64,000 nucleotides of DNA from the IMG/VR virus record IMGVR_UViG_3300047160_008180, positions 769 to 64,768 of that record; one strand, 5' to 3'. Positions 1 to 64,000 of the stretch are shown here, one piece after another (positions within the stretch are counted from its first letter, which is position 1; the number at the start of each line of letters is the position of its first letter). Below the pieces are notes generated by a model. The model was given only the letters and a program-made list of their open reading frames with translations. It made no database searches and was not told the origin of the DNA. The translations under genes and the position numbers were made by a program. This stretch comes from a virus. Lineage: Duplodnaviria > Caudoviricetes.

Positions 1-1
1 G

Positions 2-1213
2 CTGGATAACTGGGGTGAGGACCTTCTCGCATCCCCGAATGGCGAAGCGCTGTACTGGTGGCAGAGACAGGCGGGCCCAGACTCGAGGGCCCTCCTGCGT
101 CCGACCGCGCCGGCGAATATCGAGCACATGCTCGTCGGGCCTGATGACCGTCATGTGTTGGCGCTGGGTACCAACCTCCTCAGTCAGGACCTTGCGACGG
201 TAGGCGGCCAGCAGGACCGCATGTTCGTGCGCTGGTGCGAGGGCGACGACTTCGATACGTGGGTGGAAACGGTCACCAACGATGCAGGCAGCAAGCGGCT
301 CGACACCGGCTCGCGAATCATCACCGGCGTAAAGACCAGGACCTCCATTGTCATTTTCTCGGACGAGTGTCTCTACACCGTGGCCCTGGTCGGCGGTACC
401 GACGTGTACTCGATCGTGCCCCTGGCACAGTCGGTAAAAATCATCTCGGCCAACGCCGCGGTGGATGTCTTCGGCACCGTCTACTACATGACAGAGAACG
501 GTTTCGCCTACTTCAACGGCACCGTAAACGACCTGCCCTGTGACATCGCGGACTACGTGTTCGGCACCAAGACGGATCCAACCAGCGGCATCAACCGCGC
601 CATGCAGAGCAAGGTGACGTGTCGAGTGCGGCTGCAGTACTTCGAGATTCTGTGGAGCTTCCCGTCGAACAGCGCCGACGAGAACGACTCAACCGCCATC
701 TATAACTGGCAGTTGGGCATCTGGTACAAAAGCTCGATCGAGCGGGAGTGCGGCCTGGATGAGAATCCGGGCTATGGCGTCCCCATCGGCTTCAATGACA
801 CCGGCATCTACCTCGAGGAGACCGGCACCGATGTGAGCAACGAGGAGGCGCTGTTCAATAACCTCCTGACCTGGGAGGGCGAATTCTCGATGACCTCCCG
901 GCACGACGTACCGCAGAACCAGACTCTGTGGTCGACGGCCTCGGGCAGCATGCTCATGCTGCTGCACTCCCTGATTCCAGACTTCAAGGAGCAGGTGGGA
1001 TCAGTCACCGTCCAGTGCCGCGGCCGCGACTTCAGCAACGACCCGACGGTGTACGGCGATCTATTGACCGTGACAGCCGGCGTCACCGACCAGGTTGACC
1101 CGCAGTTCTGCCAGCGGCGCGTCGCGCTGTACATGGAGTCGGTGACGATGGGAGATTACTGGCGCATGGACTACTGGCGGGCCCTGGCCAGCCCGGTCGG
1201 ACGCCGCGAGTGA
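2..1213 (+). CDS. Tail nozzle / DNA stabilization protein (P22 gp10-like), 5' truncated
   Basis: The frame is open from base 2 (LDNWGEDLLASPNG...), upstream of the track ORF at 128. It sits before the fibre and ejection genes. Confidence 0.7.
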   Translation: MDNWGEDLLASPNGEALYWWQRQAGPDSRALLRPTAPANIEHMLVGPDDRHVLALGTNLLSQDLATVGGQQDRMFVRWCEGDDFDTWVETVTNDAGSKRLDTGSRIITGVKTRTSIVIFSDECLYTVALVGGTDVYSIVPLAQSVKIISANAAVDVFGTVYYMTENGFAYFNGTVNDLPCDIADYVFGTKTDPTSGINRAMQSKVTCRVRLQYFEILWSFPSNSADENDSTAIYNWQLGIWYKSSIERECGLDENPGYGVPIGFNDTGIYLEETGTDVSNEEALFNNLLTWEGEFSMTSRHDVPQNQTLWSTASGSMLMLLHSLIPDFKEQVGSVTVQCRGRDFSNDPTVYGDLLTVTAGVTDQVDPQFCQRRVALYMESVTMGDYWRMDYWRALASPVGRRE

Positions 1214-3102
1214 CCACCAAGCGCAAAGCGCTGGCTGCTCCAGACATCCAGTTCAACGACCCGCAACTGGACCGGCTCATGCAGTTCGTGCGCGATCAGG
1301 CGCGCGAGATCCAGGCCCTGCAGCAGATGCTGCGCGCCGGTACTCAGGGGCAGATCCTCATCAAGGACAGCCCGACGGACTACGATGCCGCATGGACGGA
1401 CACCACGCACGGCACCATCACGGGCGCTGAGAACGTTGGCGCTGGTGATGGGGTATACCAGTCCACGGTCGGCACCACGCTGGCCTTCAAGTCGCTCATC
1501 CAGGGCGCGAACATCGAGCTCACGGTAGGGCCGGAGTCGATCACCGTCTCCGCAATCGTCCCCAGCGGCGGTACCGGTACGGTCACCTCGGTCGGTATCA
1601 ACAGCGCTGACCTCTCGGTCGTCGGCTCACCTATCGAGACCTCCGGCAGCATCACGCTCGAGATCAATCCGAACGCGGTCACCTACGACAAGATTCAGCA
1701 GACGAGCACCGATGGGGTGGTCCTGGGTCGCGCCGTCGGCGATGGCCCGGGCGATGTCGAGGAGCTCAACGCGTCGCAACTGGCCACCCTCATAGGCCCG
1801 GGCAACCAGGGACCGGCGGGCCCGGCGATCTTCCTGCAAGGGGAGGACGGCGAGGATGCGCCGATGATTCCCGGCCCACCAGGTCCCCAGGGCGTTCCGG
1901 GCGCTTCCGGTACCGGCGGCGATGGCAGCACCATCCTGGTGTTCGCCGACGACCCTGACGACCCGGTGGTGATTCCTGGACCGGCGGGCCCACAAGGGGC
2001 GACTGGACCCGCTGGCAGCGGTGGCAGTGGCAGCAGTCCCATGCTGGTGTTCGTGGAGGACAGCGACGACCCGATGATGATTCCGGGACCGCAAGGGGCC
2101 CCTGGTCCAACGGGTGCACTTGGTCCCGGTACGACCCTCCTGATGTTCTCGGACGATGGAGAGGATCCGGCGCTCATTCCAGGCCCGCAGGGACCGCAGG
2201 GGGCTACAGGTGCCACGGGGGCGACAGGCGCAACAGGCGCCGGTATCACCGTCCTACTGCTCGCGGATGATGGCGAGGATCCAATGATTGTCCCGGGTCC
2301 CCAGGGGCCGCAGGGAGCCACGGGAGCATCCGGGAGCAGCGGAAGCGGTGGCAGTCCCGTCGTCTTCTTCCCTGACGACGGAGAGGACGCACCGGTCATC
2401 CCGGGTACGCCCACGGACACGAGCACTGCGGGCCTTCCTGGAACGATCAGGGACCTAGTGTACTGGCTGAGGGCTGACCCGATCGTGGGCACCAACGGAC
2501 AGAACATTCCGACGGTCGGCAGTTCGGTGCCCTGGATACTTGGCCCCCTCGCCACCCTGGTCAACGGTACGGTTACGGTCGGCGCTGCCCAACTCAATGG
2601 CAAGAACGTCCTCAAGTGGCCGGGGGCAGCGACCGGCCGCTACCTACTGAGCAACCCGACACTCTTCTCCCAGCAGGTCACGGTGTTTTGTGTCGTCAAC
2701 CCAGCGGCGACCACGAACCAGACGCTTGTCGGTGCGGCGAATTCAGGGCTCGAGGTCGACGTAAACAGCGGCGCGAGCGGCTTTTCACTTACCAAGTCCC
2801 AAATTGGCGTCATCGCCTCGAGCTCCACGGCGCTGACGGTCTCGACCTGGGTTCAGGGAAATGTCACCTGGAACGCCAGTACCGGTGCCTATGCTTTCAG
2901 GGTGGCGAGGGCTGCTGCCGGTAGTGGCACCAGCACGCTCACCACGATCACGGGCAACACCAACGCGATTGGATTTAACCAGGCCGTCGGCGGCAACGAT
3001 ATGAGCTCGTCCGTGGCGGAGCTCATCATGTACAACCGCATCCTGACCGCGACCGAGATCGGGATCATCGAGAACTACCTTTTCAACAAATGGGCCGTAT
3101 AG
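1210..3102 (+). CDS. Collagen-like tail fibre or spike with C-terminal LamG/ConA-like domain
   Basis: Gly-X-Y runs (GPQGA). C-terminal LVYWLRAD...AELIMYNRILTATEIGIIENYLFNKW is typical of LamG-like phage domains. Confidence 0.75.
   Translation: MTTKRKALAAPDIQFNDPQLDRLMQFVRDQAREIQALQQMLRAGTQGQILIKDSPTDYDAAWTDTTHGTITGAENVGAGDGVYQSTVGTTLAFKSLIQGANIELTVGPESITVSAIVPSGGTGTVTSVGINSADLSVVGSPIETSGSITLEINPNAVTYDKIQQTSTDGVVLGRAVGDGPGDVEELNASQLATLIGPGNQGPAGPAIFLQGEDGEDAPMIPGPPGPQGVPGASGTGGDGSTILVFADDPDDPVVIPGPAGPQGATGPAGSGGSGSSPMLVFVEDSDDPMMIPGPQGAPGPTGALGPGTTLLMFSDDGEDPALIPGPQGPQGATGATGATGATGAGITVLLLADDGEDPMIVPGPQGPQGATGASGSSGSGGSPVVFFPDDGEDAPVIPGTPTDTSTAGLPGTIRDLVYWLRADPIVGTNGQNIPTVGSSVPWILGPLATLVNGTVTVGAAQLNGKNVLKWPGAATGRYLLSNPTLFSQQVTVFCVVNPAATTNQTLVGAANSGLEVDVNSGASGFSLTKSQIGVIASSSTALTVSTWVQGNVTWNASTGAYAFRVARAAAGSGTSTLTTITGNTNAIGFNQAVGGNDMSSSVAELIMYNRILTATEIGIIENYLFNKWAV
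1825..2410 (+). repeat. Six interrupted collagen-like repeat units of about 35 aa
   Basis: Recurring hydrophobic-DD(G/P)(E/D)D(P/A)xxIPGPxGPQGA unit. Confidence 0.85.
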
Positions 3103-3111
3103 GAGCCAATC

Positions 3112-3483
3112 ATGTCGCAGCAGAAACTCGCCAACATCCAGCCGATTGCCGTACCGAGTACGGCCACCAACCTCCTGAACTGCGCAATCACCTCGGTCGC
3201 TGGCCCGGTGGGCATGACCGCGACGCAGCCATACCTCACGCTCCTGCACCTGCGCGTCACGAACAACGACAGCTCTCCGCACACCCTGAAACTGTTCAAG
3301 GGGGCTACAGGTGCCAGCGCGGTGGGGACCGAGTTCGCCTACTCCGGCGAGACGATCGCGGCGAACTCGCACTCCGACTGGTACGGGAAGGCCCGGTTCG
3401 ACTCGACCGACTTCCTGACCGGTCTCGCCGACGTGGCGAACAAGCTCACCCTCACCATCGAGGCTGAGATCAACTTCTCGTAA
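3112..3483 (+). CDS. Small virion-associated protein (putative)
   Basis: 123-aa ORF with GGAG RBS in the tail module. Confidence 0.55.
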   Translation: MSQQKLANIQPIAVPSTATNLLNCAITSVAGPVGMTATQPYLTLLHLRVTNNDSSPHTLKLFKGATGASAVGTEFAYSGETIAANSHSDWYGKARFDSTDFLTGLADVANKLTLTIEAEINFS

Positions 3484-3534
3484 GCCACGGTAAACTTGCG
3501 TAATCCTTCGAAAAAGGCCGCTTAAAGCCACCTT

Positions 3535-4032
3535 ATGACCCAGAAAAACACAACTACGACCATCAGACCCGCGACCGCTATGGATTCGGTCGCTATCGTG
3601 AGGCTCATCCGCGCTGGATACGCTGAGACGCCTGCCAAGGACATCGGTGCCCTCGACGAGCAAAAGCTCCTTGAGTACGTGACCGGCACGCTGCGACACG
3701 CTTTCGTGGTCGTGGCCGATCAGGGCAGCGGCCGCACCGTCGGCTCGATCGCCCTAGCCCCCATCCGCGTGCCCTGGTGTAACGCGGTGGTGATGGCGGA
3801 AAGCTGGTTCGCGGTAGTCGAGGCGCATCGGGTCAAGGGGATCCCGGAGCAGCTCCTCACCGCGGCGGAGGCTTTCCTGGATAAAAACGGCCTGGTGGGG
3901 TTCCTGGGAACCCAGATGCTCACGCCAGCGTCCATGAACATCATCATTGCCAAGCGGTCGGCGTACGCGCCTTCCCGGCACACCTTCCTGCGACTGCCGG
4001 CAACGGCGCTGAAGAAGGCGGCCGGCGGATGA
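3535..4032 (+). CDS. GNAT-family acetyltransferase
   Basis: TIRPATAMD start, FVVVAD..GRTVG, ESWFAVVEAHRVKGIPEQLL (motif A-like). Confidence 0.75.
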   Translation: MTQKNTTTTIRPATAMDSVAIVRLIRAGYAETPAKDIGALDEQKLLEYVTGTLRHAFVVVADQGSGRTVGSIALAPIRVPWCNAVVMAESWFAVVEAHRVKGIPEQLLTAAEAFLDKNGLVGFLGTQMLTPASMNIIIAKRSAYAPSRHTFLRLPATALKKAAGG

Positions 4033-4541
4033 GCATCGAGTTCATGGTGATTGGAGCCCCAAGATCTGGGACGGCATGGTGTGCAAACTGGCTGACCACG
4101 CAGGACACCCTGTGCCTGCATGACATGCTGTTCAGGCATACGCCGGAGGACCTGGACAAGATCCCGTGCACCAGGACGCTGGGCCTGGCCGACAGTGGTC
4201 TGTGGCGCTTCCCGGAGTGGGTGGCGGCCCATCCTGCGAAGAAGGTCATCCTGCACCGCCGCGACAGCGAGATTCGGGACTCCCTGCGTCGCGCGGGACT
4301 CCCGGACGTGGATCCAGGTTGCTGGCGAGCTCTCCACGACATGGTGGGGCTGCACATCGACTGGCGGGTGCTCTTTGACGGGCCCGAGATGGTGCACCAT
4401 TACCTGTTTGGGAATAAGCCCGTCGACCTCGAGCGCCATACCCTGCTCACCCACCTCAACGTCCAGGCCGACTTCGAGAAGATTGACCCGGATCCAGCCG
4501 TGACGCGCAAGCTCCTTGAGCGCATGCGGGTGGCGCAATGA
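4029..4541 (+). CDS. Sulfotransferase-like P-loop protein
   Basis: FMVIGAPRSGTAW matches the 5'-phosphosulfate-binding G-x-P-R-S-G-T loop, followed by CLHD. Confidence 0.65.
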   Translation: MSIEFMVIGAPRSGTAWCANWLTTQDTLCLHDMLFRHTPEDLDKIPCTRTLGLADSGLWRFPEWVAAHPAKKVILHRRDSEIRDSLRRAGLPDVDPGCWRALHDMVGLHIDWRVLFDGPEMVHHYLFGNKPVDLERHTLLTHLNVQADFEKIDPDPAVTRKLLERMRVAQ

Positions 4542-5173
4542 AGTACCTGCAGCCCCTCGTGACAGGCCTGGACATCGAGCCGGTGCTCGCGGAGCTCGAG
4601 GCGAATCCGCAATTGTGGAACCAGTTCACACTTCGCACCGCCGGCTATGCGCCGGCGCACAACGCTGTGTCTGATATCTGGGTTCGGTACCGGGACTGGC
4701 AGGAGTGGCTCAAGATCCAGCGCGAGGACCAGGACCCCAGTGGGGTGGGGGCGCAGCAACTGGTCGCGCGGTTTGTCAGCGAGCCGCACGAGAGCGCGTG
4801 GTATCCGGCAATCGATGTGCTTCCGAGTCTGCGAACGCTCATCTTCGAGCTCATGCGGCACTTCGAGGTCGAGCGGCTGGGTGGCGTGCTGATCACGCGC
4901 ATACCCCCGGGCGGCGAGGTGAAGCCGCATATCGACCGCGGCTGGCATGCGGGCCACTACGAGAAGATTGCCGTCCAGCTCAAAAGCGCGCCTGGACAGA
5001 CGTTCTGCTTCGAGGACGGCGAGTTCGAGTGTGATCCAGGGACGGTGTATTCGTTCTACAACTCGGTGGAGCATTGGGTGAAGAACCCCACCGAGCTCGA
5101 GCGCATGACGTGCATCATCTGTGTACGTCGTGACCAACATGCGAAGCCGCTGTACGGCGGCGGTGGAGGGTAG
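4538..5173 (+). CDS. Asp/Asn beta-hydroxylase-like 2OG-Fe(II) oxygenase
   Basis: LITRIPPGGEVKPHID (HxD) with a distal His in NSVEHWVKN and a C-terminal Arg (ERMTCIIC). Confidence 0.8.
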   Translation: MKYLQPLVTGLDIEPVLAELEANPQLWNQFTLRTAGYAPAHNAVSDIWVRYRDWQEWLKIQREDQDPSGVGAQQLVARFVSEPHESAWYPAIDVLPSLRTLIFELMRHFEVERLGGVLITRIPPGGEVKPHIDRGWHAGHYEKIAVQLKSAPGQTFCFEDGEFECDPGTVYSFYNSVEHWVKNPTELERMTCIICVRRDQHAKPLYGGGGG

Positions 5174-5177
5174 GCCA

Positions 5178-6194
5178 GTGCCATGGGGTGCAGCAATCGG
5201 CGCAGTCGGGGCCCTCGGCTCCGCCTACATGAACAGCAAGAGTTCCAAGGCGGGGGGATCCTCGACCTCGGACTCTCCCGCCACCATTGCCGCATCCAAC
5301 GATGCATTGGGCAGGGCGCAGACCATAGCCGCCACGCCGTACACGCCCTACCAGGGCACGGTGGTGGCGCCAGAGACTGCGAACCAGATTCAGGGGACGG
5401 CGCAGGCCTCACCTGACAGCGCGCTCAACACCAAGGCCTCGAGCCTGTACGACCAGGCGGCCGGCGATATCGCGGGCATCAAGCAGTACAACTCCCAGAA
5501 CCTGCAGTCCTACATGGACCCGTATGTGCAGGCGACGCTGACGCCGGTCCTCAACCAAGAGAACATCAACTACAACCAGCAGAAGTCGGCGCTGGAGAAC
5601 TCCAAGGCCGGGGCGTTCGGCGGCGACCGATCGGCGCTTGAGGAGCAATCGGTCGACACCGCACACGCGCAGGCCACCGCGGCGGATGTGGGAAACGCCT
5701 ATTCGCAGGCGTACACGAACGCGCAGAACGCTTTTTTCAAGGACAACGAGACGAAACTGCAGTCCGCGCAGGATCTTGCCCAGGTCGGCGGGGATGTCAG
5801 CAAACTCAACAGCACGCAGATTCAGGACCTCATGCAGACCGGTGGAGTAGCGCAGGCGCTCCAGCAGCAGCAGCTCAACTTCAATCTGCAGACCTTCCTG
5901 ACCAACCAGCAATGGTCGACCACCGAGCTCCAGCCGCTCCTGCAGGCGATCGCGGCATCGAAGGGTACGCAGACGCAGACGAGCCTGTATGGGCCTGGGT
6001 CGAATGTCGCCGGCACTGCTCTGGGAGCCGCGGCAACCGTGGCGGGCGCGTACTTCACGGGAGGCGGCACGGGGAGCTCGACGTGGACCGGTACCGATCA
6101 GGCGGCGGCGGATTACGAAGCTAATCAGAGTTCTCAAATGATCATCGACAACGCCGGGCCTATCGAGCCGATCGATACCTCGGGAGGGGGTTGA
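5178..6194 (+). CDS. Internal virion / DNA ejection protein (small)
   Basis: GTG start after GGAGGG (MPWGAAIGAVGALG). Gly/Ala/Gln-rich with hydrophobic Gly-rich ends. Confidence 0.65.
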   Translation: MPWGAAIGAVGALGSAYMNSKSSKAGGSSTSDSPATIAASNDALGRAQTIAATPYTPYQGTVVAPETANQIQGTAQASPDSALNTKASSLYDQAAGDIAGIKQYNSQNLQSYMDPYVQATLTPVLNQENINYNQQKSALENSKAGAFGGDRSALEEQSVDTAHAQATAADVGNAYSQAYTNAQNAFFKDNETKLQSAQDLAQVGGDVSKLNSTQIQDLMQTGGVAQALQQQQLNFNLQTFLTNQQWSTTELQPLLQAIAASKGTQTQTSLYGPGSNVAGTALGAAATVAGAYFTGGGTGSSTWTGTDQAAADYEANQSSQMIIDNAGPIEPIDTSGGG

Positions 6195-7828
6195 CCGTGA
6201 GCACGCCTGCCGATCAGTTGCCCATGCAGCAACCGCCCCAGAGTCCCTTGGACCAGTACATGGCCCAGTACGGGCAGCAACTGCAGTCCATGCTGGCCAA
6301 CGACCCCAACCAGGGCGCGGCGCCGGCAAACGACCCGGCAATGGCCGCTGCAGGGCAGGTTTCCGATCTCGGACCCGACACGTACCGGCCGCAGTTGCCA
6401 CAGGTACCCCAGCAGAGCGCGCTGGCCGCCGGTCAGGGTCAGGGACCGGGCAGCGCCACACCACCTGGTCAATCCCCCGCCGGGCCGCCGCAGAGCGCGC
6501 TCGCTGGGCCGCAGGACGGTGCTGGCGCCGACGGCTCGACAGGAGACGGAAAGGGCCAAGGGCTCTCGTTCCGCGACCTCTTCAAGGGTCAGCCGAAGGA
6601 TGTCCGGGACAGGTACGTGCAGCAGCTCCAGGACCACCTGAAGCAGGCTGACCAGACCATCAACTCCGCCTACGCCGACATGATGGAGAAGATGGGCGGC
6701 CGCCCGGACAAGAGTCTGAGCAAGGAGCAGAAGGGCATGCTGCTGATGGAATTCGGCATGCGGATGATGGAGCACTCCCGCGGGCAGTATGGGCAGACCA
6801 ACGAGCTCGGTGGCGCCATCGGGCAGGCCGGCACCGAGACGCTGCAGAGCGCCAAGGGCATGATGGCGGCGAACACCGCGAGCCAGCAGCGGTACGACCA
6901 GATGCAGGAGCAACTGGCCATTGCGCAGGGGAAGGAGCGAGCGCAATTGGCCTCGAGGTCAGCGCTCGAGACGGGTCGGGACCTGCGCGCCTTTGGCCAG
7001 CAGGACTCCCTGCTCGCCCGCACCCAGATGCAGCAGACCGGCGCGAGCGAGCGCACCGCGGCGAGGAACGAGGCCGCCGCCGACCGTACGGCAACGACGG
7101 AAGCGGGTAAGGACCGCCGTGCAGCGCAATCTGCCGGGCAGGTGAAGCGCACCGTGACCGGCGACGACGGCTCGATCTACGGCGTGACTGGCAATGGGTC
7201 CTTGGTCCGACTAGGCAAGGACGGCAAGGCGATCAAGGCCAACCCTGCCGGCGGCCCGGGCGGTGGCAAGCTCACCGCGGCGCAGGCGAACTACAACCTG
7301 TACATGTCCACCTATGGGAAGGATCAGAACGGGCAGCCGCTGACCGGTCAGGACCTGCAGGCGGCGCAGGGTGAGGCGCTGAAGTACGCCGCCAACCCGC
7401 GTACGTACCAGCTCTCGGATGCGCAGGCGCAGCAGATGGCCGCGAAGTCTGCCGATTCGTTCGTTCGCGCGAACCCCACCGCCTGGATGGGCATGTCGAC
7501 GGATGAGGTGGCCGCAAAGCGCGCCGAGTATGCCGAGTCGGAATACAACCGCATCCGCCGCGGAGCTCCTGCGATCGCGCAACCCCCACCGGGACCGCGG
7601 TCGGCGCTCGAGTCCAGCGGCGCCACCCGGCCGGTTCCGGCTCAATCCGGAAATTCGCCAGCGCCCAAGGCTGCCATTCCCACCTCACCGCCGCCGAACA
7701 TGCCTCGAGGCCCGAACGCGGCACAATTGGACGCCTTGCAGAAGGATCCCAAGCGCATGGCGCCGTTCTTCCTGCAGAAGTTCGGCTACCTGCCGCGTGA
7801 GTTCCACCAGTTCGCGCAAACCCCCTGA
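6191..7828 (+). CDS. Internal virion / DNA ejection protein (middle)
   Basis: 545-aa Ala/Gln-rich ORF between the small and giant ejection genes, with a GTGA overlap. Confidence 0.6.
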   Translation: MTVSTPADQLPMQQPPQSPLDQYMAQYGQQLQSMLANDPNQGAAPANDPAMAAAGQVSDLGPDTYRPQLPQVPQQSALAAGQGQGPGSATPPGQSPAGPPQSALAGPQDGAGADGSTGDGKGQGLSFRDLFKGQPKDVRDRYVQQLQDHLKQADQTINSAYADMMEKMGGRPDKSLSKEQKGMLLMEFGMRMMEHSRGQYGQTNELGGAIGQAGTETLQSAKGMMAANTASQQRYDQMQEQLAIAQGKERAQLASRSALETGRDLRAFGQQDSLLARTQMQQTGASERTAARNEAAADRTATTEAGKDRRAAQSAGQVKRTVTGDDGSIYGVTGNGSLVRLGKDGKAIKANPAGGPGGGKLTAAQANYNLYMSTYGKDQNGQPLTGQDLQAAQGEALKYAANPRTYQLSDAQAQQMAAKSADSFVRANPTAWMGMSTDEVAAKRAEYAESEYNRIRRGAPAIAQPPPGPRSALESSGATRPVPAQSGNSPAPKAAIPTSPPPNMPRGPNAAQLDALQKDPKRMAPFFLQKFGYLPREFHQFAQTP

Positions 7829-7843
7829 GCCACTGAAGCATGT

Positions 7844-10800
7844 ATGGCCGACGTAAACCCGCTCGACGCGCTCGACGAGGCACCTAGCGCCGCCCCGGCG
7901 TCCGCACTGGCAACGGCCGCTGCGCCGTCGTCTAACCCCCTGGATGCGCTGGACGACCCGTCGGCGCAGCCCAACCCCCTTGACCGATTGGGAACCCCTC
8001 CTGCGAGCGACCACACGGCCACACGCATGGACGAGGTCACCGACCAGGCACAGATGCCCACGGTCACGGTCTCCGCCAGAGGCGGCCCGGACTCGTCCTG
8101 GAGCGACGTGGCGCGCGGGATCCCGACCGCTATCGGCGCCGGCATCGAAACCAAGGTAGGCGCCACGCAGGAATACGTCGGTCACTCCGCCTACGACGAC
8201 GCTAAGAAGAAGTTTTGGCAGTCCGTGACCCTGCCGCAGGCCGTCCGAGACGCGAAGGCTCAAGGGGTGGCCCTGACCGACCTCCCCGAGGTCCAGGACG
8301 CCGCCAAGCACGTAGGCGTTCGCGTGGACGTGTTTACGCGGGACTGGCCGGACTACGTGAACATGTCGCCGCAGGAGCTCGACCAGGTGCAGCGCGAGCA
8401 GCGCGACCGGATGCAGGCCGGGGCGCAGCAGATCGAGAGCGGCTCGAGGAAGCGGCTCACTGCGGCCCAGGTCCAGGAGGCCTACGCGCCTCGCATGGAC
8501 AACCACTCATTGAAGGCGCTCGTTTTCGACTCGGCGACCATGGCCCCCGACATTTTGGCCGGCGTTGGCGGCACGGTCGCGACCGGAGGCGTGGGTGGCG
8601 CTGCCATCATGGCCGCCGACATCGCGCCGAATGAGTACGCCGCAGCCCGTAACAAGGGGCTCAACCACCAGGACGCGAGCACGTACGCAATTTTGACGAC
8701 TGTGGCGTCTAGTGTCCCAGAGGTCCCCGTTCTGAAGGTGGTCGAGAACACTCCCCTGGCGAATAAGGTCATCGGGAGCGTGGTAGGCGAGAAGCTCGCC
8801 CAGACCGGAGTCGGCAAGGTCGCTGGTACCGCGGCCGCCCAGGGCGTGACCCAGAGCGTCGTAAACGCTCTGCAGCAGGGTATCGACGCCGGAGTGCTCA
8901 ATGAGCACCTGCCGCTCGATGAGGCGCTCAAACAAGTAGCTTGGTCAGGGTTGCTGGGCGCGACGGTGGGAGCGCCTATGGGCGCCTACCACGCGGCGAC
9001 ATCAAGGTCTCGAAAGCCGACCACGTTGCAGGAGATCACCGAGACAGGCGGCGGCAATGGCCGCGAGGAACCACAGGCGCCATCCGTGGCGCCTCCTTCC
9101 GTGGGCGAAGTTCCTACCCCTATAGACACTCGGGGAGAGGAGATTCGGACGGGCGCAGCAGAAAATATTTCTGGCAGTGCGGAGGCTGAACAGCGCGCCG
9201 CCCTCTTGGCCGTACAGGACAAGACCGTTACCCCTCCGCAGGCGGACCTGCTCGAGCAGGCAGGACTGGTCAAGCGCAACGACCTGAACGAGCCGGTGCT
9301 GCTGCCTGCCGGCCGCCGTCGGCTTACCGAGCTGAAGGACACCGGCGACCTACCAGAAGGACAGGCTGAAAATGCCGCTGGAAAGGTATCTGCGGAGTCC
9401 GAACCACCCGTTAGCGGCACAAACACTGCGTCGAAACCCCTGGAAACACGGGAGAAGGGGCCGATTGTTGGTACGGAAACGCCGCAAGAAACCCCAAAAC
9501 AGCCCGAAACAGAGGCAAAACAGCCCGAAAAATCGGTAAACGAGGAGGTGGCGACGGAAAAAGCGCCTCTTTTGGACCGGTTGCGCGACGACCAAGACCT
9601 GCGACAGGGCCTCGAGGCGATGAAAGGGGAGACGGGCTGGGCCCAGGTGGGCGGCAAGGTGCTGCGCGACGCCACCACCGACCAGGTCACCGGGCGCACG
9701 TCCTGGATCCCGAACTCGGACTGGTGGCCGGGCCGTCCCAAGGGGCTCAAGGAGGACGAGGTCCACACCGCCGTCGACAAGGCGCTGGCCGGGCAGCCGC
9801 TGCGGAAGCGCGAGCAGTCCATGGTCGAGTACATGACGCAGGTGCACGATGAGCGCGTGGCCATGGCTGCCACCCACGAGGAACTCAAGCAGGCAGTCCC
9901 CGACCTCGAGGAGCAGCCACAGCAAGCCGTTGACCTCACCATCTTGGCCAGTCGCGCCGCCGAGCATGACCCGAACGCTACGGCGCAACTCATGGAGGAC
10001 GCTTGGGCCGATGACAGCCCGGAAACAATTGCTCGCGTTCGTGGCCAGTTCGAGCAGATAATCGGCCGTGGACAAAAAGAAGCCTTCACCCTCGCCACTC
10101 AAGAAGCAGGTAATCGAGAACCTGCGCCGGTTAAAAGATCACCGGCAGCGCTCGACCTCTTCGGCGAAGATCGCACCCGCGAGCAAGCACTAGCCGACGA
10201 GACCCGTCGGCGCGATCAACTCCGTTCGCCTAACCGCGATGTCCCCCTCGAGACCGGGCTACCTGGCGATCTCTTCAGCCAGTCCAGGCGACAGGTCGAC
10301 CTGACCGACCAGCTCGAGGCGGCTCGAGCAGACACCAACACGGATCCCACGGAAGCGCAGAAGGCCGCCGGCAACTACGCCAAGGGTGAGCTGTCCTTCG
10401 GTGGGATGAAGGTCACGCTGGAGAACCCGAAAGGGTCCACGCGCTCTGGCGTCGACCCTGGTGGCAAACGCTGGTCACGCAAGCTGGCGCACGACTACGG
10501 CTACCTCAACGGCAGTGAAGGCGCCGACGGCGATCACGTCGACACCTTCCTGACCGGCAAGCCTGACACCGGCAAGGTGTTCGTCGTGAACCAGGTGCAC
10601 CCGGACACCCGGGAATTCGATGAGCACAAGGCCGTGCTGGGAGCTAACTCCGAGGAGGAGGCGCGGCGCACCTACCTAGCCAATTACCCTCGCGGCTGGA
10701 AGGGCCTCAACAGCGTTGCAGAGTTCAGCACCGATGGGTTCCGTCGGTGGTTGAACCGTGGGCAGCGCCGTCGGCCGGCGTGGGGTAGTGAGGTCGAACG

Positions 10801-13800
10801 GGAGAATCAACTGGATGCGGCCGCGCACGAATTCGACGCGCAGACGCACGAGGAGATCGGATCGGAGCCGATGAGCTCCCAGGAAATTGCGGAAGGATTC
10901 GAGCACTGGGCGAAGCAGAGCGCCATTGATCCCCGGGCGCTCGCTGGCAAGGTGGCCGAGAGGCTGCGCACGTCCGAGAACCCCGCGGTTCGAGGCGCCG
11001 CCGACCTCATCGCCCAAAAGCATGAGCGCCGCGTCGAGATCGCGCGCCGCAAGAAAGTCGCGGAGATGAGCGCGGAGGAGGCAAAGCGCGAGCTCCTCAC
11101 GCATGAACTCACTGGCATACCTAACCGTCGAGCGTACGTCGAATCAGAAAAGCTTCCGCGACAGGTGTCTATTGATGTCGATTCGCTGAAAGCCATCAAC
11201 GACATCGCCGGCCACGAGGCGGGGGACGCACTGCTCAAGGAGGTGGCCCAAGTCCTCCACGAGGAAACCGATCATGCCTACCATCTGTCTGGGGACGAAT
11301 TTGCCGCTCAAGCGTTACACGATCGTGAGGCGCACGAGCTCATGGAGCGCGTTCGTGACCGCCTGAAGGATTCAGAGATTATTGTTCAGATGCCGGACGG
11401 TTCGATGGCCAACTATAAGGGACTCGGTATATCGTACGGTGTAGGAGAGGATCTTGGTAAAGCGGATGCAGCCCTCCAATCCCACAAACAAGAACGAGAA
11501 GCGCAAGGTCTCCGAGCGCCCCGCGGCGAAACCCCAAGAGGGCTCGCTATTAGACGCCCTGAAGGCGGGGGGCAAAGTGATCGGAGTGAGGCACGCTCCG
11601 AAAAAACGTCAATAAGCGGAACCGAGACGGCGCGCGATCGTACTGCGGCCGCAACCGAGCTTTTTGGCGATCGCGCGAATGCTGATGCCATCATTGATCA
11701 TGGCCTGAATTCGCTGGATATCGAGAGGCAGCGTGAGGTGGTGGCGCAGGTGCGCGCCAGCCTTCAGAACTTCAAGATTGCGCGGGCTGTTATCAAGTCC
11801 GTCCCCATTTCCGTGGTGCACATGCTCACCGGGAGCAAGGTCACGAGCGATGAGTTGGCGCGCGATCCAACGATGTTCTCCCATAGTCTGGCCGTAGCGA
11901 CGGACGGTTCGATACCTGGCAACGTGCGCGGATTTATCGACACGATAGCCAAAGCCGTGCGCGCTGTAGAACGCTCCGGAACACCGGCGATTGCAGAAGA
12001 AGCGGCTCGCCCGAAGTCGCGCAGGACTTCGGTAGAGGGACGCGCCACAGTTGCTGCAGGAGACTATCTGCATGGCAAAACTGTAGGCCTACCTCGCGCC
12101 AGTGTCGAGCGCATCGTTCACCAGACGGTACGAGAAGCGAACCTCGTCGCCGGTTTTCCGCACGTCGAGGTGCACGACGACGTGTCCAGTCTTCCACAGC
12201 CCATCAAGCGCCTCATTGAAGAGCAGGGCGCGCAAAGCCTGACAGGCGCCGTCTACGACCCGAATACGGGCCGCATCCACCTGGTCGCCAGCAACAACGC
12301 CACAGAGGCTGAGGTCCGCGAGAATCTCTGGCACGAAGCGGTCGGGCACCATGGACTCCGAATGGTGATGGAGGGGCCGCAGTACAACGTGGTGATGGAT
12401 GGTATCGCGCGGGATATGCCCGAACGAGTGCAGGCTGCCGCCATCCGCAGCGGTTTGGACGTACGCGACCCAGCCCAGAAACGCGCCGCGGCCGAAGAGG
12501 TCATTGCTTACGCCGCCGGCCAACATCTCTCCGGCCAGCCGATCGATAAGCCCGTGGTGCCGTACTGGACTCGTGCGGTGCGCGCGGTGAAGGCGTTCTT
12601 TGCGCGCATGACAGGCAGGCCGTTCTACGATGACACGGCGATCGCCAAGCTCATCGGACAGGCCCGACAGGCTCTGGAGCGCGGCACGGCAGGCACACTC
12701 CTAGGGGAACCGGCCCGCGCCACGCGCGCCCCGATGTTCTACTCCCCTGTCGAACGTGCGGTAACCGAGTCGAAGCAGGGCAAGGCGTCTGCGGGCCAGT
12801 GGCTGGCAACCCTTCGCAAGACCACCGGGGTCAAATCTGACGAACTCGAATGGTTGAATCTTGAGCCCTGGCTGAAGGAGCACAAGGGACCGATTACGAA
12901 GGAGGAACTTGCGGATTACGTACGGGCCAACAAACTGCAGTTGGAGGAAACGCTACACGGTGCGGGCGCTCAGACAGCAGACGAGCGCGAGCAGATCAGG
13001 CTCGCTGAACTGCTACGGGCGGAAGGTCACACCGTCGCCTTCGATAACGATGGCAACCTCGACTTCATCAGCGTGCCGCGCCAGGAAGAGGGCTACACGG
13101 TTCCGACGTATGACACCTATTCCCTCCGGGACCCTGCACAGATCGAAGAACTACCCGAGTCGATACGGGAGCGCGTCCGGGATCTGGATGATGTCTCGAC
13201 CCACGTGGCTGCCCGGTGGGCCGCTGAGCATGAAGATCCCACCGCCTCCGAAGACCGCGGCGCGAAGTACGGTGAGTACACACTGCCAGGAGGGAAGAAC
13301 TACCGCGAGATGCTCGTTCGCATGGGGAATCACTACGATCCTGCACAACTCGCTCATCGCAAGACTGCCTTTGAGAAATATGCGAGCGGCATAGAGCGTT
13401 ACCGCCAGCAAAGCGAGGATTTTTCACTACCGCTAGATGAGCGTCAGAGGGCGCAACGTAACCTGATGAAGCTGCAGGATATCCGCGACGCCGAAGCTGA
13501 CAAGCTTGGGCCGGAACGCCCCACTTATCGCTCCAGTCACTGGGATGAGCCGAACATTTTGGCGCACGTCCGCTTCAACGAGCGCACGGACCCAGACGGC
13601 AAGAAAGTCCTTTTCCTGGAGGAACTGCAGAGCGACTGGCACCAGCAAGGGCGCCAGCACGGATATCCAGGGAGCCCTGAAGAAATAGAAGCGGCTAAGC
13701 AAAAACGCGACGCAGCCGGGCTACTGCACTCCGAGGCCGGCGAACGTGCAGCGGAGACATTCCGCGCGGAGTACGCAGGATCCCCAGAGGAAGCGGTTGC

Positions 13801-16800
13801 CATCCGCCGACGGCTCCCAGAAACACAAAAAGCGCTCACTGAAGCCCAACGTGCCTATGACCAGGCGAAGGGCGCTGTGCCGCACGCACCGTTCAAGACC
13901 TCCTGGCCCATGCTGATCATGAAGCGCATGGTGCGCTGGGCGGCGGAGAACGGATTCGAGCGAATCGCGTGGACAACGGGGAAGCAAAACGCCGAGCGGT
14001 ATAGCCTTGAAAACCGCGTCGGCGAGATCACTTACCAGCGCCGCGGCAACCTGTACAACGTCGCTGTTGACTCGCCAGAAGGCGTAAGAATCTGGAGTAG
14101 CCAACACTCCGATAAAGAGACGCTAGCGCGATACGTCGGCCAAGAGATGGCCGATAAGATCGAGCGCGGTGAACGCACAGAGACAAATGGCCCGTTTAAT
14201 GTCATCAGCGGACTGGATCTAAGGACTGGCGGTGAAGGGATGCGCGGCTTCTACGACCAGATCCTGCCGCGCGAGACTGACAAACTGATCAAGAAGTACG
14301 GCGCCAAGACCGGCCCGGTCGAGGTATCCGTGGGCGGTGGCCCTTCGGCGAATATGCAGGACGATATCGCCACAGGATTTAGACCGGCATCCGCAACGGC
14401 ACACGGCTTCGATATTACTCCGGCGATGAAGACGGCCGCGCTCGGCGAGGGCTTCCCGATGTTCTCGCGGCGGCAGCAGGAATTGCCGCTGGAGGAACAG
14501 CGCGAGCGCGGCGCCTACGCCGTGATCCGGCGGGCCGTCAACGCGGTGCACGACTCTGCTGTAGCGCGCGACTTCCGCAAGCTGGCGAATCCGGTCGGGA
14601 TGTCCCCGGAATCCAAACAGACTGCGCTCGTCGCCCGGGCAGCCCTGGGACAGCTCGCGCACGAGACGGTCGAGACCCAAGAAGCGCTTGAGCACTTCTC
14701 GCGTCAGGTCGACCGGATGCCGGTCAAAGACCAGTTGCAGATGATGGACGAGATCGAGCGCGGCGTGCCGCAATCCATCCCTGAGTACCAACCCGTAGCC
14801 GATGAGATGCGCAAGATCTTGGATACCTGGCGCGGCAAGGTGCAGGGGCTGGGGGCCGGATACCTCGATAACTTCATCGAGAACTACTTCCCGCACTACT
14901 GGCGCTTCCCGGACGAGGCGCAGCGCATGGTCGCATCCATCATGGGCCGGCGGCCGCTTCGAGGGCCCGCGTCTTTCCTCAAGATGCGCACCATCCCGAG
15001 CATCAAGGAGGGTATGGACGCAGGCCTTACGCCGCTCACCACGAACCCGCTCATCATGACGCTGCTCAAAACGCGCGAGATGCAGCGGTTCGTGACCGGT
15101 GTAACGCTGATGAAGCGATTCAAGGAGGACGGGCTGGCGCAGTTTCTGCGGGCTGGATCCCCCATGCCGGACGGCTGGGCGCCGATCAACGACAACATCG
15201 CCAAGGTGCGACAGTGGTCGGAGGTGGAGAATGGATTCATCGAGCGTGGGCAGTACATCATGCCGCTTGAGGCGGCTCGTGTGATCAATAACCACGTGTC
15301 TGCGTCCGCGCTGCGAGACTTCGCGCCCGCACAGATTTTCAGGCGCGGCGCCAACGCCCTGAACGCCATGCAGTTGGGCTTCTCGGCCTTCCACCTGGGG
15401 TTCACAACCCTCGACGCGATGATCTCGAAGAACGCCCAAGGCATCGAGCGGCTCATGCACGGCGAGGTCGGCAAGGCGGCTCAGTCCTTCGGCGAGGGGC
15501 TGACACCGGTGGGAGCGTTCACGAACGTCCGCCGCGGATATCGCTTGCTCCAGGCCTACTCGGATCCGGCCGGCGCGACGCCTGAGATGCAGAAACTGGT
15601 GCGGATGCTCGAGCAGGCCGGCGGCCGGGCGCACATGGACCGCTACTACCAGGCGGCGGAGGGGTTCAGCCCGTTCCGCGGCGCAGGGTTGCGCTCACTG
15701 AGCAATGACGTGCGGCAGGCGCTCACAGCACCTACCGACAAACTGCAGAACCTGGGGCGGGCCCTCGGTAGCTTCCCGGTCGAGTACGGCAACAAACTCA
15801 TGCGCGGCATGCAGGAAATCTGGGCCACCACGCCCAAAATGGAGGTGCCCGTGGAGGTGGCCATGCGGATCGTCCGCGCGTCCACGTCCTGGATCATGGA
15901 ACACCTGGTGCCGATGCAGAAACTGGGAGTCTTCTCGGACCTCGCCACCGACCACCTGCGCCGCAACCCACTCGAGAACCCGAACGAGCGCGCGGCCGCC
16001 ATGCAGAAAATCTGGGACTCGGTCGACAACCGTCTCGGCGAGATGGTCTATGACAACCTGTTCTGGAACCGGACCATGAAGGACTCGCTGCACCTGGGCA
16101 TCCGCGCCGTCGGCTGGAACGTGGGTACCGTGCGCGAGATCGGAGGAGCTCCGATCGACATCGCTCGTGCGGTCGATAAGCTCATCCGCACCGGCAAGAT
16201 CACAGCTCAGGACCTCGGCCACCGGATCCCTTACGTGCTGGCCATGGCGACCACCACCGCGCTGTACGGCGCGATGTACCAGTACATGGCCACCGGGCAG
16301 GGGCCGCAGGAGCTCAAGGACTACTTTTTCCCGCGTAGCGGCGGCGTCACGAACTACGGCACGCCCCAGCGGGTGTCGCTGCCGTCCTACGTGAAGGATG
16401 TCTACGAGTACGCCCACCGGCCCGGTACCACGGTGGTGAACAAGCTGAACCCCATCTTCAGCCTCATGGGCAACCTGTACTCGAACCAGGACTTTTTCGG
16501 CAACCCGATCACGGACCCTGAAGCGGGGTACTGGCAGCAGAAACTGCAGCAGTTGCAGTTCGCCGGCCATGAAATGACGCCGTTCTCGTTCCAGGGACGC
16601 CAGCAGATGGAAGCCACCGAGCAGCCCACCGGGTTTGGCGCGGCCGTCAAGAAGGTGCTGCCGATGGTGGGGGTGACACCCGCCCCGGGGTATATCACCT
16701 CGGGCGAGCAGATGGAGCGCCGCCAGCGCCTCGAGGCCGATCAAAAGTACGTGGGCGAGCTGAAGTACAAGATTAAGAAGGCGGCCCTGGCAGGGGATAA

Positions 16801-17035
16801 GGAAGGTGCGGCGGAGATCACGAAGGAGTATATCGAAGCTCGCAAGCGCATGGCGCAGACCAAGGCCCTTGTGGACCAGGACCGCGCCAAGGCGGCCGCA
16901 GCGCGGCGCAAGACCGCTACCTCGATGCGTCAGCAGGGTATGCCGCGGACTGCCGACCTGGTCGCAGCGCTACCTCTTGAACCGGATTCGGCTGCGCGCA
17001 AGTACTTCTCGCAAATGGCCCAGGGTATCGCGTAG
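7844..17035 (+). CDS. Giant polyvalent ejection protein (3063 aa): InPase-like, GGDEF, zincin-like and other domains
   Basis: GNYAKG...ENPKGSTRSG...HDYGY...DGDHVD (InPase-like); SGDEF domain; LWHEAVGHHGL; FYSPVE...GVKSDEL and EELQSDWHQ motifs. Confidence 0.85.
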   Translation: MADVNPLDALDEAPSAAPASALATAAAPSSNPLDALDDPSAQPNPLDRLGTPPASDHTATRMDEVTDQAQMPTVTVSARGGPDSSWSDVARGIPTAIGAGIETKVGATQEYVGHSAYDDAKKKFWQSVTLPQAVRDAKAQGVALTDLPEVQDAAKHVGVRVDVFTRDWPDYVNMSPQELDQVQREQRDRMQAGAQQIESGSRKRLTAAQVQEAYAPRMDNHSLKALVFDSATMAPDILAGVGGTVATGGVGGAAIMAADIAPNEYAAARNKGLNHQDASTYAILTTVASSVPEVPVLKVVENTPLANKVIGSVVGEKLAQTGVGKVAGTAAAQGVTQSVVNALQQGIDAGVLNEHLPLDEALKQVAWSGLLGATVGAPMGAYHAATSRSRKPTTLQEITETGGGNGREEPQAPSVAPPSVGEVPTPIDTRGEEIRTGAAENISGSAEAEQRAALLAVQDKTVTPPQADLLEQAGLVKRNDLNEPVLLPAGRRRLTELKDTGDLPEGQAENAAGKVSAESEPPVSGTNTASKPLETREKGPIVGTETPQETPKQPETEAKQPEKSVNEEVATEKAPLLDRLRDDQDLRQGLEAMKGETGWAQVGGKVLRDATTDQVTGRTSWIPNSDWWPGRPKGLKEDEVHTAVDKALAGQPLRKREQSMVEYMTQVHDERVAMAATHEELKQAVPDLEEQPQQAVDLTILASRAAEHDPNATAQLMEDAWADDSPETIARVRGQFEQIIGRGQKEAFTLATQEAGNREPAPVKRSPAALDLFGEDRTREQALADETRRRDQLRSPNRDVPLETGLPGDLFSQSRRQVDLTDQLEAARADTNTDPTEAQKAAGNYAKGELSFGGMKVTLENPKGSTRSGVDPGGKRWSRKLAHDYGYLNGSEGADGDHVDTFLTGKPDTGKVFVVNQVHPDTREFDEHKAVLGANSEEEARRTYLANYPRGWKGLNSVAEFSTDGFRRWLNRGQRRRPAWGSEVERENQLDAAAHEFDAQTHEEIGSEPMSSQEIAEGFEHWAKQSAIDPRALAGKVAERLRTSENPAVRGAADLIAQKHERRVEIARRKKVAEMSAEEAKRELLTHELTGIPNRRAYVESEKLPRQVSIDVDSLKAINDIAGHEAGDALLKEVAQVLHEETDHAYHLSGDEFAAQALHDREAHELMERVRDRLKDSEIIVQMPDGSMANYKGLGISYGVGEDLGKADAALQSHKQEREAQGLRAPRGETPRGLAIRRPEGGGQSDRSEARSEKTSISGTETARDRTAAATELFGDRANADAIIDHGLNSLDIERQREVVAQVRASLQNFKIARAVIKSVPISVVHMLTGSKVTSDELARDPTMFSHSLAVATDGSIPGNVRGFIDTIAKAVRAVERSGTPAIAEEAARPKSRRTSVEGRATVAAGDYLHGKTVGLPRASVERIVHQTVREANLVAGFPHVEVHDDVSSLPQPIKRLIEEQGAQSLTGAVYDPNTGRIHLVASNNATEAEVRENLWHEAVGHHGLRMVMEGPQYNVVMDGIARDMPERVQAAAIRSGLDVRDPAQKRAAAEEVIAYAAGQHLSGQPIDKPVVPYWTRAVRAVKAFFARMTGRPFYDDTAIAKLIGQARQALERGTAGTLLGEPARATRAPMFYSPVERAVTESKQGKASAGQWLATLRKTTGVKSDELEWLNLEPWLKEHKGPITKEELADYVRANKLQLEETLHGAGAQTADEREQIRLAELLRAEGHTVAFDNDGNLDFISVPRQEEGYTVPTYDTYSLRDPAQIEELPESIRERVRDLDDVSTHVAARWAAEHEDPTASEDRGAKYGEYTLPGGKNYREMLVRMGNHYDPAQLAHRKTAFEKYASGIERYRQQSEDFSLPLDERQRAQRNLMKLQDIRDAEADKLGPERPTYRSSHWDEPNILAHVRFNERTDPDGKKVLFLEELQSDWHQQGRQHGYPGSPEEIEAAKQKRDAAGLLHSEAGERAAETFRAEYAGSPEEAVAIRRRLPETQKALTEAQRAYDQAKGAVPHAPFKTSWPMLIMKRMVRWAAENGFERIAWTTGKQNAERYSLENRVGEITYQRRGNLYNVAVDSPEGVRIWSSQHSDKETLARYVGQEMADKIERGERTETNGPFNVISGLDLRTGGEGMRGFYDQILPRETDKLIKKYGAKTGPVEVSVGGGPSANMQDDIATGFRPASATAHGFDITPAMKTAALGEGFPMFSRRQQELPLEEQRERGAYAVIRRAVNAVHDSAVARDFRKLANPVGMSPESKQTALVARAALGQLAHETVETQEALEHFSRQVDRMPVKDQLQMMDEIERGVPQSIPEYQPVADEMRKILDTWRGKVQGLGAGYLDNFIENYFPHYWRFPDEAQRMVASIMGRRPLRGPASFLKMRTIPSIKEGMDAGLTPLTTNPLIMTLLKTREMQRFVTGVTLMKRFKEDGLAQFLRAGSPMPDGWAPINDNIAKVRQWSEVENGFIERGQYIMPLEAARVINNHVSASALRDFAPAQIFRRGANALNAMQLGFSAFHLGFTTLDAMISKNAQGIERLMHGEVGKAAQSFGEGLTPVGAFTNVRRGYRLLQAYSDPAGATPEMQKLVRMLEQAGGRAHMDRYYQAAEGFSPFRGAGLRSLSNDVRQALTAPTDKLQNLGRALGSFPVEYGNKLMRGMQEIWATTPKMEVPVEVAMRIVRASTSWIMEHLVPMQKLGVFSDLATDHLRRNPLENPNERAAAMQKIWDSVDNRLGEMVYDNLFWNRTMKDSLHLGIRAVGWNVGTVREIGGAPIDIARAVDKLIRTGKITAQDLGHRIPYVLAMATTTALYGAMYQYMATGQGPQELKDYFFPRSGGVTNYGTPQRVSLPSYVKDVYEYAHRPGTTVVNKLNPIFSLMGNLYSNQDFFGNPITDPEAGYWQQKLQQLQFAGHEMTPFSFQGRQQMEATEQPTGFGAAVKKVLPMVGVTPAPGYITSGEQMERRQRLEADQKYVGELKYKIKKAALAGDKEGAAEITKEYIEARKRMAQTKALVDQDRAKAAAARRKTATSMRQQGMPRTADLVAALPLEPDSAARKYFSQMAQGIA
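11099..11500 (+). other. GGDEF (diguanylate cyclase-type) domain within the giant protein
   Basis: LTGIPNRRAY, SIDVDSLKAINDIAGHEAGDALL, YHLSGDEF, ISYGVG, ADAAL. Confidence 0.85.
11609..12073 (-). mobile_element. HNH homing endonuclease nested antisense within the giant gene
   Basis: CSNC...CNRRC zinc knuckle, EHRWIARQ...EHVHHGNGDGLDNSPRNLEVL...H HNH core, C-terminal HTH (SIRAIAKKLGCGRSTIARRL). Confidence 0.85.
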
Positions 17036-17388
17036 TGGGGAATACGCCGCCTGTCACTCTGGACTGGTACCACCTCTTCACCTACGTGGGGTACATCTTC
17101 ATGTCACTGCTATCGGTACTGGCTGCGAAATTGTGGCGTGACGTGGAAAAGCTGAAGGACCAACAGCTTACGCGCCAAGACTTCGACTCGAAGGTCGAGA
17201 AAATGGAACTGGAGAGGGATAAGCGGCATATCGAGAACAGCGGGCGCTTCGAGCGGCTCGACGCGCGGCACTTCGAGGGCGCCTTGGCAATCGAGAAGCG
17301 ACTGGGCGAGCTTGCGATTAAGATAGCTGAGCTACGGCCACAGCCGCCGCAGCCTCCACCAGGTCAGGTAGAACGGCGCCGATACTGA
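17035..17388 (+). CDS. Single-TM coiled-coil lysis-region protein
   Basis: N-terminal TM (YVGYIFMSLLSVLAA) plus charged tail. First gene of the lysis cluster. Confidence 0.5.
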   Translation: MGNTPPVTLDWYHLFTYVGYIFMSLLSVLAAKLWRDVEKLKDQQLTRQDFDSKVEKMELERDKRHIENSGRFERLDARHFEGALAIEKRLGELAIKIAELRPQPPQPPPGQVERRRY

Positions 17389-17410
17389 GACATCACTAAA
17401 ATGCGTTTCC

Positions 17411-17638
17411 ATGGCCGTCAACGATGAACCGCCTGAATCGCCCACCCACCGGTTCCGCCGGGTCCTGGAAGCCATGATTGACGCCCACAAGGCCACCGTG
17501 GTCCGGCTGCACCTCGAGGCATCGAAACTCACCGGACGCCCCGCGAGGGAATTGCGGCAGGTAGCCGACGAGATGGATGAGTACGCCGAGTCCCTCAGAG
17601 AGCGCCTCATGCAGCGGCGCTACCGCGAACTGCAATGA
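17411..17638 (+). CDS. Hypothetical protein
   Basis: 75-aa helical ORF with an ATGA overlap to the next gene. Confidence 0.5.
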   Translation: MAVNDEPPESPTHRFRRVLEAMIDAHKATVVRLHLEASKLTGRPARELRQVADEMDEYAESLRERLMQRRYRELQ

Positions 17639-18063
17639 TTTTCCGACGTGGACCTTCCAGCGATAATTCCAACACCCTCGAGGCTGGGGCCCACCAGACC
17701 AACCTGACGGTAAACCTGGGAGCTCCGACCCTCGCGCTAGTGTTCGTGCTGCTGGCCGTCGTCTGCCTGGCCGCGTGGGTTATCGGCGAGAACACGGCGG
17801 AGCGTAGAAACCAGGAAGCCCTACAGCGCCAACACGAGCTCACCCTGCAGCGCGAATGGGAGAGGCAAACCGCGTCACTGACCGAGCACATGGCAGACCT
17901 GCAACGGCAGTACCGCATGACCGAGTTGAAGCTCGATGACTGGACTGTCGTCGCGCACCGGCGTGGCCTAGCGCTTCCAGGGGACTACACCCGCGGGCCG
18001 CAGGGCAATCTCGATTCACAATCATTTCAGGAGTCACACGATGGGAGCGGGCGGAATCATTAA
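17635..18063 (+). CDS. Membrane-anchored coiled-coil protein (possible i-spanin)
   Basis: TM segment (LALVFVLLAVVCLAAWVI) followed by coiled coil, in the lysis cluster. Confidence 0.45.
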   Translation: MIFRRGPSSDNSNTLEAGAHQTNLTVNLGAPTLALVFVLLAVVCLAAWVIGENTAERRNQEALQRQHELTLQREWERQTASLTEHMADLQRQYRMTELKLDDWTVVAHRRGLALPGDYTRGPQGNLDSQSFQESHDGSGRNH

Positions 18064-18256
18064 CCAGCGCGAAGAGATGCGGAACGCCATTCAACCGGGC
18101 ACCGCGAACTACGCGAAACTGCTGGCGTTCGATGACTCGAACGGCACGACCTGGTCGGGACGCGTGACCGACATCTGCAGCAAAAACGTGAACGATTGGA
18201 GCGAAACCGAGACGATGCTCATCGCCTCGATGTTCCCGATCGTGGTGCACTGCTGA
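18041..18256 (+). CDS. Hypothetical protein
   Basis: 71-aa ORF after a GGAG RBS. Confidence 0.45.
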   Translation: MGAGGIINQREEMRNAIQPGTANYAKLLAFDDSNGTTWSGRVTDICSKNVNDWSETETMLIASMFPIVVHC

Positions 18257-18257
18257 G

Positions 18258-18722
18258 ATGACTACGAAGCTCAGCCAGCACTTTTCCCTCGAGGAACTGA
18301 CGTACTCCGAGACGGCACTGCGTCACGAGATCGACAACACCCCGCCGCCGTCGGCTGTCGAGAATCTCAAGCGCCTGTGCGAGACGCTGCTCGAGCCGGT
18401 GCGAGGCCTCGTGCTCGTCCCGATGCACATCAACAGCGGGTTTCGCTCGGCGGCGCTGAATGTGGTGGTGGGTGGGGCACACACCAGCGCCCACCTCGCT
18501 GGGTGCGCGGCTGACTTCATTCCCATAGGCCTGGACCTGCGCACGACCTTCGACATGCTGAGGCAGCGGGTCGAGCTCCCCTATGACCAGATCATTTTCG
18601 AGTGTTCCGCGTGGATCCACATCGCGGCGGCGCCAGCGGGGCTTGCCCCTCGCAGGCAGGCGCTGACCGCGACGGGACACGCCGGTGCGTGGGCCTATCA
18701 ACTGGTAGAGGGTACGTCATGA
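18258..18722 (+). CDS. Endolysin, peptidase M15 family
   Basis: LSQHFSLEEL...SGFRSAALN..VGGAHTSAHLAGCAADF...IIFE...WIHI. Confidence 0.9.
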   Translation: MTTKLSQHFSLEELTYSETALRHEIDNTPPPSAVENLKRLCETLLEPVRGLVLVPMHINSGFRSAALNVVVGGAHTSAHLAGCAADFIPIGLDLRTTFDMLRQRVELPYDQIIFECSAWIHIAAAPAGLAPRRQALTATGHAGAWAYQLVEGTS

Positions 18723-19240
18723 ACTTCGGAACCAAAGCGCTGCAAGTGTTGAAGACCGTTGCACCGACACTGGCCACGGCCTTCCTGGGCCCGTTCGCCC
18801 CGATCGCCAACGCGGCGTTGGGTGCCGTGCTCAACACCACGGACCCCAAAGCGGCAGAGCAGACGTTGCTCAACGCGACCCCCGACCAGTTGCTCGCGCT
18901 CAAGAACGCTGACAACGCGTTTCAGGAGCAGATGAAGCAGCTCGGCATCTCTGAAGAGGCGCTGGTGTACCAGGACACCGCAAACGCTCGAGCGCGTGAG
19001 ATCGCCACCCACGACATCACGCCCAAGGTGCTCGCCTACCTGGTCACTGCCGGTCTGTTCACCATGCTGGGCGTGCTGATCTTCCACGGCACACCGAAGG
19101 ACGGAGGTGGAGAGGCGTTAACGCTGATGCTCGGCTCGCTGGCCACGGCATGGGCCGGCATCATGACGTACTACTTCGGGAGTTCGGCGGGATCCGCCGC
19201 CAAGACAGACGCACTCAATAGGATTGCGGTCTCGAAGTGA
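18719..19240 (+). CDS. Holin (3TM, gene-transfer-agent type)
   Basis: VAPTLATAFLGP, DTANARAREI, two C-terminal TMs, YYFGSSAGS. Confidence 0.75.
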   Translation: MNFGTKALQVLKTVAPTLATAFLGPFAPIANAALGAVLNTTDPKAAEQTLLNATPDQLLALKNADNAFQEQMKQLGISEEALVYQDTANARAREIATHDITPKVLAYLVTAGLFTMLGVLIFHGTPKDGGGEALTLMLGSLATAWAGIMTYYFGSSAGSAAKTDALNRIAVSK

Positions 19241-19241
19241 A

Positions 19242-21023
19242 CTAGTAGCCGTCGCAGGCCGGCATGACGTGCTCGGTGAGCGCGAGTGTCCCAGGAGTCG
19301 GATACCGAATGATGCCCATGGTCTTCATCTCACCGAGTACTCGAGCGCCGTAGCCCTTCTCGAACTGCTTCCCCATGTGCTTGCCCATAAATTCGCGGGA
19401 CGTGGCATTTGGGTGACAGGATTCCAGGAAGGTAAGTACTTCGCGGTGTAGTCCGGTGGTGATCGCTGCCCAAGCCTCGTACATCGTTGCGTACTCAGGC
19501 GGTTCCGGCGCGAGCAGGCGCCCCTCGGGAGTGAGCTCGACCAGGCCTGGCGAGGGATAGAACACCAGGCCGTCTGTCTTCATCTCCCCCAGCGTGCGAG
19601 CTCCATAGCCCTTATCGGGTGTGAAGTTGGCCAGAGCTCCGAGGGTGGCACGAGGCGCTTGCCGTATGTCGCGCGCCTCCAGCCATCGCAGACCGCCCAG
19701 GATCTTGAGACGCAGGCCCGTGGGGACAGGGCGAACGGTCGTACCACCGTCGTCGTCTTGTGTGATCACGAACTGAGACTCGACCCGGTGCGGGCCTTTG
19801 CGCGGGACAGTCTTCAGGTCCTCGTACTGAATGGGAGGGTTGCCGCCGCCGTCGGGTACTCGGCGCGCGTCATCGACCAGGGACTGCTGCGGCTGTGGCA
19901 CACCGGGCGGCAGATGCAAGCGATCAGCGTTGTACGCCAGATAGTGCCTCGAGACATCGTCGCGCAGCGTGTCGACCTTTCCTAGGATGGTCGACATGGC
20001 ATCACGCGCCCTCGATCGCTCCTCGCTACGCGCCTCGAGGATCTGCGCTGTGATGATAACTGGGTGGTTACGCAGCCCTTTACGCACTTCCGCTTCGAGT
20101 TCAGCGATGCGCTTACGCAGCACGACGGGATCGTTAGCCTCAGCCTCAGTAGCCGCCTTACCCAGCATCGTCCGCAATTGTTCGAGATCGATAGGCGCAG
20201 TTTTGACCTCAAGGAGCTCCTCGTCGTCGGTGGGCGTCCGAGTGTTGTCGTAGGTCCCGTGCTCGGGCATTTGAACGCGTTCAAATAGGCCCGCCTCCGC
20301 GCTGCACACCCAGGCCTCGCCGCGGGGCAGACCGGATAAAGAGCCCTCGATTTCCATGTTGAGAGCCTTGTTTTTGCTGTTCGCTTTCAGCCATTTCACC
20401 ACCGGCTCCATGTCAGCCGGCGCGGTCATTCCGTGCACGATCATTGAGTCACACGAGCCAAGCAGCGCGTTGTGCACCGCCTGCGTGCGCTGGCTCAGGA
20501 TGATGAGTCGGATCCCCTTGGTGCGTCCGCCGGTGGCGAGCACTTTGGCCCAGTGAATCGACATGTTCTCGTGACCCATGCCGGCGCGCTCCTTGGGCGC
20601 CAGCATATGGACCTCTTCGATGACCAGGTACAGCACGCCTTTCATGCGCTGCATGAGCCGGGGCGCGAAGTCGGCAAAGAACCGCATTTGACCACCCGGC
20701 TCGAATTCGGCCATGTCTAGGATGGTGTGGCGCAGTTGGCCACGTGCGACCAGATCGGCGATCGCCTTCCCGGAGTTCGAGGATAGCGGCAAGTGGGCGT
20801 GCGGGCCGCCCAAGATGTGAAATGGCAACCCCGGACGGCGTCCGTCGGCGCTCGAGGTGATACCCCACCAGTCAGACTTCAGGGTGTCGAGAATGCACAC
20901 CCTAAAATCCTGGGCATGAACCTGCTTGACACAGACCTTTGCGGTGGTCGTCTTGCCGCGGCCGGTCTTACCCAGAATGGCGGTATGTTGCTCAAGGACG
21001 GCGTCCGGGATTGCTCGCTTCAC
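19242..21023 (-). CDS. HerA/DUF87-like P-loop ATPase with two tandem C-terminal winged-helix repeats
   Basis: [13 protein letters not shown] (Walker A), LVIEEVH (Walker B), GRTKG..LSQR. Duplicated KGYGARxLGEMKTxGxxxYPxPG unit. Confidence 0.75.
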
Positions 21024-21235
21024 GCTGCTTTGACCTCAGTGGTGCAGGACTTCTTCTCGTCGTCGCCCTGCTGCTCGCGCTTGATGCGCTCGTAAATCTC
21101 CTCGCGATGGACTGGAATGGACTTCGGTGCGTTGATGCCCACTCGCACCTGGTTGCCCTTGACACCGAGAACCGTGATGGTGACCTCGTCACCGATCATT
21201 ACGGTCTCACCTACGCGTCTGGTTAATATGAGAAT
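21020..21235 (-). CDS. csrA: Carbon storage regulator CsrA (71 aa, probable ATT start; absent from ORF track)
   Basis: (I/M)[57 protein letters not shown] lies 8 nt upstream, and the stop overlaps the GTG of the next gene. Confidence 0.92.
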
Positions 21236-21284
21236 GCTCGCTGCTCCTTATTGCGCTTTCGGCGCCTTCGCTAAGACACTCTAT

Positions 21285-21866
21285 TCAATCATCGTCATCG
21301 TGGTTGTTGCCCTCCTCAGGATCGCCCATGAGCGGCTGTTGCCCTTCCCCGCCTTGTGCACCCTCGTCGTCGTCGGCACTGTCGAACAGTTCCGGCTGCG
21401 TCGCCTTACACTCGAAATCGCACACCTGACCCTCGACGTTGTCGGAGATGCGCTGGAGCTGGTTGCCCGGGTGAATCTCGACTTTGAAACACAAGTAGAC
21501 CTTGGTTTCGTCGAACTCCAGATGAGGGTTTTCCACGCGGCAGTCTGGGAAAGTCATCACCTTCCGCTTGTCCACCCGGTCGTCGTAGATGGAGATTTTC
21601 AGGTGCTCGGGTGCGCGGTATACCTTCATCGGAGACAACAGCGTGGTCTGCAGGGCAGGCTTGCGCATGTCGTCACCGAACAGGAACTGCGACAGCGGTA
21701 CCCCCTGGGTGGGGACGAGCATGTCGAGCTCCTTCGGTTTGAGTTGCAGGCGCACGGGGAGGTCGATCGCCTTGAGCTTTCCCGGCTCCTCATCGCCGGT
21801 GTCCTTCTCGCGACGGTTTTTGAAGACGCCGAACTCCGCCGGCCGTTTCTTGAAGTCAAAGCGCAC
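21285..21866 (-). CDS. Hypothetical protein with acidic C-terminal tail
   Basis: 193-aa ORF after AGGAG RBS, ending QPELFD...HDDDD. Confidence 0.7.
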   Translation of the reverse strand: MRFDFKKRPAEFGVFKNRREKDTGDEEPGKLKAIDLPVRLQLKPKELDMLVPTQGVPLSQFLFGDDMRKPALQTTLLSPMKVYRAPEHLKISIYDDRVDKRKVMTFPDCRVENPHLEFDETKVYLCFKVEIHPGNQLQRISDNVEGQVCDFECKATQPELFDSADDDEGAQGGEGQQPLMGDPEEGNNHDDDD

Positions 21867-21878
21867 TGATTTCTCTCC

Positions 21879-22385
21879 TTACTGCTTGGTGATGATGCGG
21901 ACCATGGACTGGGCGGCCGTCGCCGACTTCATCACCTGAGTAATGAGCGCCTTGGCGACCTCGAAAGGCATGTTTGCTCGGAGAGCGAATCCCAACACGA
22001 TGGCGAACGCCTGGGACATGCTGAAAATGGCCTTAATCGGGTCAATGCCCTGAAGGATGATGTGGTTGACGTTCTGGATGATGTCCTCGGTCATCGACTC
22101 GTAGTCAGCATCGAGTCGGATGCTGTCGAGGTTGACCCGGGTCATATCACCCATGTCGACGAGTAGGTCCTGACTGCCAACGTGCAGTTTCTCCAAGTGC
22201 TCGCGGCGCCTCTCATCAATCTCGATGAGCCGGTTGATGTACTCCATGTCGATCGGCCCCTGCGATTCGGGATAGGTACCTGGAGTCTGGCTAGTAACGA
22301 AATGCAGGCCCAGCGGACCTTTCTGGAATGCGAGACGCACTCCTTTGGTCGGTCCGGTCGGCGGAGGATTTTCCATGTCACTCAT
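21879..22385 (-). CDS. Hypothetical protein
   Basis: 168-aa ORF with GGAG RBS, co-oriented in the operon. Confidence 0.65.
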   Translation of the reverse strand: MSDMENPPPTGPTKGVRLAFQKGPLGLHFVTSQTPGTYPESQGPIDMEYINRLIEIDERRREHLEKLHVGSQDLLVDMGDMTRVNLDSIRLDADYESMTEDIIQNVNHIILQGIDPIKAIFSMSQAFAIVLGFALRANMPFEVAKALITQVMKSATAAQSMVRIITKQ

Positions 22386-22412
22386 GAGCGTTGCTCCCGT
22401 TCGTTATTGTGT

Positions 22413-22474
22413 CGGCCCGGTCCGGGGAGTCGAACCCCGGCGCGGAGTGCTGCCACCCCATCACGCCCGTGCCG
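22413..22474 (-). ncRNA. tRNA-like element lacking a D arm (not a canonical tRNA)
   Basis: T-arm CGGGG-TTCGACT-CCCCG, 8-bp outer stem CGGCACGG/CCGGGCCG with one mismatch, and one inner hairpin GGGGTG-GCAG-CACTCC. Confidence 0.45.
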
Positions 22475-22519
22475 AAATAGGCGCGTGACCTGTCTGCCAC
22501 TTCAGCACCCGGGCATCGA

Positions 22520-22783
22520 TTATTCGCGATAGACGCGCAGGACCTGGACGCCGTCGGTCTCGCGGGAGACCTTGCGCACCGCGAAAATCCGCTTGAGCTT
22601 CTTACGCGCACGACTGGCGGCAGTGCGGAGTGCGACGTGTTTCTCGAGGTCGGCCACCTCGAAGAATTCGCCCTTTTTGAGGTCCCCGAATGGCCAGCGT
22701 CCCCTCGCAGGAGTTTTGCCAGCGCCGAATGTGACCTCTTCCACGACACCCCCATTGCTTTTGTCTCGTTTCACTTCTATCAC
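22520..22783 (-). CDS. Small basic putative DNA-binding protein
   Basis: GTG start. RWPFGDLKKGEFFEV...AASR...FAVRK pattern seen in small phage proteins. Confidence 0.6.
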   Translation of the reverse strand: MIEVKRDKSNGGVVEEVTFGAGKTPARGRWPFGDLKKGEFFEVADLEKHVALRTAASRARKKLKRIFAVRKVSRETDGVQVLRVYRE

Positions 22784-22785
22784 TT

Positions 22786-22802
22786 TGTTACACCTTGTTG
22801 CA
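22786..22802 (+). promoter_or_regulatory. 10-bp-period direct repeat site
   Basis: TGTTACAcctTGTTGCA immediately upstream of the 22783 start. Confidence 0.6.
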
Positions 22803-22842
22803 AGGTAGTGCGGTTTGAGGCGCGCTAAGCGACTTGAGTCGA

Positions 22843-23409
22843 TTACACCTGAAACAGCGTTTGCGTCGCATATGCCAGTAATCCGGCGAAAGGAATTAAC
22901 GCCGCCCAAACAAATGGAATATCGTCTCCCCAGTCCGGGTCGCAGGTAACTGGCTGCCGCGCAGGATCCGGCGATGGTGACTCGGCAGCCGCCTCATGCA
23001 GCGCATTTTCTGCTGGAGCAGCCTCGACCGGGGGCGGCTGTATCACGCTTTCCAGTACCCAGTGGGAGTATTCGAGCTTTCGAGCCTGCTTCAGCGTCTC
23101 TTCGGGGCTCTCGTAGACGAACATGGGGGCCACTATGTTGAGTTGCGCGTCCCAAACCAGGACCCTCGCAAGGTGCGGCGGCATGCTCTCAGCCGCGAAC
23201 TTAATCCACGTGATAGCTGCGGGGCCGCCGGCCGCCTGGCCGAGCTCGTACGCGCGATTGAGCTCACGCGTCAGGTGGTCAGCATCCTCCTCGTCTTCGT
23301 AGGAGGTGCTGCTGGCGACCTTGTCGGGCCCGACAACGTGCCATGTCATGCCCTGGCCACAATCGCTGCAACCTGGATTGTCTTCTTCTGTGCGATAAGC
23401 CGCGGTCAT
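22843..23409 (-). CDS. Hypothetical protein with a DDIPF motif before a hydrophobic tail
   Basis: 188-aa ORF with N-terminal CxxC and WGDDIPFVWAALIPFAGLL. Confidence 0.6.
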   Translation of the reverse strand: MTAAYRTEEDNPGCSDCGQGMTWHVVGPDKVASSTSYEDEEDADHLTRELNRAYELGQAAGGPAAITWIKFAAESMPPHLARVLVWDAQLNIVAPMFVYESPEETLKQARKLEYSHWVLESVIQPPPVEAAPAENALHEAAAESPSPDPARQPVTCDPDWGDDIPFVWAALIPFAGLLAYATQTLFQV

Positions 23410-23413
23410 GTGC

Positions 23414-24181
23414 TCATCTTTGTTGGATGTTTTCGGACTGGAAGAGCTTCAACCCGTGGACGGTCTTCTCGACCTTCAACGTGCTGGAGACCTTATTGAT
23501 TTCCACCTGACTCCAGCCAGACACGATGGATATAGGGAGCTTGCCGTCGAGGATGGCACGCAGGACCTCCATCGGATTGTCCACGCTGCCAGTCCACCGT
23601 TTCACCGTCGAAGTCGACTTGCCGAAGGAGTTCGTGCCACCCAGACGTAGTGGTGCCGCAGTAACCGGTGCCATGGTAGCCACCTGCAGGATGGCGTCTG
23701 CGCCGGCCGTATCGCCACGCTCTTCCGCCTCCTGAGCCAGTTTCGCCGCAGCCTCTTCGTTGGCCTTTTGGACCGCTCTGGCAGCATCCTCACGCTTTTT
23801 CTGCTCAGCCTTCTGGAACAAGCTCATGCGGCCAGAGACAGTGGTCTTCGCGGACGCGAATTGCGTCTGCAATGGGACAAACAGCGCTTGGATGAATTTA
23901 CCGTAGTCGTCGATCGGCTTTTTTACCGCTTTGCGCAGCGCCTCGAGCTGGTCCCATTGCTCCTGGCATACCGTGAGGAAGTCGGCGCCCTTCTGCCACG
24001 CCTGCTCGGAGTCGATGACGGCACGTTCCGACTGGGCAGCCACATTCACCGCAGCATCGCGGAATGGCTGGAGCTGTGGATCCAGCGCCAAGATAGGCAG
24101 GATGGAGATATCGCGGCCCTCGTAGGACCCTGCTGGCGCCAGCGCAATCGCTTTGCTGACATCCAGGGAAACTTTCTTCAT
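23414..24181 (-). CDS. Phage coiled-coil protein of the recombination module
   Basis: 255 aa, LEALRKAVKKPI helical pattern, next to YqaJ and RecT. Confidence 0.65.
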   Translation of the reverse strand: MKKVSLDVSKAIALAPAGSYEGRDISILPILALDPQLQPFRDAAVNVAAQSERAVIDSEQAWQKGADFLTVCQEQWDQLEALRKAVKKPIDDYGKFIQALFVPLQTQFASAKTTVSGRMSLFQKAEQKKREDAARAVQKANEEAAAKLAQEAEERGDTAGADAILQVATMAPVTAAPLRLGGTNSFGKSTSTVKRWTGSVDNPMEVLRAILDGKLPISIVSGWSQVEINKVSSTLKVEKTVHGLKLFQSENIQQR

Positions 24182-24192
24182 GTTGTTTTCCT

Positions 24193-24834
24193 TCAGAAAA
24201 TGGACGGGATTGTGATCGGCTTGGTGGCTACAGGAGACTCACCACGGAAAGCCCTCATGAACTGCTCGCACCGCTGCACCATGTATTCAACATAGGCCTC
24301 GTCGCGTTTGACCTCGAGGGTGACCGTGCGCATCTTCCAATGTGGCTCACCAGGGTGGAAAGAGGTGAACAGAGTCATGTCGACGTTGTGCACGAACATC
24401 TGACACTGCACCTGGGGCCGGTGCTCATCGGGCATCCGCCGCGTCTGATACACCACGCGGTGGCGGTCGACGTTGTAGGGTGACTTGCACTCCCAGTTGA
24501 CCGTGCGGCCGTACGCCAGCGCGTCACTCGAACAGCCGATGAAGTCGTACCGTGGGTGAGTGACGAACCCCACGAGCTCAAGGTCGATGCCCAGCTCAAT
24601 CTCCACGTTGGCCCGGGCGATCGGCTCGCACCTGCGACCGTGAGCGATGGCGGGGATGTGATCGAGGTCGGGATCGAGGACCTCATCGCTGGCCAGTTCT
24701 GCCTTGAGCTTGTTGATGAGGGTAGTCCACGCTCGAGGGCCTCCATGCACTATCGTTTTCATGCGCGAACTGGTGAGCTTGCCGCGGCGGGCGAGGTGCC
24801 ACTCCCGATTGTGCTGGAGTGGGTTCTCACTCAT
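24193..24834 (-). CDS. YqaJ / lambda-exonuclease family protein
   Basis: WHLARRGKLTSS, HGRRCEPIAR, IGCSSDAL...WECKSP, QVQCQM. Confidence 0.88.
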   Translation of the reverse strand: MSENPLQHNREWHLARRGKLTSSRMKTIVHGGPRAWTTLINKLKAELASDEVLDPDLDHIPAIAHGRRCEPIARANVEIELGIDLELVGFVTHPRYDFIGCSSDALAYGRTVNWECKSPYNVDRHRVVYQTRRMPDEHRPQVQCQMFVHNVDMTLFTSFHPGEPHWKMRTVTLEVKRDEAYVEYMVQRCEQFMRAFRGESPVATKPITIPSIF

Positions 24835-25387
24835 CTGAAGTCATTCCAGGCCGCACGGGAGGCGGATAACGACCAGGGCCGCCGTCGGTCACCCGCCACG
24901 GTTCGAGCATCGCCTCGATGCGCTCGGCCAGTTTCAGGTCGATGCCGTACAGTTTCGCCGCAGCGAGGGTTATGGCCGGCAACGCGTCGCGACACTCGAG
25001 AAGCAGCACGGCCCACGGTGGCATTTGCTTCGGTGCCACCAGCGCGTCGATCTGCTGCAGTAGAAACCGCCGGTCTATGAAGGCCCGGCCGCAGGCACCC
25101 AGGGCCGGCAATTTGAACCAGGTCTCGGCGGACTGCGCGTCACGTTCGCGGATGTACGCCACCTCGACCGGATCCACGGGCTGAACTCCCAGTGCTCTGT
25201 TGGGCTCGCCCTTGGAGCAGGCGCCGCAGGTGTTGGCAGACCGCAAAAACCCATGCGGACACACCAGAGTCTCGGACCCACAAATGAGGTCCCAGAGCTC
25301 CGAGTCGTAGTCGACGAATCGAATAGGGACTCGCTTGTGCTGGAGACGGTAGAACCGGATTGGCACGGGCGACGAGGATTCGGTCAT
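24827..25387 (-). CDS. Hypothetical protein (Cys cluster)
   Basis: 186-aa ORF overlapping both neighbours, CPHG...CGAC. Confidence 0.55.
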   Translation of the reverse strand: MTESSSPVPIRFYRLQHKRVPIRFVDYDSELWDLICGSETLVCPHGFLRSANTCGACSKGEPNRALGVQPVDPVEVAYIRERDAQSAETWFKLPALGACGRAFIDRRFLLQQIDALVAPKQMPPWAVLLLECRDALPAITLAAAKLYGIDLKLAERIEAMLEPWRVTDGGPGRYPPPVRPGMTSDE

Positions 25388-26418
25388 TTTTTATCGCCTT
25401 TAGCGCGGCGCTTTTCTACTTCGGCCTTGGACGCAGCGATGCGCTCCAGGATCTCGTTGTAATACTTCTTGTCCACATCCGCGAGTACTTCCGTACCGTA
25501 CGCCGCGCACACCTTGCGCAGGTACTTGTTTACATCGCCGTGGCCGAGCTCCTTGGCCTTGGTCTCGATGTCTGTGATCTGCTCGACGGTGAGCTTCTCG
25601 ACCTCGACCTCCTCAGCCTGCCCTTCGATGATGCGACCCTCGGCGAGATGATCAAGAGCTACAGCCTGCTGGAACCGCTGCCATTTGGCACCGTGGTCCA
25701 TGGCCTCCTCCCAGCGCTTGGACGCGCGCTTCAGGGCGGATTTTTTGGCCTGCTCATCGAACCATTTGACCCAGGGTGAGTTCGGGCGGACATTTCCCTG
25801 GTCATCCTTGTAACTGTCGGACTGCTCGCGCATCTTGTAGATGTCCTCGGCGGGCACCCACTCCACCTTGCGCTCACTGCTGTTGGGCATCTTCGCGGAC
25901 ACATACGCACCCTGGAACGGGTTGCCGTCGGCTCCTCGAGCCACTCTGATGTTGATCCCGTGCTCGTACTCATCCCCCGAGCTCTTGCGCACCAGGAGAA
26001 ACGAATCGGCCTTGTACACCACGTCGGCGACAATATCGTGCACTCCGGCCTGGGTGGCGAGGTAAACCAACCCGCGGTACATGGACAGGAAACTGGCCTC
26101 AAAAACCTTGTCGTCCTTGTTCCAGCGCGCAACGATCGTGCAGTGATGTTTGATCGGGTTGAGGGTCAAACCCACGTGGGCGATGTTCTGGAGCACTGAC
26201 GCTAGAGTCTGCGGCAGGCAACGCCGCAGCCAGTCGTCCTTCATCACCAGGTCACGGGCGAATTGAAACTCACTGTCCCAGACCAGCGGCAGTTGATCGT
26301 GCGCCACCACGCTATCGAAGGTCGGTCTGGCGACAGTGAGGTGGTGCGTCACCTCCTCGAGGCTGAAGAGTTTGGGACGCTGCTGCGTTTGTTGTTGTGT
26401 TTTTTGGGCGGTTGCCAT
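25384..26418 (-). CDS. recT: RecT-family single-strand annealing protein
   Basis: IAHVGLTLNP, SMYRGLVYLA, GAYVSAK, PWVKWFDEQAKKSALKRASKRW. Confidence 0.85.
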   Translation of the reverse strand: MATAQKTQQQTQQRPKLFSLEEVTHHLTVARPTFDSVVAHDQLPLVWDSEFQFARDLVMKDDWLRRCLPQTLASVLQNIAHVGLTLNPIKHHCTIVARWNKDDKVFEASFLSMYRGLVYLATQAGVHDIVADVVYKADSFLLVRKSSGDEYEHGINIRVARGADGNPFQGAYVSAKMPNSSERKVEWVPAEDIYKMREQSDSYKDDQGNVRPNSPWVKWFDEQAKKSALKRASKRWEEAMDHGAKWQRFQQAVALDHLAEGRIIEGQAEEVEVEKLTVEQITDIETKAKELGHGDVNKYLRKVCAAYGTEVLADVDKKYYNEILERIAASKAEVEKRRAKGDKK

Positions 26419-26421
26419 GAA

Positions 26422-27150
26422 TCAGCCTCGCAATTCGATCTGCTGTTGAGCGGCCTTCACTTCCCACGGATCCATGTCATTGATCCGCACCGGGTCTAGT
26501 ATCCAGCGCAGCATGCCCAGCGGCACTTCGCTGTAGAGCGTTCCAGGCTTGCCGTTCTTCGGCCCGTACTTGCTGAAACCGATACGCAGCGGGATCCGGG
26601 CCTGCTCGGACACCTCCCACAACCTCTCCCATGAGGTGACGCGGGCGAGTGGGTCAGAAACGCTGATTTCGTGGAGCAAGCTGTCAAGCACGAAATTGGT
26701 GAGATGGATGTCCTGGGCCGCGTTGTGAGCGGTGGCGACCATCTCGCGCGCCTCCTTGGGATTGACCAGGTGGTAGATCAGCGCGCTGAGCTTGTACGAG
26801 TCCAGGTCAGGCCAATACCGCTTGGCCAGCGCCATGGTGCAGATTCGCTTCACCGACGGGGAGCCTATGGAGGCCCAGTCGAAGTCGATCTGGTGACCGA
26901 TTAGGTAGTGCACCCCGAGGGGCAGCGCGTAGGAACCAGGCCACTCCGGGAAGGTTTTGAGGTCTTCCATGATGATGCCGTGGGTGGCCATGGCACCGAT
27001 CGAGATGGGCTTACGCGGTTTGAAAAATAGAACGGTCGCTTCATCCCTGGGGAGCTCACCAAAGACTATCGGAGCTGTGTGTGCCAGTTGAACGACATCT
27101 GGCGCATCGAGGCCTGTGCCTTCGGTGTCCAGGATCATAGCCATGACCAT
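26422..27150 (-). CDS. DEDDh 3'-5' exonuclease (ExoX-like)
   Basis: ILDTEGTG, GHQIDFD, AHNAAQD, FSKYG tail. Start re-set to ATG 27150 after GAGGAG. Confidence 0.88.
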   Translation of the reverse strand: MVMAMILDTEGTGLDAPDVVQLAHTAPIVFGELPRDEATVLFFKPRKPISIGAMATHGIIMEDLKTFPEWPGSYALPLGVHYLIGHQIDFDWASIGSPSVKRICTMALAKRYWPDLDSYKLSALIYHLVNPKEAREMVATAHNAAQDIHLTNFVLDSLLHEISVSDPLARVTSWERLWEVSEQARIPLRIGFSKYGPKNGKPGTLYSEVPLGMLRWILDPVRINDMDPWEVKAAQQQIELRG

Positions 27151-27554
27151 GACTTTCTCCTCTTGATAGCAGAAATAGCGCCGAGCGAGACATTGAACTG
27201 TGCAGCCAGAGCGCGTTGGCTCTCGCCCGAAGCGCGGATTGCAAGTACTTTTTCTACCGTCAGCCGCGACCACGGCGCCGATTCACCGCGCACTACGCGC
27301 TTGCGTCCCTTGCGGATCATGTCGGCTGTGTTGTCCTGGTGCGTGCCGAGGAACAAATGCTGTTCCTCAACGCATGGGCGATTGTCGCAACTGTGGCAGA
27401 CCAGTTTATTGAGCGGGATTCTCCCGTGGACCTGCTCCCACATCACACGGTGTGCGAGTCGCCGCTGGCCTTCGACCTGCACATATGCATACTTTCCGAG
27501 GCGAACGCCGCGGACCTCGAGACAGCCGATAGATTGACCGGGCCTGAGGGGCAT
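27135..27554 (-). mobile_element. Free-standing HNH endonuclease with C-terminal HTH
   Basis: AHRVMWEQVHG...VCHSCDNRPCVEEQHLFLGTHQDNTADMIRKGR, SQRALAAQFNVS. Start uncertain (27554 or 27635). Confidence 0.88.
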
Positions 27555-27673
27555 TCGCACGGCATTGCTCAGGAGCCGTAAATGCACAGGAGCGCGACAT
27601 GACCGAGGAGAGGGCAGAACCGAAGGTTGCGACACGTGGACCTCGTGCTATGGGTTTCATCTACGCTACCCGT

Positions 27674-27707
27674 TGTTGCACGTTGTTACAAGCCGTGTCA
27701 CTATAGT
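27674..27707 (+). promoter_or_regulatory. Rightward promoter: direct repeats plus TATAGT -10
   Basis: TGTTGCAcgtTGTTACA at 27674-27690, TATAGT at 27702-27707, ATG at 27712. Confidence 0.6.
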
Positions 27708-27711
27708 TTCC

Positions 27712-27897
27712 ATGGAAGCACTGGACGACCTGACGCTGCCGACGGAATTCACCGTCCGCCAACTGGAGCGGATGGCCGAGCTCGTCATGACTGCGAACAG
27801 CGTCAAGCCGAATCCCGAGGACCACAACCTCGGTCGCAAGCTCCAGGAATATTGTTCGATGGCGGGCCGGGTCCACGGCTTCCGCCGCGCGGGCTAA
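27712..27897 (+). CDS. Small protein, probably on a leaderless mRNA
   Basis: 61 aa (MEALDDLTLPTEF...), no SD, ATG 4 nt after the -10 box. Confidence 0.55.
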   Translation: MEALDDLTLPTEFTVRQLERMAELVMTANSVKPNPEDHNLGRKLQEYCSMAGRVHGFRRAG

Positions 27898-28012
27898 ACC
27901 CGCAAGGGTCCCGAACCAGACGCGCACGTCAGGGCGGCGAAAGAGGTCTGACGGCCTCGCCAATGTCGGCCCGCCACCGAGAGCGGTGTCCGTGGGTTGC
28001 TGGTAGGGCGGT

Positions 28013-28044
28013 GGGGGCCCTCTGAGACGGGGGCCCCCTTCGTT
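28013..28044 (+). terminator. GC-rich hairpin / possible intrinsic terminator
   Basis: GGGGGCCC...GGGCCCCC stem followed by TTCGTT. Confidence 0.5.
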
Positions 28045-28106
28045 ATCGCACCAATTCAGCCTGCGCGGTACACTTCTCCCCGGAAGTCAACCTCCGGGAG
28101 ACCTCG

Positions 28107-28307
28107 ATGGCCAAACTCACGCCGACTGCGCGCTCGAAACTCAGCGCCTCAACGTTTGCGCTCCCCGGCCGGCGCTATCCCATTCCCGATGCGAGTCATG
28201 CCCGCAATGCCTTGGCGCGGGCTTCTCAGCAAGCCTCCCCGGCCGAGCGGGCCACCATCAGCAGGAAGGTTCACGCCCGTTTCCCTGGCATCAAGCAGGG
28301 CGGTTGA
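28107..28307 (+). CDS. Small basic conserved phage protein
   Basis: ARSKLSASTFALPGRRYPIPDASHARNALAR, a motif recognised from other phage small proteins. Confidence 0.7.
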   Translation: MAKLTPTARSKLSASTFALPGRRYPIPDASHARNALARASQQASPAERATISRKVHARFPGIKQGG

Positions 28308-28348
28308 CCCCACTTTCCCCCACCTCGCACCATAGTCTGGAGCGCATC

Positions 28349-28651
28349 ATGTCCAAACACAGCCCACCGCACGGCGACCACCCGAGCCGGCACCCGCTTT
28401 CGCACCACACCGACTCGTCCGGTGCTCATGTCCGTGGGACACACCACCACATGAACAACGCGCACATCCCGCACGACGGGCTGACAGCTTCGGAGGGTGG
28501 TTCGGACAAGAGTGGCGGCGGAACCGAGTCGGGTGACTCGCCGGCGTTCGGTTCGCACGGCAATGAGGGCAAGTCGGACATGGCTCTCGACGAGCATCCG
28601 AGCTCGCTGGAGCTCCCGGCGCTGTCCCACAACCGCGGCAGGCAGGAGTAA
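28349..28651 (+). CDS. His-rich disordered protein 1
   Basis: GGAG RBS, HHTDSSGAHVRGTHHHM. Confidence 0.6.
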   Translation: MSKHSPPHGDHPSRHPLSHHTDSSGAHVRGTHHHMNNAHIPHDGLTASEGGSDKSGGGTESGDSPAFGSHGNEGKSDMALDEHPSSLELPALSHNRGRQE

Positions 28652-28658
28652 GCACGCG

Positions 28659-28937
28659 ATGAGTGACATCCCGTACATCAAGCATCCCCGTCAGGGCCGT
28701 CCCGGACAGCACAAGCCGCACCACAGCGACCACTCCGGTGCGCACGCTGCCGGCACCCACGAGCACATGCAGCACGCCGAGGACCCCATGCACGGCATGC
28801 CGCAGGGCGCCGGGGCCATGGCTGAGGGCTCACCGGCGGAGGAAGCTGGCGAGAGTCCCCAGGAAGAGGCTGCCGAGCAGTCGGCCGGCATCGGTGGCGC
28901 CGCGGGCCCAGGCGGCACAGAAGGCTCTCCAGTCTGA
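28659..28937 (+). CDS. His-rich disordered protein 2 (paralogue of 28349)
   Basis: GGAG RBS, HHSDHSGAHAAGTHEHM. Confidence 0.6.
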   Translation: MSDIPYIKHPRQGRPGQHKPHHSDHSGAHAAGTHEHMQHAEDPMHGMPQGAGAMAEGSPAEEAGESPQEEAAEQSAGIGGAAGPGGTEGSPV

Positions 28938-29836
28938 CCCAGCACGTCACGGTCGTCCGTAGCGGACGAATCGGCGACGTGGCTCTCCTCCTGCCGGCGG
29001 TGCGCGCACTGCAGGCTCGAGGCGCTCAGGTCACTTGGCTCATCCAGGCGGATGCTCACCGCCTGGTTGGGCACATCCCCGACATCGATTGGCAGGTGAT
29101 GACCGGCGGCATGATGGGCGGCCGGCGGCTCCGTACGGCCATTCCCCCGAGCTCCCGCGTACTGCTCCTGGAGACGCCTACCGTCGAGACAGGCGTGGCC
29201 GTCTGTAGCCGTCGGGTCGAGGACTTGTCGGGCCCCATCAGTGAGCAGCGGCATGCCCTGGTGGACTATTGGGAGCGCGTCCATGGCCGACCACCAGGCC
29301 CAGGAGACCGCGCTCACTGGGGCCTTACGGACGCCGTGCCTGAACCCGGCAATACGCTCCTGCTCAACCTGTGCTCCTCCTCCACCGCCAAGGACTGGAC
29401 GGTGGACGGTTGGGCGGCTGTCATCCGTTGCGCCCGGGAGGAACTGGGCCGTATGGTCGTGGCCGTCCACTCTGGCCGCGGCCCCGACCTGCAGCTTCTC
29501 GAGGAGATTCGCCGCAAAATCCCCGTCCTGGAGCTCGCATGCACCCTGGCTGAACTGCTGGATCTCCTGGCCGGCGCGTGCTGCTTGGTTTCACCCGACA
29601 CCGGCACCCTGCACCTGGCCGGCGTGGTCGGTACCCCTGTCGTCGGCATCTACGGCTACACGCACCCCGTGCAATGGGGCCCATATTGGTCCCAGGAATG
29701 GACGTGCTACTACCCTGAAAGCACCAAGAAGGTCGGGCCCGGGGTAGTGCTTGCGGCCCTGCGCGCACTGGCCCAAGCCGGATACCCTCGAGTCGGCGGG
29801 GAAGGGGCGGCTATCTGTGCCACACCTGTGCCATAA
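28934..29836 (+). CDS. Glycosyltransferase family 9 (heptosyltransferase-like), probable CTG start
   Basis: VVRSGRIGDVALLLPAVRAL N-terminal motif lies upstream of the track start 28979; KDW; VSPDTGTLHLAGVVGTPVVGIYG...WGP. Confidence 0.85.
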   Translation: MTQHVTVVRSGRIGDVALLLPAVRALQARGAQVTWLIQADAHRLVGHIPDIDWQVMTGGMMGGRRLRTAIPPSSRVLLLETPTVETGVAVCSRRVEDLSGPISEQRHALVDYWERVHGRPPGPGDRAHWGLTDAVPEPGNTLLLNLCSSSTAKDWTVDGWAAVIRCAREELGRMVVAVHSGRGPDLQLLEEIRRKIPVLELACTLAELLDLLAGACCLVSPDTGTLHLAGVVGTPVVGIYGYTHPVQWGPYWSQEWTCYYPESTKKVGPGVVLAALRALAQAGYPRVGGEGAAICATPVP

Positions 29837-29872
29837 CTAAGGCATACCTATGCTCCAGCCCGCAACGCGGCG

Positions 29873-29901
29873 TTGAAGTCCAAGGGATAGCGGGGTATAA
29901 A
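29873..29901 (+). promoter_or_regulatory. Sigma70-type promoter
   Basis: TTGAAG-N17-TATAAA. Confidence 0.65.
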
Positions 29902-30026
29902 ACGACAAACGCCCCAGGGACGTGAGTCGCTGAGGCGTTGCGCGAGATACCCGTTACCAGCGTGTACCTCGATGCAGTAGGTTGAAACGTGAAGGCACCT
30001 ACTGCGTGAACGGGATCAATTCTACC

Positions 30027-30083
30027 TGTTTCACGCTGTTACACAAGTTTCACCTCATTGCATCTTGTTACACTCCGGTTACG
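30027..30083 (+). repeat. Array of about six degenerate heptamers at about 10-bp period (iteron or operator-like)
   Basis: TGTTTCA, TGTTACA, AGTTTCA, CATTGCA, TGTTACA, CGGTTAC at 30027, 30037, 30046, 30056, 30066, 30076. Confidence 0.6.
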
Positions 30084-30278
30084 GCCATCCTGCGCCGTCT
30101 GACCGACGAAACTTCATGGGCGCTTCGGGTGGCGCTGCTGGTCATGTACCCCCCGACGTGTCAGCCAGACGGGCGGCTAAAACCCAGGCAACGCCCACCC
30201 AGCGACCTGGTCCCTCAACCCGAGCAAGGATGAAGACCCAGAATGTAGAACCTCCTTCGGGAGGGTAAAGGGATAGCT

Positions 30279-30533
30279 ATGCCCGCGAGAAATAGAAAAC
30301 CAGCGTATCGACACGACCGACACCACAAGGTTTACGGACAGACGGGGAGCGTCGCTGGGGACGTAAATATCTTTAATCGGCGATACGGGAACATCCGGCG
30401 CAACCTCAAAGGACAAGTTCGGTTCCTGGAGGGCAGACGGGTCCTAGAACTCGAACTATTAGTCGAGATCGGCCAGGCTTCGGAACTCGATCGGAAGGAA
30501 CTCAGGCGACTAAGGGCTAAAAATCGGCCGTAA
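30279..30533 (+). CDS. Small basic hypothetical protein
   Basis: 84 aa, Arg-rich. Confidence 0.5.
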   Translation: MPARNRKPAYRHDRHHKVYGQTGSVAGDVNIFNRRYGNIRRNLKGQVRFLEGRRVLELELLVEIGQASELDRKELRRLRAKNRP

Positions 30534-30543
30534 GTCATCGAGC

Positions 30544-30573
30544 TTGTGACGGTCTGTTACACGGTGTTACGCT
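30544..30573 (+). promoter_or_regulatory. Conserved promoter/operator element, copy 1
   Basis: TTGTGACGGTCTGTTACACGGTGTTAC, 25/27 identical to 46399, with TACGCT as -10. Confidence 0.65.
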
Positions 30574-30607
30574 CGCTGCTCATCCCGATCACTGAAGGAC
30601 GTAAGCG

Positions 30608-30763
30608 ATGCAATGCCCCTGCGGTGGTGAAGTGAAAACCCGGGAGTACGAACCGGTCGGCAAATCGATCGTCGAGATCACCTCGAAGTGCGAGGCCTGC
30701 GGCCGGCGTCGGCTGGTGGTGCGCGACAAGCGAACCCGAAAAATACTCTACGAGAAGGGCTGA
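30608..30763 (+). CDS. Small zinc-ribbon protein (51 aa, below track cut-off)
   Basis: MQCPCGG...KCEACGRRR with GAAGGA RBS. Confidence 0.6.
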   Translation: MQCPCGGEVKTREYEPVGKSIVEITSKCEACGRRRLVVRDKRTRKILYEKG

Positions 30764-30765
30764 CC

Positions 30766-31056
30766 ATGGGCGACATGGGCGATTACTTCCGGGATTACAC
30801 GGTGATGCGCAGGGAGAAGCGCCGGTCGAACACGGAAAACTCGACCGAGCTACTCAGGCAGCAGGGTATCCCGTTTGAGAGTCGTAACGGCGGCGCGCAC
30901 CTTGTCGTCGACGGCGTGGCTGACTTCTGGCCGAGCACCGGGCTGTTCATTCCCAGGGACCGCACCTATTCGCGGGACCGCGGGGTGAGTCGCTTGCTGG
31001 ACTTCGTGCGCGCTCGCCGACTGGACAGGGTGCGCGCGGTAGTGTCACCGAAGTGA
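30766..31056 (+). CDS. Conserved phage hypothetical protein
   Basis: MGDMGDYFRD...GIPFESRNGGAHLVV...DFWPSTG pattern. Confidence 0.7.
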   Translation: MGDMGDYFRDYTVMRREKRRSNTENSTELLRQQGIPFESRNGGAHLVVDGVADFWPSTGLFIPRDRTYSRDRGVSRLLDFVRARRLDRVRAVVSPK

Positions 31057-31195
31057 AACTGCTTCGCTGGCTGCGGGCCCTCCTCGAGGGACAACCGTCG
31101 ACCAGGTCGTGGTCGAGCGATGTGTTCTATGTGAATTCCCGCGGTCAGGTAGTCGAGCACCGGGTCAAACGACACACCGTTACGCGTCACTGAAC

Positions 31196-31222
31196 TGAAA
31201 CTGCTTGCAACAATGTGTAACA
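31196..31222 (-). promoter_or_regulatory. 10-bp-period repeat site (inverted orientation)
   Basis: TGAAACT, TGCAACA, TGTAACA at 31196, 31206, 31216. Confidence 0.55.
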
Positions 31223-31294
31223 GGTTGCTAGGGTAGAGGTGCGCGGTCAACGCCCGGTCCAACTAACTGAACACCCACGTAGGAGATAGCAACG

Positions 31295-31528
31295 ATGCAA
31301 AGAAAACCCGTCGACTCCAGCAACATCGCATCCATTGGCTTCGAGAAGGGGCCGCCCGCGGTGCTCGAAATCGAGTTCAAGGGCGGAGGCGTGTATCAGT
31401 ACACCTCGCAAAACGATGCGATCGTGGAGAAGCACTACAACGACCTGATGCTGGCCGAGTCGAAAGGGAAGCACTTCACGGCCCACATCCGTCGTGATCC
31501 CGCGCTCGTCACCAAAAAGGTCAGCTAA
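31295..31528 (+). CDS. KTSC domain protein
   Basis: VDSSNIASIGF...LEIEFKGGGVYQY...AESKGKHF..HIR. Confidence 0.88.
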   Translation: MQRKPVDSSNIASIGFEKGPPAVLEIEFKGGGVYQYTSQNDAIVEKHYNDLMLAESKGKHFTAHIRRDPALVTKKVS

Positions 31529-31537
31529 CAGGAGGCT

Positions 31538-32071
31538 GTGCCCGTGCGGGAACCACGTCCCAAGCAGTTGTTCCCCACGGGCGGCAAAAACCTGTATGAG
31601 CTCCTCCGCAGCGACTATGAGCCGGTGTTCATCGACGTATTCGCCGAGGAGGAGTGCCAGCGCAGTCGCGTGGACATGGAAGGGACGCTGACCTATCGGC
31701 GCAGTTTCGACCCCATGCTGTACTTCTGGCCAGTCGAAGGTCAGCACGTGGTAGCGCACTTCGAACGGCGGCCGGCGGAGCTCGATCGACTGGTGAAGGC
31801 CTTGCAGCGTGACGGGGCCGTGTGGATCACTGCCATATACAAAAAAGACAAGATCCCCGTCAGTTTCTACAGCCCCGAGTGGAATAGATACGATGATGCA
31901 GATTGCTACGCCTATGAGCACTGGGGGGATTCAGACGGATTTATGCTCAGGCGGTATGGGCCAGCGGCCGTGGACCCTTTGGCCGTTCCAGGCCGAGGGA
32001 GTGGAGCGGATCATTCAGGAGCAGGAGCGGTTCCGCCGCATCCTAGTGGCCTCCCCGACGGGCAGCGGTAA
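31538..32071 (+). CDS. Hypothetical protein (3' end overlaps the helicase)
   Basis: GGAGG RBS, 177 aa. Confidence 0.55.
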   Translation: MPVREPRPKQLFPTGGKNLYELLRSDYEPVFIDVFAEEECQRSRVDMEGTLTYRRSFDPMLYFWPVEGQHVVAHFERRPAELDRLVKALQRDGAVWITAIYKKDKIPVSFYSPEWNRYDDADCYAYEHWGDSDGFMLRRYGPAAVDPLAVPGRGSGADHSGAGAVPPHPSGLPDGQR

Positions 32072-33491
32072 GACGGTCATTGCCATGGAGTTACTCTGGA
32101 GAGCTCGAGAACGCGGGATGACCGCGATGTTTATGGCCCCTCGCCGTGAGCTCCTACGACAGACCGCGCGGAAGCTCGACACGTGGGCGTTCGGCGACTA
32201 CAACATGATTGTCTCGAGTTCCCGCAACCAAAACCTGTACTCACCTCTGCAGGTCGCCAGCGTCGACACCCTCGTGTCCCGCGTGCTCAAACGACAAAGG
32301 TTGGTGCTGCCGCCCATCCAGTACGTGATCGTCGACGAGGTCCACCTCTACATCACGGCGTTGCGGATGCAACTTATGGAGCTCTTCCCGCCGCCGACCA
32401 TCATCATCGGTCTTACGGCCACACCAGGCCGCCACGACGGCCGGGCGATGAATATCGGCTTCGAGCGGCTGATCGAGATCGCAACCCCGATGCAGTTGAT
32501 ACGCCTTGGCTACCTCACGCCGTCGCGACACTTCGCGCCCTCGAGGCCTGACCTGAAGAGCGCGCGGATCGTGGCCGCCGAGTACAACAAAAAGGACGTT
32601 GAGGTCGCCATGGATCCCCTGGTCGGCGGCATCGTGCCGAGCTGGCTCGAGCGCTGTTCCGACCGGCGCACCATCCTGTTTGCGAGCTCTGTGCAGAAGT
32701 CGGTATGGCTGGCCGAGCAATTCCGTGAGGCAGGCGTCGCTGCCGAGCACTGCGACGGTACCGCAGAAGAGGACTATCGGGACGCGGTTTTCGATCGCCT
32801 GAGCACCGGCGAGACCCAGGTCCTGTGTAACGTCGACCTGGCCACGTATGGGTTCGACCTGCCGGCGGTGAGCGCGATTGTGCTGGCCTGCCCAAGCCTG
32901 TCGGTAGTCAAGTACATCCAGAGACTCGGCCGCGGCGCCCGCAAGGACGATAGCAGTGGTAAGCGCGATTTCATCGTGAACGACCACTCCGGTGCGGTGT
33001 ACGAGCATGGATATTTCGAGGACGACCGGCACTGGACCCTGCAGGGCATCAAGGAGGTAACTCACAAAGGAAGAGGCAAAAATTCGCGTGCTGGGAAGGT
33101 CAAAGACAAGGTCATGCACTTGCGCTGCAAGAAATGCACGCTGGTGTTCACCGGCTCGCTGACCTGCCCCGACTGCGGCTACTACTTCGAGAAGACTGCC
33201 AAAAAATTCCACGTCGTCGACGGCGAACTGGTCCCGATTCAGGGCAAGGAGCCCGATGTCGGCGAGATCGAGCGCCGCACCTTCTTTGCCGAGCTGCGCG
33301 GCTACGCGGCAGAGAAAGGTTACAAGCAAGGGTGGGCGGCGTACGCCTACCAGGACAAATACAAGGCCATGCCGCCCCGGGAGTGGAACTACGACCAGGT
33401 GCAGTCACCTGGAATGCCAACCCTACGGTGGCTGAAGTTCGTGCAGATCCGGCGGGCTAAATCGCGCGACAAGAAGAAGGCGAACGCATGA
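31956..33491 (+). CDS. SF2 DEAD/DEAH helicase with C-terminal zinc ribbon (RadD-like)
   Basis: LWPFQ, SPTGSGKT, IVDEVH, GLTATP, GFDLP, YIQRLGRGAR, CKKC...CPDCG. Start re-set to ATG 31956. Confidence 0.9.
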   Translation: MGQRPWTLWPFQAEGVERIIQEQERFRRILVASPTGSGKTVIAMELLWRARERGMTAMFMAPRRELLRQTARKLDTWAFGDYNMIVSSSRNQNLYSPLQVASVDTLVSRVLKRQRLVLPPIQYVIVDEVHLYITALRMQLMELFPPPTIIIGLTATPGRHDGRAMNIGFERLIEIATPMQLIRLGYLTPSRHFAPSRPDLKSARIVAAEYNKKDVEVAMDPLVGGIVPSWLERCSDRRTILFASSVQKSVWLAEQFREAGVAAEHCDGTAEEDYRDAVFDRLSTGETQVLCNVDLATYGFDLPAVSAIVLACPSLSVVKYIQRLGRGARKDDSSGKRDFIVNDHSGAVYEHGYFEDDRHWTLQGIKEVTHKGRGKNSRAGKVKDKVMHLRCKKCTLVFTGSLTCPDCGYYFEKTAKKFHVVDGELVPIQGKEPDVGEIERRTFFAELRGYAAEKGYKQGWAAYAYQDKYKAMPPREWNYDQVQSPGMPTLRWLKFVQIRRAKSRDKKKANA

Positions 33492-34315
33492 GCGAGGGAC
33501 TCATCGCATTCCAGGGCGAGGTCGAGCTCCTAAACGCATCGTGGGACCTCGAGAACGGCCGGATGGTCGAGTTCCGAGTCTGCGGCGAGGCCTACGGACG
33601 GGTGCACCCGTTCAAGAAGTACCAGCAGCGCCGCGGCGGCCGGATGGGATCCAGATTTAAGGCGGCGTTTGGCCGTGTCACCACCGGCGAACTCCTCATG
33701 AGTTGCGAGGTGATGCTAGCCGCGTGGAAGGACTCCTCCGCGGTAGGGCAGTCGATCAAATTCTGGCTGGACAATGAAGTCGAGATGCACCCGTTCTGCG
33801 GCTGCGTCCGGCGCAAAAATGGCACCCCGGGAGACGTGTTTACCCTGGTGCTGGTAGAGCTAAACGATGACGACACACCCGTTAACCAGAATCAGCGAGA
33901 TCGCGCCGAAGGACAGCTTCCTAGGGAGTCTGGAGTGGGAGTTCAAACTGGCGTACTTGAGCCCAGCGCAACTGCGTCAGGAGTGCAGGAGGGCGCTGAG
34001 GCGGGTGAACAAGCTGACCGCGCTCCTACGGGTGCGCCTAGTGGAGCTCGAAAAGCTGCTTCAGGTGGTGGAAAACCACGGCGGTTTTCCTCCTCGGTTC
34101 ACCTCCTTGTCACGAGCGCGCTCTACGTCCAGTTCCTCCAAGAAACAAAGCCGACGCTCGTCAAGCAATGGACACCAGAGCTCGCGCGCCGGTACACGAA
34201 ACAAGTCATCAAAGTCGAGAGCCTCTCGGACCTTGACCGGGACCCAGCGGCGGTGAAGCGCTTCCACGACGAGATCCGTCGTCCGTATGAACGTTGGTAT
34301 AGGCAAGAACCATGA
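33488..34315 (+). CDS. Hypothetical protein
   Basis: 275 aa with ATGA overlaps at both ends. Confidence 0.65.
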   Translation: MSEGLIAFQGEVELLNASWDLENGRMVEFRVCGEAYGRVHPFKKYQQRRGGRMGSRFKAAFGRVTTGELLMSCEVMLAAWKDSSAVGQSIKFWLDNEVEMHPFCGCVRRKNGTPGDVFTLVLVELNDDDTPVNQNQRDRAEGQLPRESGVGVQTGVLEPSATASGVQEGAEAGEQADRAPTGAPSGARKAASGGGKPRRFSSSVHLLVTSALYVQFLQETKPTLVKQWTPELARRYTKQVIKVESLSDLDRDPAAVKRFHDEIRRPYERWYRQEP

Positions 34316-34482
34316 AATTCAATGTCGCAAAGCTGCACGAGCAGGTCATCTTCCTGAACGAGCAGGCTGGCCGGCTCGATCTCCTGGCCGATAAGCCTGG
34401 GAACCAATGGGAGCGCGGTGAGCGGGCACATCTCTGCATTCACTGTGGGAAGCCGGCTCCTCTTGACTGGTACGAGGACTAA
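34312..34482 (+). CDS. Small protein with CxxC (56 aa, not in track)
   Basis: MKFNVAKLHEQ...CIHCGKPAPLDWYED, ATGA-coupled. Confidence 0.5.
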   Translation: MKFNVAKLHEQVIFLNEQAGRLDLLADKPGNQWERGERAHLCIHCGKPAPLDWYED

Positions 34483-34483
34483 C

Positions 34484-35404
34484 ATGACCCATTGCAAATG
34501 CGCCTTCACCGATCCTGACGGCACCTTCGTTCCTGGCGAGGCTTGCCCGATCCATCCCGACGTGAAACCGCAGCGGGAAGCGCTCACCTCAAATGAGCGC
34601 TCTTTCTTCGAGTGCTTCGCCAAAACCCAGGATTACAACATCGATTGGGATGCCGAGAATGAGAACTATTTCAGCGTGCCAACGCGCATCGCCTGGAATG
34701 CATGGCAGGCTCACGCAACGGTCCCAGTCCTTACGGACTCACCCGTCGAGACGAAAGCGCTGCGTCCGATTCCCTCGGCGTGGATGCGGGGCGTCTCCAG
34801 TTACGTGCCTGGCGAACCGACTGAGTACGATGTGGAGGTGGTTCCAGACTGCGATGGCCCCCCGGACGATGGTCACCGTTGGACTCCTCTGTACCAAGTG
34901 GCGCCTGATCCGATCCCGGTGGCCGACTGCAAACACGAGCGAGCGGACCTCAAGTGCCGCGATTGTGGATTGGATCTCGTCGGCGCTCTACGGCGACCTG
35001 TGGAACCGTCGGGTTTCTTACCTGATGCAGCAGCCAGCGCGCTGACCGATGCTTGCATGATTCTCGATGTCGTCAAAGGCGAGTGGGCTGAGGCATGGTC
35101 TGAATGGGATGAAGGCGTAAGAGAGCGGATAACCAGACTATTGGTTGCGCACCATGAAAGGCGACCGGTGGAAACATCCGCGCCGTCGCCGCGCTTCGCT
35201 GGCTTAGTCGGCGAGTTCCGCGCGCCGAAAGCGGGCGACAAGTGCAACCACTGCGGTAATACGTGGATTCAGGCTCCCTACGGTGGCCAAGGCGTCTACC
35301 ACGAGTGTCACATTGGGCCTAAGCAACCGCTGAAAGTCACGGAGCAGCCTCGATTAGGAGCCCCGCACCCGCCGAGCTGCGCGTGCTGGGAGTGTTGCAA
35401 GTGA
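34484..35404 (+). CDS. Mosaic Cys/His-rich hypothetical protein
   Basis: Several CxxC/CxH clusters. Start re-set to ATG 34484 after GAGGA. Confidence 0.55.
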   Translation: MTHCKCAFTDPDGTFVPGEACPIHPDVKPQREALTSNERSFFECFAKTQDYNIDWDAENENYFSVPTRIAWNAWQAHATVPVLTDSPVETKALRPIPSAWMRGVSSYVPGEPTEYDVEVVPDCDGPPDDGHRWTPLYQVAPDPIPVADCKHERADLKCRDCGLDLVGALRRPVEPSGFLPDAAASALTDACMILDVVKGEWAEAWSEWDEGVRERITRLLVAHHERRPVETSAPSPRFAGLVGEFRAPKAGDKCNHCGNTWIQAPYGGQGVYHECHIGPKQPLKVTEQPRLGAPHPPSCACWECCK

Positions 35405-35436
35405 ACGGGAACGCGCTTCTTATAGGAGAATGACAG

Positions 35437-35748
35437 GTGACCACGCGACACTTCAATAATCTGACACCGGGCGAGGCTGAGCGGCTTGCGCTCCTGGCTG
35501 AAGAATGCGCAGAGGTCATTCAAGCGATTGCGAAGATCCAGCGCCATGGATATACGAGCCACCATCCGAACGACCCTAGCACCGACAACCGCGAGGCATT
35601 GGAGCGCGAAATGGGCGATGTACTCGCCGCCATACAGATCATGAAGGAAGCGCAGGATGTGATGCAGGAGCATCTGACGGAGTGGCGCGAGGACAAACTC
35701 CAACGGGTTGCGAAGTATCTTCACCACCAGCCAAAAGATTTTCTGTGA
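35437..35748 (+). CDS. MazG-like NTP pyrophosphohydrolase
   Basis: LLAEECAEVIQAIAKIQRHG...LEREMGDVLA. Confidence 0.8.
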   Translation: MTTRHFNNLTPGEAERLALLAEECAEVIQAIAKIQRHGYTSHHPNDPSTDNREALEREMGDVLAAIQIMKEAQDVMQEHLTEWREDKLQRVAKYLHHQPKDFL

Positions 35749-35755
35749 GCGAGAC

Positions 35756-36073
35756 ATGACAGTCAACCAACTCCACAAGCTACTCACCAAACTGATCGCT
35801 CAGGGACACGGGCGAAAATCAGTCTACGTGGACAAGGGCAGCTACCGAGATCCTCGAGAGGCAGATGGTTGCGTAATCCTGCCGGTCTACCGTGGCGCCA
35901 TGCACACCTATCGACTTCTGGATGAAGACGGCGGGACTTGGATCAATGCTGACGGTACTGAGCGCCAGCGCACATCGCTGGTACTCATTGGAGATGCGGG
36001 CTCGACTTGGAAGGAGCACATGCCGCCAGAGCCGCGACGGTCATCAAAGGGCAAGAACGTGAACCATGGGTAG
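35756..36073 (+). CDS. Hypothetical protein
   Basis: ATG 35756, co-oriented in the operon. Confidence 0.55.
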   Translation: MTVNQLHKLLTKLIAQGHGRKSVYVDKGSYRDPREADGCVILPVYRGAMHTYRLLDEDGGTWINADGTERQRTSLVLIGDAGSTWKEHMPPEPRRSSKGKNVNHG

Positions 36074-36422
36074 GCAACCATCAGGTGACTCATCTGTCCA
36101 CGGTGCCGTGCGCGTCCGAGATATGCCGTGGACAGAGATCATGAAGCTCCTGCGGTCGCTGTCCGCGGAAATCGGCCGCCTGCAGCGCTTGGGCGACCAG
36201 TGCGCCACGGCCGTCATGGCGCACTACGTGTACGCCTACAACCACCCGATGGACGAAAAGGCCAACATGAACCTGCGCCGCGCCCTCGAGGATTACATCG
36301 ACCGCGACCTACGTGACGCAGAGGTGGCGCAACTAGGTGACCGGTTCGGGCACCGACTCCCGGAGTCCGAGAAGGAGCACGGGCCGCGGATTGTGGTACC
36401 AGACACGGGGCGCGCGCAGTGA
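36066..36422 (+). CDS. Hypothetical protein
   Basis: 118 aa, overlapping both neighbours. Confidence 0.55.
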   Translation: MGRQPSGDSSVHGAVRVRDMPWTEIMKLLRSLSAEIGRLQRLGDQCATAVMAHYVYAYNHPMDEKANMNLRRALEDYIDRDLRDAEVAQLGDRFGHRLPESEKEHGPRIVVPDTGRAQ

Positions 36423-37243
36423 GACCCATGCTCAGGTACCACGGCGGCAAGTTCCGAATCGCGCACTGGATAGTGCAGCACTTCCCGCCCCATCGGGCCT
36501 ACGTCGAGCCGTTCGCCGGCGCTGGGTCAGTGTTCTTTCAGAAACCCCGCAGCCCGTGCGAGACGATCAACGAGATCGATGACCGTATCGTCAACGTCTA
36601 CGAGGTCCTGCGCGATCCGGTCTCTGCCGCTGAATTGCGACGGCGCCTCGAGCTCACGCCGTACGCTCGCGGATCCTATGAATGGTCGTACCAGCTACCG
36701 GTCGACAAGATAGATGCCGCCCACAAGGCCATCACAATCAGTTTCATGGGACAGGGCAGCGATGGCATTACGCGCCGGTACCGGACGGGTTTCCGGGCGA
36801 GGCCGTCTCAAGAGCGGTCGACAGCGGCGCATGAATGGGCGACCTGGCCGAAGGAGATAGAGTTTTTCCACCAGCGCCTGCGCGGAGTGATGATCGAGCG
36901 CTGCAACGCGCTAAAGCTCATTTCCAGGCTTGATGGTCCCGACGTGCTGACCTACTGCGATCCGCCGTACCTACTTTCGACACGTAGCGCGCCGAAGACT
37001 GGCCACGGGTACACCCACGAGATGACCGACGCGGACCATGTTGTACTGGCGTCGACCTTGCACGCGTGCACCGGCCTGGTGTTGATCTCAAGCTACCCCT
37101 GCGAGCTCTATAACGACCTGTACAAAGGCTGGGGACAGGTGACCATGGAGGTGCGCGTCGAGCGGAACCGCAAACGCACCGAGGTCCTTTGGATGAATCC
37201 TGCAGCTATGGCAGCCCAGCGGCAGCCGCGGCTGATTGCGTGA
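36419..37243 (+). CDS. DNA adenine methyltransferase (Dam/D12-like)
   Basis: YHGGKFRIA, YVEPFAGAGSV, YCDPPY, ISSY, RTEVLW. Confidence 0.92.
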   Translation: MRPMLRYHGGKFRIAHWIVQHFPPHRAYVEPFAGAGSVFFQKPRSPCETINEIDDRIVNVYEVLRDPVSAAELRRRLELTPYARGSYEWSYQLPVDKIDAAHKAITISFMGQGSDGITRRYRTGFRARPSQERSTAAHEWATWPKEIEFFHQRLRGVMIERCNALKLISRLDGPDVLTYCDPPYLLSTRSAPKTGHGYTHEMTDADHVVLASTLHACTGLVLISSYPCELYNDLYKGWGQVTMEVRVERNRKRTEVLWMNPAAMAAQRQPRLIA

Positions 37244-37776
37244 TCGAACTCACCCCGCGGTGCGCGGCCGCTTCGTTTGACCCGCACGGCGAGGGGAAAC
37301 CGTGTGGGCCGCCCTGTCCGTTCACGCAAGGACGCTTTTGTGACAATCCCTGGTGCGCCGTCGAGTCCAATGAGGTAAAGCTCCCATGCTCCGTTACCGA
37401 ACACGAAAAGAGGCTGAGGCGGCTGGTGTGCTGCGTGAGCGGCCAAAAGTCAGTGACCCTGCACCACTGCCGGGGCGGGTCGATGGCGGGAAGCCTGTTC
37501 GGGACCCCGGGAGTCGGCCAAAAGCAGAACGAGGCGTTGCAGATACCCCTGCATCACCAGATGCACGTCGGAACGTTCGGGATAGACGGAAGGGTGGCGG
37601 GGGGCGTCCAGAGCTGGGAGTCGAAGTGGGGCCTTCAGACGGAGCATTTAGCCTCGACCTCTCTCCTGCTCCAATACAGCATGTGGAGCCTGGCCTGGTT
37701 GTGGGCGAGTCCGCTGGTACGTCGACGCGTCGAACGCTTCTTGCAGCAGTCCCGCTCCCGATGCCACCCTCAATAA
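37240..37776 (+). CDS. Ref/DUF968-like HNH-fold nuclease
   Basis: RLRRLVCCVSG...LHHCRG...GQKQNEALQIPLHHQMH. Confidence 0.6.
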   Translation: MIELTPRCAAASFDPHGEGKPCGPPCPFTQGRFCDNPWCAVESNEVKLPCSVTEHEKRLRRLVCCVSGQKSVTLHHCRGGSMAGSLFGTPGVGQKQNEALQIPLHHQMHVGTFGIDGRVAGGVQSWESKWGLQTEHLASTSLLLQYSMWSLAWLWASPLVRRRVERFLQQSRSRCHPQ

Positions 37777-38174
37777 ACGCCTACTGGGCCGAGCGCATCA
37801 CCTGGTCTGAGCAGCACAAGCGCAATTTCCCCATCCGGTACGTGACCCACGAGGGCAAGGCGTACCAGAAGTATGTTCGCGAGCTCATGCTCGAGCGCAA
37901 AGCTTGGTACCGATCACCGCACCCGCTGGCGCTGCGGATCCTGTGCTGCTTCGCCGACGAGAAGGGTCACGATATCGACAACCGGGTGAAGGTGCTTCAG
38001 GACTCACTAAAGAACGGCAACGTGATGGTGGATGACAAGCAGGTAAAACTCCTCGAGGTGCGCGAGGGCCCGCGGATGAAGCCCGCGGTGGTCTTCGTCC
38101 ATCTGCAGGAGATCCTGCAAGACCGTAACGCGAATCTGGCCTGGATCAGGTCCCTGACGACCGACCAGGTCTAA
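37386..38174 (+). CDS. rusA: RusA-like Holliday junction resolvase (start uncertain)
   Basis: LPMPPSINAYW, DIDNRVKVLQDSL...VDDKQV. Confidence 0.85.
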   Translation: MLRYRTRKEAEAAGVLRERPKVSDPAPLPGRVDGGKPVRDPGSRPKAERGVADTPASPDARRNVRDRRKGGGGRPELGVEVGPSDGAFSLDLSPAPIQHVEPGLVVGESAGTSTRRTLLAAVPLPMPPSINAYWAERITWSEQHKRNFPIRYVTHEGKAYQKYVRELMLERKAWYRSPHPLALRILCCFADEKGHDIDNRVKVLQDSLKNGNVMVDDKQVKLLEVREGPRMKPAVVFVHLQEILQDRNANLAWIRSLTTDQV

Positions 38175-38460
38175 CCTCGTAGACGTGATAGTCGACCACT
38201 TTCCTGCCGGTCAACTGCAGAGCGCAGCTACCGACGTAGCCCGCGCCCTCCGGCACGGCCCCACCAGAGACCACGACCACGAAATGACGGTAGTTGCGCA
38301 CGTCGAACGCCACGGTGTCGACATCCTGGTACACCTCGGCGAACAGCCACGGGCCACCCTCCCCCATACCGACAGATACCACCCGCGCGCGTTTCGGCAT
38401 CTCGACGGCCTGCACGGTGGCCTCGGCGGTCAGGTGGTATTTGTTAATCACGCGAGCCAT
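38146..38460 (-). CDS. Small beta-rich phage protein (lone reverse gene)
   Basis: MARVINKYHL...MPKRARVVSV...WLFAEV...YVGS...YHVYEV pattern. Confidence 0.65.
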   Translation of the reverse strand: MARVINKYHLTAEATVQAVEMPKRARVVSVGMGEGGPWLFAEVYQDVDTVAFDVRNYRHFVVVVSGGAVPEGAGYVGSCALQLTGRKVVDYHVYEVRPGRSSGT

Positions 38461-38497
38461 GGGTGCGCCTCTTAGAGTTTGATAGTCGGCGGAGTCT

Positions 38498-39178
38498 ATG
38501 ACGAAACAGCCTGAAACGCCCAGTAACAAACCGGTGGTCGACACCAAGTACGGTTTCCCGGGCGCCATTCCGCGCAAGCAGCAGCAGCAAACATTCCTCA
38601 TCGAATTTGCAAAGAGCGGCAGCCAGCAGGACGCGGCCAAGATCGCGGGTTACTCGCTTCAATGGGCGAAGGCGTGGGCGGGCAAGCTCATCGCGAAATA
38701 TCGCGACTATGTGAGCTGGTTGCAGGCCAGTCGAGCTCAGGCGATCGCGGTCGAGGTGGGTGTCGACACAAAAACCGTGCTCGATGAGATGACGAAGATC
38801 GCTTTCGCTAACGAGTACGACTACCTGGTCTTCTACGAAAAGGATGAGGTGGATGAGAAGACTGGCAAACAAACGGGGCGGAAGGTCCCATGGGCCCGGC
38901 GCAAGTACGTGCACGAGCTCACCCGCGACCAACTGACCGCGGTCGAGGTGTTCCGCCGTGGGGATAAGGGGAGTATTGATTGGAAATGGAGAGATCGAGA
39001 CGGCAAGCTGTTTGAGATTGGCAAGCACCTCGGGCTCTTTAACGAAAGAATTATAATGGAACACCGGCATCGGCACCTGCATGTGTCCTTCGACCTGTCG
39101 AAGGTCCCGATGAAGGACCTCGAGGCCTTGGAGGCGCAGTTCGAGACGCTACTCGGCGAAGGGGATGCCAAGAAATGA
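38498..39178 (+). CDS. terS: Terminase small subunit
   Basis: HTH AAKIAGYS, VLDEMTKIAFAN, GKHLGLF. Upstream of terL. Confidence 0.85.
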   Translation: MTKQPETPSNKPVVDTKYGFPGAIPRKQQQQTFLIEFAKSGSQQDAAKIAGYSLQWAKAWAGKLIAKYRDYVSWLQASRAQAIAVEVGVDTKTVLDEMTKIAFANEYDYLVFYEKDEVDEKTGKQTGRKVPWARRKYVHELTRDQLTAVEVFRRGDKGSIDWKWRDRDGKLFEIGKHLGLFNERIIMEHRHRHLHVSFDLSKVPMKDLEALEAQFETLLGEGDAKK

Positions 39179-39576
39179 CGGATGACCAGGAAGGACGGCG
39201 GAAACTCCAGGCCACCGTCGACGCCTATCTCGAGGAGCGCAAGAAGTTCGTCGTGGGTTTCGTCCGGTTCGTGCTCGAGCGCGGATTGAAGACACCGGCG
39301 CCGCAGCGAGAAGGAAAGCGACCTGAGACCTGGCGGGAGGCCGGCAGGCGGCTCTACGGCAGTGACCTGTTTGAGGCTACACTCGCCGCCGAGATCGATG
39401 CTCGGAGACAAGCCCGTGCCGAAAGCCGATTACCTGATGTACGAGTCAGTAAAGGAAAAAATGCTGGCGAAGGGCGAGCCGCTGGCGGCCGCCAAGACCA
39501 GCGCGGCCAAAATCACCAACGCCCGCGGTCGACCGGTACCGCCCAGCCATCCAAAGGCACGTCGCAAACCCGTTGA
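39175..39576 (+). CDS. Hypothetical protein
   Basis: ATGA-coupled to terS. Its 3' part overlaps 39416. Confidence 0.5.
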   Translation: MTDDQEGRRKLQATVDAYLEERKKFVVGFVRFVLERGLKTPAPQREGKRPETWREAGRRLYGSDLFEATLAAEIDARRQARAESRLPDVRVSKGKNAGEGRAAGGRQDQRGQNHQRPRSTGTAQPSKGTSQTR

Positions 39577-39580
39577 CTGA
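39416..39580 (+). CDS. Small basic protein (54 aa)
   Basis: GGAGA RBS plus GTG, YESVKEKMLAKG...SAAKITNA. Confidence 0.5.
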   Translation: MPKADYLMYESVKEKMLAKGEPLAAAKTSAAKITNARGRPVPPSHPKARRKPVD

Positions 39581-39631
39581 CTCAGCGCGGGGCGACTACT
39601 CTGCGCAACCGGCTGCAACAACGAGTAACAA

Positions 39632-40069
39632 GTGGAAACACCATCAGACCCGGTCCCCGCCCCATCTCCTCCGCCCCCTGTCATCGTGATGCTCGAGGAG
39701 TACTTGGCAAAGGCCAAAAAGGGCGAACTGCAGTCGATCATCATCGGATTCGTGCGTGTGGACGGAGGCGCCGCGGTTCAGTCCACCCCGATGAGCCCGG
39801 TGATGATGAATCACCTGAGTACGCTCCTTGAGCGCCGCGTGGCGCGTGAGTACGACCGTGCGCTGGCGCAGGCGAACAGTGCTCGAGGCGGCACGGGTGC
39901 TGGAGCGGTCCCCGAGATGCCGCGCCAATCACCGGCCGCGCAACTCCCGCGTAAGGTGCGGCGCGCGGTCCAGCAGCGGCAAAAAAACCTGCAGCAGCTC
40001 GCCGAGAAAAAGGCGAAGCAGCAGAAGAAGCCTGAGCCAGTGATACGCCGGCCGCCTGAAGTGACCTGA
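39632..40069 (+). CDS. Hypothetical protein
   Basis: 145 aa, KKGELQSIIIGFV. Confidence 0.55.
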   Translation: METPSDPVPAPSPPPPVIVMLEEYLAKAKKGELQSIIIGFVRVDGGAAVQSTPMSPVMMNHLSTLLERRVAREYDRALAQANSARGGTGAGAVPEMPRQSPAAQLPRKVRRAVQQRQKNLQQLAEKKAKQQKKPEPVIRRPPEVT

Positions 40070-40074
40070 CCGCC

Positions 40075-40263
40075 GTGGCTGAGTCCGTACCCCTCGACAA
40101 ACAGGTAGCGTGTGCGAAGCGCGAGCTGGCGCTGCGTAAACGGGTGTATCCGACCTGGGTCACCGCAAAGCGGATGAACCAGTTCAAGGCTGAGGAAGAG
40201 ATCGCGGCCATGGCGGCGATTGTCGCGACCCTCGAGGGCCTGGCCAGGAAATCGCCCGCATGA
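40075..40263 (+). CDS. Conserved small phage protein
   Basis: KQVACAKRELALRKRVYP.WV...EEIAAMAAI pattern. Confidence 0.65.
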   Translation: MAESVPLDKQVACAKRELALRKRVYPTWVTAKRMNQFKAEEEIAAMAAIVATLEGLARKSPA

Positions 40264-40670
40264 TGCCGGAAAAGTTTCTCTTCTCGACCCTCAAGGTCGA
40301 CGGCTGCTTGGTGATACGGGTCCGCGGCTACCGAGAGCTCAACTGTGCACGCGTCGCGGCCTACAAGTGGGCCGCCCGCCACGGCTGGACGGTGGTGTGC
40401 CTCAAGGTCCCTGGGATTTTGTTCGTGGTGCGTGAACCTGACGGGAGCGGTACAGTCGAGCCCTCAAATGAGGAGGCGTCCACATGCCCGGTCGATCAGG
40501 TCGCGACGAAATGCAGAACACAGCCCTGGCACCACCCACGCGGGCCTTTGGGGCGCCCCTTGGTCCGGCGGCCTCGGTTAACGCTACCGACCGGCCGAAA
40601 CCTGGGCCGGCCGCCCCGAACGTCCAGCGAGCCGCGCTCGCACAGCAGGGACTCTACCGGAAGCCCGTAG
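40260..40670 (+). CDS. Hypothetical protein
   Basis: ATGA-coupled. The 3' half overlaps 40484. Confidence 0.4.
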   Translation: MMPEKFLFSTLKVDGCLVIRVRGYRELNCARVAAYKWAARHGWTVVCLKVPGILFVVREPDGSGTVEPSNEEASTCPVDQVATKCRTQPWHHPRGPLGRPLVRRPRLTLPTGRNLGRPPRTSSEPRSHSRDSTGSP

Positions 40671-40870
40671 GAGCCACGGCCACCCCCGCGGCTCCCAAGC
40701 CAGTGGCGGCACGTCCCGCCGCGCCTCCCACTGCAACCAGCGCACCGGCGGGTAGTCTGGCACAGAAGAGCTATGCCCTGGATCCACTCGGCCCCCTCGG
40801 GCGAGCAGCTTCCCAGATCCAGGCGAACCCCGGCGCCACCGACCAAGCAGTTGAGGATCAAAGCAAATGA
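40484..40870 (+). CDS. Pro/Ala-rich hypothetical protein
   Basis: GGAGG RBS, low complexity. Confidence 0.5.
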   Translation: MPGRSGRDEMQNTALAPPTRAFGAPLGPAASVNATDRPKPGPAAPNVQRAALAQQGLYRKPVGATATPAAPKPVAARPAAPPTATSAPAGSLAQKSYALDPLGPLGRAASQIQANPGATDQAVEDQSK

Positions 40871-41472
40871 GCCGCAGTTACTACCGACGACCACCCTGGG
40901 CCCTGGTTGCGGCCCTCACCTTCATGCTGTTCTGGGATGTGGTGGCCCGCGCGACCGACCTCACTGTGTCGTGTACTGCGCCCACTACCGATGTCAGCGG
41001 CAACCCATTACCCAGCGGGGAGGGTCTGACCTTCAATCTGTACGGCGCTGTACAAGGGCAGCCGCTGAAATTGCTGACCCCTACGCCCGGGGGCGCCTGT
41101 CAGTGGATTCGCACCAATGTGACGCCCGGGAATATCTGCTACGCCGCGACAGCCGTCGGCACGTTGGGTACTACGAGCGCCGAAAGTGCACAGACACCCC
41201 AGGTATGTGCGACAGTCGCACCCCCAGCGGTTCAGCCTCAGCCACCCACTGGCACGACGGTTACGCCTGTGACCGTGGCGACGACGGTCTATATGGAAGT
41301 TCAGGTGGCCAACGGATTCAGTTTTCTTGCGGTTGGGACGGTACCGCTGGGCACCCCCTGCGATTCGACGCAGCGAGTGAACAATTTTAACGTGGTGCCC
41401 GCAACGGCTGTCACATGGACGGGTAGTATTCACAGGCTAGCGGCACTCGCCGCCTGTAGTATTACCAACTGA
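40867..41472 (+). CDS. Exported FN3/Ig-like protein
   Basis: Signal-like N-terminus (WALVAALTFMLFW...ARA), SCTAPTTDVSGNPL...FNLYG, CYAATAV. Confidence 0.6.
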   Translation: MSRSYYRRPPWALVAALTFMLFWDVVARATDLTVSCTAPTTDVSGNPLPSGEGLTFNLYGAVQGQPLKLLTPTPGGACQWIRTNVTPGNICYAATAVGTLGTTSAESAQTPQVCATVAPPAVQPQPPTGTTVTPVTVATTVYMEVQVANGFSFLAVGTVPLGTPCDSTQRVNNFNVVPATAVTWTGSIHRLAALAACSITN

Positions 41473-41484
41473 CCTGGAGTTCCC

Positions 41485-41802
41485 ATGACCCAAATCGTCG
41501 TCACCGTCACCAAGACGCAATCCCCGCTGCCGGCCGGCATCACCTTCGCCGCCACCTCCGTCGCCGTGACGGATAACAGCGGCGCCAAGCTCCCCGCCGT
41601 TTCCTTGAATGGCACCGAGACGCCCCCGTGGCAGGCGACCTTCACCGGCGCGCAGGGTCCGAATGAGGCGACCGCGGTCATCCAGGACCTCGACACCAAC
41701 GGCAATCCGATCGGCTCGCCCATCACGCTGACCGAGACCGGCACCGGCGGCCAGCCCCAGAATTTCGCGGCGTCGACCGGCGGCACCATCACGGTAAGCT
41801 GA
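41485..41802 (+). CDS. Small Thr-rich beta-sandwich protein
   Basis: GGAG RBS, 105 aa, ends STGGTITVS. Confidence 0.6.
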   Translation: MTQIVVTVTKTQSPLPAGITFAATSVAVTDNSGAKLPAVSLNGTETPPWQATFTGAQGPNEATAVIQDLDTNGNPIGSPITLTETGTGGQPQNFAASTGGTITVS

Positions 41803-41804
41803 CC

Positions 41805-41969
41805 GTGAGCGAGCTTGAGCGGATTGAGCGGGTGCTCCAGGCTCAACTGGAGCTCCTGAAAAAGATTGAGGCCAACCAGAGGGTCATTCTGGCTACCGAG
41901 AAGGCCATTCTGGCGGCGCTCAGTCCCTCGTATCCGCGGAGCACTGGCGCCACGATCACCGTCGGTTAG
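41805..41969 (+). CDS. Small coiled-coil protein (54 aa, not in track)
   Basis: MSELERIERVLQAQLELLKKIEANQ...STGATITVG. Confidence 0.5.
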   Translation: MSELERIERVLQAQLELLKKIEANQRVILATEKAILAALSPSYPRSTGATITVG

Positions 41970-42166
41970 CTCTTTCGCAGCCGTTGCAATATGGGGCGCT
42001 CTGTTAAGGATCTCCGCCGCAGCCTGGCACCGGTCACCGGTCTCCCGACCGACGACACGGCCCTGCTGCGTACCGCAGGCCCTGCGGACGCGCCCCAGTC
42101 GATCGCTCAAACCGTCAAGGCTAAAACCCAGCAACTCCGCTCGGGTTACCCGAAAGGACCTACGCG

Positions 42167-42481
42167 ATGAACCCCATTCCGCCCCTGTACAAGCCCGGGA
42201 CCGCTGCGGCTCCGGCCGCCTCGACCACGAAAGCGGCCATTCCGCCGCATGTGAGCACCGCGCAGAATGCTGCCGCCAGCGCCGCGGCCCCTGCCAACAA
42301 ACCCGTGGTGACCACCGAAGGCGTCATGCAACGCCTGAAGTACTTCGAGAACCTCGCAGGCCAGTACGAGCACTACATCGGCACCCTCAAAGCGGCGTTG
42401 GGCCGCACGGGTCACGCGGTGCCGACGGCTTACTTCGCTTCGCTCACGGGCGAGGCGGGTAGCTACGTTCCGAACGCGTGA
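42167..42481 (+). CDS. Hypothetical protein
   Basis: 104 aa with AAGGA RBS. Confidence 0.55.
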   Translation: MNPIPPLYKPGTAAAPAASTTKAAIPPHVSTAQNAAASAAAPANKPVVTTEGVMQRLKYFENLAGQYEHYIGTLKAALGRTGHAVPTAYFASLTGEAGSYVPNA

Positions 42482-42680
42482 GCTAGAATCCAGCTCACAA
42501 CCACGTAGACACGGCGGACTGCAAGGAGCAACGCAGGGCAGGGAAGCCGTCTACGGCAACGCAAGATTCTTAGCGCAGCAAAAAAACCAAACGGGTGGGG
42601 TAGGAGAGGGGAACAATGGAGACCCCGCGTAAGGAAGCGAGCTCCGAGAGCATCCAATTAGGTTCGGGTGCGTCCAATGA

Positions 42681-42712
42681 GGGGGCTGCCGTTCTCCAGG
42701 ATGGCAGCCCCC
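42681..42712. other. Strong inverted repeat upstream of terL
   Basis: GGGGGCTGCC-N12-GGCAGCCCCC. Confidence 0.6.
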
Positions 42713-42755
42713 GCTAGTAAAAACAGCGCAGGCTTCGGTCGGCGCGTGGTACGAC

Positions 42756-45443
42756 ATGCAGGCTCACGAGCTCACCCCTTATCAGCGGGCGGAGCGCCAT
42801 TACACAGCGGTCACGGCTGAGACCTGCCGGCGCTCCCTGCGCAAATTCGTTAAGCGCGTCTGGTCGCTGATCGATCCCAAACCGTATGTAGAAGCTTGGC
42901 ACATCGATGCCATCGCCGACCATTTGGCCTATGTCGCCATCGGCGACATCATGAACCTGATGATCAACGTCCCGCCGCGCATGACAAAGAGCAGCGTGGT
43001 GTCGGTGGCCTTCCCGGCGTGGATGTGGACAGATCAGCCAGACCTGCAGTTCCTAGCCGCCAGCTACCAGAAGGACCTCGCCGAAGGCGATGCCATAAAG
43101 CACCGCCGCATAGTTGAGTCTGCCTGGTACCAAGCCCGGTACCCCGACGTAATCCTCCTGACCGACCAGAACCGGGTCGATGACTTCCGCAACACCAAAG
43201 GTGGGTATCGCCAGACGATCTCGGTAGGTGGTGTGACCACCGGCAAGGGTGGCGACATCCAGCTCTTTGATGACCCGCACAACGCGTTCACCGTTGAGTC
43301 GGACGCGGTGCGCAAGTCGACCATCAACTGGCATGACAATTCCTGGCGATCGCGCGTCAACGATCCCAACACAGCCCGCCGCGTGTACGTGGGCCAGCGC
43401 ACGCACGACGGCGACGTGTTCGGCCACGTGCTGGCCAAGGAGGAGAAACGTTGGGTACACCTCAACCTGCAGATGGAATTCGACGGCTCGAGGCGCTGCA
43501 TCACCTACCGCAACAAGGGTGAGGGTCCGATAGGGGAACCGATCTTCAAGGATCCGCGCACCCAGCCGAATAGCCTTCTGTGTCCCGCGCGCTTCAATGA
43601 GCAAACCGCGCAGCGCGAGAAGGAGGCCGTCAGTGAACGGACCTGGAATGCGCAGTACCAGCAGCAGCCCGAGGGCAAGGGCGGCGTGATCCTGAAGCGG
43701 AAGTGGTGGCGTAACTGGACTTGGCCGGAATGGCATCCCGAGTTCCGCAAGACCGAGCGACCGCTGCCTGAGATGCTGCAGGTGATTCAGGCCTACGACA
43801 CGGCGTTTGAGGAGAGCGAGCAGGACAGCTTCACGGTGCGCACGACCTGGGGCCTGTTCGAGCACTCCGACGTAGTACGCATGTCCAACGGCTCTACGCG
43901 GACCCTTCCGCCGCGGATGAACGCCATGCTCCTTGAGCGCCGCAAATGGCGTCCCAGCTTCGGCGAGCTCCGGGACGATGCCGTGGAGTCGGCCAAGCAG
44001 TTCAGTCCGGACCGCATCCTGGTGGAGAAAAAAAGTTCGGGACACTCTCTCGTGCAAGAGCTCCGTCGTAAAGACCTTCCGGTGCGAGCGGTCAAGATTC
44101 AAGGAGATCTGATCTACCGTGCGCACTTAGCTGCGCTGCCTCTTGAGAAGGGATCTATCTGGTACATCAGCCGAAATTGGTCCAAAGACCTGATAGAGGA
44201 ACTCGCGAAATTCCCGAATGTTGATTTTAATGATCAGGTAGCGAGTTGCTTTGCTGCTGGCACAAAAGTGATTTGCCTGGACGGTGTTCGCGAAATTCAG
44301 GAGATCCGACCCGGCGACCTGGTGCTAACCCACAAAGGGCGTTTTCGGCAGGTAGAGGCGGTCCGTGCCAAACAGGCGGATCACGTCTACAGATTAAAGG
44401 CGATGACATTAGATGAGGTGCAGGTAACCGGGGAGCATCTGGCGTGGAGCAGCGAGATATCGCCGTTGCGCAAGGGGCGGCCTGAGCGGTGGCGACGCGT
44501 GGACCAACTGCGCCCAATCAAGCGATATCGCAGCCGCCGAGGAAAGGCTGAGGTCGCTAGGACGGTCGTGGACGGCCTGACATTACCGTCGGCGAGCCCA
44601 GTACGTTTGCGTTCTATCGATACGAAGTCGTGGAGCGTCGGCCGGGGAGGTCGCGCGAACGGATTCCCGCGCGTGATCCGACTAACCTACGATTTCGGTT
44701 GGGTCCTTGGTTTTTGGATTGCGGAAGGCTCAATGAGCCGAACATCCGCAGTATTTTCGCAGCGCTTCGACAAATGGCAACTGCCAGCGCTGCGTCGCAG
44801 ACTCATGAAGTTGTTCGGAAAGATATGGAGTGAAAGCCGTACCAGAAATATTGTCAATGTGACACTTGGGGTCGCGAGTATCCTTCCGCTTTTCGAAATG
44901 ATGGGACGCGGGTGTACGAATAAAAAGATTCCTGATATTGCGTGGGGAGCACCTGCCGGTTTTCGTCGCGGACTCGTCGATGGGATTGTAGCTGGCGATG
45001 GACACGAGAATGAGGTGGACATCACTGTCAGCACCACTTCCTCTACCCTCGCTTATCAACTGAGACTTCTTTTGGCCAGCCTAGGGCAGCCTTGCACAAT
45101 TGGACGCCCCAAGCGACATCTGCGCAACACCGCATGGCAACCTATCTATGCGGTGCGGTGGTACAAAAATCCAGCGCGTCAGGCAGCAATTAAACGGCCG
45201 GAATCATGGGTCTATCCTGTGGAGAAGGCGCAGCGCGTCGACGGAGAGATTACTGTCTACGATATTCAGGTCGAGGAAGACCGCAGCTTTGTGACTACGG
45301 GAGGCACATTCCACAATTGCGTTATTGCCTGGATGTACATGAGGCGCTTCATGGACCTGCAGATTGAGGACGATGAGGACACCGAGGAACTCGAGCTCTT
45401 TAACCCTGCCATCATGAGGCCCACCATTGGTTACTACGGGTAG
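42756..45443 (+). CDS. terL: Terminase large subunit with intein
   Basis: INVPPRMTKS Walker A, LFDDPH Walker B, QAYDTAF and VEKKSSG nuclease motifs. Confidence 0.95.
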   Translation: MQAHELTPYQRAERHYTAVTAETCRRSLRKFVKRVWSLIDPKPYVEAWHIDAIADHLAYVAIGDIMNLMINVPPRMTKSSVVSVAFPAWMWTDQPDLQFLAASYQKDLAEGDAIKHRRIVESAWYQARYPDVILLTDQNRVDDFRNTKGGYRQTISVGGVTTGKGGDIQLFDDPHNAFTVESDAVRKSTINWHDNSWRSRVNDPNTARRVYVGQRTHDGDVFGHVLAKEEKRWVHLNLQMEFDGSRRCITYRNKGEGPIGEPIFKDPRTQPNSLLCPARFNEQTAQREKEAVSERTWNAQYQQQPEGKGGVILKRKWWRNWTWPEWHPEFRKTERPLPEMLQVIQAYDTAFEESEQDSFTVRTTWGLFEHSDVVRMSNGSTRTLPPRMNAMLLERRKWRPSFGELRDDAVESAKQFSPDRILVEKKSSGHSLVQELRRKDLPVRAVKIQGDLIYRAHLAALPLEKGSIWYISRNWSKDLIEELAKFPNVDFNDQVASCFAAGTKVICLDGVREIQEIRPGDLVLTHKGRFRQVEAVRAKQADHVYRLKAMTLDEVQVTGEHLAWSSEISPLRKGRPERWRRVDQLRPIKRYRSRRGKAEVARTVVDGLTLPSASPVRLRSIDTKSWSVGRGGRANGFPRVIRLTYDFGWVLGFWIAEGSMSRTSAVFSQRFDKWQLPALRRRLMKLFGKIWSESRTRNIVNVTLGVASILPLFEMMGRGCTNKKIPDIAWGAPAGFRRGLVDGIVAGDGHENEVDITVSTTSSTLAYQLRLLLASLGQPCTIGRPKRHLRNTAWQPIYAVRWYKNPARQAAIKRPESWVYPVEKAQRVDGEITVYDIQVEEDRSFVTTGGTFHNCVIAWMYMRRFMDLQIEDDEDTEELELFNPAIMRPTIGYYG
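44247..45317 (+). mobile_element. Intein (357 aa) with LAGLIDADG homing endonuclease
   Basis: CFAAGTKV N-terminus, GDLVLTH, LGFWIAEGS and LVDGIVAGDG, VYDIQVEEDRSF...HN followed by Cys(+1). Confidence 0.95.
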
Positions 45444-45726
45444 AAGCGGATACGACCTGACTCTGTTGGGAGATGCGCTCGCCGCGTTGGATAAGCTTGA
45501 TGAAGGCGGCGACTACTCACTCCTGAAGGAGGAAATACGCGCAGCGATAGATCCGTGGCGGGAGATCCAAGAAGGCTACGGCTGTTATCCACCCTACGTC
45601 GACAAGGATCCGGTGGCAGCCATGGCAGCAGCGAAAGAGCGAGGCCTGAAGCTCATCACCGAGTTTTGGGAGACTCGGAAGTATCCCCGCACACTTGAAC
45701 TGATCCACTACTGGGTAAAAGCATGA
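45427..45726 (+). CDS. Hypothetical protein
   Basis: 99 aa, start uncertain. Confidence 0.45.
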   Translation: MVTTGRSGYDLTLLGDALAALDKLDEGGDYSLLKEEIRAAIDPWREIQEGYGCYPPYVDKDPVAAMAAAKERGLKLITEFWETRKYPRTLELIHYWVKA

Positions 45727-45935
45727 AAATCGTTGGTTACAGCCTGCTCGAGTCGGACAATTACGAGGAGTTCGTGACGGAGGTCGCGCGTCTGTGCACG
45801 GAAGAAGGATGGTTTCCGAGCGGTGGCGTATGCATCTGGTTCGAGCCGCCGGGGCCTCGACAGCCCGACGATCCGGCCAACCCGATCAAGGGAACCACTC
45901 ACTACGCCCAGGCGCTGGTGCAGTATGGCCAATGA
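45723..45935 (+). CDS. DUF1737-like small protein
   Basis: YEEFVTEV...EEGWFPSGGV...YAQALV. Confidence 0.6.
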   Translation: MKIVGYSLLESDNYEEFVTEVARLCTEEGWFPSGGVCIWFEPPGPRQPDDPANPIKGTTHYAQALVQYGQ

Positions 45936-46404
45936 AGAAACCAGCCCGGATTCGTCCACCTCGAACCCCCTGTTAATGCAGGAGGTCCCGCAGACACTGG
46001 CCCAGTTGAGCGCCAAGGTCGAGGAACTCTTCCACTGCGTGAATGGGCCGCCGGTCGCCTACTTTGAGATCCCGCTGGATCCGCGGGAGCACGAACAATG
46101 CGGCCAGCAGTTCGAGCGGTACGTCTACGTGTCGCTTGCTTGGCGCACCGACCTGGCCCGGGACGGAGCGGAAGCGCGCCTGGTCATGGCAATGCTCGAG
46201 CCGTTTCTCGACGCCCGCCGGCAATTGTGCGGGGATAAGGGCAATGACGAGGTATTGAAGCCGCTGCTGTTCTGGCGCCGACCGCTCGAACTCACCCGCC
46301 TTGAGGAGGACGGACAGCTCAAACTACGGTGCCGAGTCATCATTCCCGGCACCACCCTGGCCGCCTACGAGCACAAGGAGGGCGAAGTCATCTTACACTT
46401 GTGA
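45925..46404 (+). CDS. Hypothetical protein
   Basis: ATG 45925, overlapping the previous gene. Confidence 0.55.
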   Translation: MANEETSPDSSTSNPLLMQEVPQTLAQLSAKVEELFHCVNGPPVAYFEIPLDPREHEQCGQQFERYVYVSLAWRTDLARDGAEARLVMAMLEPFLDARRQLCGDKGNDEVLKPLLFWRRPLELTRLEEDGQLKLRCRVIIPGTTLAAYEHKEGEVILHL

Positions 46405-46428
46405 CGCTCTGTTACACGCTGTTACCAT
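46399..46428 (+). promoter_or_regulatory. Conserved promoter/operator element, copy 2
   Basis: TTGTGACGCTCTGTTACACGCTGTTACCAT, with TACCAT as -10 and ATG 6 nt later. Confidence 0.65.
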
Positions 46429-46434
46429 GACGCC

Positions 46435-46776
46435 ATGGTGCAGTCCACGAACCACCGACTTGACCGCATTCTGCGCGAGGCCTCGATGAATACGCTGCCG
46501 ACTCCTGAACTCCCGAAGTACCTCTGCCACAAGGAGGTCCGTGCACTGAAAATCAAAGAGGTGCGCCGCGAGGGTGGCCAGTACTTGCTGCATTTCACCG
46601 AGGAAGGGTACCCACCCATCCGCGTTGAGACGGCCTGGGTCGACAAGTTCGGTCCCACCCGCGGCAGTTACTACGTCGTGTACAACGATGGGTATGCCAG
46701 CGTTAGCCCTGCGAAGGCGTTCGAGGAGGGCTACACCCGCGTGCAGGAGAAACTGCCGCACGGGACTTCCCTGTGA
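46435..46776 (+). CDS. Small conserved phage protein (YVVYxDGYxSxSPxxxFExGY family)
   Basis: LPKYLCHKEVRALKI...SYYVVYNDGYASVSPAKAFEEGYT. Confidence 0.7.
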   Translation: MVQSTNHRLDRILREASMNTLPTPELPKYLCHKEVRALKIKEVRREGGQYLLHFTEEGYPPIRVETAWVDKFGPTRGSYYVVYNDGYASVSPAKAFEEGYTRVQEKLPHGTSL

Positions 46777-47174
46777 ATCCGTTCAAGCGGTTGGTCCGTT
46801 GGGCGAGCGGGTGGGCGTGGGCGGAGGAGCTCGACGAGGGCGAGCATGCCATCGAGCACTTCACCTCAAACCGCCAGATCGCGGTTCTGAAGAGTCTGCA
46901 GCTCGGGCTCCTCGAGGATCTCTTCCGGGAGAAGCAGGGGAAGATCACGCGCCTGCAACAGTGCTACACCGAGAAAAAGCGCCCGCTGTACGAGGATTTA
47001 CGTAAGGAGAACCCTATCAAGGACGCTGAATCGCTGGCGCAGTCGATCAGCGCCCTGGCGCAGCGGGCTGAGGCGCACCGGGCGCGCACCGGTAAGCCGA
47101 TGCGCATCTCCGACGGCACCGTGCAGGGTGTGCCTGGTGATCAACCCAACGTGGAAACAGGGGACGGCTGGTGA
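46773..47174 (+). CDS. Hypothetical protein
   Basis: 133 aa, GTGA-coupled. Confidence 0.55.
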   Translation: MNPFKRLVRWASGWAWAEELDEGEHAIEHFTSNRQIAVLKSLQLGLLEDLFREKQGKITRLQQCYTEKKRPLYEDLRKENPIKDAESLAQSISALAQRAEAHRARTGKPMRISDGTVQGVPGDQPNVETGDGW

Positions 47175-47368
47175 ACTGGCAGCCCGGCGATCGCGTGGAG
47201 TGGGAGAGCACGAACAGCCGTTTCGTGTTCCGCGGCGTGATCGAGGGGTTTTACGGAGAAGGCCGCGCCATGTGCACCGACCAGTCTGGCCGCGGATCCC
47301 GCCCTGTGCGCACCACACGGCTGCGTCGGTCGACGGTCCCGCTTTGGCAAACTGGGAAGGTAGCGTAA
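47171..47368 (+). CDS. Small SH3/KOW-like protein
   Basis: WQPGDRVEW...FRGVIEG. Confidence 0.45.
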   Translation: MNWQPGDRVEWESTNSRFVFRGVIEGFYGEGRAMCTDQSGRGSRPVRTTRLRRSTVPLWQTGKVA

Positions 47369-47393
47369 TGCCTTGGTTCATGGCGGGTCACGC

Positions 47394-47804
47394 ATGATTC
47401 CAGGCGGCTACGGCTTCGAGGTGCTGCGATTCATGGATGAGGATATTCGCGACATCGTGCGCCTACCGAAGGATGTGCGCGTGGTGTGCGCACTCCCGCA
47501 CCTCGAGCACCGAGCAGGACCTGATTGCCCGCGGGAGTGGTACTCGCCCGGGCCGCGCGTACAACCGGTATATCTGCTCATATGTCACCGGTTCTGCGTG
47601 CGCGTGCCTCCAGGTGCTGCATACCAGTTCACGAACCTGGACGACTTCGTGAGCCGTTACTACTCCCTTGCGGAGGAGGAAAAACGCCCGCTAGAGCCGT
47701 GCGATGAGCACTACCAGCGTCCGCGAGAGGCTTGGCACTGTGGCGCCGACGGCGTGGCGCGTGAATACATTTGGCACCCCACCGGCGGCTGGGGACCAAA
47801 ATGA
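47394..47804 (+). CDS. Hypothetical protein
   Basis: ATG 47394. Confidence 0.5.
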   Translation: MIPGGYGFEVLRFMDEDIRDIVRLPKDVRVVCALPHLEHRAGPDCPREWYSPGPRVQPVYLLICHRFCVRVPPGAAYQFTNLDDFVSRYYSLAEEEKRPLEPCDEHYQRPREAWHCGADGVAREYIWHPTGGWGPK

Positions 47805-47946
47805 TTGAGGGTCGGCCGCAGAGATTGCTCCCGCCTGGTAGCCAGCGCAGGTTTCGGACACGGGTCGCCAAGCACCTGCCTTCGCCAGTGGTGCACGCAC
47901 CTCACGCGGGAACCCCTCTGCGCCCGACCCGCTTTAGGAGAACAGC

Positions 47947-48339
47947 ATGAACCGCCGCGGATTCATTTCACTGCTGGCCGGGAGTGCTGGGGCTGTATTG
48001 GTCCCCTGGCGCGGAGTGACGCAGCCGCTAATCTCGATCGCCAAGCCTGAGACGCTCATCGATCCCGGCCACTATCTCACCTCGAATACAGCCTGGTTCC
48101 TGAAGGTGCCGAACGGCGACTTCCGCACCGATAACCTGCGCTACATCCACCGGGAGCACTTCAGCAACCAGCTGCTCGCGCCGGCGGAGATGACGGAGCG
48201 CACCCTCGAGGGAATGCTGCGAGAGATTCAGAAGGAGATGAACCGCACCGGACGCCCGATTGCCATCCGTCCCACACACCTGATCGTGCACCCGTCCTGG
48301 ACGCCAGAGCTCGTGGAGGAAAGGTTGAAGCTGCTATGA
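47947..48339 (+). CDS. Twin-arginine-leader protein with capsid-like segments
   Basis: AGGAG RBS, MNRRGFISLLAG, HYLTSNTAWFLK, GRPIAIRPTHLIVHP. Confidence 0.75.
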   Translation: MNRRGFISLLAGSAGAVLVPWRGVTQPLISIAKPETLIDPGHYLTSNTAWFLKVPNGDFRTDNLRYIHREHFSNQLLAPAEMTERTLEGMLREIQKEMNRTGRPIAIRPTHLIVHPSWTPELVEERLKLL

Positions 48340-48689
48340 ACCGTCGAGACTTGTTCAAAACTCTGGCCGCGGTACCCGTTGCCGCCGCCGTGACCCCATT
48401 GGTGGTTGCCGATGATGGCGTAGCGCTCACCTCGGCTGCTCATCCGTGCGCCCCGGTGGCACCTGAAGATGTTCCGATCGCGTGCGAGTTGTCTCCAGGG
48501 AGCTTTGAGATCCTGCAGCTCGACCTGCCGGCGCACGAATGGGATATCTATAGCAACAGGTGCGTTCACTGCGGAGCGGCAGCGCAGTACGTCGAGGACA
48601 ACCTGCAGGCGCTCGTGTGCTGGGGGCACAAAGCCGCCAAACGCCTCCCGGCAGTGGGTGATTGGCTGTGGATCGATCCCTGGGTATGA
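48336..48689 (+). CDS. Second twin-arginine-leader protein with a capsid-like motif
   Basis: MNRRDLFKTLAAVPVAAAV, DDGVALTSAAHP, CVHC. Confidence 0.7.
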   Translation: MNRRDLFKTLAAVPVAAAVTPLVVADDGVALTSAAHPCAPVAPEDVPIACELSPGSFEILQLDLPAHEWDIYSNRCVHCGAAAQYVEDNLQALVCWGHKAAKRLPAVGDWLWIDPWV

Positions 48690-48961
48690 ACCACGAGACC
48701 CGCAAGCTCATCGAGCACTCGATGCGCAAATGCAAACCGGTCGAGCGCTGGGGCCCGTATTCCGTGGTCCCGCCGATCTACGACCGAGATGGCCGAATCA
48801 GCTACGTGCATGAGGTGTATCCGGTTGCGCGCGGGTGGATTCGCAACGATGATGGAACTACGCGGCCGGCAACGTCCGAGGAACTCGAGGTGATCAGCCG
48901 CTCCACCAGTGTGTATCTCACGAAGTCTTTCGAGGGACTGGCGGATTGGGAGGGTTGCTGA
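48686..48961 (+). CDS. Hypothetical protein
   Basis: ATGA-coupled ATG at 48686. Confidence 0.5.
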   Translation: MNHETRKLIEHSMRKCKPVERWGPYSVVPPIYDRDGRISYVHEVYPVARGWIRNDDGTTRPATSEELEVISRSTSVYLTKSFEGLADWEGC

Positions 48962-49155
48962 TGGACACCAAAGAGCTAGAACGGGCCCGTGAACTCATCG
49001 AGAGCCTGCAGCAGGATGTCAAAGACGGCGTCTATTTCGAGATCGACTCAACCGATGGCGCAATACTCGCCCGGTACATCCATGAACTCGAAACTTCCCT
49101 GCTGCGTCACGCTCGCTACCAGCCAGATGTGATGGCGCTCATGCCTGCCATGTAA
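48961..49155 (+). CDS. Hypothetical protein
   Basis: GGAGG RBS, MDTKELERARELIESL. Confidence 0.5.
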   Translation: MDTKELERARELIESLQQDVKDGVYFEIDSTDGAILARYIHELETSLLRHARYQPDVMALMPAM

Positions 49156-49158
49156 AGC

Positions 49159-49395
49159 ATGCTTCTGCGCGCCCTCACAGAGAAATATTCGCGCCCCCAC
49201 ATACGGCGCTTACGCATGTTGGCGGGTGACGCTGCATGGTACGAATGCCGAGATCACGAGGGCCATCGAGGCGCCGGTAAAACCGTCGACCGCGCTTACG
49301 ACTCATGGGTAGTCGACGTGCAATTCCATCGATGTGCGCTTGGATTCTTCCCAGCCCCACTGCGACACCCGTCCACTATCTGGGCCGCTAAGTAG
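49159..49395 (+). CDS. Hypothetical protein
   Basis: 78 aa. Confidence 0.4.
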   Translation: MLLRALTEKYSRPHIRRLRMLAGDAAWYECRDHEGHRGAGKTVDRAYDSWVVDVQFHRCALGFFPAPLRHPSTIWAAK

Positions 49396-49492
49396 CGCAT
49401 CCGCCCACCGCCGACATAGAATCCGCCGCACACGTGGTCCGTCCTGGTGACCCGCCACACAAAACACCAAGGTCATTGGACCGAGGACACGT

Positions 49493-52177
49493 GTGGCATC
49501 CCGCGAAGTTATCGAGCTCCGACCACAGCACCCCGTCAAATTCACAGACGCTGGGGCTGAATTCACCCAGCACCCCGACGGCACCGAGATGGTCAGCCTG
49601 TTCGGGCCGGATGACGACAACCAGATCACTGGGATCCAGCACGACGCCTCGAACGCCTCCCAGTTCGGCAGCTCTGGCACGACATTCGCCGAGAACCTCG
49701 CCGAGTACATGTCGACGAGCCAGCGCAATTACCTCGCCCAACGCCTGACCGAGTACCACCGCGTCGACCTCGACTCCCGCAAGGACTGGGAGAACCTCAC
49801 CAAGAGCGCGCTTTCCCTGCTGGGCATCGAGAAGCTCGAGATGTCCCGCCTCCCGTTCCCAGGGGCGGCGTCTATGCAGTACCCGGTCATCGCCGAGGCC
49901 TGCGTCCAGTTCAACTCGAACGCCATCCAGGAATTCTTCCCGCCCACCGGCCCGGTGAAGGGCGACCCCCTGGGCGATGTCACCGAGGACATCGAAGACA
50001 GCGCCGAGCGTGCGGCGCAGTACATGAACTATTACCTGACGGTCGTGGACACCGGCTACTACGCCGATAAAGACCAAGCGCTGTTCTACCTCCCGACCGC
50101 CGGGAGCCTGTTCAGCAAGACCTGGCTGGACCCCCGCGACCAGATGCCCAGAGCCCGCTACGTGAAGGCTGAGGACTTCGTAGCCCCATACTTTGCCCGC
50201 GACCTCGAAAACTGCTCTCGGTACTGCCACCAGTACCAGATGACCAAGTCCGAGATTGCGAAGGGCATGGCCCTGGGTGAGTTCATCGAGGTGAACCTGC
50301 CACGGCCGCCCCTGAACGCCGAGGACGAGCACTACCGCGGCCAGAAAATCGACGACATCTCCGACCGTCGTGTGCGTTCGCTGCACGATGAGGACGAATT
50401 GTTCGACGTTCTCGAGTACCACATCGACCTGAACCTGCCGCAGGGTGTCGATGAGCTCGATGAAGGGGGCCTCGAGCTCCCGTACATCGTGATCTGTGAC
50501 AAGACCAGCCAGGAGATCCTGGCGGTGCGCCGCAACTGGCGGCAGACGGACCCGTTGCGCAAGAAGCGCGTGTGGTTCGCGCACTACAAGTTCCTGCCAG
50601 GGTTGGGCTTTTACGGCTGGGGCTTCCTGCACGTCATCGGCTCGCTCGCTGAAGCGATTGGCGGAAGCGCCCGGGCCCTTCTGGATAGCGCGCTCATGGC
50701 GACCGTCCAGGGGGGATTCCGCGCAAAGGACGGTGCGAAGAAGGGCGGCAGCCTGGCCGTGCAGCCCGGCAAGTGGATTGATATCGACGCCTCCGCCGAG
50801 GAACTGGCGAAGACCTTCTACACGCCCCCGAACCGTGAACCGTCTCCGGCCCTGGTGCAGTTGTTCCAGGCGATGGTTTCGGATGCGCGACGGTTTGCCT
50901 CGCTCACCGAGGTATTGGTCGGGCAAGCGGACAATAAGGCCCCGGTCGGCACCACCCTGGCGCTGATCGAACAGTCGATGAAGCTTTTCACCGCGGTGCA
51001 TAAGCGCATCTTCGCGGCGGCGCGCGAAGAGTTCCGCATGCTGCGCGAGCTCATTCACGACTTCAGCCCGAATGCGGCCTACCCGTACCACCTCGACGGA
51101 CGGGCGCAGCAGGCGATGAAGGCCGACTTTGCCGACCACGTCTCGTTTGTCCCGGTGGCGGATCCGAACATCATCTCGGACGTGCAGCGCATTGCCATGG
51201 CGCAGGCCGTCCTGGAACTCGTGGAGAAGGCGCCGCAACTGTACGGGCCCGAGAAGACCATCGAGGCGCACGTGCGCTTCCTGAAGGCGCTCAAGGTCCC
51301 GGACTGGCAGAAACTGGCGCCGAGCATGCCGCAGCCGACCTACATGGACCCGGTGGGCGAGAACATGCTCATGATGACCGGCAAGGCGGTTCGAGCTTTC
51401 CCAGGGCAGCGGCACGATCTGCACAACCTGCTCCACGACCGTCAGGACCAGATTGCGCAGAACACGCTGCCTCCGGACCAGTACCAGGTGGTGCACTCCG
51501 CGCTCATGGCGCACATCCGCGAGCACCTGGCGCTCCAGCAGTTCGAGCAGGTCTCTGCCGGCATGAAGACCAGCCACGGCATCCCGCTGCCGCCCACGGA
51601 CCTGTACGGCGACAACCAGCCAATGGATCCGAAGGTCGAGATGGCCGTGAGCATCCTGGCCGCGCAGAACCTGCCGCCGGTACCGCCGCCGGTTCCTGGT
51701 TCGCAGGCATCTACGCAGGCCGGTGGGCCGCCGTCGGGTCAGGCACCTCCGCAGGTCGAAGCGCAGGCCCAGATTGCCGCCGACCAGGCGAAGACCGCGG
51801 CCGGCATCAAGAACAAGGAAGCGGAAACGCAGGCGCGGATACAGCGCGACACCCACACATTCGTCGCGAAGCACAAGCAGAAGGAGCTCGAGCACGAGCA
51901 GCGGCTGCGTCAGATCGAGGAAGAGCACCGCGTCCGCATGCGCCAGATCGACGAGGAGACCTCGGCGAGCATCCTGCGCAAGCACGCCGACGGCTTGGTG
52001 CAGCACCGCCACAAGCAGGCAGCCCACACCCAGTCGATGCTGCAGGCGGTAGACACCCACCGGCAGGGCTTGAAGCATTCCCGTGCTGAAGCGCAGGAGT
52101 CGCTGCTGGCCAAGAAGACAGCCCGGCGCACGATGGCGAAACAGGCGGCGAAGCGGCCGCTGAAGAAGGCGGCGTGA
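49493..52177 (+). CDS. Portal protein
   Basis: FAENLAEYM...DLDSRKDWE...LLG...PFPGA...YPVIAEACVQFNSNAIQEFFPPTGPVK, YKFLPGLGFYGWG. Follows terL. Confidence 0.88.
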   Translation: MASREVIELRPQHPVKFTDAGAEFTQHPDGTEMVSLFGPDDDNQITGIQHDASNASQFGSSGTTFAENLAEYMSTSQRNYLAQRLTEYHRVDLDSRKDWENLTKSALSLLGIEKLEMSRLPFPGAASMQYPVIAEACVQFNSNAIQEFFPPTGPVKGDPLGDVTEDIEDSAERAAQYMNYYLTVVDTGYYADKDQALFYLPTAGSLFSKTWLDPRDQMPRARYVKAEDFVAPYFARDLENCSRYCHQYQMTKSEIAKGMALGEFIEVNLPRPPLNAEDEHYRGQKIDDISDRRVRSLHDEDELFDVLEYHIDLNLPQGVDELDEGGLELPYIVICDKTSQEILAVRRNWRQTDPLRKKRVWFAHYKFLPGLGFYGWGFLHVIGSLAEAIGGSARALLDSALMATVQGGFRAKDGAKKGGSLAVQPGKWIDIDASAEELAKTFYTPPNREPSPALVQLFQAMVSDARRFASLTEVLVGQADNKAPVGTTLALIEQSMKLFTAVHKRIFAAAREEFRMLRELIHDFSPNAAYPYHLDGRAQQAMKADFADHVSFVPVADPNIISDVQRIAMAQAVLELVEKAPQLYGPEKTIEAHVRFLKALKVPDWQKLAPSMPQPTYMDPVGENMLMMTGKAVRAFPGQRHDLHNLLHDRQDQIAQNTLPPDQYQVVHSALMAHIREHLALQQFEQVSAGMKTSHGIPLPPTDLYGDNQPMDPKVEMAVSILAAQNLPPVPPPVPGSQASTQAGGPPSGQAPPQVEAQAQIAADQAKTAAGIKNKEAETQARIQRDTHTFVAKHKQKELEHEQRLRQIEEEHRVRMRQIDEETSASILRKHADGLVQHRHKQAAHTQSMLQAVDTHRQGLKHSRAEAQESLLAKKTARRTMAKQAAKRPLKKAA

Positions 52178-52431
52178 CCAATCCGGCACGAGGAATGATT
52201 TTCGCAGCCGCCACACAAGCGGCGGCGGACTCGTTATGGACCGACCTTGAGGATAACGACAGGTACGTGGTTTACGCGGTCCATGTCTATCGCAATGGCA
52301 GGCCTGCGCCTTCGCCGGTGTGCTGGTTGGTGCTGCCGGAGAATATGCAACCGAGGGTGACCGAACTTCGGGGCGGTACCGGAGACGGCGATGTCAATCC
52401 ACTCGCGCCTGCGATCACGAGGATACCGTGA
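52174..52431 (+). CDS. Hypothetical protein
   Basis: GTGA-coupled. Confidence 0.45.
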   Translation: MTNPARGMIFAAATQAAADSLWTDLEDNDRYVVYAVHVYRNGRPAPSPVCWLVLPENMQPRVTELRGGTGDGDVNPLAPAITRIP

Positions 52432-52655
52432 AGCACAAAGCCACGCCCCAACAGGCGCGCTCGTATCTGTTCCAGCGCCATCCGAACGGCTTCGGCATCT
52501 CGCCGGCCAAGTTCGCCGCAGCCGCCAACGAGCAGGGCACCAGTTTCGACCACCTCATCCAGTTCATCTCGAGGCTGTATGCGGGCGGGTCGCAGCAGTC
52601 CACGTTCCGCGGCGAGGACATCTCTGCCGCCGCGGCCGGCGGAGGTGGCCAGTGA
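52428..52655 (+). CDS. Hypothetical protein
   Basis: GAGGA RBS plus GTG, MKHKATPQQARSYLF. Confidence 0.5.
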   Translation: MKHKATPQQARSYLFQRHPNGFGISPAKFAAAANEQGTSFDHLIQFISRLYAGGSQQSTFRGEDISAAAAGGGGQ

Positions 52656-52861
52656 GTAAAGGACCGACCGAGACATGGGTTCAGCACGGGGAGACGCCGA
52701 AGGCGATTGCAGACTTCGAGCGCCATGACGCGCTTATCCGTCAGGGCATGTGTCCGAACGGCTGCGGGCTACTCACTGAGATGGGTAGCGCTGAATTCAT
52801 CCAGAGCTGCGGCACCTGCGGCTTTTTCACCAACGTTAAACCCGAGGTAACCAGGCAATGA
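52652..52861 (+). CDS. Small zinc-ribbon protein
   Basis: GGAGG RBS, CPNGCG...CGTCG. Confidence 0.5.
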   Translation: MSKGPTETWVQHGETPKAIADFERHDALIRQGMCPNGCGLLTEMGSAEFIQSCGTCGFFTNVKPEVTRQ

Positions 52862-53268
52862 CGCGAGCGAACACCGAGCGGCCGCACACCAGCGGGCGCA
52901 CCTCTCATCCCAAGGCCGGCGGCGAGCACAGCGATGCGCTCGAGCACGGCATGCCCACCGACCGGCATAGCGCTGGCGCAGGCACCGCGAATGCGGGCAC
53001 TGGCGTGAAGCCGTCCTCGAGCCCGAATCACCTCGAGCACGCGGACTACCCGGAGCCTGGTGAGCAGACCGCCGGCGGCGGTGGCCACAATCACCGGATC
53101 CTGCCCACACCCTCGAAAGAGGCGGCGGGCCCGATCGGTGACCGCAGTGTCGGCAATGCGAGCGGTGTCATCGGTGGCGGCCGCGGCTCGAGCGGCAAGT
53201 TCCGCGGGACCATGGGCGACGGCGCAGGCCCGGGCGAGCCGAAGTACAAGGGCACCATGGGCTGCTGA
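52858..53268 (+). CDS. His/Gly-rich disordered protein
   Basis: 136 aa, low complexity. Confidence 0.55.
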   Translation: MTRANTERPHTSGRTSHPKAGGEHSDALEHGMPTDRHSAGAGTANAGTGVKPSSSPNHLEHADYPEPGEQTAGGGGHNHRILPTPSKEAAGPIGDRSVGNASGVIGGGRGSSGKFRGTMGDGAGPGEPKYKGTMGC

Positions 53269-53588
53269 TGAGCGTCTCTGACCTTCCGCTCCACGTTCAA
53301 ATGCTCATGGCGCTGCGTTCGCAGGTGAAGAAGCGCCAGACAGAGCTCGAGGCACGCACGGGTGCAGGACTCGAGGACCGCGACTACCAGCGGCACGTGG
53401 GGCGGATAGCAGAGTGCAAAGTCCAGGTCGAGGCGATTACGCAGATGATGCGGGCCGACCTCGATGACGTAGGCGATTACTTGGAGGCAGAAACACGTGA
53501 ACTCGAAAGCGCCCAGCGCGCTACGCAGAGCGATCGACGCGGTAAACGACGCCCAGTTGCTCCAGCCAATCACGGACGCGGAGCTTGA
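53268..53588 (+). CDS. Hypothetical protein (head module)
   Basis: GLEDRDYQRHVGRIAEC. Confidence 0.55.
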   Translation: MSVSDLPLHVQMLMALRSQVKKRQTELEARTGAGLEDRDYQRHVGRIAECKVQVEAITQMMRADLDDVGDYLEAETRELESAQRATQSDRRGKRRPVAPANHGRGA

Positions 53589-53934
53589 GGCACTGGGAGA
53601 TGTCTCCCTGTGGCGCATCGTGGTCGAGCCGTACATCCCGAAGCAGCGTGGGCTGATCGCCCGACCGCCGTCGGTGGATGAGGCGGAGCGCGTTGTGTCG
53701 AAGGTAGGGCGCATCGTCCAGGTGGGCGAGTTCGCGTACCAGTCGAAGACCACATCGGGCCTGGACCTGTCCAAGGCGCGCGTCCGCGCTGAGGTGGGCG
53801 AGTACTGGCTGTTCGAGATGTACGCCGGGCAGGAGATTCACCTGCGCAGCGGGCACATCCTGCGGCTGCTCACCGACACCGAGCTCCTGTTTCGGGTCAA
53901 GGATCCGGATCTCCTCAAGGGTTACGCCGAGTAA
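53497..53934 (+). CDS. GroES-like co-chaperonin
   Basis: WRIVVEP...GLIARP...VGRIVQVGEFAY...VGEYWLFEMYAG...LRLLTDTELL. Confidence 0.75.
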   Translation: MNSKAPSALRRAIDAVNDAQLLQPITDAELEALGDVSLWRIVVEPYIPKQRGLIARPPSVDEAERVVSKVGRIVQVGEFAYQSKTTSGLDLSKARVRAEVGEYWLFEMYAGQEIHLRSGHILRLLTDTELLFRVKDPDLLKGYAE

Positions 53935-53972
53935 CCACCAACACACGGCGCACGCGCCGGGGGTATTGATCG

Positions 53973-55337
53973 ATGGCAAAGGCACGCAGAAACATTAAGA
54001 CGCATCCCAAACCGCGGGACCAGGCGGATGACCCGTTCATTCCACCGGACCGGCAGGACCAGTTCCCTGGTGCCGAGACCGGGGGTACCGAGGTGGTCGA
54101 CATCTTCGGGTCAGACGAGACGGTCGACACTGGAGTGCAAACCGGTGGGGACGATGACGCACCGGTGGACCTCAACAGCGCCGCGGAGGGTGATGCCCGC
54201 GCGATGGCTTCCGAAGGTGGTGGCGATGACGGTTCTAATGCTGGGGGACGGCAGGCAGGCGATGTTTCTGCTCGTCGCGGCGGTGATCGCTCGCCTCGAT
54301 CTCGAGGAGGTGACCCCGACGAAGGTGATGAGCCATATAGCGCCCGAGTTCGAAAGCGAATCGCTCGAGAGCGCACTCTCGTCAATCGCGAGCGGACACT
54401 GCGAGAGCAGACGCAGCGCGAACTCACCGATGAACGCGCTGCTCGTGTGGCCCAGGATGAGCGAATCGCGAAATTGGAGCGCGCACAGACCCAAATCGCA
54501 GGCGACGCTGGAGTCAAAGAGCTCGAGGCGAAGATCGCAGCCCTGCGGCCCCAGATTCACGCGGCCATGGAAGCGGGAGAGACCGCGAAAACGCTCGAGC
54601 TGAACGAGAAGCTCAGCGACCTCAAGGCTGAACTGCAGGTCCTCAAGTACGACCTGACCCAGCGCCAGAAGGCTGCTGAGGCCGCCGCCGCGAGCAAGCG
54701 CACTACCGCGGCCGCTGCTGCCACGGGTGACAACACATCCGAGACGGACCCGCGGGTAGCGGAGCTCGCCCTGCAGTTCCAGAAGATGAACCGGCACTGG
54801 TGGAACCGTTCGGCGAACAAGGCAGCGCGCGAGGATGCCATCACCATCGACCGGGAGATCCTGGGAGACATTAGCGCCGGGGAGCTCGACTTCGAGCCGT
54901 ACTCGGACGAGCACTGGGAAGAGCTCGCGCACCGCTTGCACGAGACCTACCCAGACCTAGAGATCCAGGACCTGGACGGTCAGCCCTACACCTTCGAAGA
55001 GGACGAGGCAGGAGACATGAACGACACGGCAAGCCGTCGCAACGGCGGCAACAACGGCCGCCAGCAGCACAACGGCGGCCAGCAGCAACAGCAGAGCGCT
55101 CGAGGTGGCCGAGGCGCCGCCCCGGTCAACCGCATGGGACAGGGTGGCCGCCGAGGGCCCGACCTGGTCGAGAACGCGCGGCGTGGCAAGGTCGAGATTG
55201 ATGACGACCTGCGCAACACGATGCGCATCTTCAAGGTCGATCCCAACGACCCGAATGCCAAGAAGTATTTCGCCCGTGAACGGGCCCGCACCATCCTGTC
55301 CGGTCAGGACGAGAAGTACGGCGGAGGTAGCCGCTAA
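53973..55337 (+). CDS. Scaffolding-like protein
   Basis: Acidic N-terminus and long coiled coil (YSARVRKRIARE), between portal and capsid. Confidence 0.65.
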   Translation: MAKARRNIKTHPKPRDQADDPFIPPDRQDQFPGAETGGTEVVDIFGSDETVDTGVQTGGDDDAPVDLNSAAEGDARAMASEGGGDDGSNAGGRQAGDVSARRGGDRSPRSRGGDPDEGDEPYSARVRKRIARERTLVNRERTLREQTQRELTDERAARVAQDERIAKLERAQTQIAGDAGVKELEAKIAALRPQIHAAMEAGETAKTLELNEKLSDLKAELQVLKYDLTQRQKAAEAAAASKRTTAAAAATGDNTSETDPRVAELALQFQKMNRHWWNRSANKAAREDAITIDREILGDISAGELDFEPYSDEHWEELAHRLHETYPDLEIQDLDGQPYTFEEDEAGDMNDTASRRNGGNNGRQQHNGGQQQQQSARGGRGAAPVNRMGQGGRRGPDLVENARRGKVEIDDDLRNTMRIFKVDPNDPNAKKYFARERARTILSGQDEKYGGGSR

Positions 55338-56077
55338 TGAAAGCCAAACGGGTTTCCGTGGCCCCGGACGATGACAGCATCCCGCAATCTGCAGTCCGGG
55401 CCTCGCAGCAGCGCATCCGTGGGGATGCCGTTTCGGATGAGATCATTGCAGCCAGCGTCACGCGCGCCGAGAAGGCGAAAGCCCGTGCGCAGACCGTTCG
55501 CCGCGAGAAGATCACACCCGCCCGCAAACAGACACACGCTGTGCACACCGATGACGTGCACACCGACGATGAATCCGCCCGTCAGGTCGATGCGCGAACC
55601 GAAATCGACCGTGACAGTGAGGTGCCGACCTCGTGGCGCCTACCCTCGAGACTGGATGCCCCCCCTCCACGGGCTGGCTTCCGTAACCGGTGGGTACGCT
55701 TCCGAGCCGGCAATGATGAAGACGCCGAGCACTTCGAAGAAAAGCTCGAGGAGGGGTGGCGCCCTGTCAAGCGATCGCGCGCTCGACGGGTGCATGAACT
55801 CACGGCCACCACCCATGGGAAGTACGGGCAGTACTACGTGAAGCGCGGCTTGATCCTGATGGAGATCCCGGAGGCGCTGGAGATCCAGCGAGACCGGTAT
55901 TTCAAGCAGGTGCAAAGGGATATGAACCGCGGCGTCGACCGGAACCTGTTCAAGATCAACCACCGAGTCATGCCACTGCTGCAGCCCGAGCGTAAGTCTC
56001 GGGTGACCACAGTCGCGCGTCGCGGCCGGTTGGACGATGCAGTACCGGGCGATGAGGCGGAGGCAGGGGCGGACTAG
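55337..56077 (+). CDS. Conserved head-module protein
   Basis: WRLPSRLDAPPPRAGFRNRWVR...LEEGWRPV. Confidence 0.6.
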   Translation: MKAKRVSVAPDDDSIPQSAVRASQQRIRGDAVSDEIIAASVTRAEKAKARAQTVRREKITPARKQTHAVHTDDVHTDDESARQVDARTEIDRDSEVPTSWRLPSRLDAPPPRAGFRNRWVRFRAGNDEDAEHFEEKLEEGWRPVKRSRARRVHELTATTHGKYGQYYVKRGLILMEIPEALEIQRDRYFKQVQRDMNRGVDRNLFKINHRVMPLLQPERKSRVTTVARRGRLDDAVPGDEAEAGAD

Positions 56078-56120
56078 CACCACCTCCCACAGCACACCCA
56101 TTACTTAAACGGAGAGCCAA

Positions 56121-56702
56121 ATGGCTAACCCAAATGCTCCCAGCGGCTTCAAAGTCGTGAAGCATGCCGGCGGCGGGACTGCTAACCGTCGACGGCGCTA
56201 CGCGATTGCAGGGGCCTACGCGTCAAACATCGTCACGGGCGATGCGGTCGAGGTGGTGACCGGCGGACCCAAGACCATCCAGCGCCCCGGCGCGGCCACC
56301 GATATGCTGATCGGCGTATTCGATGGCTGTTTCTACCTGGACCCGAACCAGTCCGCCCCGCAATACAACCGCCTCTGGCCAGCATCGCAGGCGGTTGTGT
56401 CCGGTTCCTCGCCGCAGGCGTTCGTGTACGACGACCCGGCCGACCTGTTCGAGGCCCAAATGTCGCTGGCGTTCGCGCTGACGTACATCGGCGCGCTCGC
56501 CAACCTGGTGGTGGGTTCCGCAAATACCACGATCAAGACTAGCGGCGATGCCGTCGACTCGACCACCGCGGCCGCCAACAGCGGCGTGGTGTTCCGGATC
56601 GATGACATCGTGCAGCGCGCGGATGTCGCGGTCGGCAACTATGCCCGTGTGAACGTGCTGATCTCGAAGCACTTCCTGGGCCCCACTCTGACCGGCGTGT
56701 AA
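56121..56702 (+). CDS. Capsid cement / decoration protein
   Basis: MANPNAPSGF...YAIAGAYASNIVTGDAV...GVFDGC...FVYDDP. Directly before the capsid gene. Confidence 0.65.
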   Translation: MANPNAPSGFKVVKHAGGGTANRRRRYAIAGAYASNIVTGDAVEVVTGGPKTIQRPGAATDMLIGVFDGCFYLDPNQSAPQYNRLWPASQAVVSGSSPQAFVYDDPADLFEAQMSLAFALTYIGALANLVVGSANTTIKTSGDAVDSTTAAANSGVVFRIDDIVQRADVAVGNYARVNVLISKHFLGPTLTGV

Positions 56703-56731
56703 GGCCCGGCTACCTACAGGAGATCGCTCAC

Positions 56732-57634
56732 ATGATGAATCGCAGCGACTTCCGTCGGCAGCTTCAGGAAGGCCTGAACGCTGTCTTCGGAATGGAATAC
56801 GACCGCTACCCGGAAGAGTGGCGCGACATTTTCGACGTGGAAACGTCACAGAAGGCGTACGAGGAGGACGTGTTGATGTACGGCCTCGGGGCCGCCCAGG
56901 TGAAGGACGAAGGTGACGCGGTGGCGTACGACGAGGGTGCGGAAAGCTACACCGCTCGTTACAACCACCAGACCATCGCTCTGGCCTTTGCCATCACCGA
57001 GGAGGCGGAGGAGGACGGCCTGTACGGCTCCATCGGGCAGAAGATGAGCCGCGGTCTGTCGCGCTCGTTCCTGCAGACCAAGGAGGTCACTGGCGCGAAC
57101 ATCCTCAATAACGGCCAGTCCTCGAGCTTCCCGGGCGGTGACGGTGTGGCGCTGTTCAGCACGGCTCACCCGCTGGCGAACGGTTCGGTGCTCTCGAACA
57201 CCCTAGCCACACCCGCCGACCTGGCGGAGGCTGCCATGGAGGCGCTGCTGGTGCAGATCAGCGCTTGGACGGACGAGCGCGGAATCCCGATCAAGCCAGA
57301 CGTGGCCCGACTCATCATCCCGACGCAGTTGCAGTTCATTGCGACCCGTCTCTTGATGACGCCGTACCAGCCGGACACCGGCGACAACAACATCAACGCC
57401 ATCTTCAAGCTGGGTTCGATCCGAGACGGATTCTCGGTCAACCACCGCTTGACGGACCCCCGCAACTGGTTCTTCAAGACGAATGTCCCCGATGGCCTGA
57501 AGCACTTCGTGCGTAAGGCGATCAGCGGCGGCGTCGAGGGAGACTTCGAGACCGGCAACATGCGCTACAAGAAGCGCGAGCGGTACTCGTTCGGGTGGAC
57601 CGACTGGCGCGGGGCTGCCTCGGGAGGACCCTAG
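56732..57634 (+). CDS. Major capsid protein (HK97 fold, Mu gpT-like)
   Basis: LQEGLNAVFGMEY, YDEGAE..TARY.HQTIAL.FAITEEAEED, GDGVALFSTAHP, RERYSFGWTDWRG. Confidence 0.9.
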   Translation: MMNRSDFRRQLQEGLNAVFGMEYDRYPEEWRDIFDVETSQKAYEEDVLMYGLGAAQVKDEGDAVAYDEGAESYTARYNHQTIALAFAITEEAEEDGLYGSIGQKMSRGLSRSFLQTKEVTGANILNNGQSSSFPGGDGVALFSTAHPLANGSVLSNTLATPADLAEAAMEALLVQISAWTDERGIPIKPDVARLIIPTQLQFIATRLLMTPYQPDTGDNNINAIFKLGSIRDGFSVNHRLTDPRNWFFKTNVPDGLKHFVRKAISGGVEGDFETGNMRYKKRERYSFGWTDWRGAASGGP

Positions 57635-57652
57635 CCCTAGCGTTTGCGGTGG

Positions 57653-57719
57653 ACTGCGCGGTTACCCCTTTCCGCGCGGTCCCTCGAGCCGGAGGGGCTC
57701 ACGCCCTTCCGGCCATTTT
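57653..57719 (+). terminator. Two tandem hairpins after the capsid gene
   Basis: ACTGCGCGG/CCGCGCGGT, then GCCGGAGGGGC-TCAC-GCCCTTCCGGC followed by CATTTT. Confidence 0.6.
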
Positions 57720-57759
57720 GGAAATGACGGGGTAACCAATCCCCTGCACTGGAGCTGTC

Positions 57760-58443
57760 ATGACCACTCGACACACGATTTCCCGCGCCGACACCCTGTT
57801 CTCGGGATCGGCCTATTACCCGCCCGCTAATGTGCTGCCGGGCTTACCGGTAGACCTGGCCAACTATTACAGCTGGGGGGCGATTGCTGCAGCCGCGGCC
57901 AACAATATCGCCACCAGCCAAGCGAGCTCGGGCGGCACGAACGCCCTCACCGTGAACGGCTCGCTGGCCTCGAGCGGCGTGGCGACGCCCGACTTCCCGC
58001 GCAATGTGGTCGCAGCGTGGACGGGTACCGCGATCGCCACGGTGACCGGCACGGATTACTACGGCCAGCCGCAGACTGAGGCCTCGGCCTCCGGAACGAG
58101 TTTCACCGGTAAGAAAGCGTTCAAGACCATTACGGCGGTGACCTTCTCCGCCGCGGTGACGGCGGCGACCGTGGGTACCGGCGTTAAGATGGGCCTGCCG
58201 TACCGAGTCGACCAGAACGGACTGCTCGATGCGCTCATGGACAACCTGCCGGACACGACCTACACCTTTGTACCGGCCGACACGACCTCGCCGGCCACCT
58301 CAAGCACGGGTGACGTGCGCGGCACGCTTGCCGCATCCACAGCCCCGAACGGCACCCACGCGTACGCCTGCAACTTCCGCATCTCCGACCGCACCGGCGG
58401 CGTGGGGAAGATCGTCGGCGCTTACGGCGTGACCCCTGCTTAA
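57760..58443 (+). CDS. Virion structural protein
   Basis: Ala/Thr-rich, GKKAFKTIT, DVRGT. Confidence 0.65.
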   Translation: MTTRHTISRADTLFSGSAYYPPANVLPGLPVDLANYYSWGAIAAAAANNIATSQASSGGTNALTVNGSLASSGVATPDFPRNVVAAWTGTAIATVTGTDYYGQPQTEASASGTSFTGKKAFKTITAVTFSAAVTAATVGTGVKMGLPYRVDQNGLLDALMDNLPDTTYTFVPADTTSPATSSTGDVRGTLAASTAPNGTHAYACNFRISDRTGGVGKIVGAYGVTPA

Positions 58444-58493
58444 CGGTTGAACTAGGTGGGGAGTAACAGAGCTCCCCGCCTCGAGGGCAAACG

Positions 58494-59027
58494 ATGCGTA
58501 CAACAGTCCAGGCGACCGGGGCCACGGCGGCGGAAAGCCCGTGGGTACCGGTCAGCGATTCCCAAAATCCGTTCAACGTGGGGCTTCATGCGCTGCCAGC
58601 GCAAGACTTCGCGGCGACGAGCTACACCTACCAGGTGACGCCCGATGACCCGCAGGCGGTACGTCAGGCCACCTTCACCACCAGCGGCACAACCGCAACC
58701 GTCACGGATACCGCGCACGGCCTGAACACCGGCGACTCCTTGGTGGCGCAGGGCACGAACAGCAGCGCGGATACGTATCCGAACGCGGTGGACATCACGG
58801 TCGTCGACGACAACACCTACACCTACACCACCGGCGCCTCCCCGCCGGCCAAGGGCATCCTGAAAGTTACGACCATGCGGGTTGAGGCCTTCGGTACGGC
58901 CGTGACCACCGGCAAAGGGTTCGCGCTGCTCCAGACGCCCTGCAGAGCGGTGCGCGTGAAGCTGGCGGGCTGGACGGTGGGGATTCTTAACCTGCTCGTG
59001 ATCCAGGCAGCAAGCCGCACGAACTGA
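58494..59027 (+). CDS. Virion structural protein
   Basis: Thr-rich, AHGLNTGD...ITVVDDNTYTY beta motif. Confidence 0.6.
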   Translation: MRTTVQATGATAAESPWVPVSDSQNPFNVGLHALPAQDFAATSYTYQVTPDDPQAVRQATFTTSGTTATVTDTAHGLNTGDSLVAQGTNSSADTYPNAVDITVVDDNTYTYTTGASPPAKGILKVTTMRVEAFGTAVTTGKGFALLQTPCRAVRVKLAGWTVGILNLLVIQAASRTN

Positions 59028-59037
59028 GGAGCAGGCA

Positions 59038-59778
59038 GTGACCGAGTCCGGCACCTACCTGTACAACCCCTTCATCGCCGAACTCTTCGACGAAGCGTTC
59101 GAGAATGCGGGGGTGGATCCGTCCGTCACCGGCGGCGCGCACCTCAAGAGCGCCCAGCGATCCCTGCGGCTGCTGGTCAACTCGGAGTGGTCGACCATCG
59201 GCATCCGTAACTGGATGGTGGCGGAGGAGACGCACACCACTGCGGTAGGGGAAACGAGTTTCGTGCTCCCGGCGGGCGGGATGGACATCGTGGAGGCGGT
59301 GCTGCGGCGGCCCAACCCGAACACCTCGACGTTCTCAGATGTGGAGATGTACGCCATCACCCGCAACGAATACTACACGCTGGTGACGAAGCAGAACCAA
59401 GGACGCCCAGACCGCTACTGGGTCGAGCGACTGGGTGACACCAAAGTGGTGCACTACTGGCAGGCAGGCAGCAACACCACGGACCAGATCGTGTACTCGA
59501 TGTTCCAGCAGAACCAGGATGTCACGATCTCCCTGACCAATACCCTAGGGCTGCCGACGTACGCCTACGCCGCGCTGGTTGCCGGCCTGTCCGCGCGTCT
59601 GGCGCTGAAGTTCAACCCGCAGCGGTACGAGATGCTGCAGGCGATCTACGCGGGCCCGCAGTGGGCCGAGAACCCGATTAACCCCGGCGGATTGCTGGGC
59701 ATGCTGCGCGTCGAGGATCGTGAAAGAGGCGACCTCGACACTTACCCCTCCTTCGAGCCGCGGGTCGGGAGACGGTAG
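59038..59778 (+). CDS. Head-tail adaptor (gp4-like)
   Basis: MTESGTYLYN...ELFDEAFENAG...SAQRSLRLL...W...GIRNW, KQNQGRPDRYW. Confidence 0.7.
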   Translation: MTESGTYLYNPFIAELFDEAFENAGVDPSVTGGAHLKSAQRSLRLLVNSEWSTIGIRNWMVAEETHTTAVGETSFVLPAGGMDIVEAVLRRPNPNTSTFSDVEMYAITRNEYYTLVTKQNQGRPDRYWVERLGDTKVVHYWQAGSNTTDQIVYSMFQQNQDVTISLTNTLGLPTYAYAALVAGLSARLALKFNPQRYEMLQAIYAGPQWAENPINPGGLLGMLRVEDRERGDLDTYPSFEPRVGRR

Positions 59779-60191
59779 TGGACAAGCACGGCTTCCCGGA
59801 AACCGTCGAGGAATACATTCGTCTCGAGGGCTATCGCGACCTGGGTCACAACCACGCGTTTCGGTTCCATTCCTGGCGCCCCGATAGAGCTCTTAATCCT
59901 CAGTACGCCGGCGTCGCAGATGTCGGCTACTTCGGTTGCACCGTTGTGCACTACAAGCCAGATGGCTCGCTGTGCATGGGTGGAATTCAGTTCGATACGC
60001 CCGGCGTACGGGCCGTCAATGCGGCATCGAAAGCGCATTGTCTGAAGGTTGGTATTCCCTACGTCGGTGACCCACCGCACTGGCAACTCATCTCTCTGCA
60101 TCCGCTCCACGTCGAGCCATCACTACTGTGCAAGATGGATAAGTGTGGCGATCACGGGTTTATCCGTGGTGGTCGGTGGGTGCCTGCGTAA
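59778..60191 (+). CDS. Cys/His-rich small protein (DUF6527-like)
   Basis: WQLISLHPLHVEPSLLC...CGDHGFIRGGRW. Confidence 0.55.
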   Translation: MDKHGFPETVEEYIRLEGYRDLGHNHAFRFHSWRPDRALNPQYAGVADVGYFGCTVVHYKPDGSLCMGGIQFDTPGVRAVNAASKAHCLKVGIPYVGDPPHWQLISLHPLHVEPSLLCKMDKCGDHGFIRGGRWVPA

Positions 60192-61756
60192 TGGCGCAGA
60201 AATACGCCAAAGGCACTCGAGCGTGGGGAATTTGCGGTCGTTCAGGCCGCAAGATGCTGCTCAAGGACATGGTGTTCGACGGCCGCTACCCGAACATGCG
60301 CGTGGACCCTGACTGGTACGAGGACAAGCACCCGCAGGAGTTCATGCCGAAGGTAGAAGACCCGACGGCGCTGTATCGCCCATCAGTCGAGGTGATCGCT
60401 GCGCCGACGGCTCCCGTGCTGGTGGCCAATCTCACCGGCGGTACGCAGGCGACCCTGACCTGGACGCCTTCCGAGACGGACATCACCGAGATCGCCAGCT
60501 ACGTCATCAATCGCAGCGTCGACAACGGTCCTTTCATGCCGTTAATCGTCTGCGCGGTGCTGCGCGACTTCCTGGGCGGCATCATCGGCGTACAACATTG
60601 CACCACGATCCCAAGCGTCCCCCAGAACGATGACAGCGGTTCCGTATACGACAAGACGACCAACGAGGACGCGCCGATTACCTACGTGGACACCACTGTA
60701 GCGGGCGGTCATACGTACTGTTACAACGTAGTGGCAGCGCCAATGGGGAATAACCAATCGGTCGCACAGGGACCCCCTTCAGCGCCGTCCAATGTCGCAT
60801 GTGTTTCAGTTGCGGGCACCTTCGCATGGACCTCGCGCGGAAACGTGCTGAGCAGCGTAGGCGCCTATGCCATGGCTTCTGATGGCGCGGGGAATACGCT
60901 ACTCATCGATGGGACGGGGCGCGTTCTTTTATCGACGGACGGCGGTCATACATGGGCGCAGCGTTCAGTCATCAACTCCTTCGTCCCTACGCAGACTTCC
61001 GGTTCTTTTTTGACCAGCGGAGGAACGTGGATTTTGTCCGCAGACGTAGCCCCCGGCATCCAGCTATATCGCTCGACAAACCTTGGGCTCACTTGGACTC
61101 CCATCACTCCGGGTATTGGAAGCGCTGGTGGGCTGATGATCGGCACGGACGGTAGCGGCAACTGGGTTGCTGTGGGCAACGTGATTCCTGACCCTCCCGC
61201 CAACTACGGACGCTCCACCGACGACGGTCAAACCTGGCAGTCGAACGGTGTTACCACGATTAGCGGCGGGGCGGGACCGCCTTACGTCCTGTATTGGACG
61301 GCTACCGACAAGTGGATCTTGCTAGCGCAAGATACGGCCGCGGTAAACGGGGTTATTTGGACATCTCCAGATGCGCTCACTTGGACACAACATCCGCTGA
61401 GCAATTCCAGTGAGTTTCTCAACGTCCTAGAGGTTTTGGCGGGCGTTTACTACGCCGGGTCATTCGCCACGGATTCCGGCTTCAAGGCCAACAGTTTGAT
61501 TGCGCTGGCCAGTGCGGCGCCGGTGGCTATCCCGCTCACCTTGAACGACTCGGTGTCGTTTCTGCTGAAAACCTCCGCCTATTGGTGGGCGCTGGATTTC
61601 AGCGGTGGGCTTGCGGGCTCTGTAGATTTCTCGACATGGCAGATAGCAATGCTGAATTTGCCAATTGGCGATTTTCCGAGGATCGCTTGTTACGACGCGG
61701 TACACGATTCGGCCATTGCGGCCGGAGCAAGTGGTTTCGTCTCGACATTTCCGTGA
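60191..61756 (+). CDS. Tail protein with FN3 domain and BNR/Asp-box beta-propeller
   Basis: LTWTPS...YVINRS...YCYNVVA; STDGGHTW, STNLGLTW, STDDGQTW, TSPDALTW. Confidence 0.75.
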   Translation: MAQKYAKGTRAWGICGRSGRKMLLKDMVFDGRYPNMRVDPDWYEDKHPQEFMPKVEDPTALYRPSVEVIAAPTAPVLVANLTGGTQATLTWTPSETDITEIASYVINRSVDNGPFMPLIVCAVLRDFLGGIIGVQHCTTIPSVPQNDDSGSVYDKTTNEDAPITYVDTTVAGGHTYCYNVVAAPMGNNQSVAQGPPSAPSNVACVSVAGTFAWTSRGNVLSSVGAYAMASDGAGNTLLIDGTGRVLLSTDGGHTWAQRSVINSFVPTQTSGSFLTSGGTWILSADVAPGIQLYRSTNLGLTWTPITPGIGSAGGLMIGTDGSGNWVAVGNVIPDPPANYGRSTDDGQTWQSNGVTTISGGAGPPYVLYWTATDKWILLAQDTAAVNGVIWTSPDALTWTQHPLSNSSEFLNVLEVLAGVYYAGSFATDSGFKANSLIALASAAPVAIPLTLNDSVSFLLKTSAYWWALDFSGGLAGSVDFSTWQIAMLNLPIGDFPRIACYDAVHDSAIAAGASGFVSTFP

Positions 61757-61771
61757 AGGGGCAACTAACTC

Positions 61772-62461
61772 ATGCCGACCATTGCCTGGACATACGCGAC
61801 GCTGATGCAGGCCCTCCAGGACTGGGAGGTGCACTCATCGGTCAAGTTCCTGGCTAACGTGCCCAACATCATCGGGCTGGGCGAGCGGCGGCTGTGGGGA
61901 GACCTCAACGTCGAGGAGTACGACCACACCGACACCACCACCATTCAGATGACGCCGGCGGTACGGACCATCCCCAAGCCTGCCGACACCATCCAGTTGC
62001 GGACGGTGGGCTACTACGTGCCGGCGATCGCCAGCGTGTCGGGTCAGCAGTTCGTCTACCTCGAGGAGCGCTCGAGCGAGTACTGCCAGATGTACGCGCC
62101 CGACTCGACGCAGAAAGCGCCGCCGGTTTACTACCATGAGCTGGCGTTCGATCACATCGAGGTGGTGCCAACGCCAGACCTGGCCTACCAGATGTACTTC
62201 CGGTACATCGGCACACCACCGGAAACCCTGAGTCCGATCACTCCCACCACCACGACCTGGTTGGCCCGTTCCGGCCCGGACGCGCTGTTTGCGGCCTGTC
62301 TCATGGAGGCGGAGCACTTCATCAAGGCCGACGACCGGTACCAGGACTACATGACCAAGTACCAGCAGGAACTCCTCCCGCGATTGCGCAGTGAGCTCCG
62401 CAAGTCCATTCGTGCGGGCGATTACTCGCCCATGAAAAGCGCCGCAGCGATCGCCCAGTGA
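61772..62461 (+). CDS. Tail tube / adaptor protein
   Basis: TYATLMQALQDW...IIGLGERRL...VVPTPD.AYQMYFRY...TTTWL...PDALFAACLMEA..FIK. Confidence 0.7.
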   Translation: MPTIAWTYATLMQALQDWEVHSSVKFLANVPNIIGLGERRLWGDLNVEEYDHTDTTTIQMTPAVRTIPKPADTIQLRTVGYYVPAIASVSGQQFVYLEERSSEYCQMYAPDSTQKAPPVYYHELAFDHIEVVPTPDLAYQMYFRYIGTPPETLSPITPTTTTWLARSGPDALFAACLMEAEHFIKADDRYQDYMTKYQQELLPRLRSELRKSIRAGDYSPMKSAAAIAQ

Positions 62462-62472
62462 AGGAATAGACC

Positions 62473-64000
62473 ATGCCAGCCGATTCATACAGCACCCGGC
62501 TCCGACTGCGATTGCAGGCGACCGGCGGCAACGTCAACACATGGGGCGCGCTGCTGAATGCGGCCGCCATCCAGCTCATCGAGGATTCCATTTGCGGGAT
62601 GGGCAACATCACGGTGACCACCGCCGATGTGACCCTCAGCACAAACAACGGCGCCACCGACAACGCGCGGATGGCCATCATCAATCTGGGCGGCGCACCC
62701 ACCAGCGGCTTTAACTGCATCGTTCCGGGCATCACCAAGCTGTACCTGTTCATCAACAACACCGGCCAGATCATGACGGTGAAGACCGCCGGCGGGTCGG
62801 GCGTGGCGCTGCAGGTGGCTTCGAACCAGTGGCTTGCGTGCGATGGCACGAACGTCTTTGCCGTGCAGTGCTTGCCGATTGGCAGCGTGACGAATTCCCT
62901 CGAGCTCATCGGCATACCTGGAGCGCAGTATGCGCGGCTGAACCTGTTCAATTCGTTCACGCAGGGCTTTGCCACCGCGTTCTCGAACATGACGGACGCG
63001 GCGACTATCACCCTCAACGCGCTGCTGTCGAACTGCTTCTACTGCCAGCTCGGCGGTAACCGCACCCTGTCCATCACCAACCCAGACGATGGGCAGCAGA
63101 TTGAGATATGGCTGCAGCAGGACGGCACCGGCTCAAGGACGATTACGTGGCCCGGCAACGTGGTCTTTGACGCTGGATCCACGGGCACCCTTTCTGTCGC
63201 GCCGAGTGCGTTGGACCGCTTCAAGCTCACCTATAACCTCGCGCTCAACATCTGGCGCGCACAGAGCTTTATCGGAGTCGCGGTTCCCGGCTCGAGCACT
63301 ACAGTCATCGCGGCCGGCGACACCGATGTGAACGTATTCGCCCGGGTGGGTTCACCCGCAGGCCCGGTCACGATCAATATCACCACCGCGGCGGGTGTCG
63401 TGATCCGCGCGAGCTCGCCGGCGACACCGGCGCTCGACTTTAGTGGGTTTGCGATCGGGACGACCATCAACTGGACGAACCTGGGGTACATCCTGGGCTG
63501 CGGGGGCAACGGCGGAAACGGCGGCGAGCTCGGGTTGAGCGGTTCGAGTATTACGGATGACTGCTGTGGCAAGGCCGGCAACACCGGCGGCCCTGCGGTG
63601 ACTGGGCCTGGAACCGGCCGTAACTTCAACATCACCAACGCAACGGGCTTCATCTGGGGCGGTGGCGGCGGCGGTGGCGGCGGCGGCGCGAACGGAACCG
63701 GCTCTCCCCTCACTGCCAACGGTGGCGGCGGTGGCGGCGGTGCTGGCTCCGGCCAACCAGGTCAGGGCGGTAGCAACGCCTCGAACACATTCGGCTTCAA
63801 TGGAGCGAACGGCACGGCGGGCGGCGGCGGCGCGAACGGCGACTTTGGCGCCGGTGGCGCAGGCAATCACACTGGCGGCTCGAGCAACGCAGGCACTGGG
63901 GGCGCCGGCGGCACGTGGGGCGTCGCAGGCAATCCCGGTCAGACCATCGCGGGCGGCGGTTCCGGTCAGGGCGGTGCAGGTGGCGGCGCCGGCAAGGCCA
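62473..64000 (+). CDS. Tail fibre with Gly-rich C-terminal region, 3' truncated (not in track)
   Basis: AAGGA RBS, MPADSYSTRLRLRLQATGGNVNTWG, QQDGTGSRTITWP, GGGGGGG runs. The frame is open to the window end. Confidence 0.8.
   Translation, partial: MPADSYSTRLRLRLQATGGNVNTWGALLNAAAIQLIEDSICGMGNITVTTADVTLSTNNGATDNARMAIINLGGAPTSGFNCIVPGITKLYLFINNTGQIMTVKTAGGSGVALQVASNQWLACDGTNVFAVQCLPIGSVTNSLELIGIPGAQYARLNLFNSFTQGFATAFSNMTDAATITLNALLSNCFYCQLGGNRTLSITNPDDGQQIEIWLQQDGTGSRTITWPGNVVFDAGSTGTLSVAPSALDRFKLTYNLALNIWRAQSFIGVAVPGSSTTVIAAGDTDVNVFARVGSPAGPVTINITTAAGVVIRASSPATPALDFSGFAIGTTINWTNLGYILGCGGNGGNGGELGLSGSSITDDCCGKAGNTGGPAVTGPGTGRNFNITNATGFIWGGGGGGGGGGANGTGSPLTANGGGGGGGAGSGQPGQGGSNASNTFGFNGANGTAGGGGANGDFGAGGAGNHTGGSSNAGTGGAGGTWGVAGNPGQTIAGGGSGQGGAGGGAGKA

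Follow-up and report, generated by a model that had tools for sequence, protein, structure and literature searches.

A complete gene for an HNH endonuclease lies backwards within the gene for a giant virion protein of this virus, and the reading frame of the larger gene passes across it without a stop. In the window, by which we mean the whole 64,000-nucleotide stretch of DNA analysed here, the minus strand of 11609..12073 encodes an intact zinc-knuckle/HNH/helix-turn-helix (HTH) protein of 154 aa, codon-aligned antisense to codons 1256-1410 of a host gene of 3063 aa (7844..17035, plus strand) that forms a single uninterrupted ORF. With a probability of roughly 70%, we read this arrangement as a splicing-free homing-endonuclease cassette, inserted backwards and codon-aligned into the linker between the GGDEF domain and the HEXXXH motif of a polyvalent virion protein gene; the HNH gene is probably selfish. 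An original prediction, made from the letters of the window alone, had likewise proposed a splicing-free, inverted and frame-preserving insertion, and this reading is now supported by: 1) insertion-free alleles of the host gene; 2) the lack of an intron or intein signature; 3) purifying selection on the HNH frame; and 4) recurrence of the layout in a dedicated clade.

The cassette would consist of a promoter, a leaderless ATG and the 154-codon zinc-knuckle/HNH/HTH ORF. In a codon-aligned antisense frame, TTA, CTA and TCA are the only codons that place a stop on the other strand. Synonymous choice allows each of them to be avoided, and as the HNH gene contains none, the host ORF stays open. The host protein would presumably carry about 150 additional 'filler' residues in an inter-domain linker that tolerates them, and neither RNA nor protein splicing would then be necessary. 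Transcribed from its own antisense promoter, the HNH gene would act during mixed infection, where its product would attack the empty allele in a related phage, nicking or cutting it, and recombinational repair would then copy the cassette into that allele. Transcription, read-through translation, the activity and target of the nuclease, and homing itself are steps that we infer.

An endonuclease gene antisense to a polyvalent protein gene

Both ORFs of the original prediction exist and their codon boundaries coincide ((11609-7844) mod 3 = 0), with the host CAT of His1410 serving as the HNH ATG and the host TCA of Ser1256 as the HNH TGA. The encoded protein opens with an N-terminal zinc knuckle of CxxC...CxxxC form (HNH aa 6-31; 11981..12058, minus strand), whose cysteines C6, C9, C27 and C31 are invariant in an alignment of 22 family members and which has weak structural or sequence matches to the L24e, MYND, FCS and YacG zinc fingers. 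The catalytic core follows (HNH aa 54-112; 11738..11914, minus strand) and carries the His...Asn...His motif in the sequence HVHHGNGDGLDNSPRNLEVLKAGAHLRHH, with H86, H87, N95, N99, H108 and H112 invariant in 22/22 members. The C-terminal HTH (HNH aa 110-148; 11630..11746, minus strand) is recognised by Pfam as HTH_38 (E 3e-9) and HTH_7 (E 4e-7), and the corresponding part of the predicted model matches HTH structures of a resolvase, Tc3 and a repressor. These matches and invariant residues bear out the predicted three-part identity, together with PHROG HNH families, which match the minus-strand protein at E 1e-12. Pfam HNH_3 gives E 2e-5 and 24.5 bits, just under its gathering score of 24.8.

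An AlphaFold2 (AF2) model of the protein has a mean pLDDT of 86.5, and its best fold match by VIA-align is the intron endonuclease I-HmuI (1u3e_M), with a moderate Z of 6.7 and an rmsd of 2.4 Å over 64 residues (model 50-114), followed by I-PpoI, GVE2 HNH and Gme HNH. Foldseek against the PDB returned nothing significant for this model, with I-HmuI second at E 0.3, because the model is multi-domain; a PDB profile search with the HNH alignment found HTH and zinc-finger pieces only and no HNH entry.

A promoter-like site, TCGACA-17 nt-TACAGT, lies on the minus strand at 12080..12108 and ends 6 nt before the ATG, as in a leaderless-type gene. Its -35 box is in host-homologous DNA and its -10 box at the edge of the insert, and it is the sole such match in 11300-12500. 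In 9/22 family members, a hexamer resembling a -10 box lies 6-9 nt ahead of the start codon, compared with 4.4% at control positions (P 2e-7). Start and stop codons, and either a promoter or a Shine-Dalgarno sequence, are present in every embedded copy.

The host gene has the features by which phage polyvalent proteins are recognised as a class (Iyer et al. 2017, PMC5512222): it is giant and multi-domain, combines unrelated effector modules and sits among virion genes. An InPase domain (Pfam PF18823, E 1e-49; aa 837-971, 10352..10756, plus strand) is followed by a GGDEF domain (PF00990, E 3e-12; aa 1108-1219, 11165..11500, plus strand) directly upstream of the insertion linker, and downstream of the insertion by a HEAVGH (HEXXXH) motif at residue 1497 (12332..12349, plus strand), a putative MPTase (zincin) variant. 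HEXXXH metallopeptidases have been described in polyvalent proteins (PMC5512222). Downstream of the insert, Pfam finds no match at E up to 1 and no peptidase domain, and the zincin assignment, for which the motif is the sole basis, is putative. Of the predicted linker between a GGDEF domain and a zincin, the first boundary is thus confirmed by Pfam and the second is marked by the HEAVGH motif. PHROG matches of the host protein are to giant virion, DarB-like and internal-head proteins, a DNA-ejection-protein gene lies upstream and the neighbourhood includes tail genes. We found 77 giant homologues; RadC, ART-PolyVal and LPD modules occur among homologues. DNA similarity to cultured phages amounts to a single 200-nt match to the 'internal head protein' of Xanthomonas phage Rb1.

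Insertion-free alleles

The original prediction had proposed a search for insertion-free alleles among homologous giant proteins, and two intact empty alleles (P0003, encoded at locus L002, and P0006) establish a presence/absence polymorphism at the homologous site. In both, the tail of the GGDEF domain is joined to 'GLPRxxVERIVHQ' via a linker of ~30 aa. By blastn, the left flank of the insert (window 11441-11548) aligns to L002 5868-5975 at 81% identity and the right flank (window 12086-12205) to L002 6072-6190 at 78%. Between them, the segment 11549..12085 has no counterpart in the empty allele, with 537 nt in the window against 96 nt in L002, so that the window is longer by 441 nt (147 codons). 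Poor conservation of the linker means that the insertion boundaries can be placed only approximately. A 'PKSRR' motif, common to the empty-allele linker and the filler, was considered as a junction marker and rejected because it is antisense to the conserved zinc knuckle.

The HNH filler is absent at this site from all 11 other close homologues that have both flanks. Contigs of four other soil-metagenome runs match the region with 0 differences, one of them covering the left junction (11415-12033) and another, independent contig the right (12042-12370); the junctions are not an artefact of assembly. Among the contigs of these four DNA runs, whose cover is patchy, the joined (empty) form was not found.

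Selection and codon avoidance in the two frames

The alignments of the two products differ sharply, with 19 invariant columns among the 22 HNH members and 1 in the filler, and pairwise identity is higher for the HNH than for the filler in 15/15 pairs. Differences by codon position are near saturation and weakly informative, and were replaced by an asymmetry of kept and changed residues: the HNH residue is kept and the filler residue changed in 6487 codon columns, against 2433 in which the filler is kept and the HNH changed, for a mutational opportunity that is about equal in the two classes (7495 vs 8027). The counts indicate that selection favours the HNH frame, by 2.7:1, and that this frame is under purifying selection.

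The HNH gene at 11609..12073 contains no TTA, CTA or TCA codon. Taken by itself, this copy is compatible with chance: given the codon usage of the window, an open host frame has P ~0.16 to 0.20. Across 24 distinct embedded copies, the count of these codons is again 0, with up to 11.5 expected per copy; P is 1e-6 for a copy at 43% GC and 7e-6 for one at 50% GC, and the summed log10 P of the 24 copies is -38.6. As copies of 43-50% GC have none where 10-11 are expected, the codons are actively avoided. The rarity of such codons at high GC is therefore only part of the reason why the frame stays open.

The same reasoning bears on a second HNH gene (27135..27635), whose open antisense frame had been offered as support for the mechanism. 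An in-register antisense frame is indeed open there over ~140 codons. The gene itself, however, has 5 TTA/CTA/TCA codons and is free-standing, sharing the strand of its neighbours and lying in no host ORF. Its partly open antisense frame is as composition predicts, and lends the mechanism no support.

Recurrence across giant phage proteins

The filler peptide matches 118 protein clusters. The proteins concerned are mostly 1000-5600 aa long, the peptide lies at many positions within them, and in unrelated giant proteins the family occupies over 100 distinct sites. Of the loci inspected first, some obtained for those proteins and others through HNH homology, 10/10 contain an intact antisense HNH gene, and 5/5 of the fetched giant genes carry an intact in-register antisense Zn-knuckle/HNH/HTH ORF. 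A search from the host side, with the filler, sees only cases in which the host frame is open, and only samples drawn from the HNH side are without this bias: of the closest relatives found by HNH homology, 21/22 lie inside codon-aligned antisense open frames (17/18 from metagenomes and IMG/VR, 4/4 from GTDB genomes), which run from 415 to >3500 aa. L091 is the sole close relative outside a long antisense frame; there, a single in-frame stop separates two open stretches of the minus strand. More distant HNH relatives are free-standing. On a tree, 22/24 embedded copies fall into one group (SH-like support 94) and the label 'embedded' requires 5 changes, against a mean of 21 when shuffled.

A first scan of IMG/VR with a 2-sequence alignment gave 1 locus, and richer alignments were required. 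In cultured phages, tblastn found no example of the antisense layout, and GTDB held no cultured host for the core clade, the best matches being MAGs and Kribbella qitaiheensis (L174) only a remote relative with partial overlap. When 5.8 billion predicted proteins were searched by words for relatives 84-270 aa long, none came up, either free-standing or within giant genes; this method is insensitive and is not taken as evidence that the family is never free-standing. The layout looks widespread and, in the literature searched, undescribed for a mobile gene inside another gene.

Alternative readings

The filler has no Pfam family, and Foldseek of its model against the PDB found only generic helical bundles at E > 0.5. 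AF2 nevertheless predicts a helical structure, with a pLDDT of 75.7 overall and ~88 over residues 20-120; the model is fairly confident, and the plus-strand peptide may therefore be more than filler. We tentatively entertain an extension of our reading in which evolution would have turned the reverse reading into a folded helical spacer domain that does the host protein no harm, with true dual-strand coding over ~150 codons and both products made. The HNH homing endonucleases of this clade would then be specialists that live obligately antisense and codon-aligned in giant virion-protein genes, with TTA, CTA and TCA purged from their codon usage and with compact leaderless promoters.

Whether the element still moves is a separate question. 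The HNH gene could be a fossil or have been domesticated, having inserted once and homing no longer, with its ORF intact because it is young or has been reused for packaging or for attack on host DNA. No second allele with an HNH gene at exactly this site was found, nor a near-identical same-site copy in another lineage (the closest HNH relative is 54% identical), and phage HNH proteins can serve functions other than homing (PMC11855218). We nonetheless consider loss of homing unlikely, given that the catalytic and zinc residues are all invariant across 22 diverged copies, that selection favours the HNH frame, and that presence at over 100 positions in unrelated giant proteins, with absence from close homologues of the host, is the sporadic pattern of a mobile element.

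A doubtful proposition is that the read-through product is unimportant, the frame being kept open merely against polarity or premature termination, or the linker being cut by the protein's own metallopeptidase, in which case the filler would have no bearing on function. MPTase domains have been proposed to process polyvalent proteins autoproteolytically into units (PMC5512222), and the HEXXXH motif lies just downstream of the insert, although Pfam, as noted, recognises no peptidase domain there. This would in any case refine the cassette reading and not contradict it, as ribosomes must still read through the antisense HNH.

Less probable still is hidden splicing or bypass, in which the segment would be lost through an intron that escaped recognition, through a non-canonical intein or by ribosomal hopping. 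Antisense homing-endonuclease ORFs are known in inteins (Gorbalenya 1998, as cited in bioRxiv 10.1101/2025.01.02.630785), and a novel ribozyme would escape Rfam. The absence of an intron or intein signature, noted in the original prediction, has however held: in 9500-14500, Rfam finds no intron at E up to 10 and only two chance-level matches, to H19_3 and a CRISPR repeat, and the sequence of the segment outside the HNH ORF comes to only 60 + 12 nt (~72 nt, or ~24 codons), which is too short for any known ribozyme core. Pfam finds no Hint or intein domain in the host protein (P0002) at E up to 0.01, and yet detects both Hint and LAGLIDADG in the intein of the same phage's terminase (TerL), an internal positive control. 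The filler begins Ser-Ile and ends Leu-His (...DYLH) before GKTV, unlike the intein pattern of His-Asn followed by Cys, Ser or Thr. Removal of the segment from the RNA would, moreover, make the family-wide avoidance of antisense stops needless. The segment does not qualify as a transposon or insertion sequence: the boundaries have no detected terminal inverted repeats or target duplication, and the HNH is the sole ORF.

The reverse proposal, that the plus-strand peptide is a real, selected polyvalent-protein domain and the minus-strand HNH ORF its incidental shadow, can draw on the recurrence of the peptide in 118 clusters and on its predicted helical bundle, but is hardly credible and already largely refuted by the matches of the minus strand to HNH and HTH families built from free-standing proteins, by its I-HmuI fold, by the 19 invariant columns against 1 and the 2.7:1 asymmetry, by the lack of a Pfam or PDB match for the filler and by the start, stop, and promoter or Shine-Dalgarno sequence of each copy. 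The original prediction had named conservation of this peptide as a real domain as a possible refutation; its conservation across the 118 clusters is a shadow of the opposite-strand HNH gene.

Known systems and significance

The closest published analogue of the backwards cassette is the 'hidden' HNH of the ShiLan domain, an insertion element in mycobacteriophage DNA methylase genes (Arsenault, Gosselin & Gogarten 2025, Genes 16:178, PMC11855218). In both, an HNH gene lies inside a phage coding gene whose frame stays open across it, with no detectable intron or intein; both are also sporadic (homing-like) in distribution, and leaderless translation is proposed. The window HNH is 35.9% identical over aa 4-116 to the Bipolar, ShiLan and OwlsT2W loci (E 2e-9). 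The ShiLan HNH is, however, on the same strand as its host gene and out of frame (at the ShiLan-type locus L003, the match is same-strand and offset by 2 from CDS 1243-3249), whereas that of the window is opposite-strand and codon-aligned, and its host is a giant polyvalent virion protein rather than a methylase. The ShiLan paper makes no mention of antisense cases.

Non-canonical inteins with an antisense homing-endonuclease ORF, namely the Synechocystis DnaX intein (Gorbalenya 1998) and examples from actinobacteriophages, the latter in the same preprint (bioRxiv 10.1101/2025.01.02.630785), are a further comparison. These too place an endonuclease opposite an uninterrupted host ORF whose sense reading is non-functional filler, but Hint blocks excise the insert and the nucleases are LAGLIDADG or VSR-like, whereas the window has neither Hint blocks nor room for them and its nuclease is an HNH. 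Classical phage HNH homing endonucleases, intron-borne or free-standing, such as I-HmuI of SPO1 and the Mob and Seg proteins of T4 (PMC2988022), share the beta-beta-alpha-metal HNH core with DNA-binding modules and the presumed mechanism of cleaving an empty allele that is then copied over by repair. These reside in self-splicing introns, between genes or where they split a host gene, in contrast to the window HNH, which is inside a coding sequence, unspliced, with the frame unbroken. Finally, the shadow ORFs of GC-rich genomes obey the same rule, that antisense-frame stops need TTA, CTA or TCA on the sense strand, but the window locus has real genes on both strands and the family's avoidance at 43-50% GC goes beyond composition.

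To our knowledge, homing endonuclease genes are thought to survive in essential genes only by means of self-splicing introns or inteins. The case in the window, together with over 100 relatives, suggests a third route, in which the gene is inserted backwards in the one alternative frame that lets synonymous choice avoid every host stop, and the reverse translation serves as linker filler. Such nucleases escape gene callers, and antisense shadows may thus account for many of the 'domains of unknown function' in giant phage proteins. The family offers a natural system for studies of long dual-strand coding, supplies as tools a set of HNH nickases or cutters that are probably site-specific, and bears on how modules are shuffled in polyvalent anti-defence proteins.

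An antisense HNH gene within a polyvalent protein

The window covers most of a ~65 kb phage genome from soil metagenomes, in which genes for terminase, tail fibre, DNA-ejection protein, RecT and helicase can be seen. Its giant ORF (7844..17035, plus strand; 3063 aa) is single and uninterrupted and, with Pfam InPase (aa 837-971) and GGDEF (aa 1108-1219) domains and PHROG matches to giant virion, DarB-like and internal-head families, encodes a polyvalent protein of the phage type, as that class is defined by Iyer et al. 2017 (PMC5512222). On the opposite strand of this host ORF lies a 154-aa HNH endonuclease gene (11609..12073, minus strand), whose product combines an N-terminal zinc knuckle (CxxC...CxxxC), the core motif HVHHGNGDGLDN..NL..AH and a C-terminal HTH, with matches to HTH_38 (E 3e-9), HNH_3 (E 2e-5) and PHROG HNH families (down to E 1e-12). 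The core of its AF2 model (pLDDT 86.5) is structurally closest to the homing endonuclease I-HmuI (Z 6.7, rmsd 2.4 Å, 64 residues), with other HNH nucleases ranking next. Host and HNH ORFs are codon-aligned, such that host CAT (His1410) is the HNH ATG and host TCA (Ser1256) its TGA. The original prediction of an intact, in-register antisense HNH gene within an open host ORF, in a linker between GGDEF and zincin, was right in every checkable detail save one: GGDEF is found by Pfam, but the sole basis for 'zincin' is a HEAVGH (HEXXXH) motif at residue 1497, a motif regarded as a metallopeptidase variant in polyvalent proteins (Iyer et al., PMC5512222).

Insertion without a splicing device

Giant homologues of the host protein, of which 77 were found, show that the HNH segment is an insertion, as had been proposed. 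In two insertion-free homologues, P0003 and P0006, the GGDEF tail (...REAQGxRAPRGExPRG...) passes through a ~30-aa linker directly into 'GLPRxxVERIVHQ...', and the gene of P0003 matches the DNA flanks at 81% (window 11441-11548) and 78% identity (12086-12205). Between these anchors lie 537 nt in the window and 96 nt in the empty allele, a difference of 441 nt, or exactly 147 codons. The HNH filler (the plus-strand peptide read antisense to the HNH gene) is present at this site in none of 11 other close homologues having both flanks. In one homologue, P0005, the linker from GGDEF to HEXXXH is occupied by another module, sense-coded and ~140 aa long (residues ~1045-1165); modules of polyvalent proteins may insert preferentially at this linker. 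Both junctions were recovered with 0 differences in contigs of four other soil runs, so the insert is not an assembly error.

The original reading that no intron or intein signature is present was borne out: an Rfam scan around the insert gave no intron even at E 10, and Pfam gave no Hint domain in the giant protein while detecting a Hint and LAGLIDADG intein in the terminase of the same phage, an internal positive control. Outside the HNH ORF the insert has just 60 + 12 nt, whose translation is linker-like and can be aligned to the empty allele; neither terminal inverted repeats nor target duplications were found at the insert.

Recurrence and codon avoidance

Stops in the host frame arise opposite TTA, CTA and TCA codons of the HNH gene, which had been held to be rare at high GC. 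For this copy alone, the open host frame is not beyond chance: given the codon usage of the window, the probability of none in 154 codons is ~0.16 to 0.20. It is the family-level evidence that settles that the arrangement is more than chance. A phmmer search of 1.84 billion representatives with the filler peptide returned 118 clusters, of which 25 had E below 1e-10; in nearly every case the filler was part of a protein of 1000-5600 aa, and its position differed widely among them. The DNA of five filler-bearing genes carried, in all five, an intact codon-aligned antisense zinc-knuckle/HNH/HTH ORF with its ATG immediately ahead of the zinc knuckle. Because such a search detects frame-preserving cases only, relatives were sampled a second time by HNH homology. 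Among the closest (>=100 bits) in metagenome and IMG/VR contigs, 17 of 18 are embedded in an open frame that is antisense to the HNH, codon-aligned with it and 415 to more than 3500 aa long, as are 4/4 of the closest in GTDB genomes; more distant HNH_3 relatives are free-standing. In a FastTree phylogeny of 141 HNH sequences, its resolution limited by 123 columns, 22 of 24 embedded copies (those inside an open host frame) fall in a single group (SH-like support 94), and the embedded/free label requires 5 changes, where shuffled labels need 21 on average.

Across 24 distinct embedded genes the count of TTA, CTA and TCA is zero, where 0.4 to 11.5 per gene would be expected from the codon usage of the host genes (P of zero 1e-6 in a 43% GC phage and 7e-6 in a 50% GC phage; summed log10 P = -38.6). 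As the codons are absent even at 43% and 50% GC, high GC is insufficient as an explanation for the family; the codons are actively avoided, implying that ribosomes must pass through the host frame.

The closest HNH relative outside a long antisense frame (IMG/VR UViG_3300037506_000360, 5818-7314) has a pair of open stretches on the minus strand, in one frame and split by one stop at 6520-6522 adjoining the HNH start; it may derive from an embedded copy by breakage or be free-standing. A distant HNH relative is present in four identical copies on one contig of a Dehalococcoidia MAG (bacterial chromosome), each a 353-aa HNH-frame open stretch with a 309-aa in-register antisense open frame, and looks like a multi-copy element of another kind.

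Selection on the two strands

In an alignment of 22 sequences in the HNH frame, 19 columns are invariant, all zinc and catalytic residues among them, against 1 for the same DNA in the filler frame, and pairwise identity is higher for HNH than for filler in 15/15 pairs. With the caveat that pairs are non-independent and the alignment was built on the HNH frame, 6487 differing codon columns keep the HNH residue and change the filler versus 2433 the reverse, with mutational opportunity symmetric (7495 versus 8027); the window against one filler-bearing gene (L006) gives 38 versus 14. AF2 models the filler (window 11612-12073, plus reading) with fair confidence as an all-helical bundle (pTM 0.64, pLDDT 75.7; ~88 over residues 20-120), for which the PDB gave no match. 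The predicted fold may be artefactual, reflecting covariation carried over from the HNH strand, or the filler may have been shaped into a benign folded spacer, which would be genuine dual coding.

Proposed mechanism and known systems

We propose that the element is a splicing-free homing cassette. Of the alternative frames, codon-aligned antisense is the only one where every host stop can be avoided through the nuclease gene's choice among synonymous codons (for Leu TTA and CTA, and Ser TCA). Some 150 added residues in an inter-module linker should be tolerated, since polyvalent proteins are strings of independent modules on long linkers and may undergo cleavage into units by metallopeptidases of their own (PMC5512222). 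The nuclease would be made from its own antisense promoter and would cut or nick empty alleles of co-infecting relatives, whose repair would copy the cassette into the cut allele. Within 11300-12500 a single promoter-like site was found; it lies on the minus strand (TCGACA-17 nt-TACAGT) and ends 6 nt before the HNH ATG, a spacing that fits the geometry of leaderless mRNA. A -10-like hexamer stands 6-9 nt ahead of the start codon in 9/22 family members against 4.4% of control positions (P 2e-7), and several others have a Shine-Dalgarno sequence and a promoter-like site further upstream, all such calls being consensus matches and not proof of function.

Among published systems the ShiLan domain comes closest (PMC11855218): methylase genes of mycobacteriophages carry this splicing-free insertion, and an HNH is concealed in a different frame of its same strand. 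The window HNH shares homology with the ShiLan HNH (35.9% identity, E 2e-9), but is antisense and codon-aligned, whereas the ShiLan-type match in Mycobacterium phage Bipolar is on the same strand at offset 2, out of frame within an annotated DNA methylase gene (NC_028823.1 46390-48396). The cyanophage Cr-LKS3 (Cylindrospermopsis phage) likewise has a same-strand HNH homologue within an annotated DNA methylase gene. Endonuclease ORFs antisense inside inteins are already known (bioRxiv 10.1101/2025.01.02.630785); the window insert, unlike these, has no intein. Antisense cases are not mentioned in the ShiLan paper, nor such HNH inserts in the polyvalent-protein paper (PMC5512222), and our literature search found no description of giant phage genes with an HNH gene lying antisense and codon-aligned inside them.

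Homing elements of the phage

Elsewhere in the window, mutually antisense open frames cover the same DNA at 49388-52216 (minus, 942 aa) and 49493-52177 (plus, 894 aa), neither with a Pfam or PHROG match. The second HNH gene (27135..27635, minus strand), offered in the original prediction as support for the mechanism, does not provide it: this HNH_3 gene is free-standing, on the same strand as its neighbours and within no host ORF, and has 5 TTA/CTA/TCA codons. Its antisense frame is open in part, as expected from composition, and translation probably starts at the ATG of codon 28. The 895-aa terminase large subunit ORF (42756-45443, plus strand) contains a canonical intein (Hint_2 and Hom_end_hint, aa 498-553; LAGLIDADG_3, aa 738-794); GC drops to ~0.55 at 44-46 kb. 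With this intein alongside the free-standing and antisense-embedded HNH genes, one phage hosts three homing-endonuclease lifestyles.

Follow-up and report, generated by a model that had tools for sequence, protein, structure and literature searches.

Among the described systems closest to the locus studied here are the superinfection-exclusion and envelope accessory proteins of phages, such as Imm and Sp of T4, Llp of T5, gp15 of HK97 and Ltp of TP-J34. The products of the two genes described in this work, ORF1 and ORF2, resemble these proteins in being small, phage-encoded and predicted to reside at the membrane or in the periplasm, as well as in their location in variable accessory regions and in their patchy presence. 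They show, however, no sequence relation to them, and exclusion is for ORF1 and ORF2 a hypothetical role. In addition, we know of no exclusion protein that is built from capsid pieces or that carries a twin-arginine (Tat) leader, and no phage-encoded superinfection exclusion with such a leader was found in the literature searched.

With Tat signal peptides (TIGR01409, PF10518, PF25471), the two leaders have in common a polar-R-R-x-F-[I/L] motif at residues 2-7 and a moderately hydrophobic Gly/Ala-rich stretch, followed by a Pro and a basic c-region residue, and ORF2 and its relatives also have a cleavage site of the A-x-A type. Unlike ordinary signal peptides, which are not conserved to such a degree, some 35 residues here, P-W-R-G and I-x-L-P-P behind the hydrophobic stretch among them, are near-invariant in more than 100 clusters, and the passenger is small, not predicted to fold and not a cofactor enzyme. 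As for the bodies that follow the leaders, they are homologous to segments of HK97-fold capsid proteins (PF25209, the Mu gpT-like PF10124, phrog_371, phrog_9953), but they hold only pieces of 12-60 residues, permuted or shuffled, in proteins of 35-172 aa in total, without the complete fold and with Pfam scores below threshold. Judged from their sequences, these mini-proteins are capsid derivatives and not capsid proteins.

A conserved leader joined to a hypervariable core is also known from RiPP precursor peptides and conotoxin precursors. By analogy with these, the leader of the present family appears to be under strong purifying selection and the C-terminal part to diversify fast, whereas no modifying enzyme or dedicated transporter was found beside the genes, and the bodies, of about 60-130 residues, come from a structural protein. 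A further likeness is with the PICI capsid homologues and TcaP of PLE, satellite capsid or capsid-remodelling proteins which, in the two sources (bioRxiv 10.1101/2022.09.08.507074; PMC10945586), appear as capsid-related or capsid-binding proteins that serve one mobile element against another, and as satellite-encoded, cytoplasmic proteins that are either full-fold capsids or external scaffolds. In contrast, ORF1 and ORF2 belong to the phage's own genes, and their products are fragmentary and bear an export-type leader.

The two genes lie in a stretch of viral DNA of 64,000 nucleotides, hereafter the window, whose source phage, of about 65 kb and known only from a metagenome, we take for a podovirus on account of the likeness of its capsid to those of HTVC023P-like phages. 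The features considered are the following:

42756-45443, plus strand: large terminase gene with an intein (phrog_38 with E 2.9e-68; domains Hint and LAGLIDADG), bounding the small-ORF region on its upstream side
47794-48801, plus strand: hypervariable island with ORF1 and ORF2, delimited by blastn against L088
47936-47940, plus strand: Shine-Dalgarno AGGAG of ORF1, read in the sequence
47947-48339, plus strand: ORF1, 130 aa, a type-1 leader and a capsid-derived body
47947-48015, plus strand: ORF1 leader, residues 1-23, with N-R-R-G-F-I, an uncharged Gly/Ala-rich stretch and P-W-R-G
48070-48165, plus strand: ORF1 residues 42-73, similar to capsid 238-286 with a 17-residue deletion
48163-48297, plus strand: ORF1 residues 73-117, similar to capsid 154-198
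48336-48689, plus strand: ORF2, 117 aa, its ATG overlapping the ORF1 stop
48336-48410, plus strand: ORF2 leader, residues 1-25, with N-R-R-D-L-F-K, a hydrophobic stretch and V-V-A↓D-D
48411-48446, plus strand: ORF2 residues 26-37, D-D-G-V-A-L-T-S-A-A-H-P, similar to capsid 136-147 (9/12 identical)
48525-48629, plus strand: Cys/His module, ORF2 residues 64-98, C-x-x-C-G ... V-E-D-N-L ... C-W-G-H
49493-52177, plus strand: portal gene (phrog_1216, E 3.5e-11), downstream neighbour
56732-57634, plus strand: major capsid protein gene, 300 aa (PF25209 Phage_capsid_4, E 9e-13; phrog_371)

Inspection of the sequence places the AGGAG 7 bases upstream of the ORF1 ATG, and the ATGA at 48336-48339 lays the start of ORF2 over the stop of ORF1; by these sequence features ORF1 and ORF2 are real, translationally coupled genes. 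They are co-directional with the structural genes, their region is free of promoter or terminator signals, and they look like members of a late packaging and structural operon. Alignment by blastn of window positions 42000-53000 with L088, a relative whose capsid is 97% identical, retrieved the flanks at 71-80% identity (47382-47793, 48802-48855, and the portal from 49388), with no alignment anywhere in 47794-48801. L088 carries the two modules fused into a single ORF, and phages with 97% identical capsids carry entirely different versions or an ORF2-type gene alone. The family is patchily present among related genomes, two of which, at 87-92% completeness, have no member. Homologues of ORF1 on other phage contigs (62-67 kb) occupy the matching genomic position, and relatives have Acb2/Tad1 and Tad2-like anti-defence genes nearby. 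A spanin pair was considered and rejected, since ORF2 lacks a lipobox (residue 38, in A-H-P-C, is its first Cys) and no lysis-family match was obtained for its neighbours, in a check that covered eight neighbouring ORFs.

The initial annotation had described a twin-arginine motif in both ORFs, and this stands, with N-R-R-G-F-I-S in ORF1 and N-R-R-D-L-F-K in ORF2 at residues 2-8. Specifically, [N/K/T/S]-R-R-x-F-[I/L/V/F] is found near the N-terminus in 106 of the 114 family members, and the x position varies across the family as in the Tat consensus, the residue after R-R being G in 74, N in 11, S in 7, A in 5, Q in 4, D in 2 and K in 1. The ORF1 leader scores 64.7 bits with the leader HMM and is free of change in 9 homologues, although the DNA differs synonymously. 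Over 15 residues, the Kyte-Doolittle mean reaches 1.98 in the ORF1 leader and 2.25 in that of ORF2. In ORF1 the h-region is followed by P-W-R-G, with no A-x-A cleavage site directly after it on inspection, and because this signal-peptidase site is absent the leader is predicted to remain uncleaved and looks like a Tat-type, Rieske-like signal-anchor. The ORF2 leader is probably cleaved at V-V-A↓D-D, where P0122 and P0121 have A-I-A↓D/E.

When the curated Tat models were used, ORF2 fell below threshold with both TIGR01409 (13.8, cut-off 16.7) and PF10518 (18.7, cut-off 22.7), and ORF1 gave no match to either. The TIGR01409 cut-off is passed by four relatives, namely P0122 (20.1), P0099 (20.1), P0017 (18.4) and P0096 (17.3). 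The leader of P0099 resembles a Rieske/PetC anchor, with a weak match to PF25471 and a match to NF045928 (E 0.002) that is far below its cut-off. It counts against Tat export that most Tat passengers are folded proteins, yet the models of ORF1 and P0099 show no compact domain. Weighing all this, we consider Tat targeting of the leader-bearing proteins rather likely, and we infer their export and topology.

Other origins of the leader were discarded. A prepilin (class III) signal does not agree with the variable residue after R-R, nor with position +5, which is Leu/Met and not Glu, and a conserved DNA or RNA element does not agree with third codon positions that vary freely. Derivation from the capsid N-terminus (M-N-R-S-D-F compared to M-N-R-R-G-F, 7/18 identical) or from capsid 46-60 is unsupported: the capsid HMM aligns to no leader, and the lone BLAST match has an E of 0.25.

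Turning to the bodies, the capsid protein of the window is 45-53% identical to those of Roseobacter, Pelagibacter, Planktothrix and Alcaligenes phages, and 39% identical to those of Caulobacter phages. The similarities to it on which the initial annotation was built, 9/12 identical residues at 57137, 6/12 at 57443 and 12/43 at 57203, proved exact, and so did the use of different synonymous codons, which applies to six of the nine identical residues of the 9/12 segment, with no meaningful nucleotide similarity. When the window was searched in its six frames with the capsid by tblastn, the three highest-ranking matches, once the capsid gene itself and its antisense frame are set aside, fell in the ORF1 and ORF2 frames, clustered within 470 bases: 48070-48165 with capsid 238-286 (E 0.015), 48163-48288 with capsid 155-196 (E 0.028) and 48414-48533 with capsid 137-178 (E 0.2). 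In a pairwise BLASTP, ORF1 residues 42-73 matched the window capsid with an E of 2e-5, and they also match capsids from other phages; residues 73-117 are the best conserved and best modelled part of the body. The Pfam searches gave ORF1 13.3 bits on PF10124, over 39 residues only and against a cut-off of 20.1, and no capsid match for ORF2.

Profile comparisons at the family level, which had been proposed as a check of the capsid similarity, were significant for both genes. By hhalign, the ORF1 family aligned to the capsid family with a probability of 97.6% and an E of 3.9e-12, and the ORF2 family with a probability of 71.5% and an E of 3.6e-5 over 15 columns. Among the six-frame translations of 86 loci, non-capsid matches to the capsid-family HMM with E <0.02 occurred only in leader-bearing ORFs. 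The same HMM scored above 10 bits on 28 of 115 family members and above 20 bits on 15 of them (maximum 65.2), while the reversed-sequence control gave 0 matches, with scores of at most -0.1 bits. Conversely, the family profile recovered capsid genes in four other phage genomes. The matching bodies always consist of short pieces with changed order and deletions, with local identity to real capsids of up to 60-72% over 18-29 residues, the capsid sequence in between being deleted. The capsid regions represented are the N-terminal region, 51-69, 73-129, 134-206 and 232-293, and the bodies retain exactly the most invariant capsid motifs. The central proposal of the initial annotation, capsid-derived segments placed in non-native order behind Tat-type leaders, is thus borne out by tblastn, the capsid HMM, hhalign and dN/dS, and we regard a capsid-derived family with a conserved leader as highly probable. 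A role of the genes as silent cassettes in capsid gene conversion is ruled out by the lack of nucleotide similarity, and an origin as a recent duplicate of the window capsid gene by the 33-37% identity of the two ORF1 segments to the window capsid and by the different codons. A PDB sequence search with the capsid and family profiles returned no solved relative.

A search for genes with a twin-arginine leader and capsid pieces in other phages had been suggested, and such genes were found there as a large family plus a second lineage. The ORF1 family comprises at least 108 clusters at 50% identity, with a nearly invariant leader of about 35 residues (N-R-R-x-F-I/L, an uncharged stretch, P-W-R and I-x-L-P-P) and hypervariable bodies, and its genes also occur in tandem arrays. 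By sequence comparison it is a modular family, in which a near-invariant leader is joined to fast-changing bodies and of which ORF1 and ORF2 are both members. The relatives of ORF2 are P0121, P0122, P0096, P0107 and P0123, with BLASTP E values of 4e-7 for P0096 and 2e-6 for P0107; in alignments, the Cys/His module is common to ORF2, P0096, P0107, P0121 and P0122, and this module possibly binds metal. P0121 bears a Nitrospiraceae MAG label, the sole pointer to a host. A side observation concerns the PKD-like repeats present in some bodies, which resemble those of a phage structural-module ORF.

The second lineage is represented by contigs L099 and L100, whose capsid belongs to the phrog_9953 family and has no similarity to the window capsid. 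Here the family leader (67-68 bits) is fused to pieces of the phages' own capsid, with an E of 3e-12 for one body and, for the other, E values of 2e-10 and 1e-7 for two pieces in swapped order. From these alignments, the arrangement of leader and own-capsid pieces arose in at least two unrelated phage lineages, with an independent second origin, and in both of them the family genes adjoin the terminase and portal. The bodies appear to have been drawn repeatedly from virion proteins, that is from two unrelated capsid families and from PKD-like repeats.

In the AlphaFold2 models, both ORF1 (mean pLDDT 66) and P0099, the most capsid-like relative (mean pLDDT 63), are without a compact domain; residues 81-130 of ORF1 reach a pLDDT of 79-91, and in P0099 a long helix alone is somewhat confident. 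Searches of the ESM Atlas gave nothing usable for ORF1 and weak leads for ORF2 (score at most 0.83), namely a 'Tat signal' cluster and a zinc-ribbon-like structure with a TM of 0.3. Apart from capsid and Tat models, no informative match was found in Pfam, PHROG and NCBIfam, and PADLOC, run on ORF1, ORF2 and eight relatives, returned no match besides a chance-level Cas1 (E 0.013). In the cultured-phage database neither ORF1 nor ORF2 had a homologue, and ORF1 matched capsid genes only weakly. No locus encoding the leader was detected in the GTDB representative genomes, which therefore provide neither a prophage copy nor a host assignment, and a scan of IMG/VR with the leader, under strict search patterns, gave six loci only. 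Since neither family libraries nor the literature yielded a description of leader-plus-capsid-piece proteins, the family is apparently undescribed.

The evolution of the body was assessed on the pair formed by ORF1 and P0048, in which the body is kept and the leader exchanged. With a dN of 0.27 and a dS of 0.97, omega is about 0.27, compared to 0.14 for the portal; the ORF1 body is, on these codon data, under purifying selection, and the neutral evolution which the initial annotation had named as a refutation of its proposal does not apply to it.

All together, these data suggest to us, tentatively, that ORF1 and ORF2 are functional accessory genes coding for capsid mimics with a Tat leader, with a conflict function at the envelope as the preferred role. 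What the proteins bind and what they do for the phage we infer as follows. The host Tat pathway would carry the mini-protein to the cytoplasmic membrane or the periplasm, and there or en route its capsid-like surface would bind whatever normally recognises the capsid protein. An example would be superinfection exclusion in which the mini-protein traps what related incoming virions eject, namely proteins evolved to sit against a capsid. This trap is our own suggestion, and no precedent for it was found in the literature. The initial annotation had hypothesised a decoy, an envelope exclusion factor or an assembly inhibitor. A conflict or accessory role in general, as opposed to one in core assembly, seems to us somewhat probable, since the hypervariability of the genes despite 97% identical capsids argues against a role co-evolving with the phage's own assembly and favours conflict. 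Exclusion at the envelope specifically is doubtful. Capsids stay outside the cell, which leaves a periplasmic capsid mimic without an obvious partner, and classical exclusion genes are usually early, whereas this operon is late-looking. The arrangement as a whole points to a mimicry of the phage's own capsid at the cell envelope that may well be deliberate.

Among the alternatives, we think it unlikely that the mini-proteins are anti-defence decoys, whose body would bind an immune sensor of invariant capsid motifs and whose Tat leader would remove the sensor from the cytoplasm, either by pulling it to the membrane-located TatBC receptor or by exporting it as a hitchhiker. The bodies do retain those motifs on which a sensor could rely, own-capsid mimicry is found in two lineages, the locus is hypervariable and apparently co-expressed with the structural genes, and known anti-defence genes lie in the same region of related phages. 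Moreover, capsid proteins reportedly trigger bacterial immunity, as with CapRel. In the known capsid-sensing systems, however, binding of the capsid peptide activates the sensor and does not block it, so that a decoy could harm the phage, and neither PADLOC nor any anti-defence family gave a match. Tat hitchhiking itself is described (PMC10924467), which speaks for the decoy. A helper or regulator of procapsid assembly, tethered to the membrane or binding the capsid, with its capsid-like pieces docking onto capsid, scaffold or portal, would suit genes that adjoin terminase and portal in two unrelated lineages, run in the direction of the structural genes and have bodies resembling the phage's own capsid family. 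We judge such a role in head morphogenesis improbable, in view of the radically different versions, or the ORF2-type gene alone, that accompany 97% identical capsids, of the two nearly complete related genomes without a member, and of the predicted topology, which places the body outside the cytoplasm and hence away from the site of head assembly.

It is very improbable, in our opinion, that the leader alone is the effector, jamming or occupying the host Tat receptor or acting as a holin- or antiholin-like membrane element by which envelope integrity or the timing of lysis is tuned, with a body consisting mostly of filler picked up from phage DNA nearby. In the more than 100 clusters, conservation is far higher in the leader than in the body, little structure is predicted for the bodies, and the topology would be comparable to that of the T4 antiholin RI or of a class III holin. 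Against this, purifying selection acts on the bodies, specific capsid motifs have been kept in them in two independent lineages, the body of ORF1 and P0048 is conserved though the leader is exchanged, and no endolysin or holin was found among the eight neighbouring ORFs checked. As to chance similarity, or functionless and decaying debris of an old capsid duplication, each segment of the window is weak when taken alone (E 0.015-0.2 in the whole-window search), and the fragments are old and diverged. This reading is refuted as far as sequence analysis reaches, and we give it next to no credence: the three best matches lie in coding frames so close together, the profile statistics are strong, omega is 0.27, the reading frames are intact behind a leader invariant across more than 100 clusters, and the arrangement recurs with a different capsid family.

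Returning to the preferred reading of capsid mimics acting in conflicts at the envelope, we also put forward, as a speculative extension that we would not expect to hold but take seriously, that the family is a mobile two-part cassette. Its Tat-type leader would cross unrelated lineages and capture pieces of the phage's own virion, in-frame, shuffled and taken above all from the motifs that stay invariant in the major capsid protein, yielding exported or anchored mimics of the self capsid that decide conflicts between phages or between phage and host. Such mimics would, for example, trap the ejected proteins of superinfecting relatives, or drag host factors that recognise the capsid to the Tat translocon or through it. 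If true, this system would add a new class to the accessory genes of viruses and put the Tat pathway to a new use.

In conclusion, no part of a phage changes less readily than its capsid proteins, which also rank among the main triggers of bacterial immunity, and a deliberate export of invariant capsid motifs would imply an interaction surface at the envelope that has not been looked for, or a removal route through Tat. The family is large and has a simple signature, which makes it easy to mine, and its evolution is typical of arms-race genes. In addition, it illustrates with unusual clarity how in nature a structural gene was turned into new genes through in-frame shuffling and deletions, circular permutation included, a way of gene making that happened independently for two capsid families.

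The window covers nearly all of the 64.8-kb virus record, and ORF1 and ORF2, two adjacent small genes, lie within a series of small co-directional ORFs extending from the large terminase gene to the portal gene. The relevant features are the following.

42756-45443: large terminase gene, upstream of the small-ORF run
47947-48339: ORF1, 130 aa, with AGGAG seven bases 5' of its ATG
48336-48689: ORF2, 117 aa, its ATG and the stop codon of ORF1 overlapping in ATGA
49493-52177: portal gene, downstream of the small-ORF run
56732-57634: major capsid protein gene (capsid; PF25209/phrog_371)

No promoter-like or terminator-like sites were seen between the two genes and the terminase or portal genes. 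The capsid shares 45-53% identity with its counterparts in Roseobacter, Pelagibacter, Planktothrix and Alcaligenes phages; for Caulobacter phage capsids the figure is 39%. The terminase has 895 aa, compared to 543 aa in the related contigs L088 and L098, and carries an intein (Hint domain, residues 498-553; LAGLIDADG homing-endonuclease domain, 738-794) whose insert, at about 44250-45317, interrupts the L088 nucleotide alignment exactly there; intein-bearing terminases also occur in two further relatives, L001 and an ENA contig. In addition, a 3063-aa ORF (7844-17035, plus strand) contains an inorganic-pyrophosphatase-like InPase domain (residues 837-971, E 1e-49) and a GGDEF-type nucleotide cyclase domain (1108-1219, E 2.6e-12), and its product looks like a giant polyvalent protein, possibly virion-packaged. 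A 942-aa ORF antisense to the portal gene (49388-52216, minus strand) is taken for a high-GC shadow frame rather than a gene; the antisense frame of the capsid gene likewise produced a spurious tblastn match.

The initial annotation described ORF1 and ORF2 as capsid segments placed behind Tat-like leaders, and its residue counts and coordinates were all exact on recheck. In the 9/12 match different codons are used at 6 of the 9 identical residues. In pairwise BLASTP, ORF1 residues 42-73 aligned with capsid 238-286 (E 2e-5) and residues 73-114 with capsid 155-196 (E 7e-5), the two segments standing in the order opposite to the capsid, as had been proposed, while ORF2 residues 27-39 aligned with capsid 137-149 (E 1e-3). 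When the capsid was compared with the six frames of the 64-kb window, setting aside its own gene and the antisense frame of that gene, the top three matches were these two ORF1 segments and the ORF2 segment, confined to 470 bases and all in coding frames. A capsid-family HMM run on the six-frame translation of 86 loci gave matches outside capsid genes at E < 0.02 only in ORFs starting with this kind of leader. ORF1 also weakly matches capsid profiles and capsid genes of unrelated cultured phages.

ORF1 is a member of a large family: a word-indexed search retrieved eight homologues, and when 1.84 billion representative proteins were searched with a profile, 108 clusters matched at E < 1e-3. The proteins measure 35-172 aa in all clusters but one; the exception, a 2050-aa protein near the E-value limit, was excluded from the family analysis. 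The first ~35 residues are near-invariant family-wide (consensus M-N-R-R-G-F-I-S-L-L-A-G-A-A-G-A-P-L-V-P-W-R-G, then I-x-L-P-P), and the remainder is unrecognisably different between clusters. Third codon positions of the leader vary freely among three phage contigs compared, so that the constraint acts on the peptide, ruling out a conserved DNA or RNA element. A second leader type (...V-V-P-E-L...I-F-L-P-P-R-G-G-W-P) is joined to the same bodies, for example in the family members P0048, P0068 and P0099.

The 115 family proteins were scored with an HMM built on 70 distinct capsid sequences: 28 exceeded 10 bits and 15 exceeded 20 (maximum 65.2), and reversed-sequence controls never rose above -0.1. 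Capsid residues 4-40, 51-70, 73-129, 134-206 and 232-293 are represented in the bodies, usually with the capsid C-terminal third preceding the middle and entire intervening regions missing; local identity reaches 60-72% across 18-29 residues. In profile-profile comparison, the ORF1 subfamily matched the capsid family with a probability of 97.6% (E 3.9e-12), and in the reverse direction its profile retrieved capsid genes in four other phage genomes. Most arrangements are compatible with circular permutation, the outcome expected if a capsid gene duplicated in tandem were later trimmed; some bodies require more than one wrap, such as the G006 ORF (capsid 137-148, then 55-69, then the N-terminus). 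Two different phages also have leaderless mini-ORFs in these same islands, at L084 2249-2551 (P0018) and L092 1763-1987 (minus strand); in them a helix motif of the capsid N-terminus (F-R-K-Q-L-Q-E-G-L-N-A-V-F-like) is followed directly by a motif of its C-terminus (E-R-Y-x-x-G-W / W-S-D-W-R). A leaderless 104-aa ORF just 5' of the P0096 gene (L088 9690-10004, plus strand) bears the capsid helix motif A-P-E-A-D-L-T-Q-E-S-L-E-R-T-L-E, indicating that the islands hold leader-free capsid pieces too.

ORF2 searched alone gave no match, and its relatives surfaced after the family was known. Its family profile matches capsid 134-148 (E 3.6e-5, probability 71.5%), a short match consistent with its context. 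In the relative P0122, D-D-G-V-A-L-Y-S-T-A-H-P, 10/12 identical to capsid, immediately follows an A-I-A cleavage motif, and P0096, P0107 and P0123 combine the ORF2-type leader and Cys module with an ORF1-type body. This C-x-x-C ... C-x-G-H module may bind metal, which would suit a pathway exporting cytoplasm-folded proteins. Another relative, P0121 (L097 60-389, minus strand), is the ORF2 homologue of a 68.6-kb phage with a 97% identical capsid; NCBI lists it among the hypothetical proteins of a 'Nitrospiraceae bacterium' MAG, with which the phage contig was probably binned, and the label is a weak hint to the host.

Other bodies match a different capsid profile, phrog_9953, and are carried on contigs L099 and L100, which represent another phage type (portal phrog_12082; phrog_9953 capsid of 327-330 aa, without BLASTP similarity to the window capsid). 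Their type-1, ORF1-style leader scores 67-68 bits, and the leader gene adjoins the portal gene in both. P0030 matches its own phage capsid at E 3e-12 with a 30-residue deletion, and P0060 matches its own in two pieces of swapped order (E 2e-10 and E 1e-7). The leader-capsid association thus has a second, independent origin and is no single historical accident. A further body class resembles PKD-like repeats of a structural-module ORF in a related phage.

The leader motif [N/K/T/S]-R-R-x-F-[I/L/V/F] is shared by 106 of 114 members; its x position varies, just as it does in the Tat consensus, and this variability also rules out a prepilin-type signal. The curated TIGR01409 model accepts four relatives, with ORF2 falling just under threshold and ORF1 matching no curated Tat model; assignment to the Tat signal class is thus likely for the family and putative for ORF1. 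The P0099 leader is weakly similar to Rieske/PetC signal-anchors. ORF2-type leaders terminate in A-x-A-like sites, and the type-1 leader, having no such site, is predicted to be a signal-anchor. Ordinary signal peptides are not conserved to the extreme degree of this 35-residue leader, which suggests an additional specific contact. In contig L105, a 159-aa ORF (1167-1643, plus strand) lies directly 5' of a type-1 leader gene, overlapping its start; it begins M-N-R-R-S-F-I-V-L-G-S-L-L-A-A-C, has no Pfam match and, given the RR motif and lipobox-like L-A-A-C, is possibly a Tat-type lipoprotein.

Among relatives of the window, the capsid is 97% identical in L088 and G001, and the portal 85% identical in L098; the mini-proteins of all three differ from those of the window in architecture and sequence, and the island holding ORF1 and ORF2 (47794-48801) has no nucleotide similarity to L088. 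No family member was found in two related genomes of 87-92% completeness, and in others two to four family genes stand in tandem. Between ORF1 and P0048, the closest pair with DNA available, the leader is exchanged and the bodies give dN 0.27, dS 0.97 and omega 0.27 (portal omega 0.14). The bodies are therefore under selection, and neutral debris, one of the outcomes that the initial annotation had set against its proposal, is excluded, as is chance. They also turn over quickly and are not needed for the core life cycle, a pattern usual for conflict genes. At the left border of the island, a 143-aa ORF (47373-47804, plus strand) without family match shows 71% nucleotide identity in L088 and by eye appears conserved in L084, with similar-sized ORFs at the equivalent site in L098 and a JGI contig. 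Just 3' of the portal gene, the related phages L001 (17993-18193), L003 (17585-17785) and the ENA contig have Acb2/Tad1-hairpin and Tad2-like anti-defence genes, and also a weak Cpn10 (GroES-like) gene.

Beyond the capsid and Tat similarities, Pfam, PHROGs, NCBIfam, PADLOC, PDB sequences, cultured phage genomes and GTDB genomes gave no match, and no description of Tat-leader capsid-fragment genes was found in the literature searched. The functional readings are weakened by the position of the genes in an apparent late operon and by the absence of a predicted fold. A morphogenetic helper ranks last of four. The turnover between phages of near-identical capsids fits poorly with a function in building the phage's own heads. 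A leader-centred effect on Tat or lysis timing is placed third, behind a decoy that would clear capsid-recognising host factors via Tat. Envelope-level exclusion ranks first, in which the mini-proteins would, for example, trap proteins ejected by incoming related virions. With debris and chance excluded, the readings that are left would all amount to capsid-surface mimicry by a protein predicted to be addressed to the membrane or periplasm.
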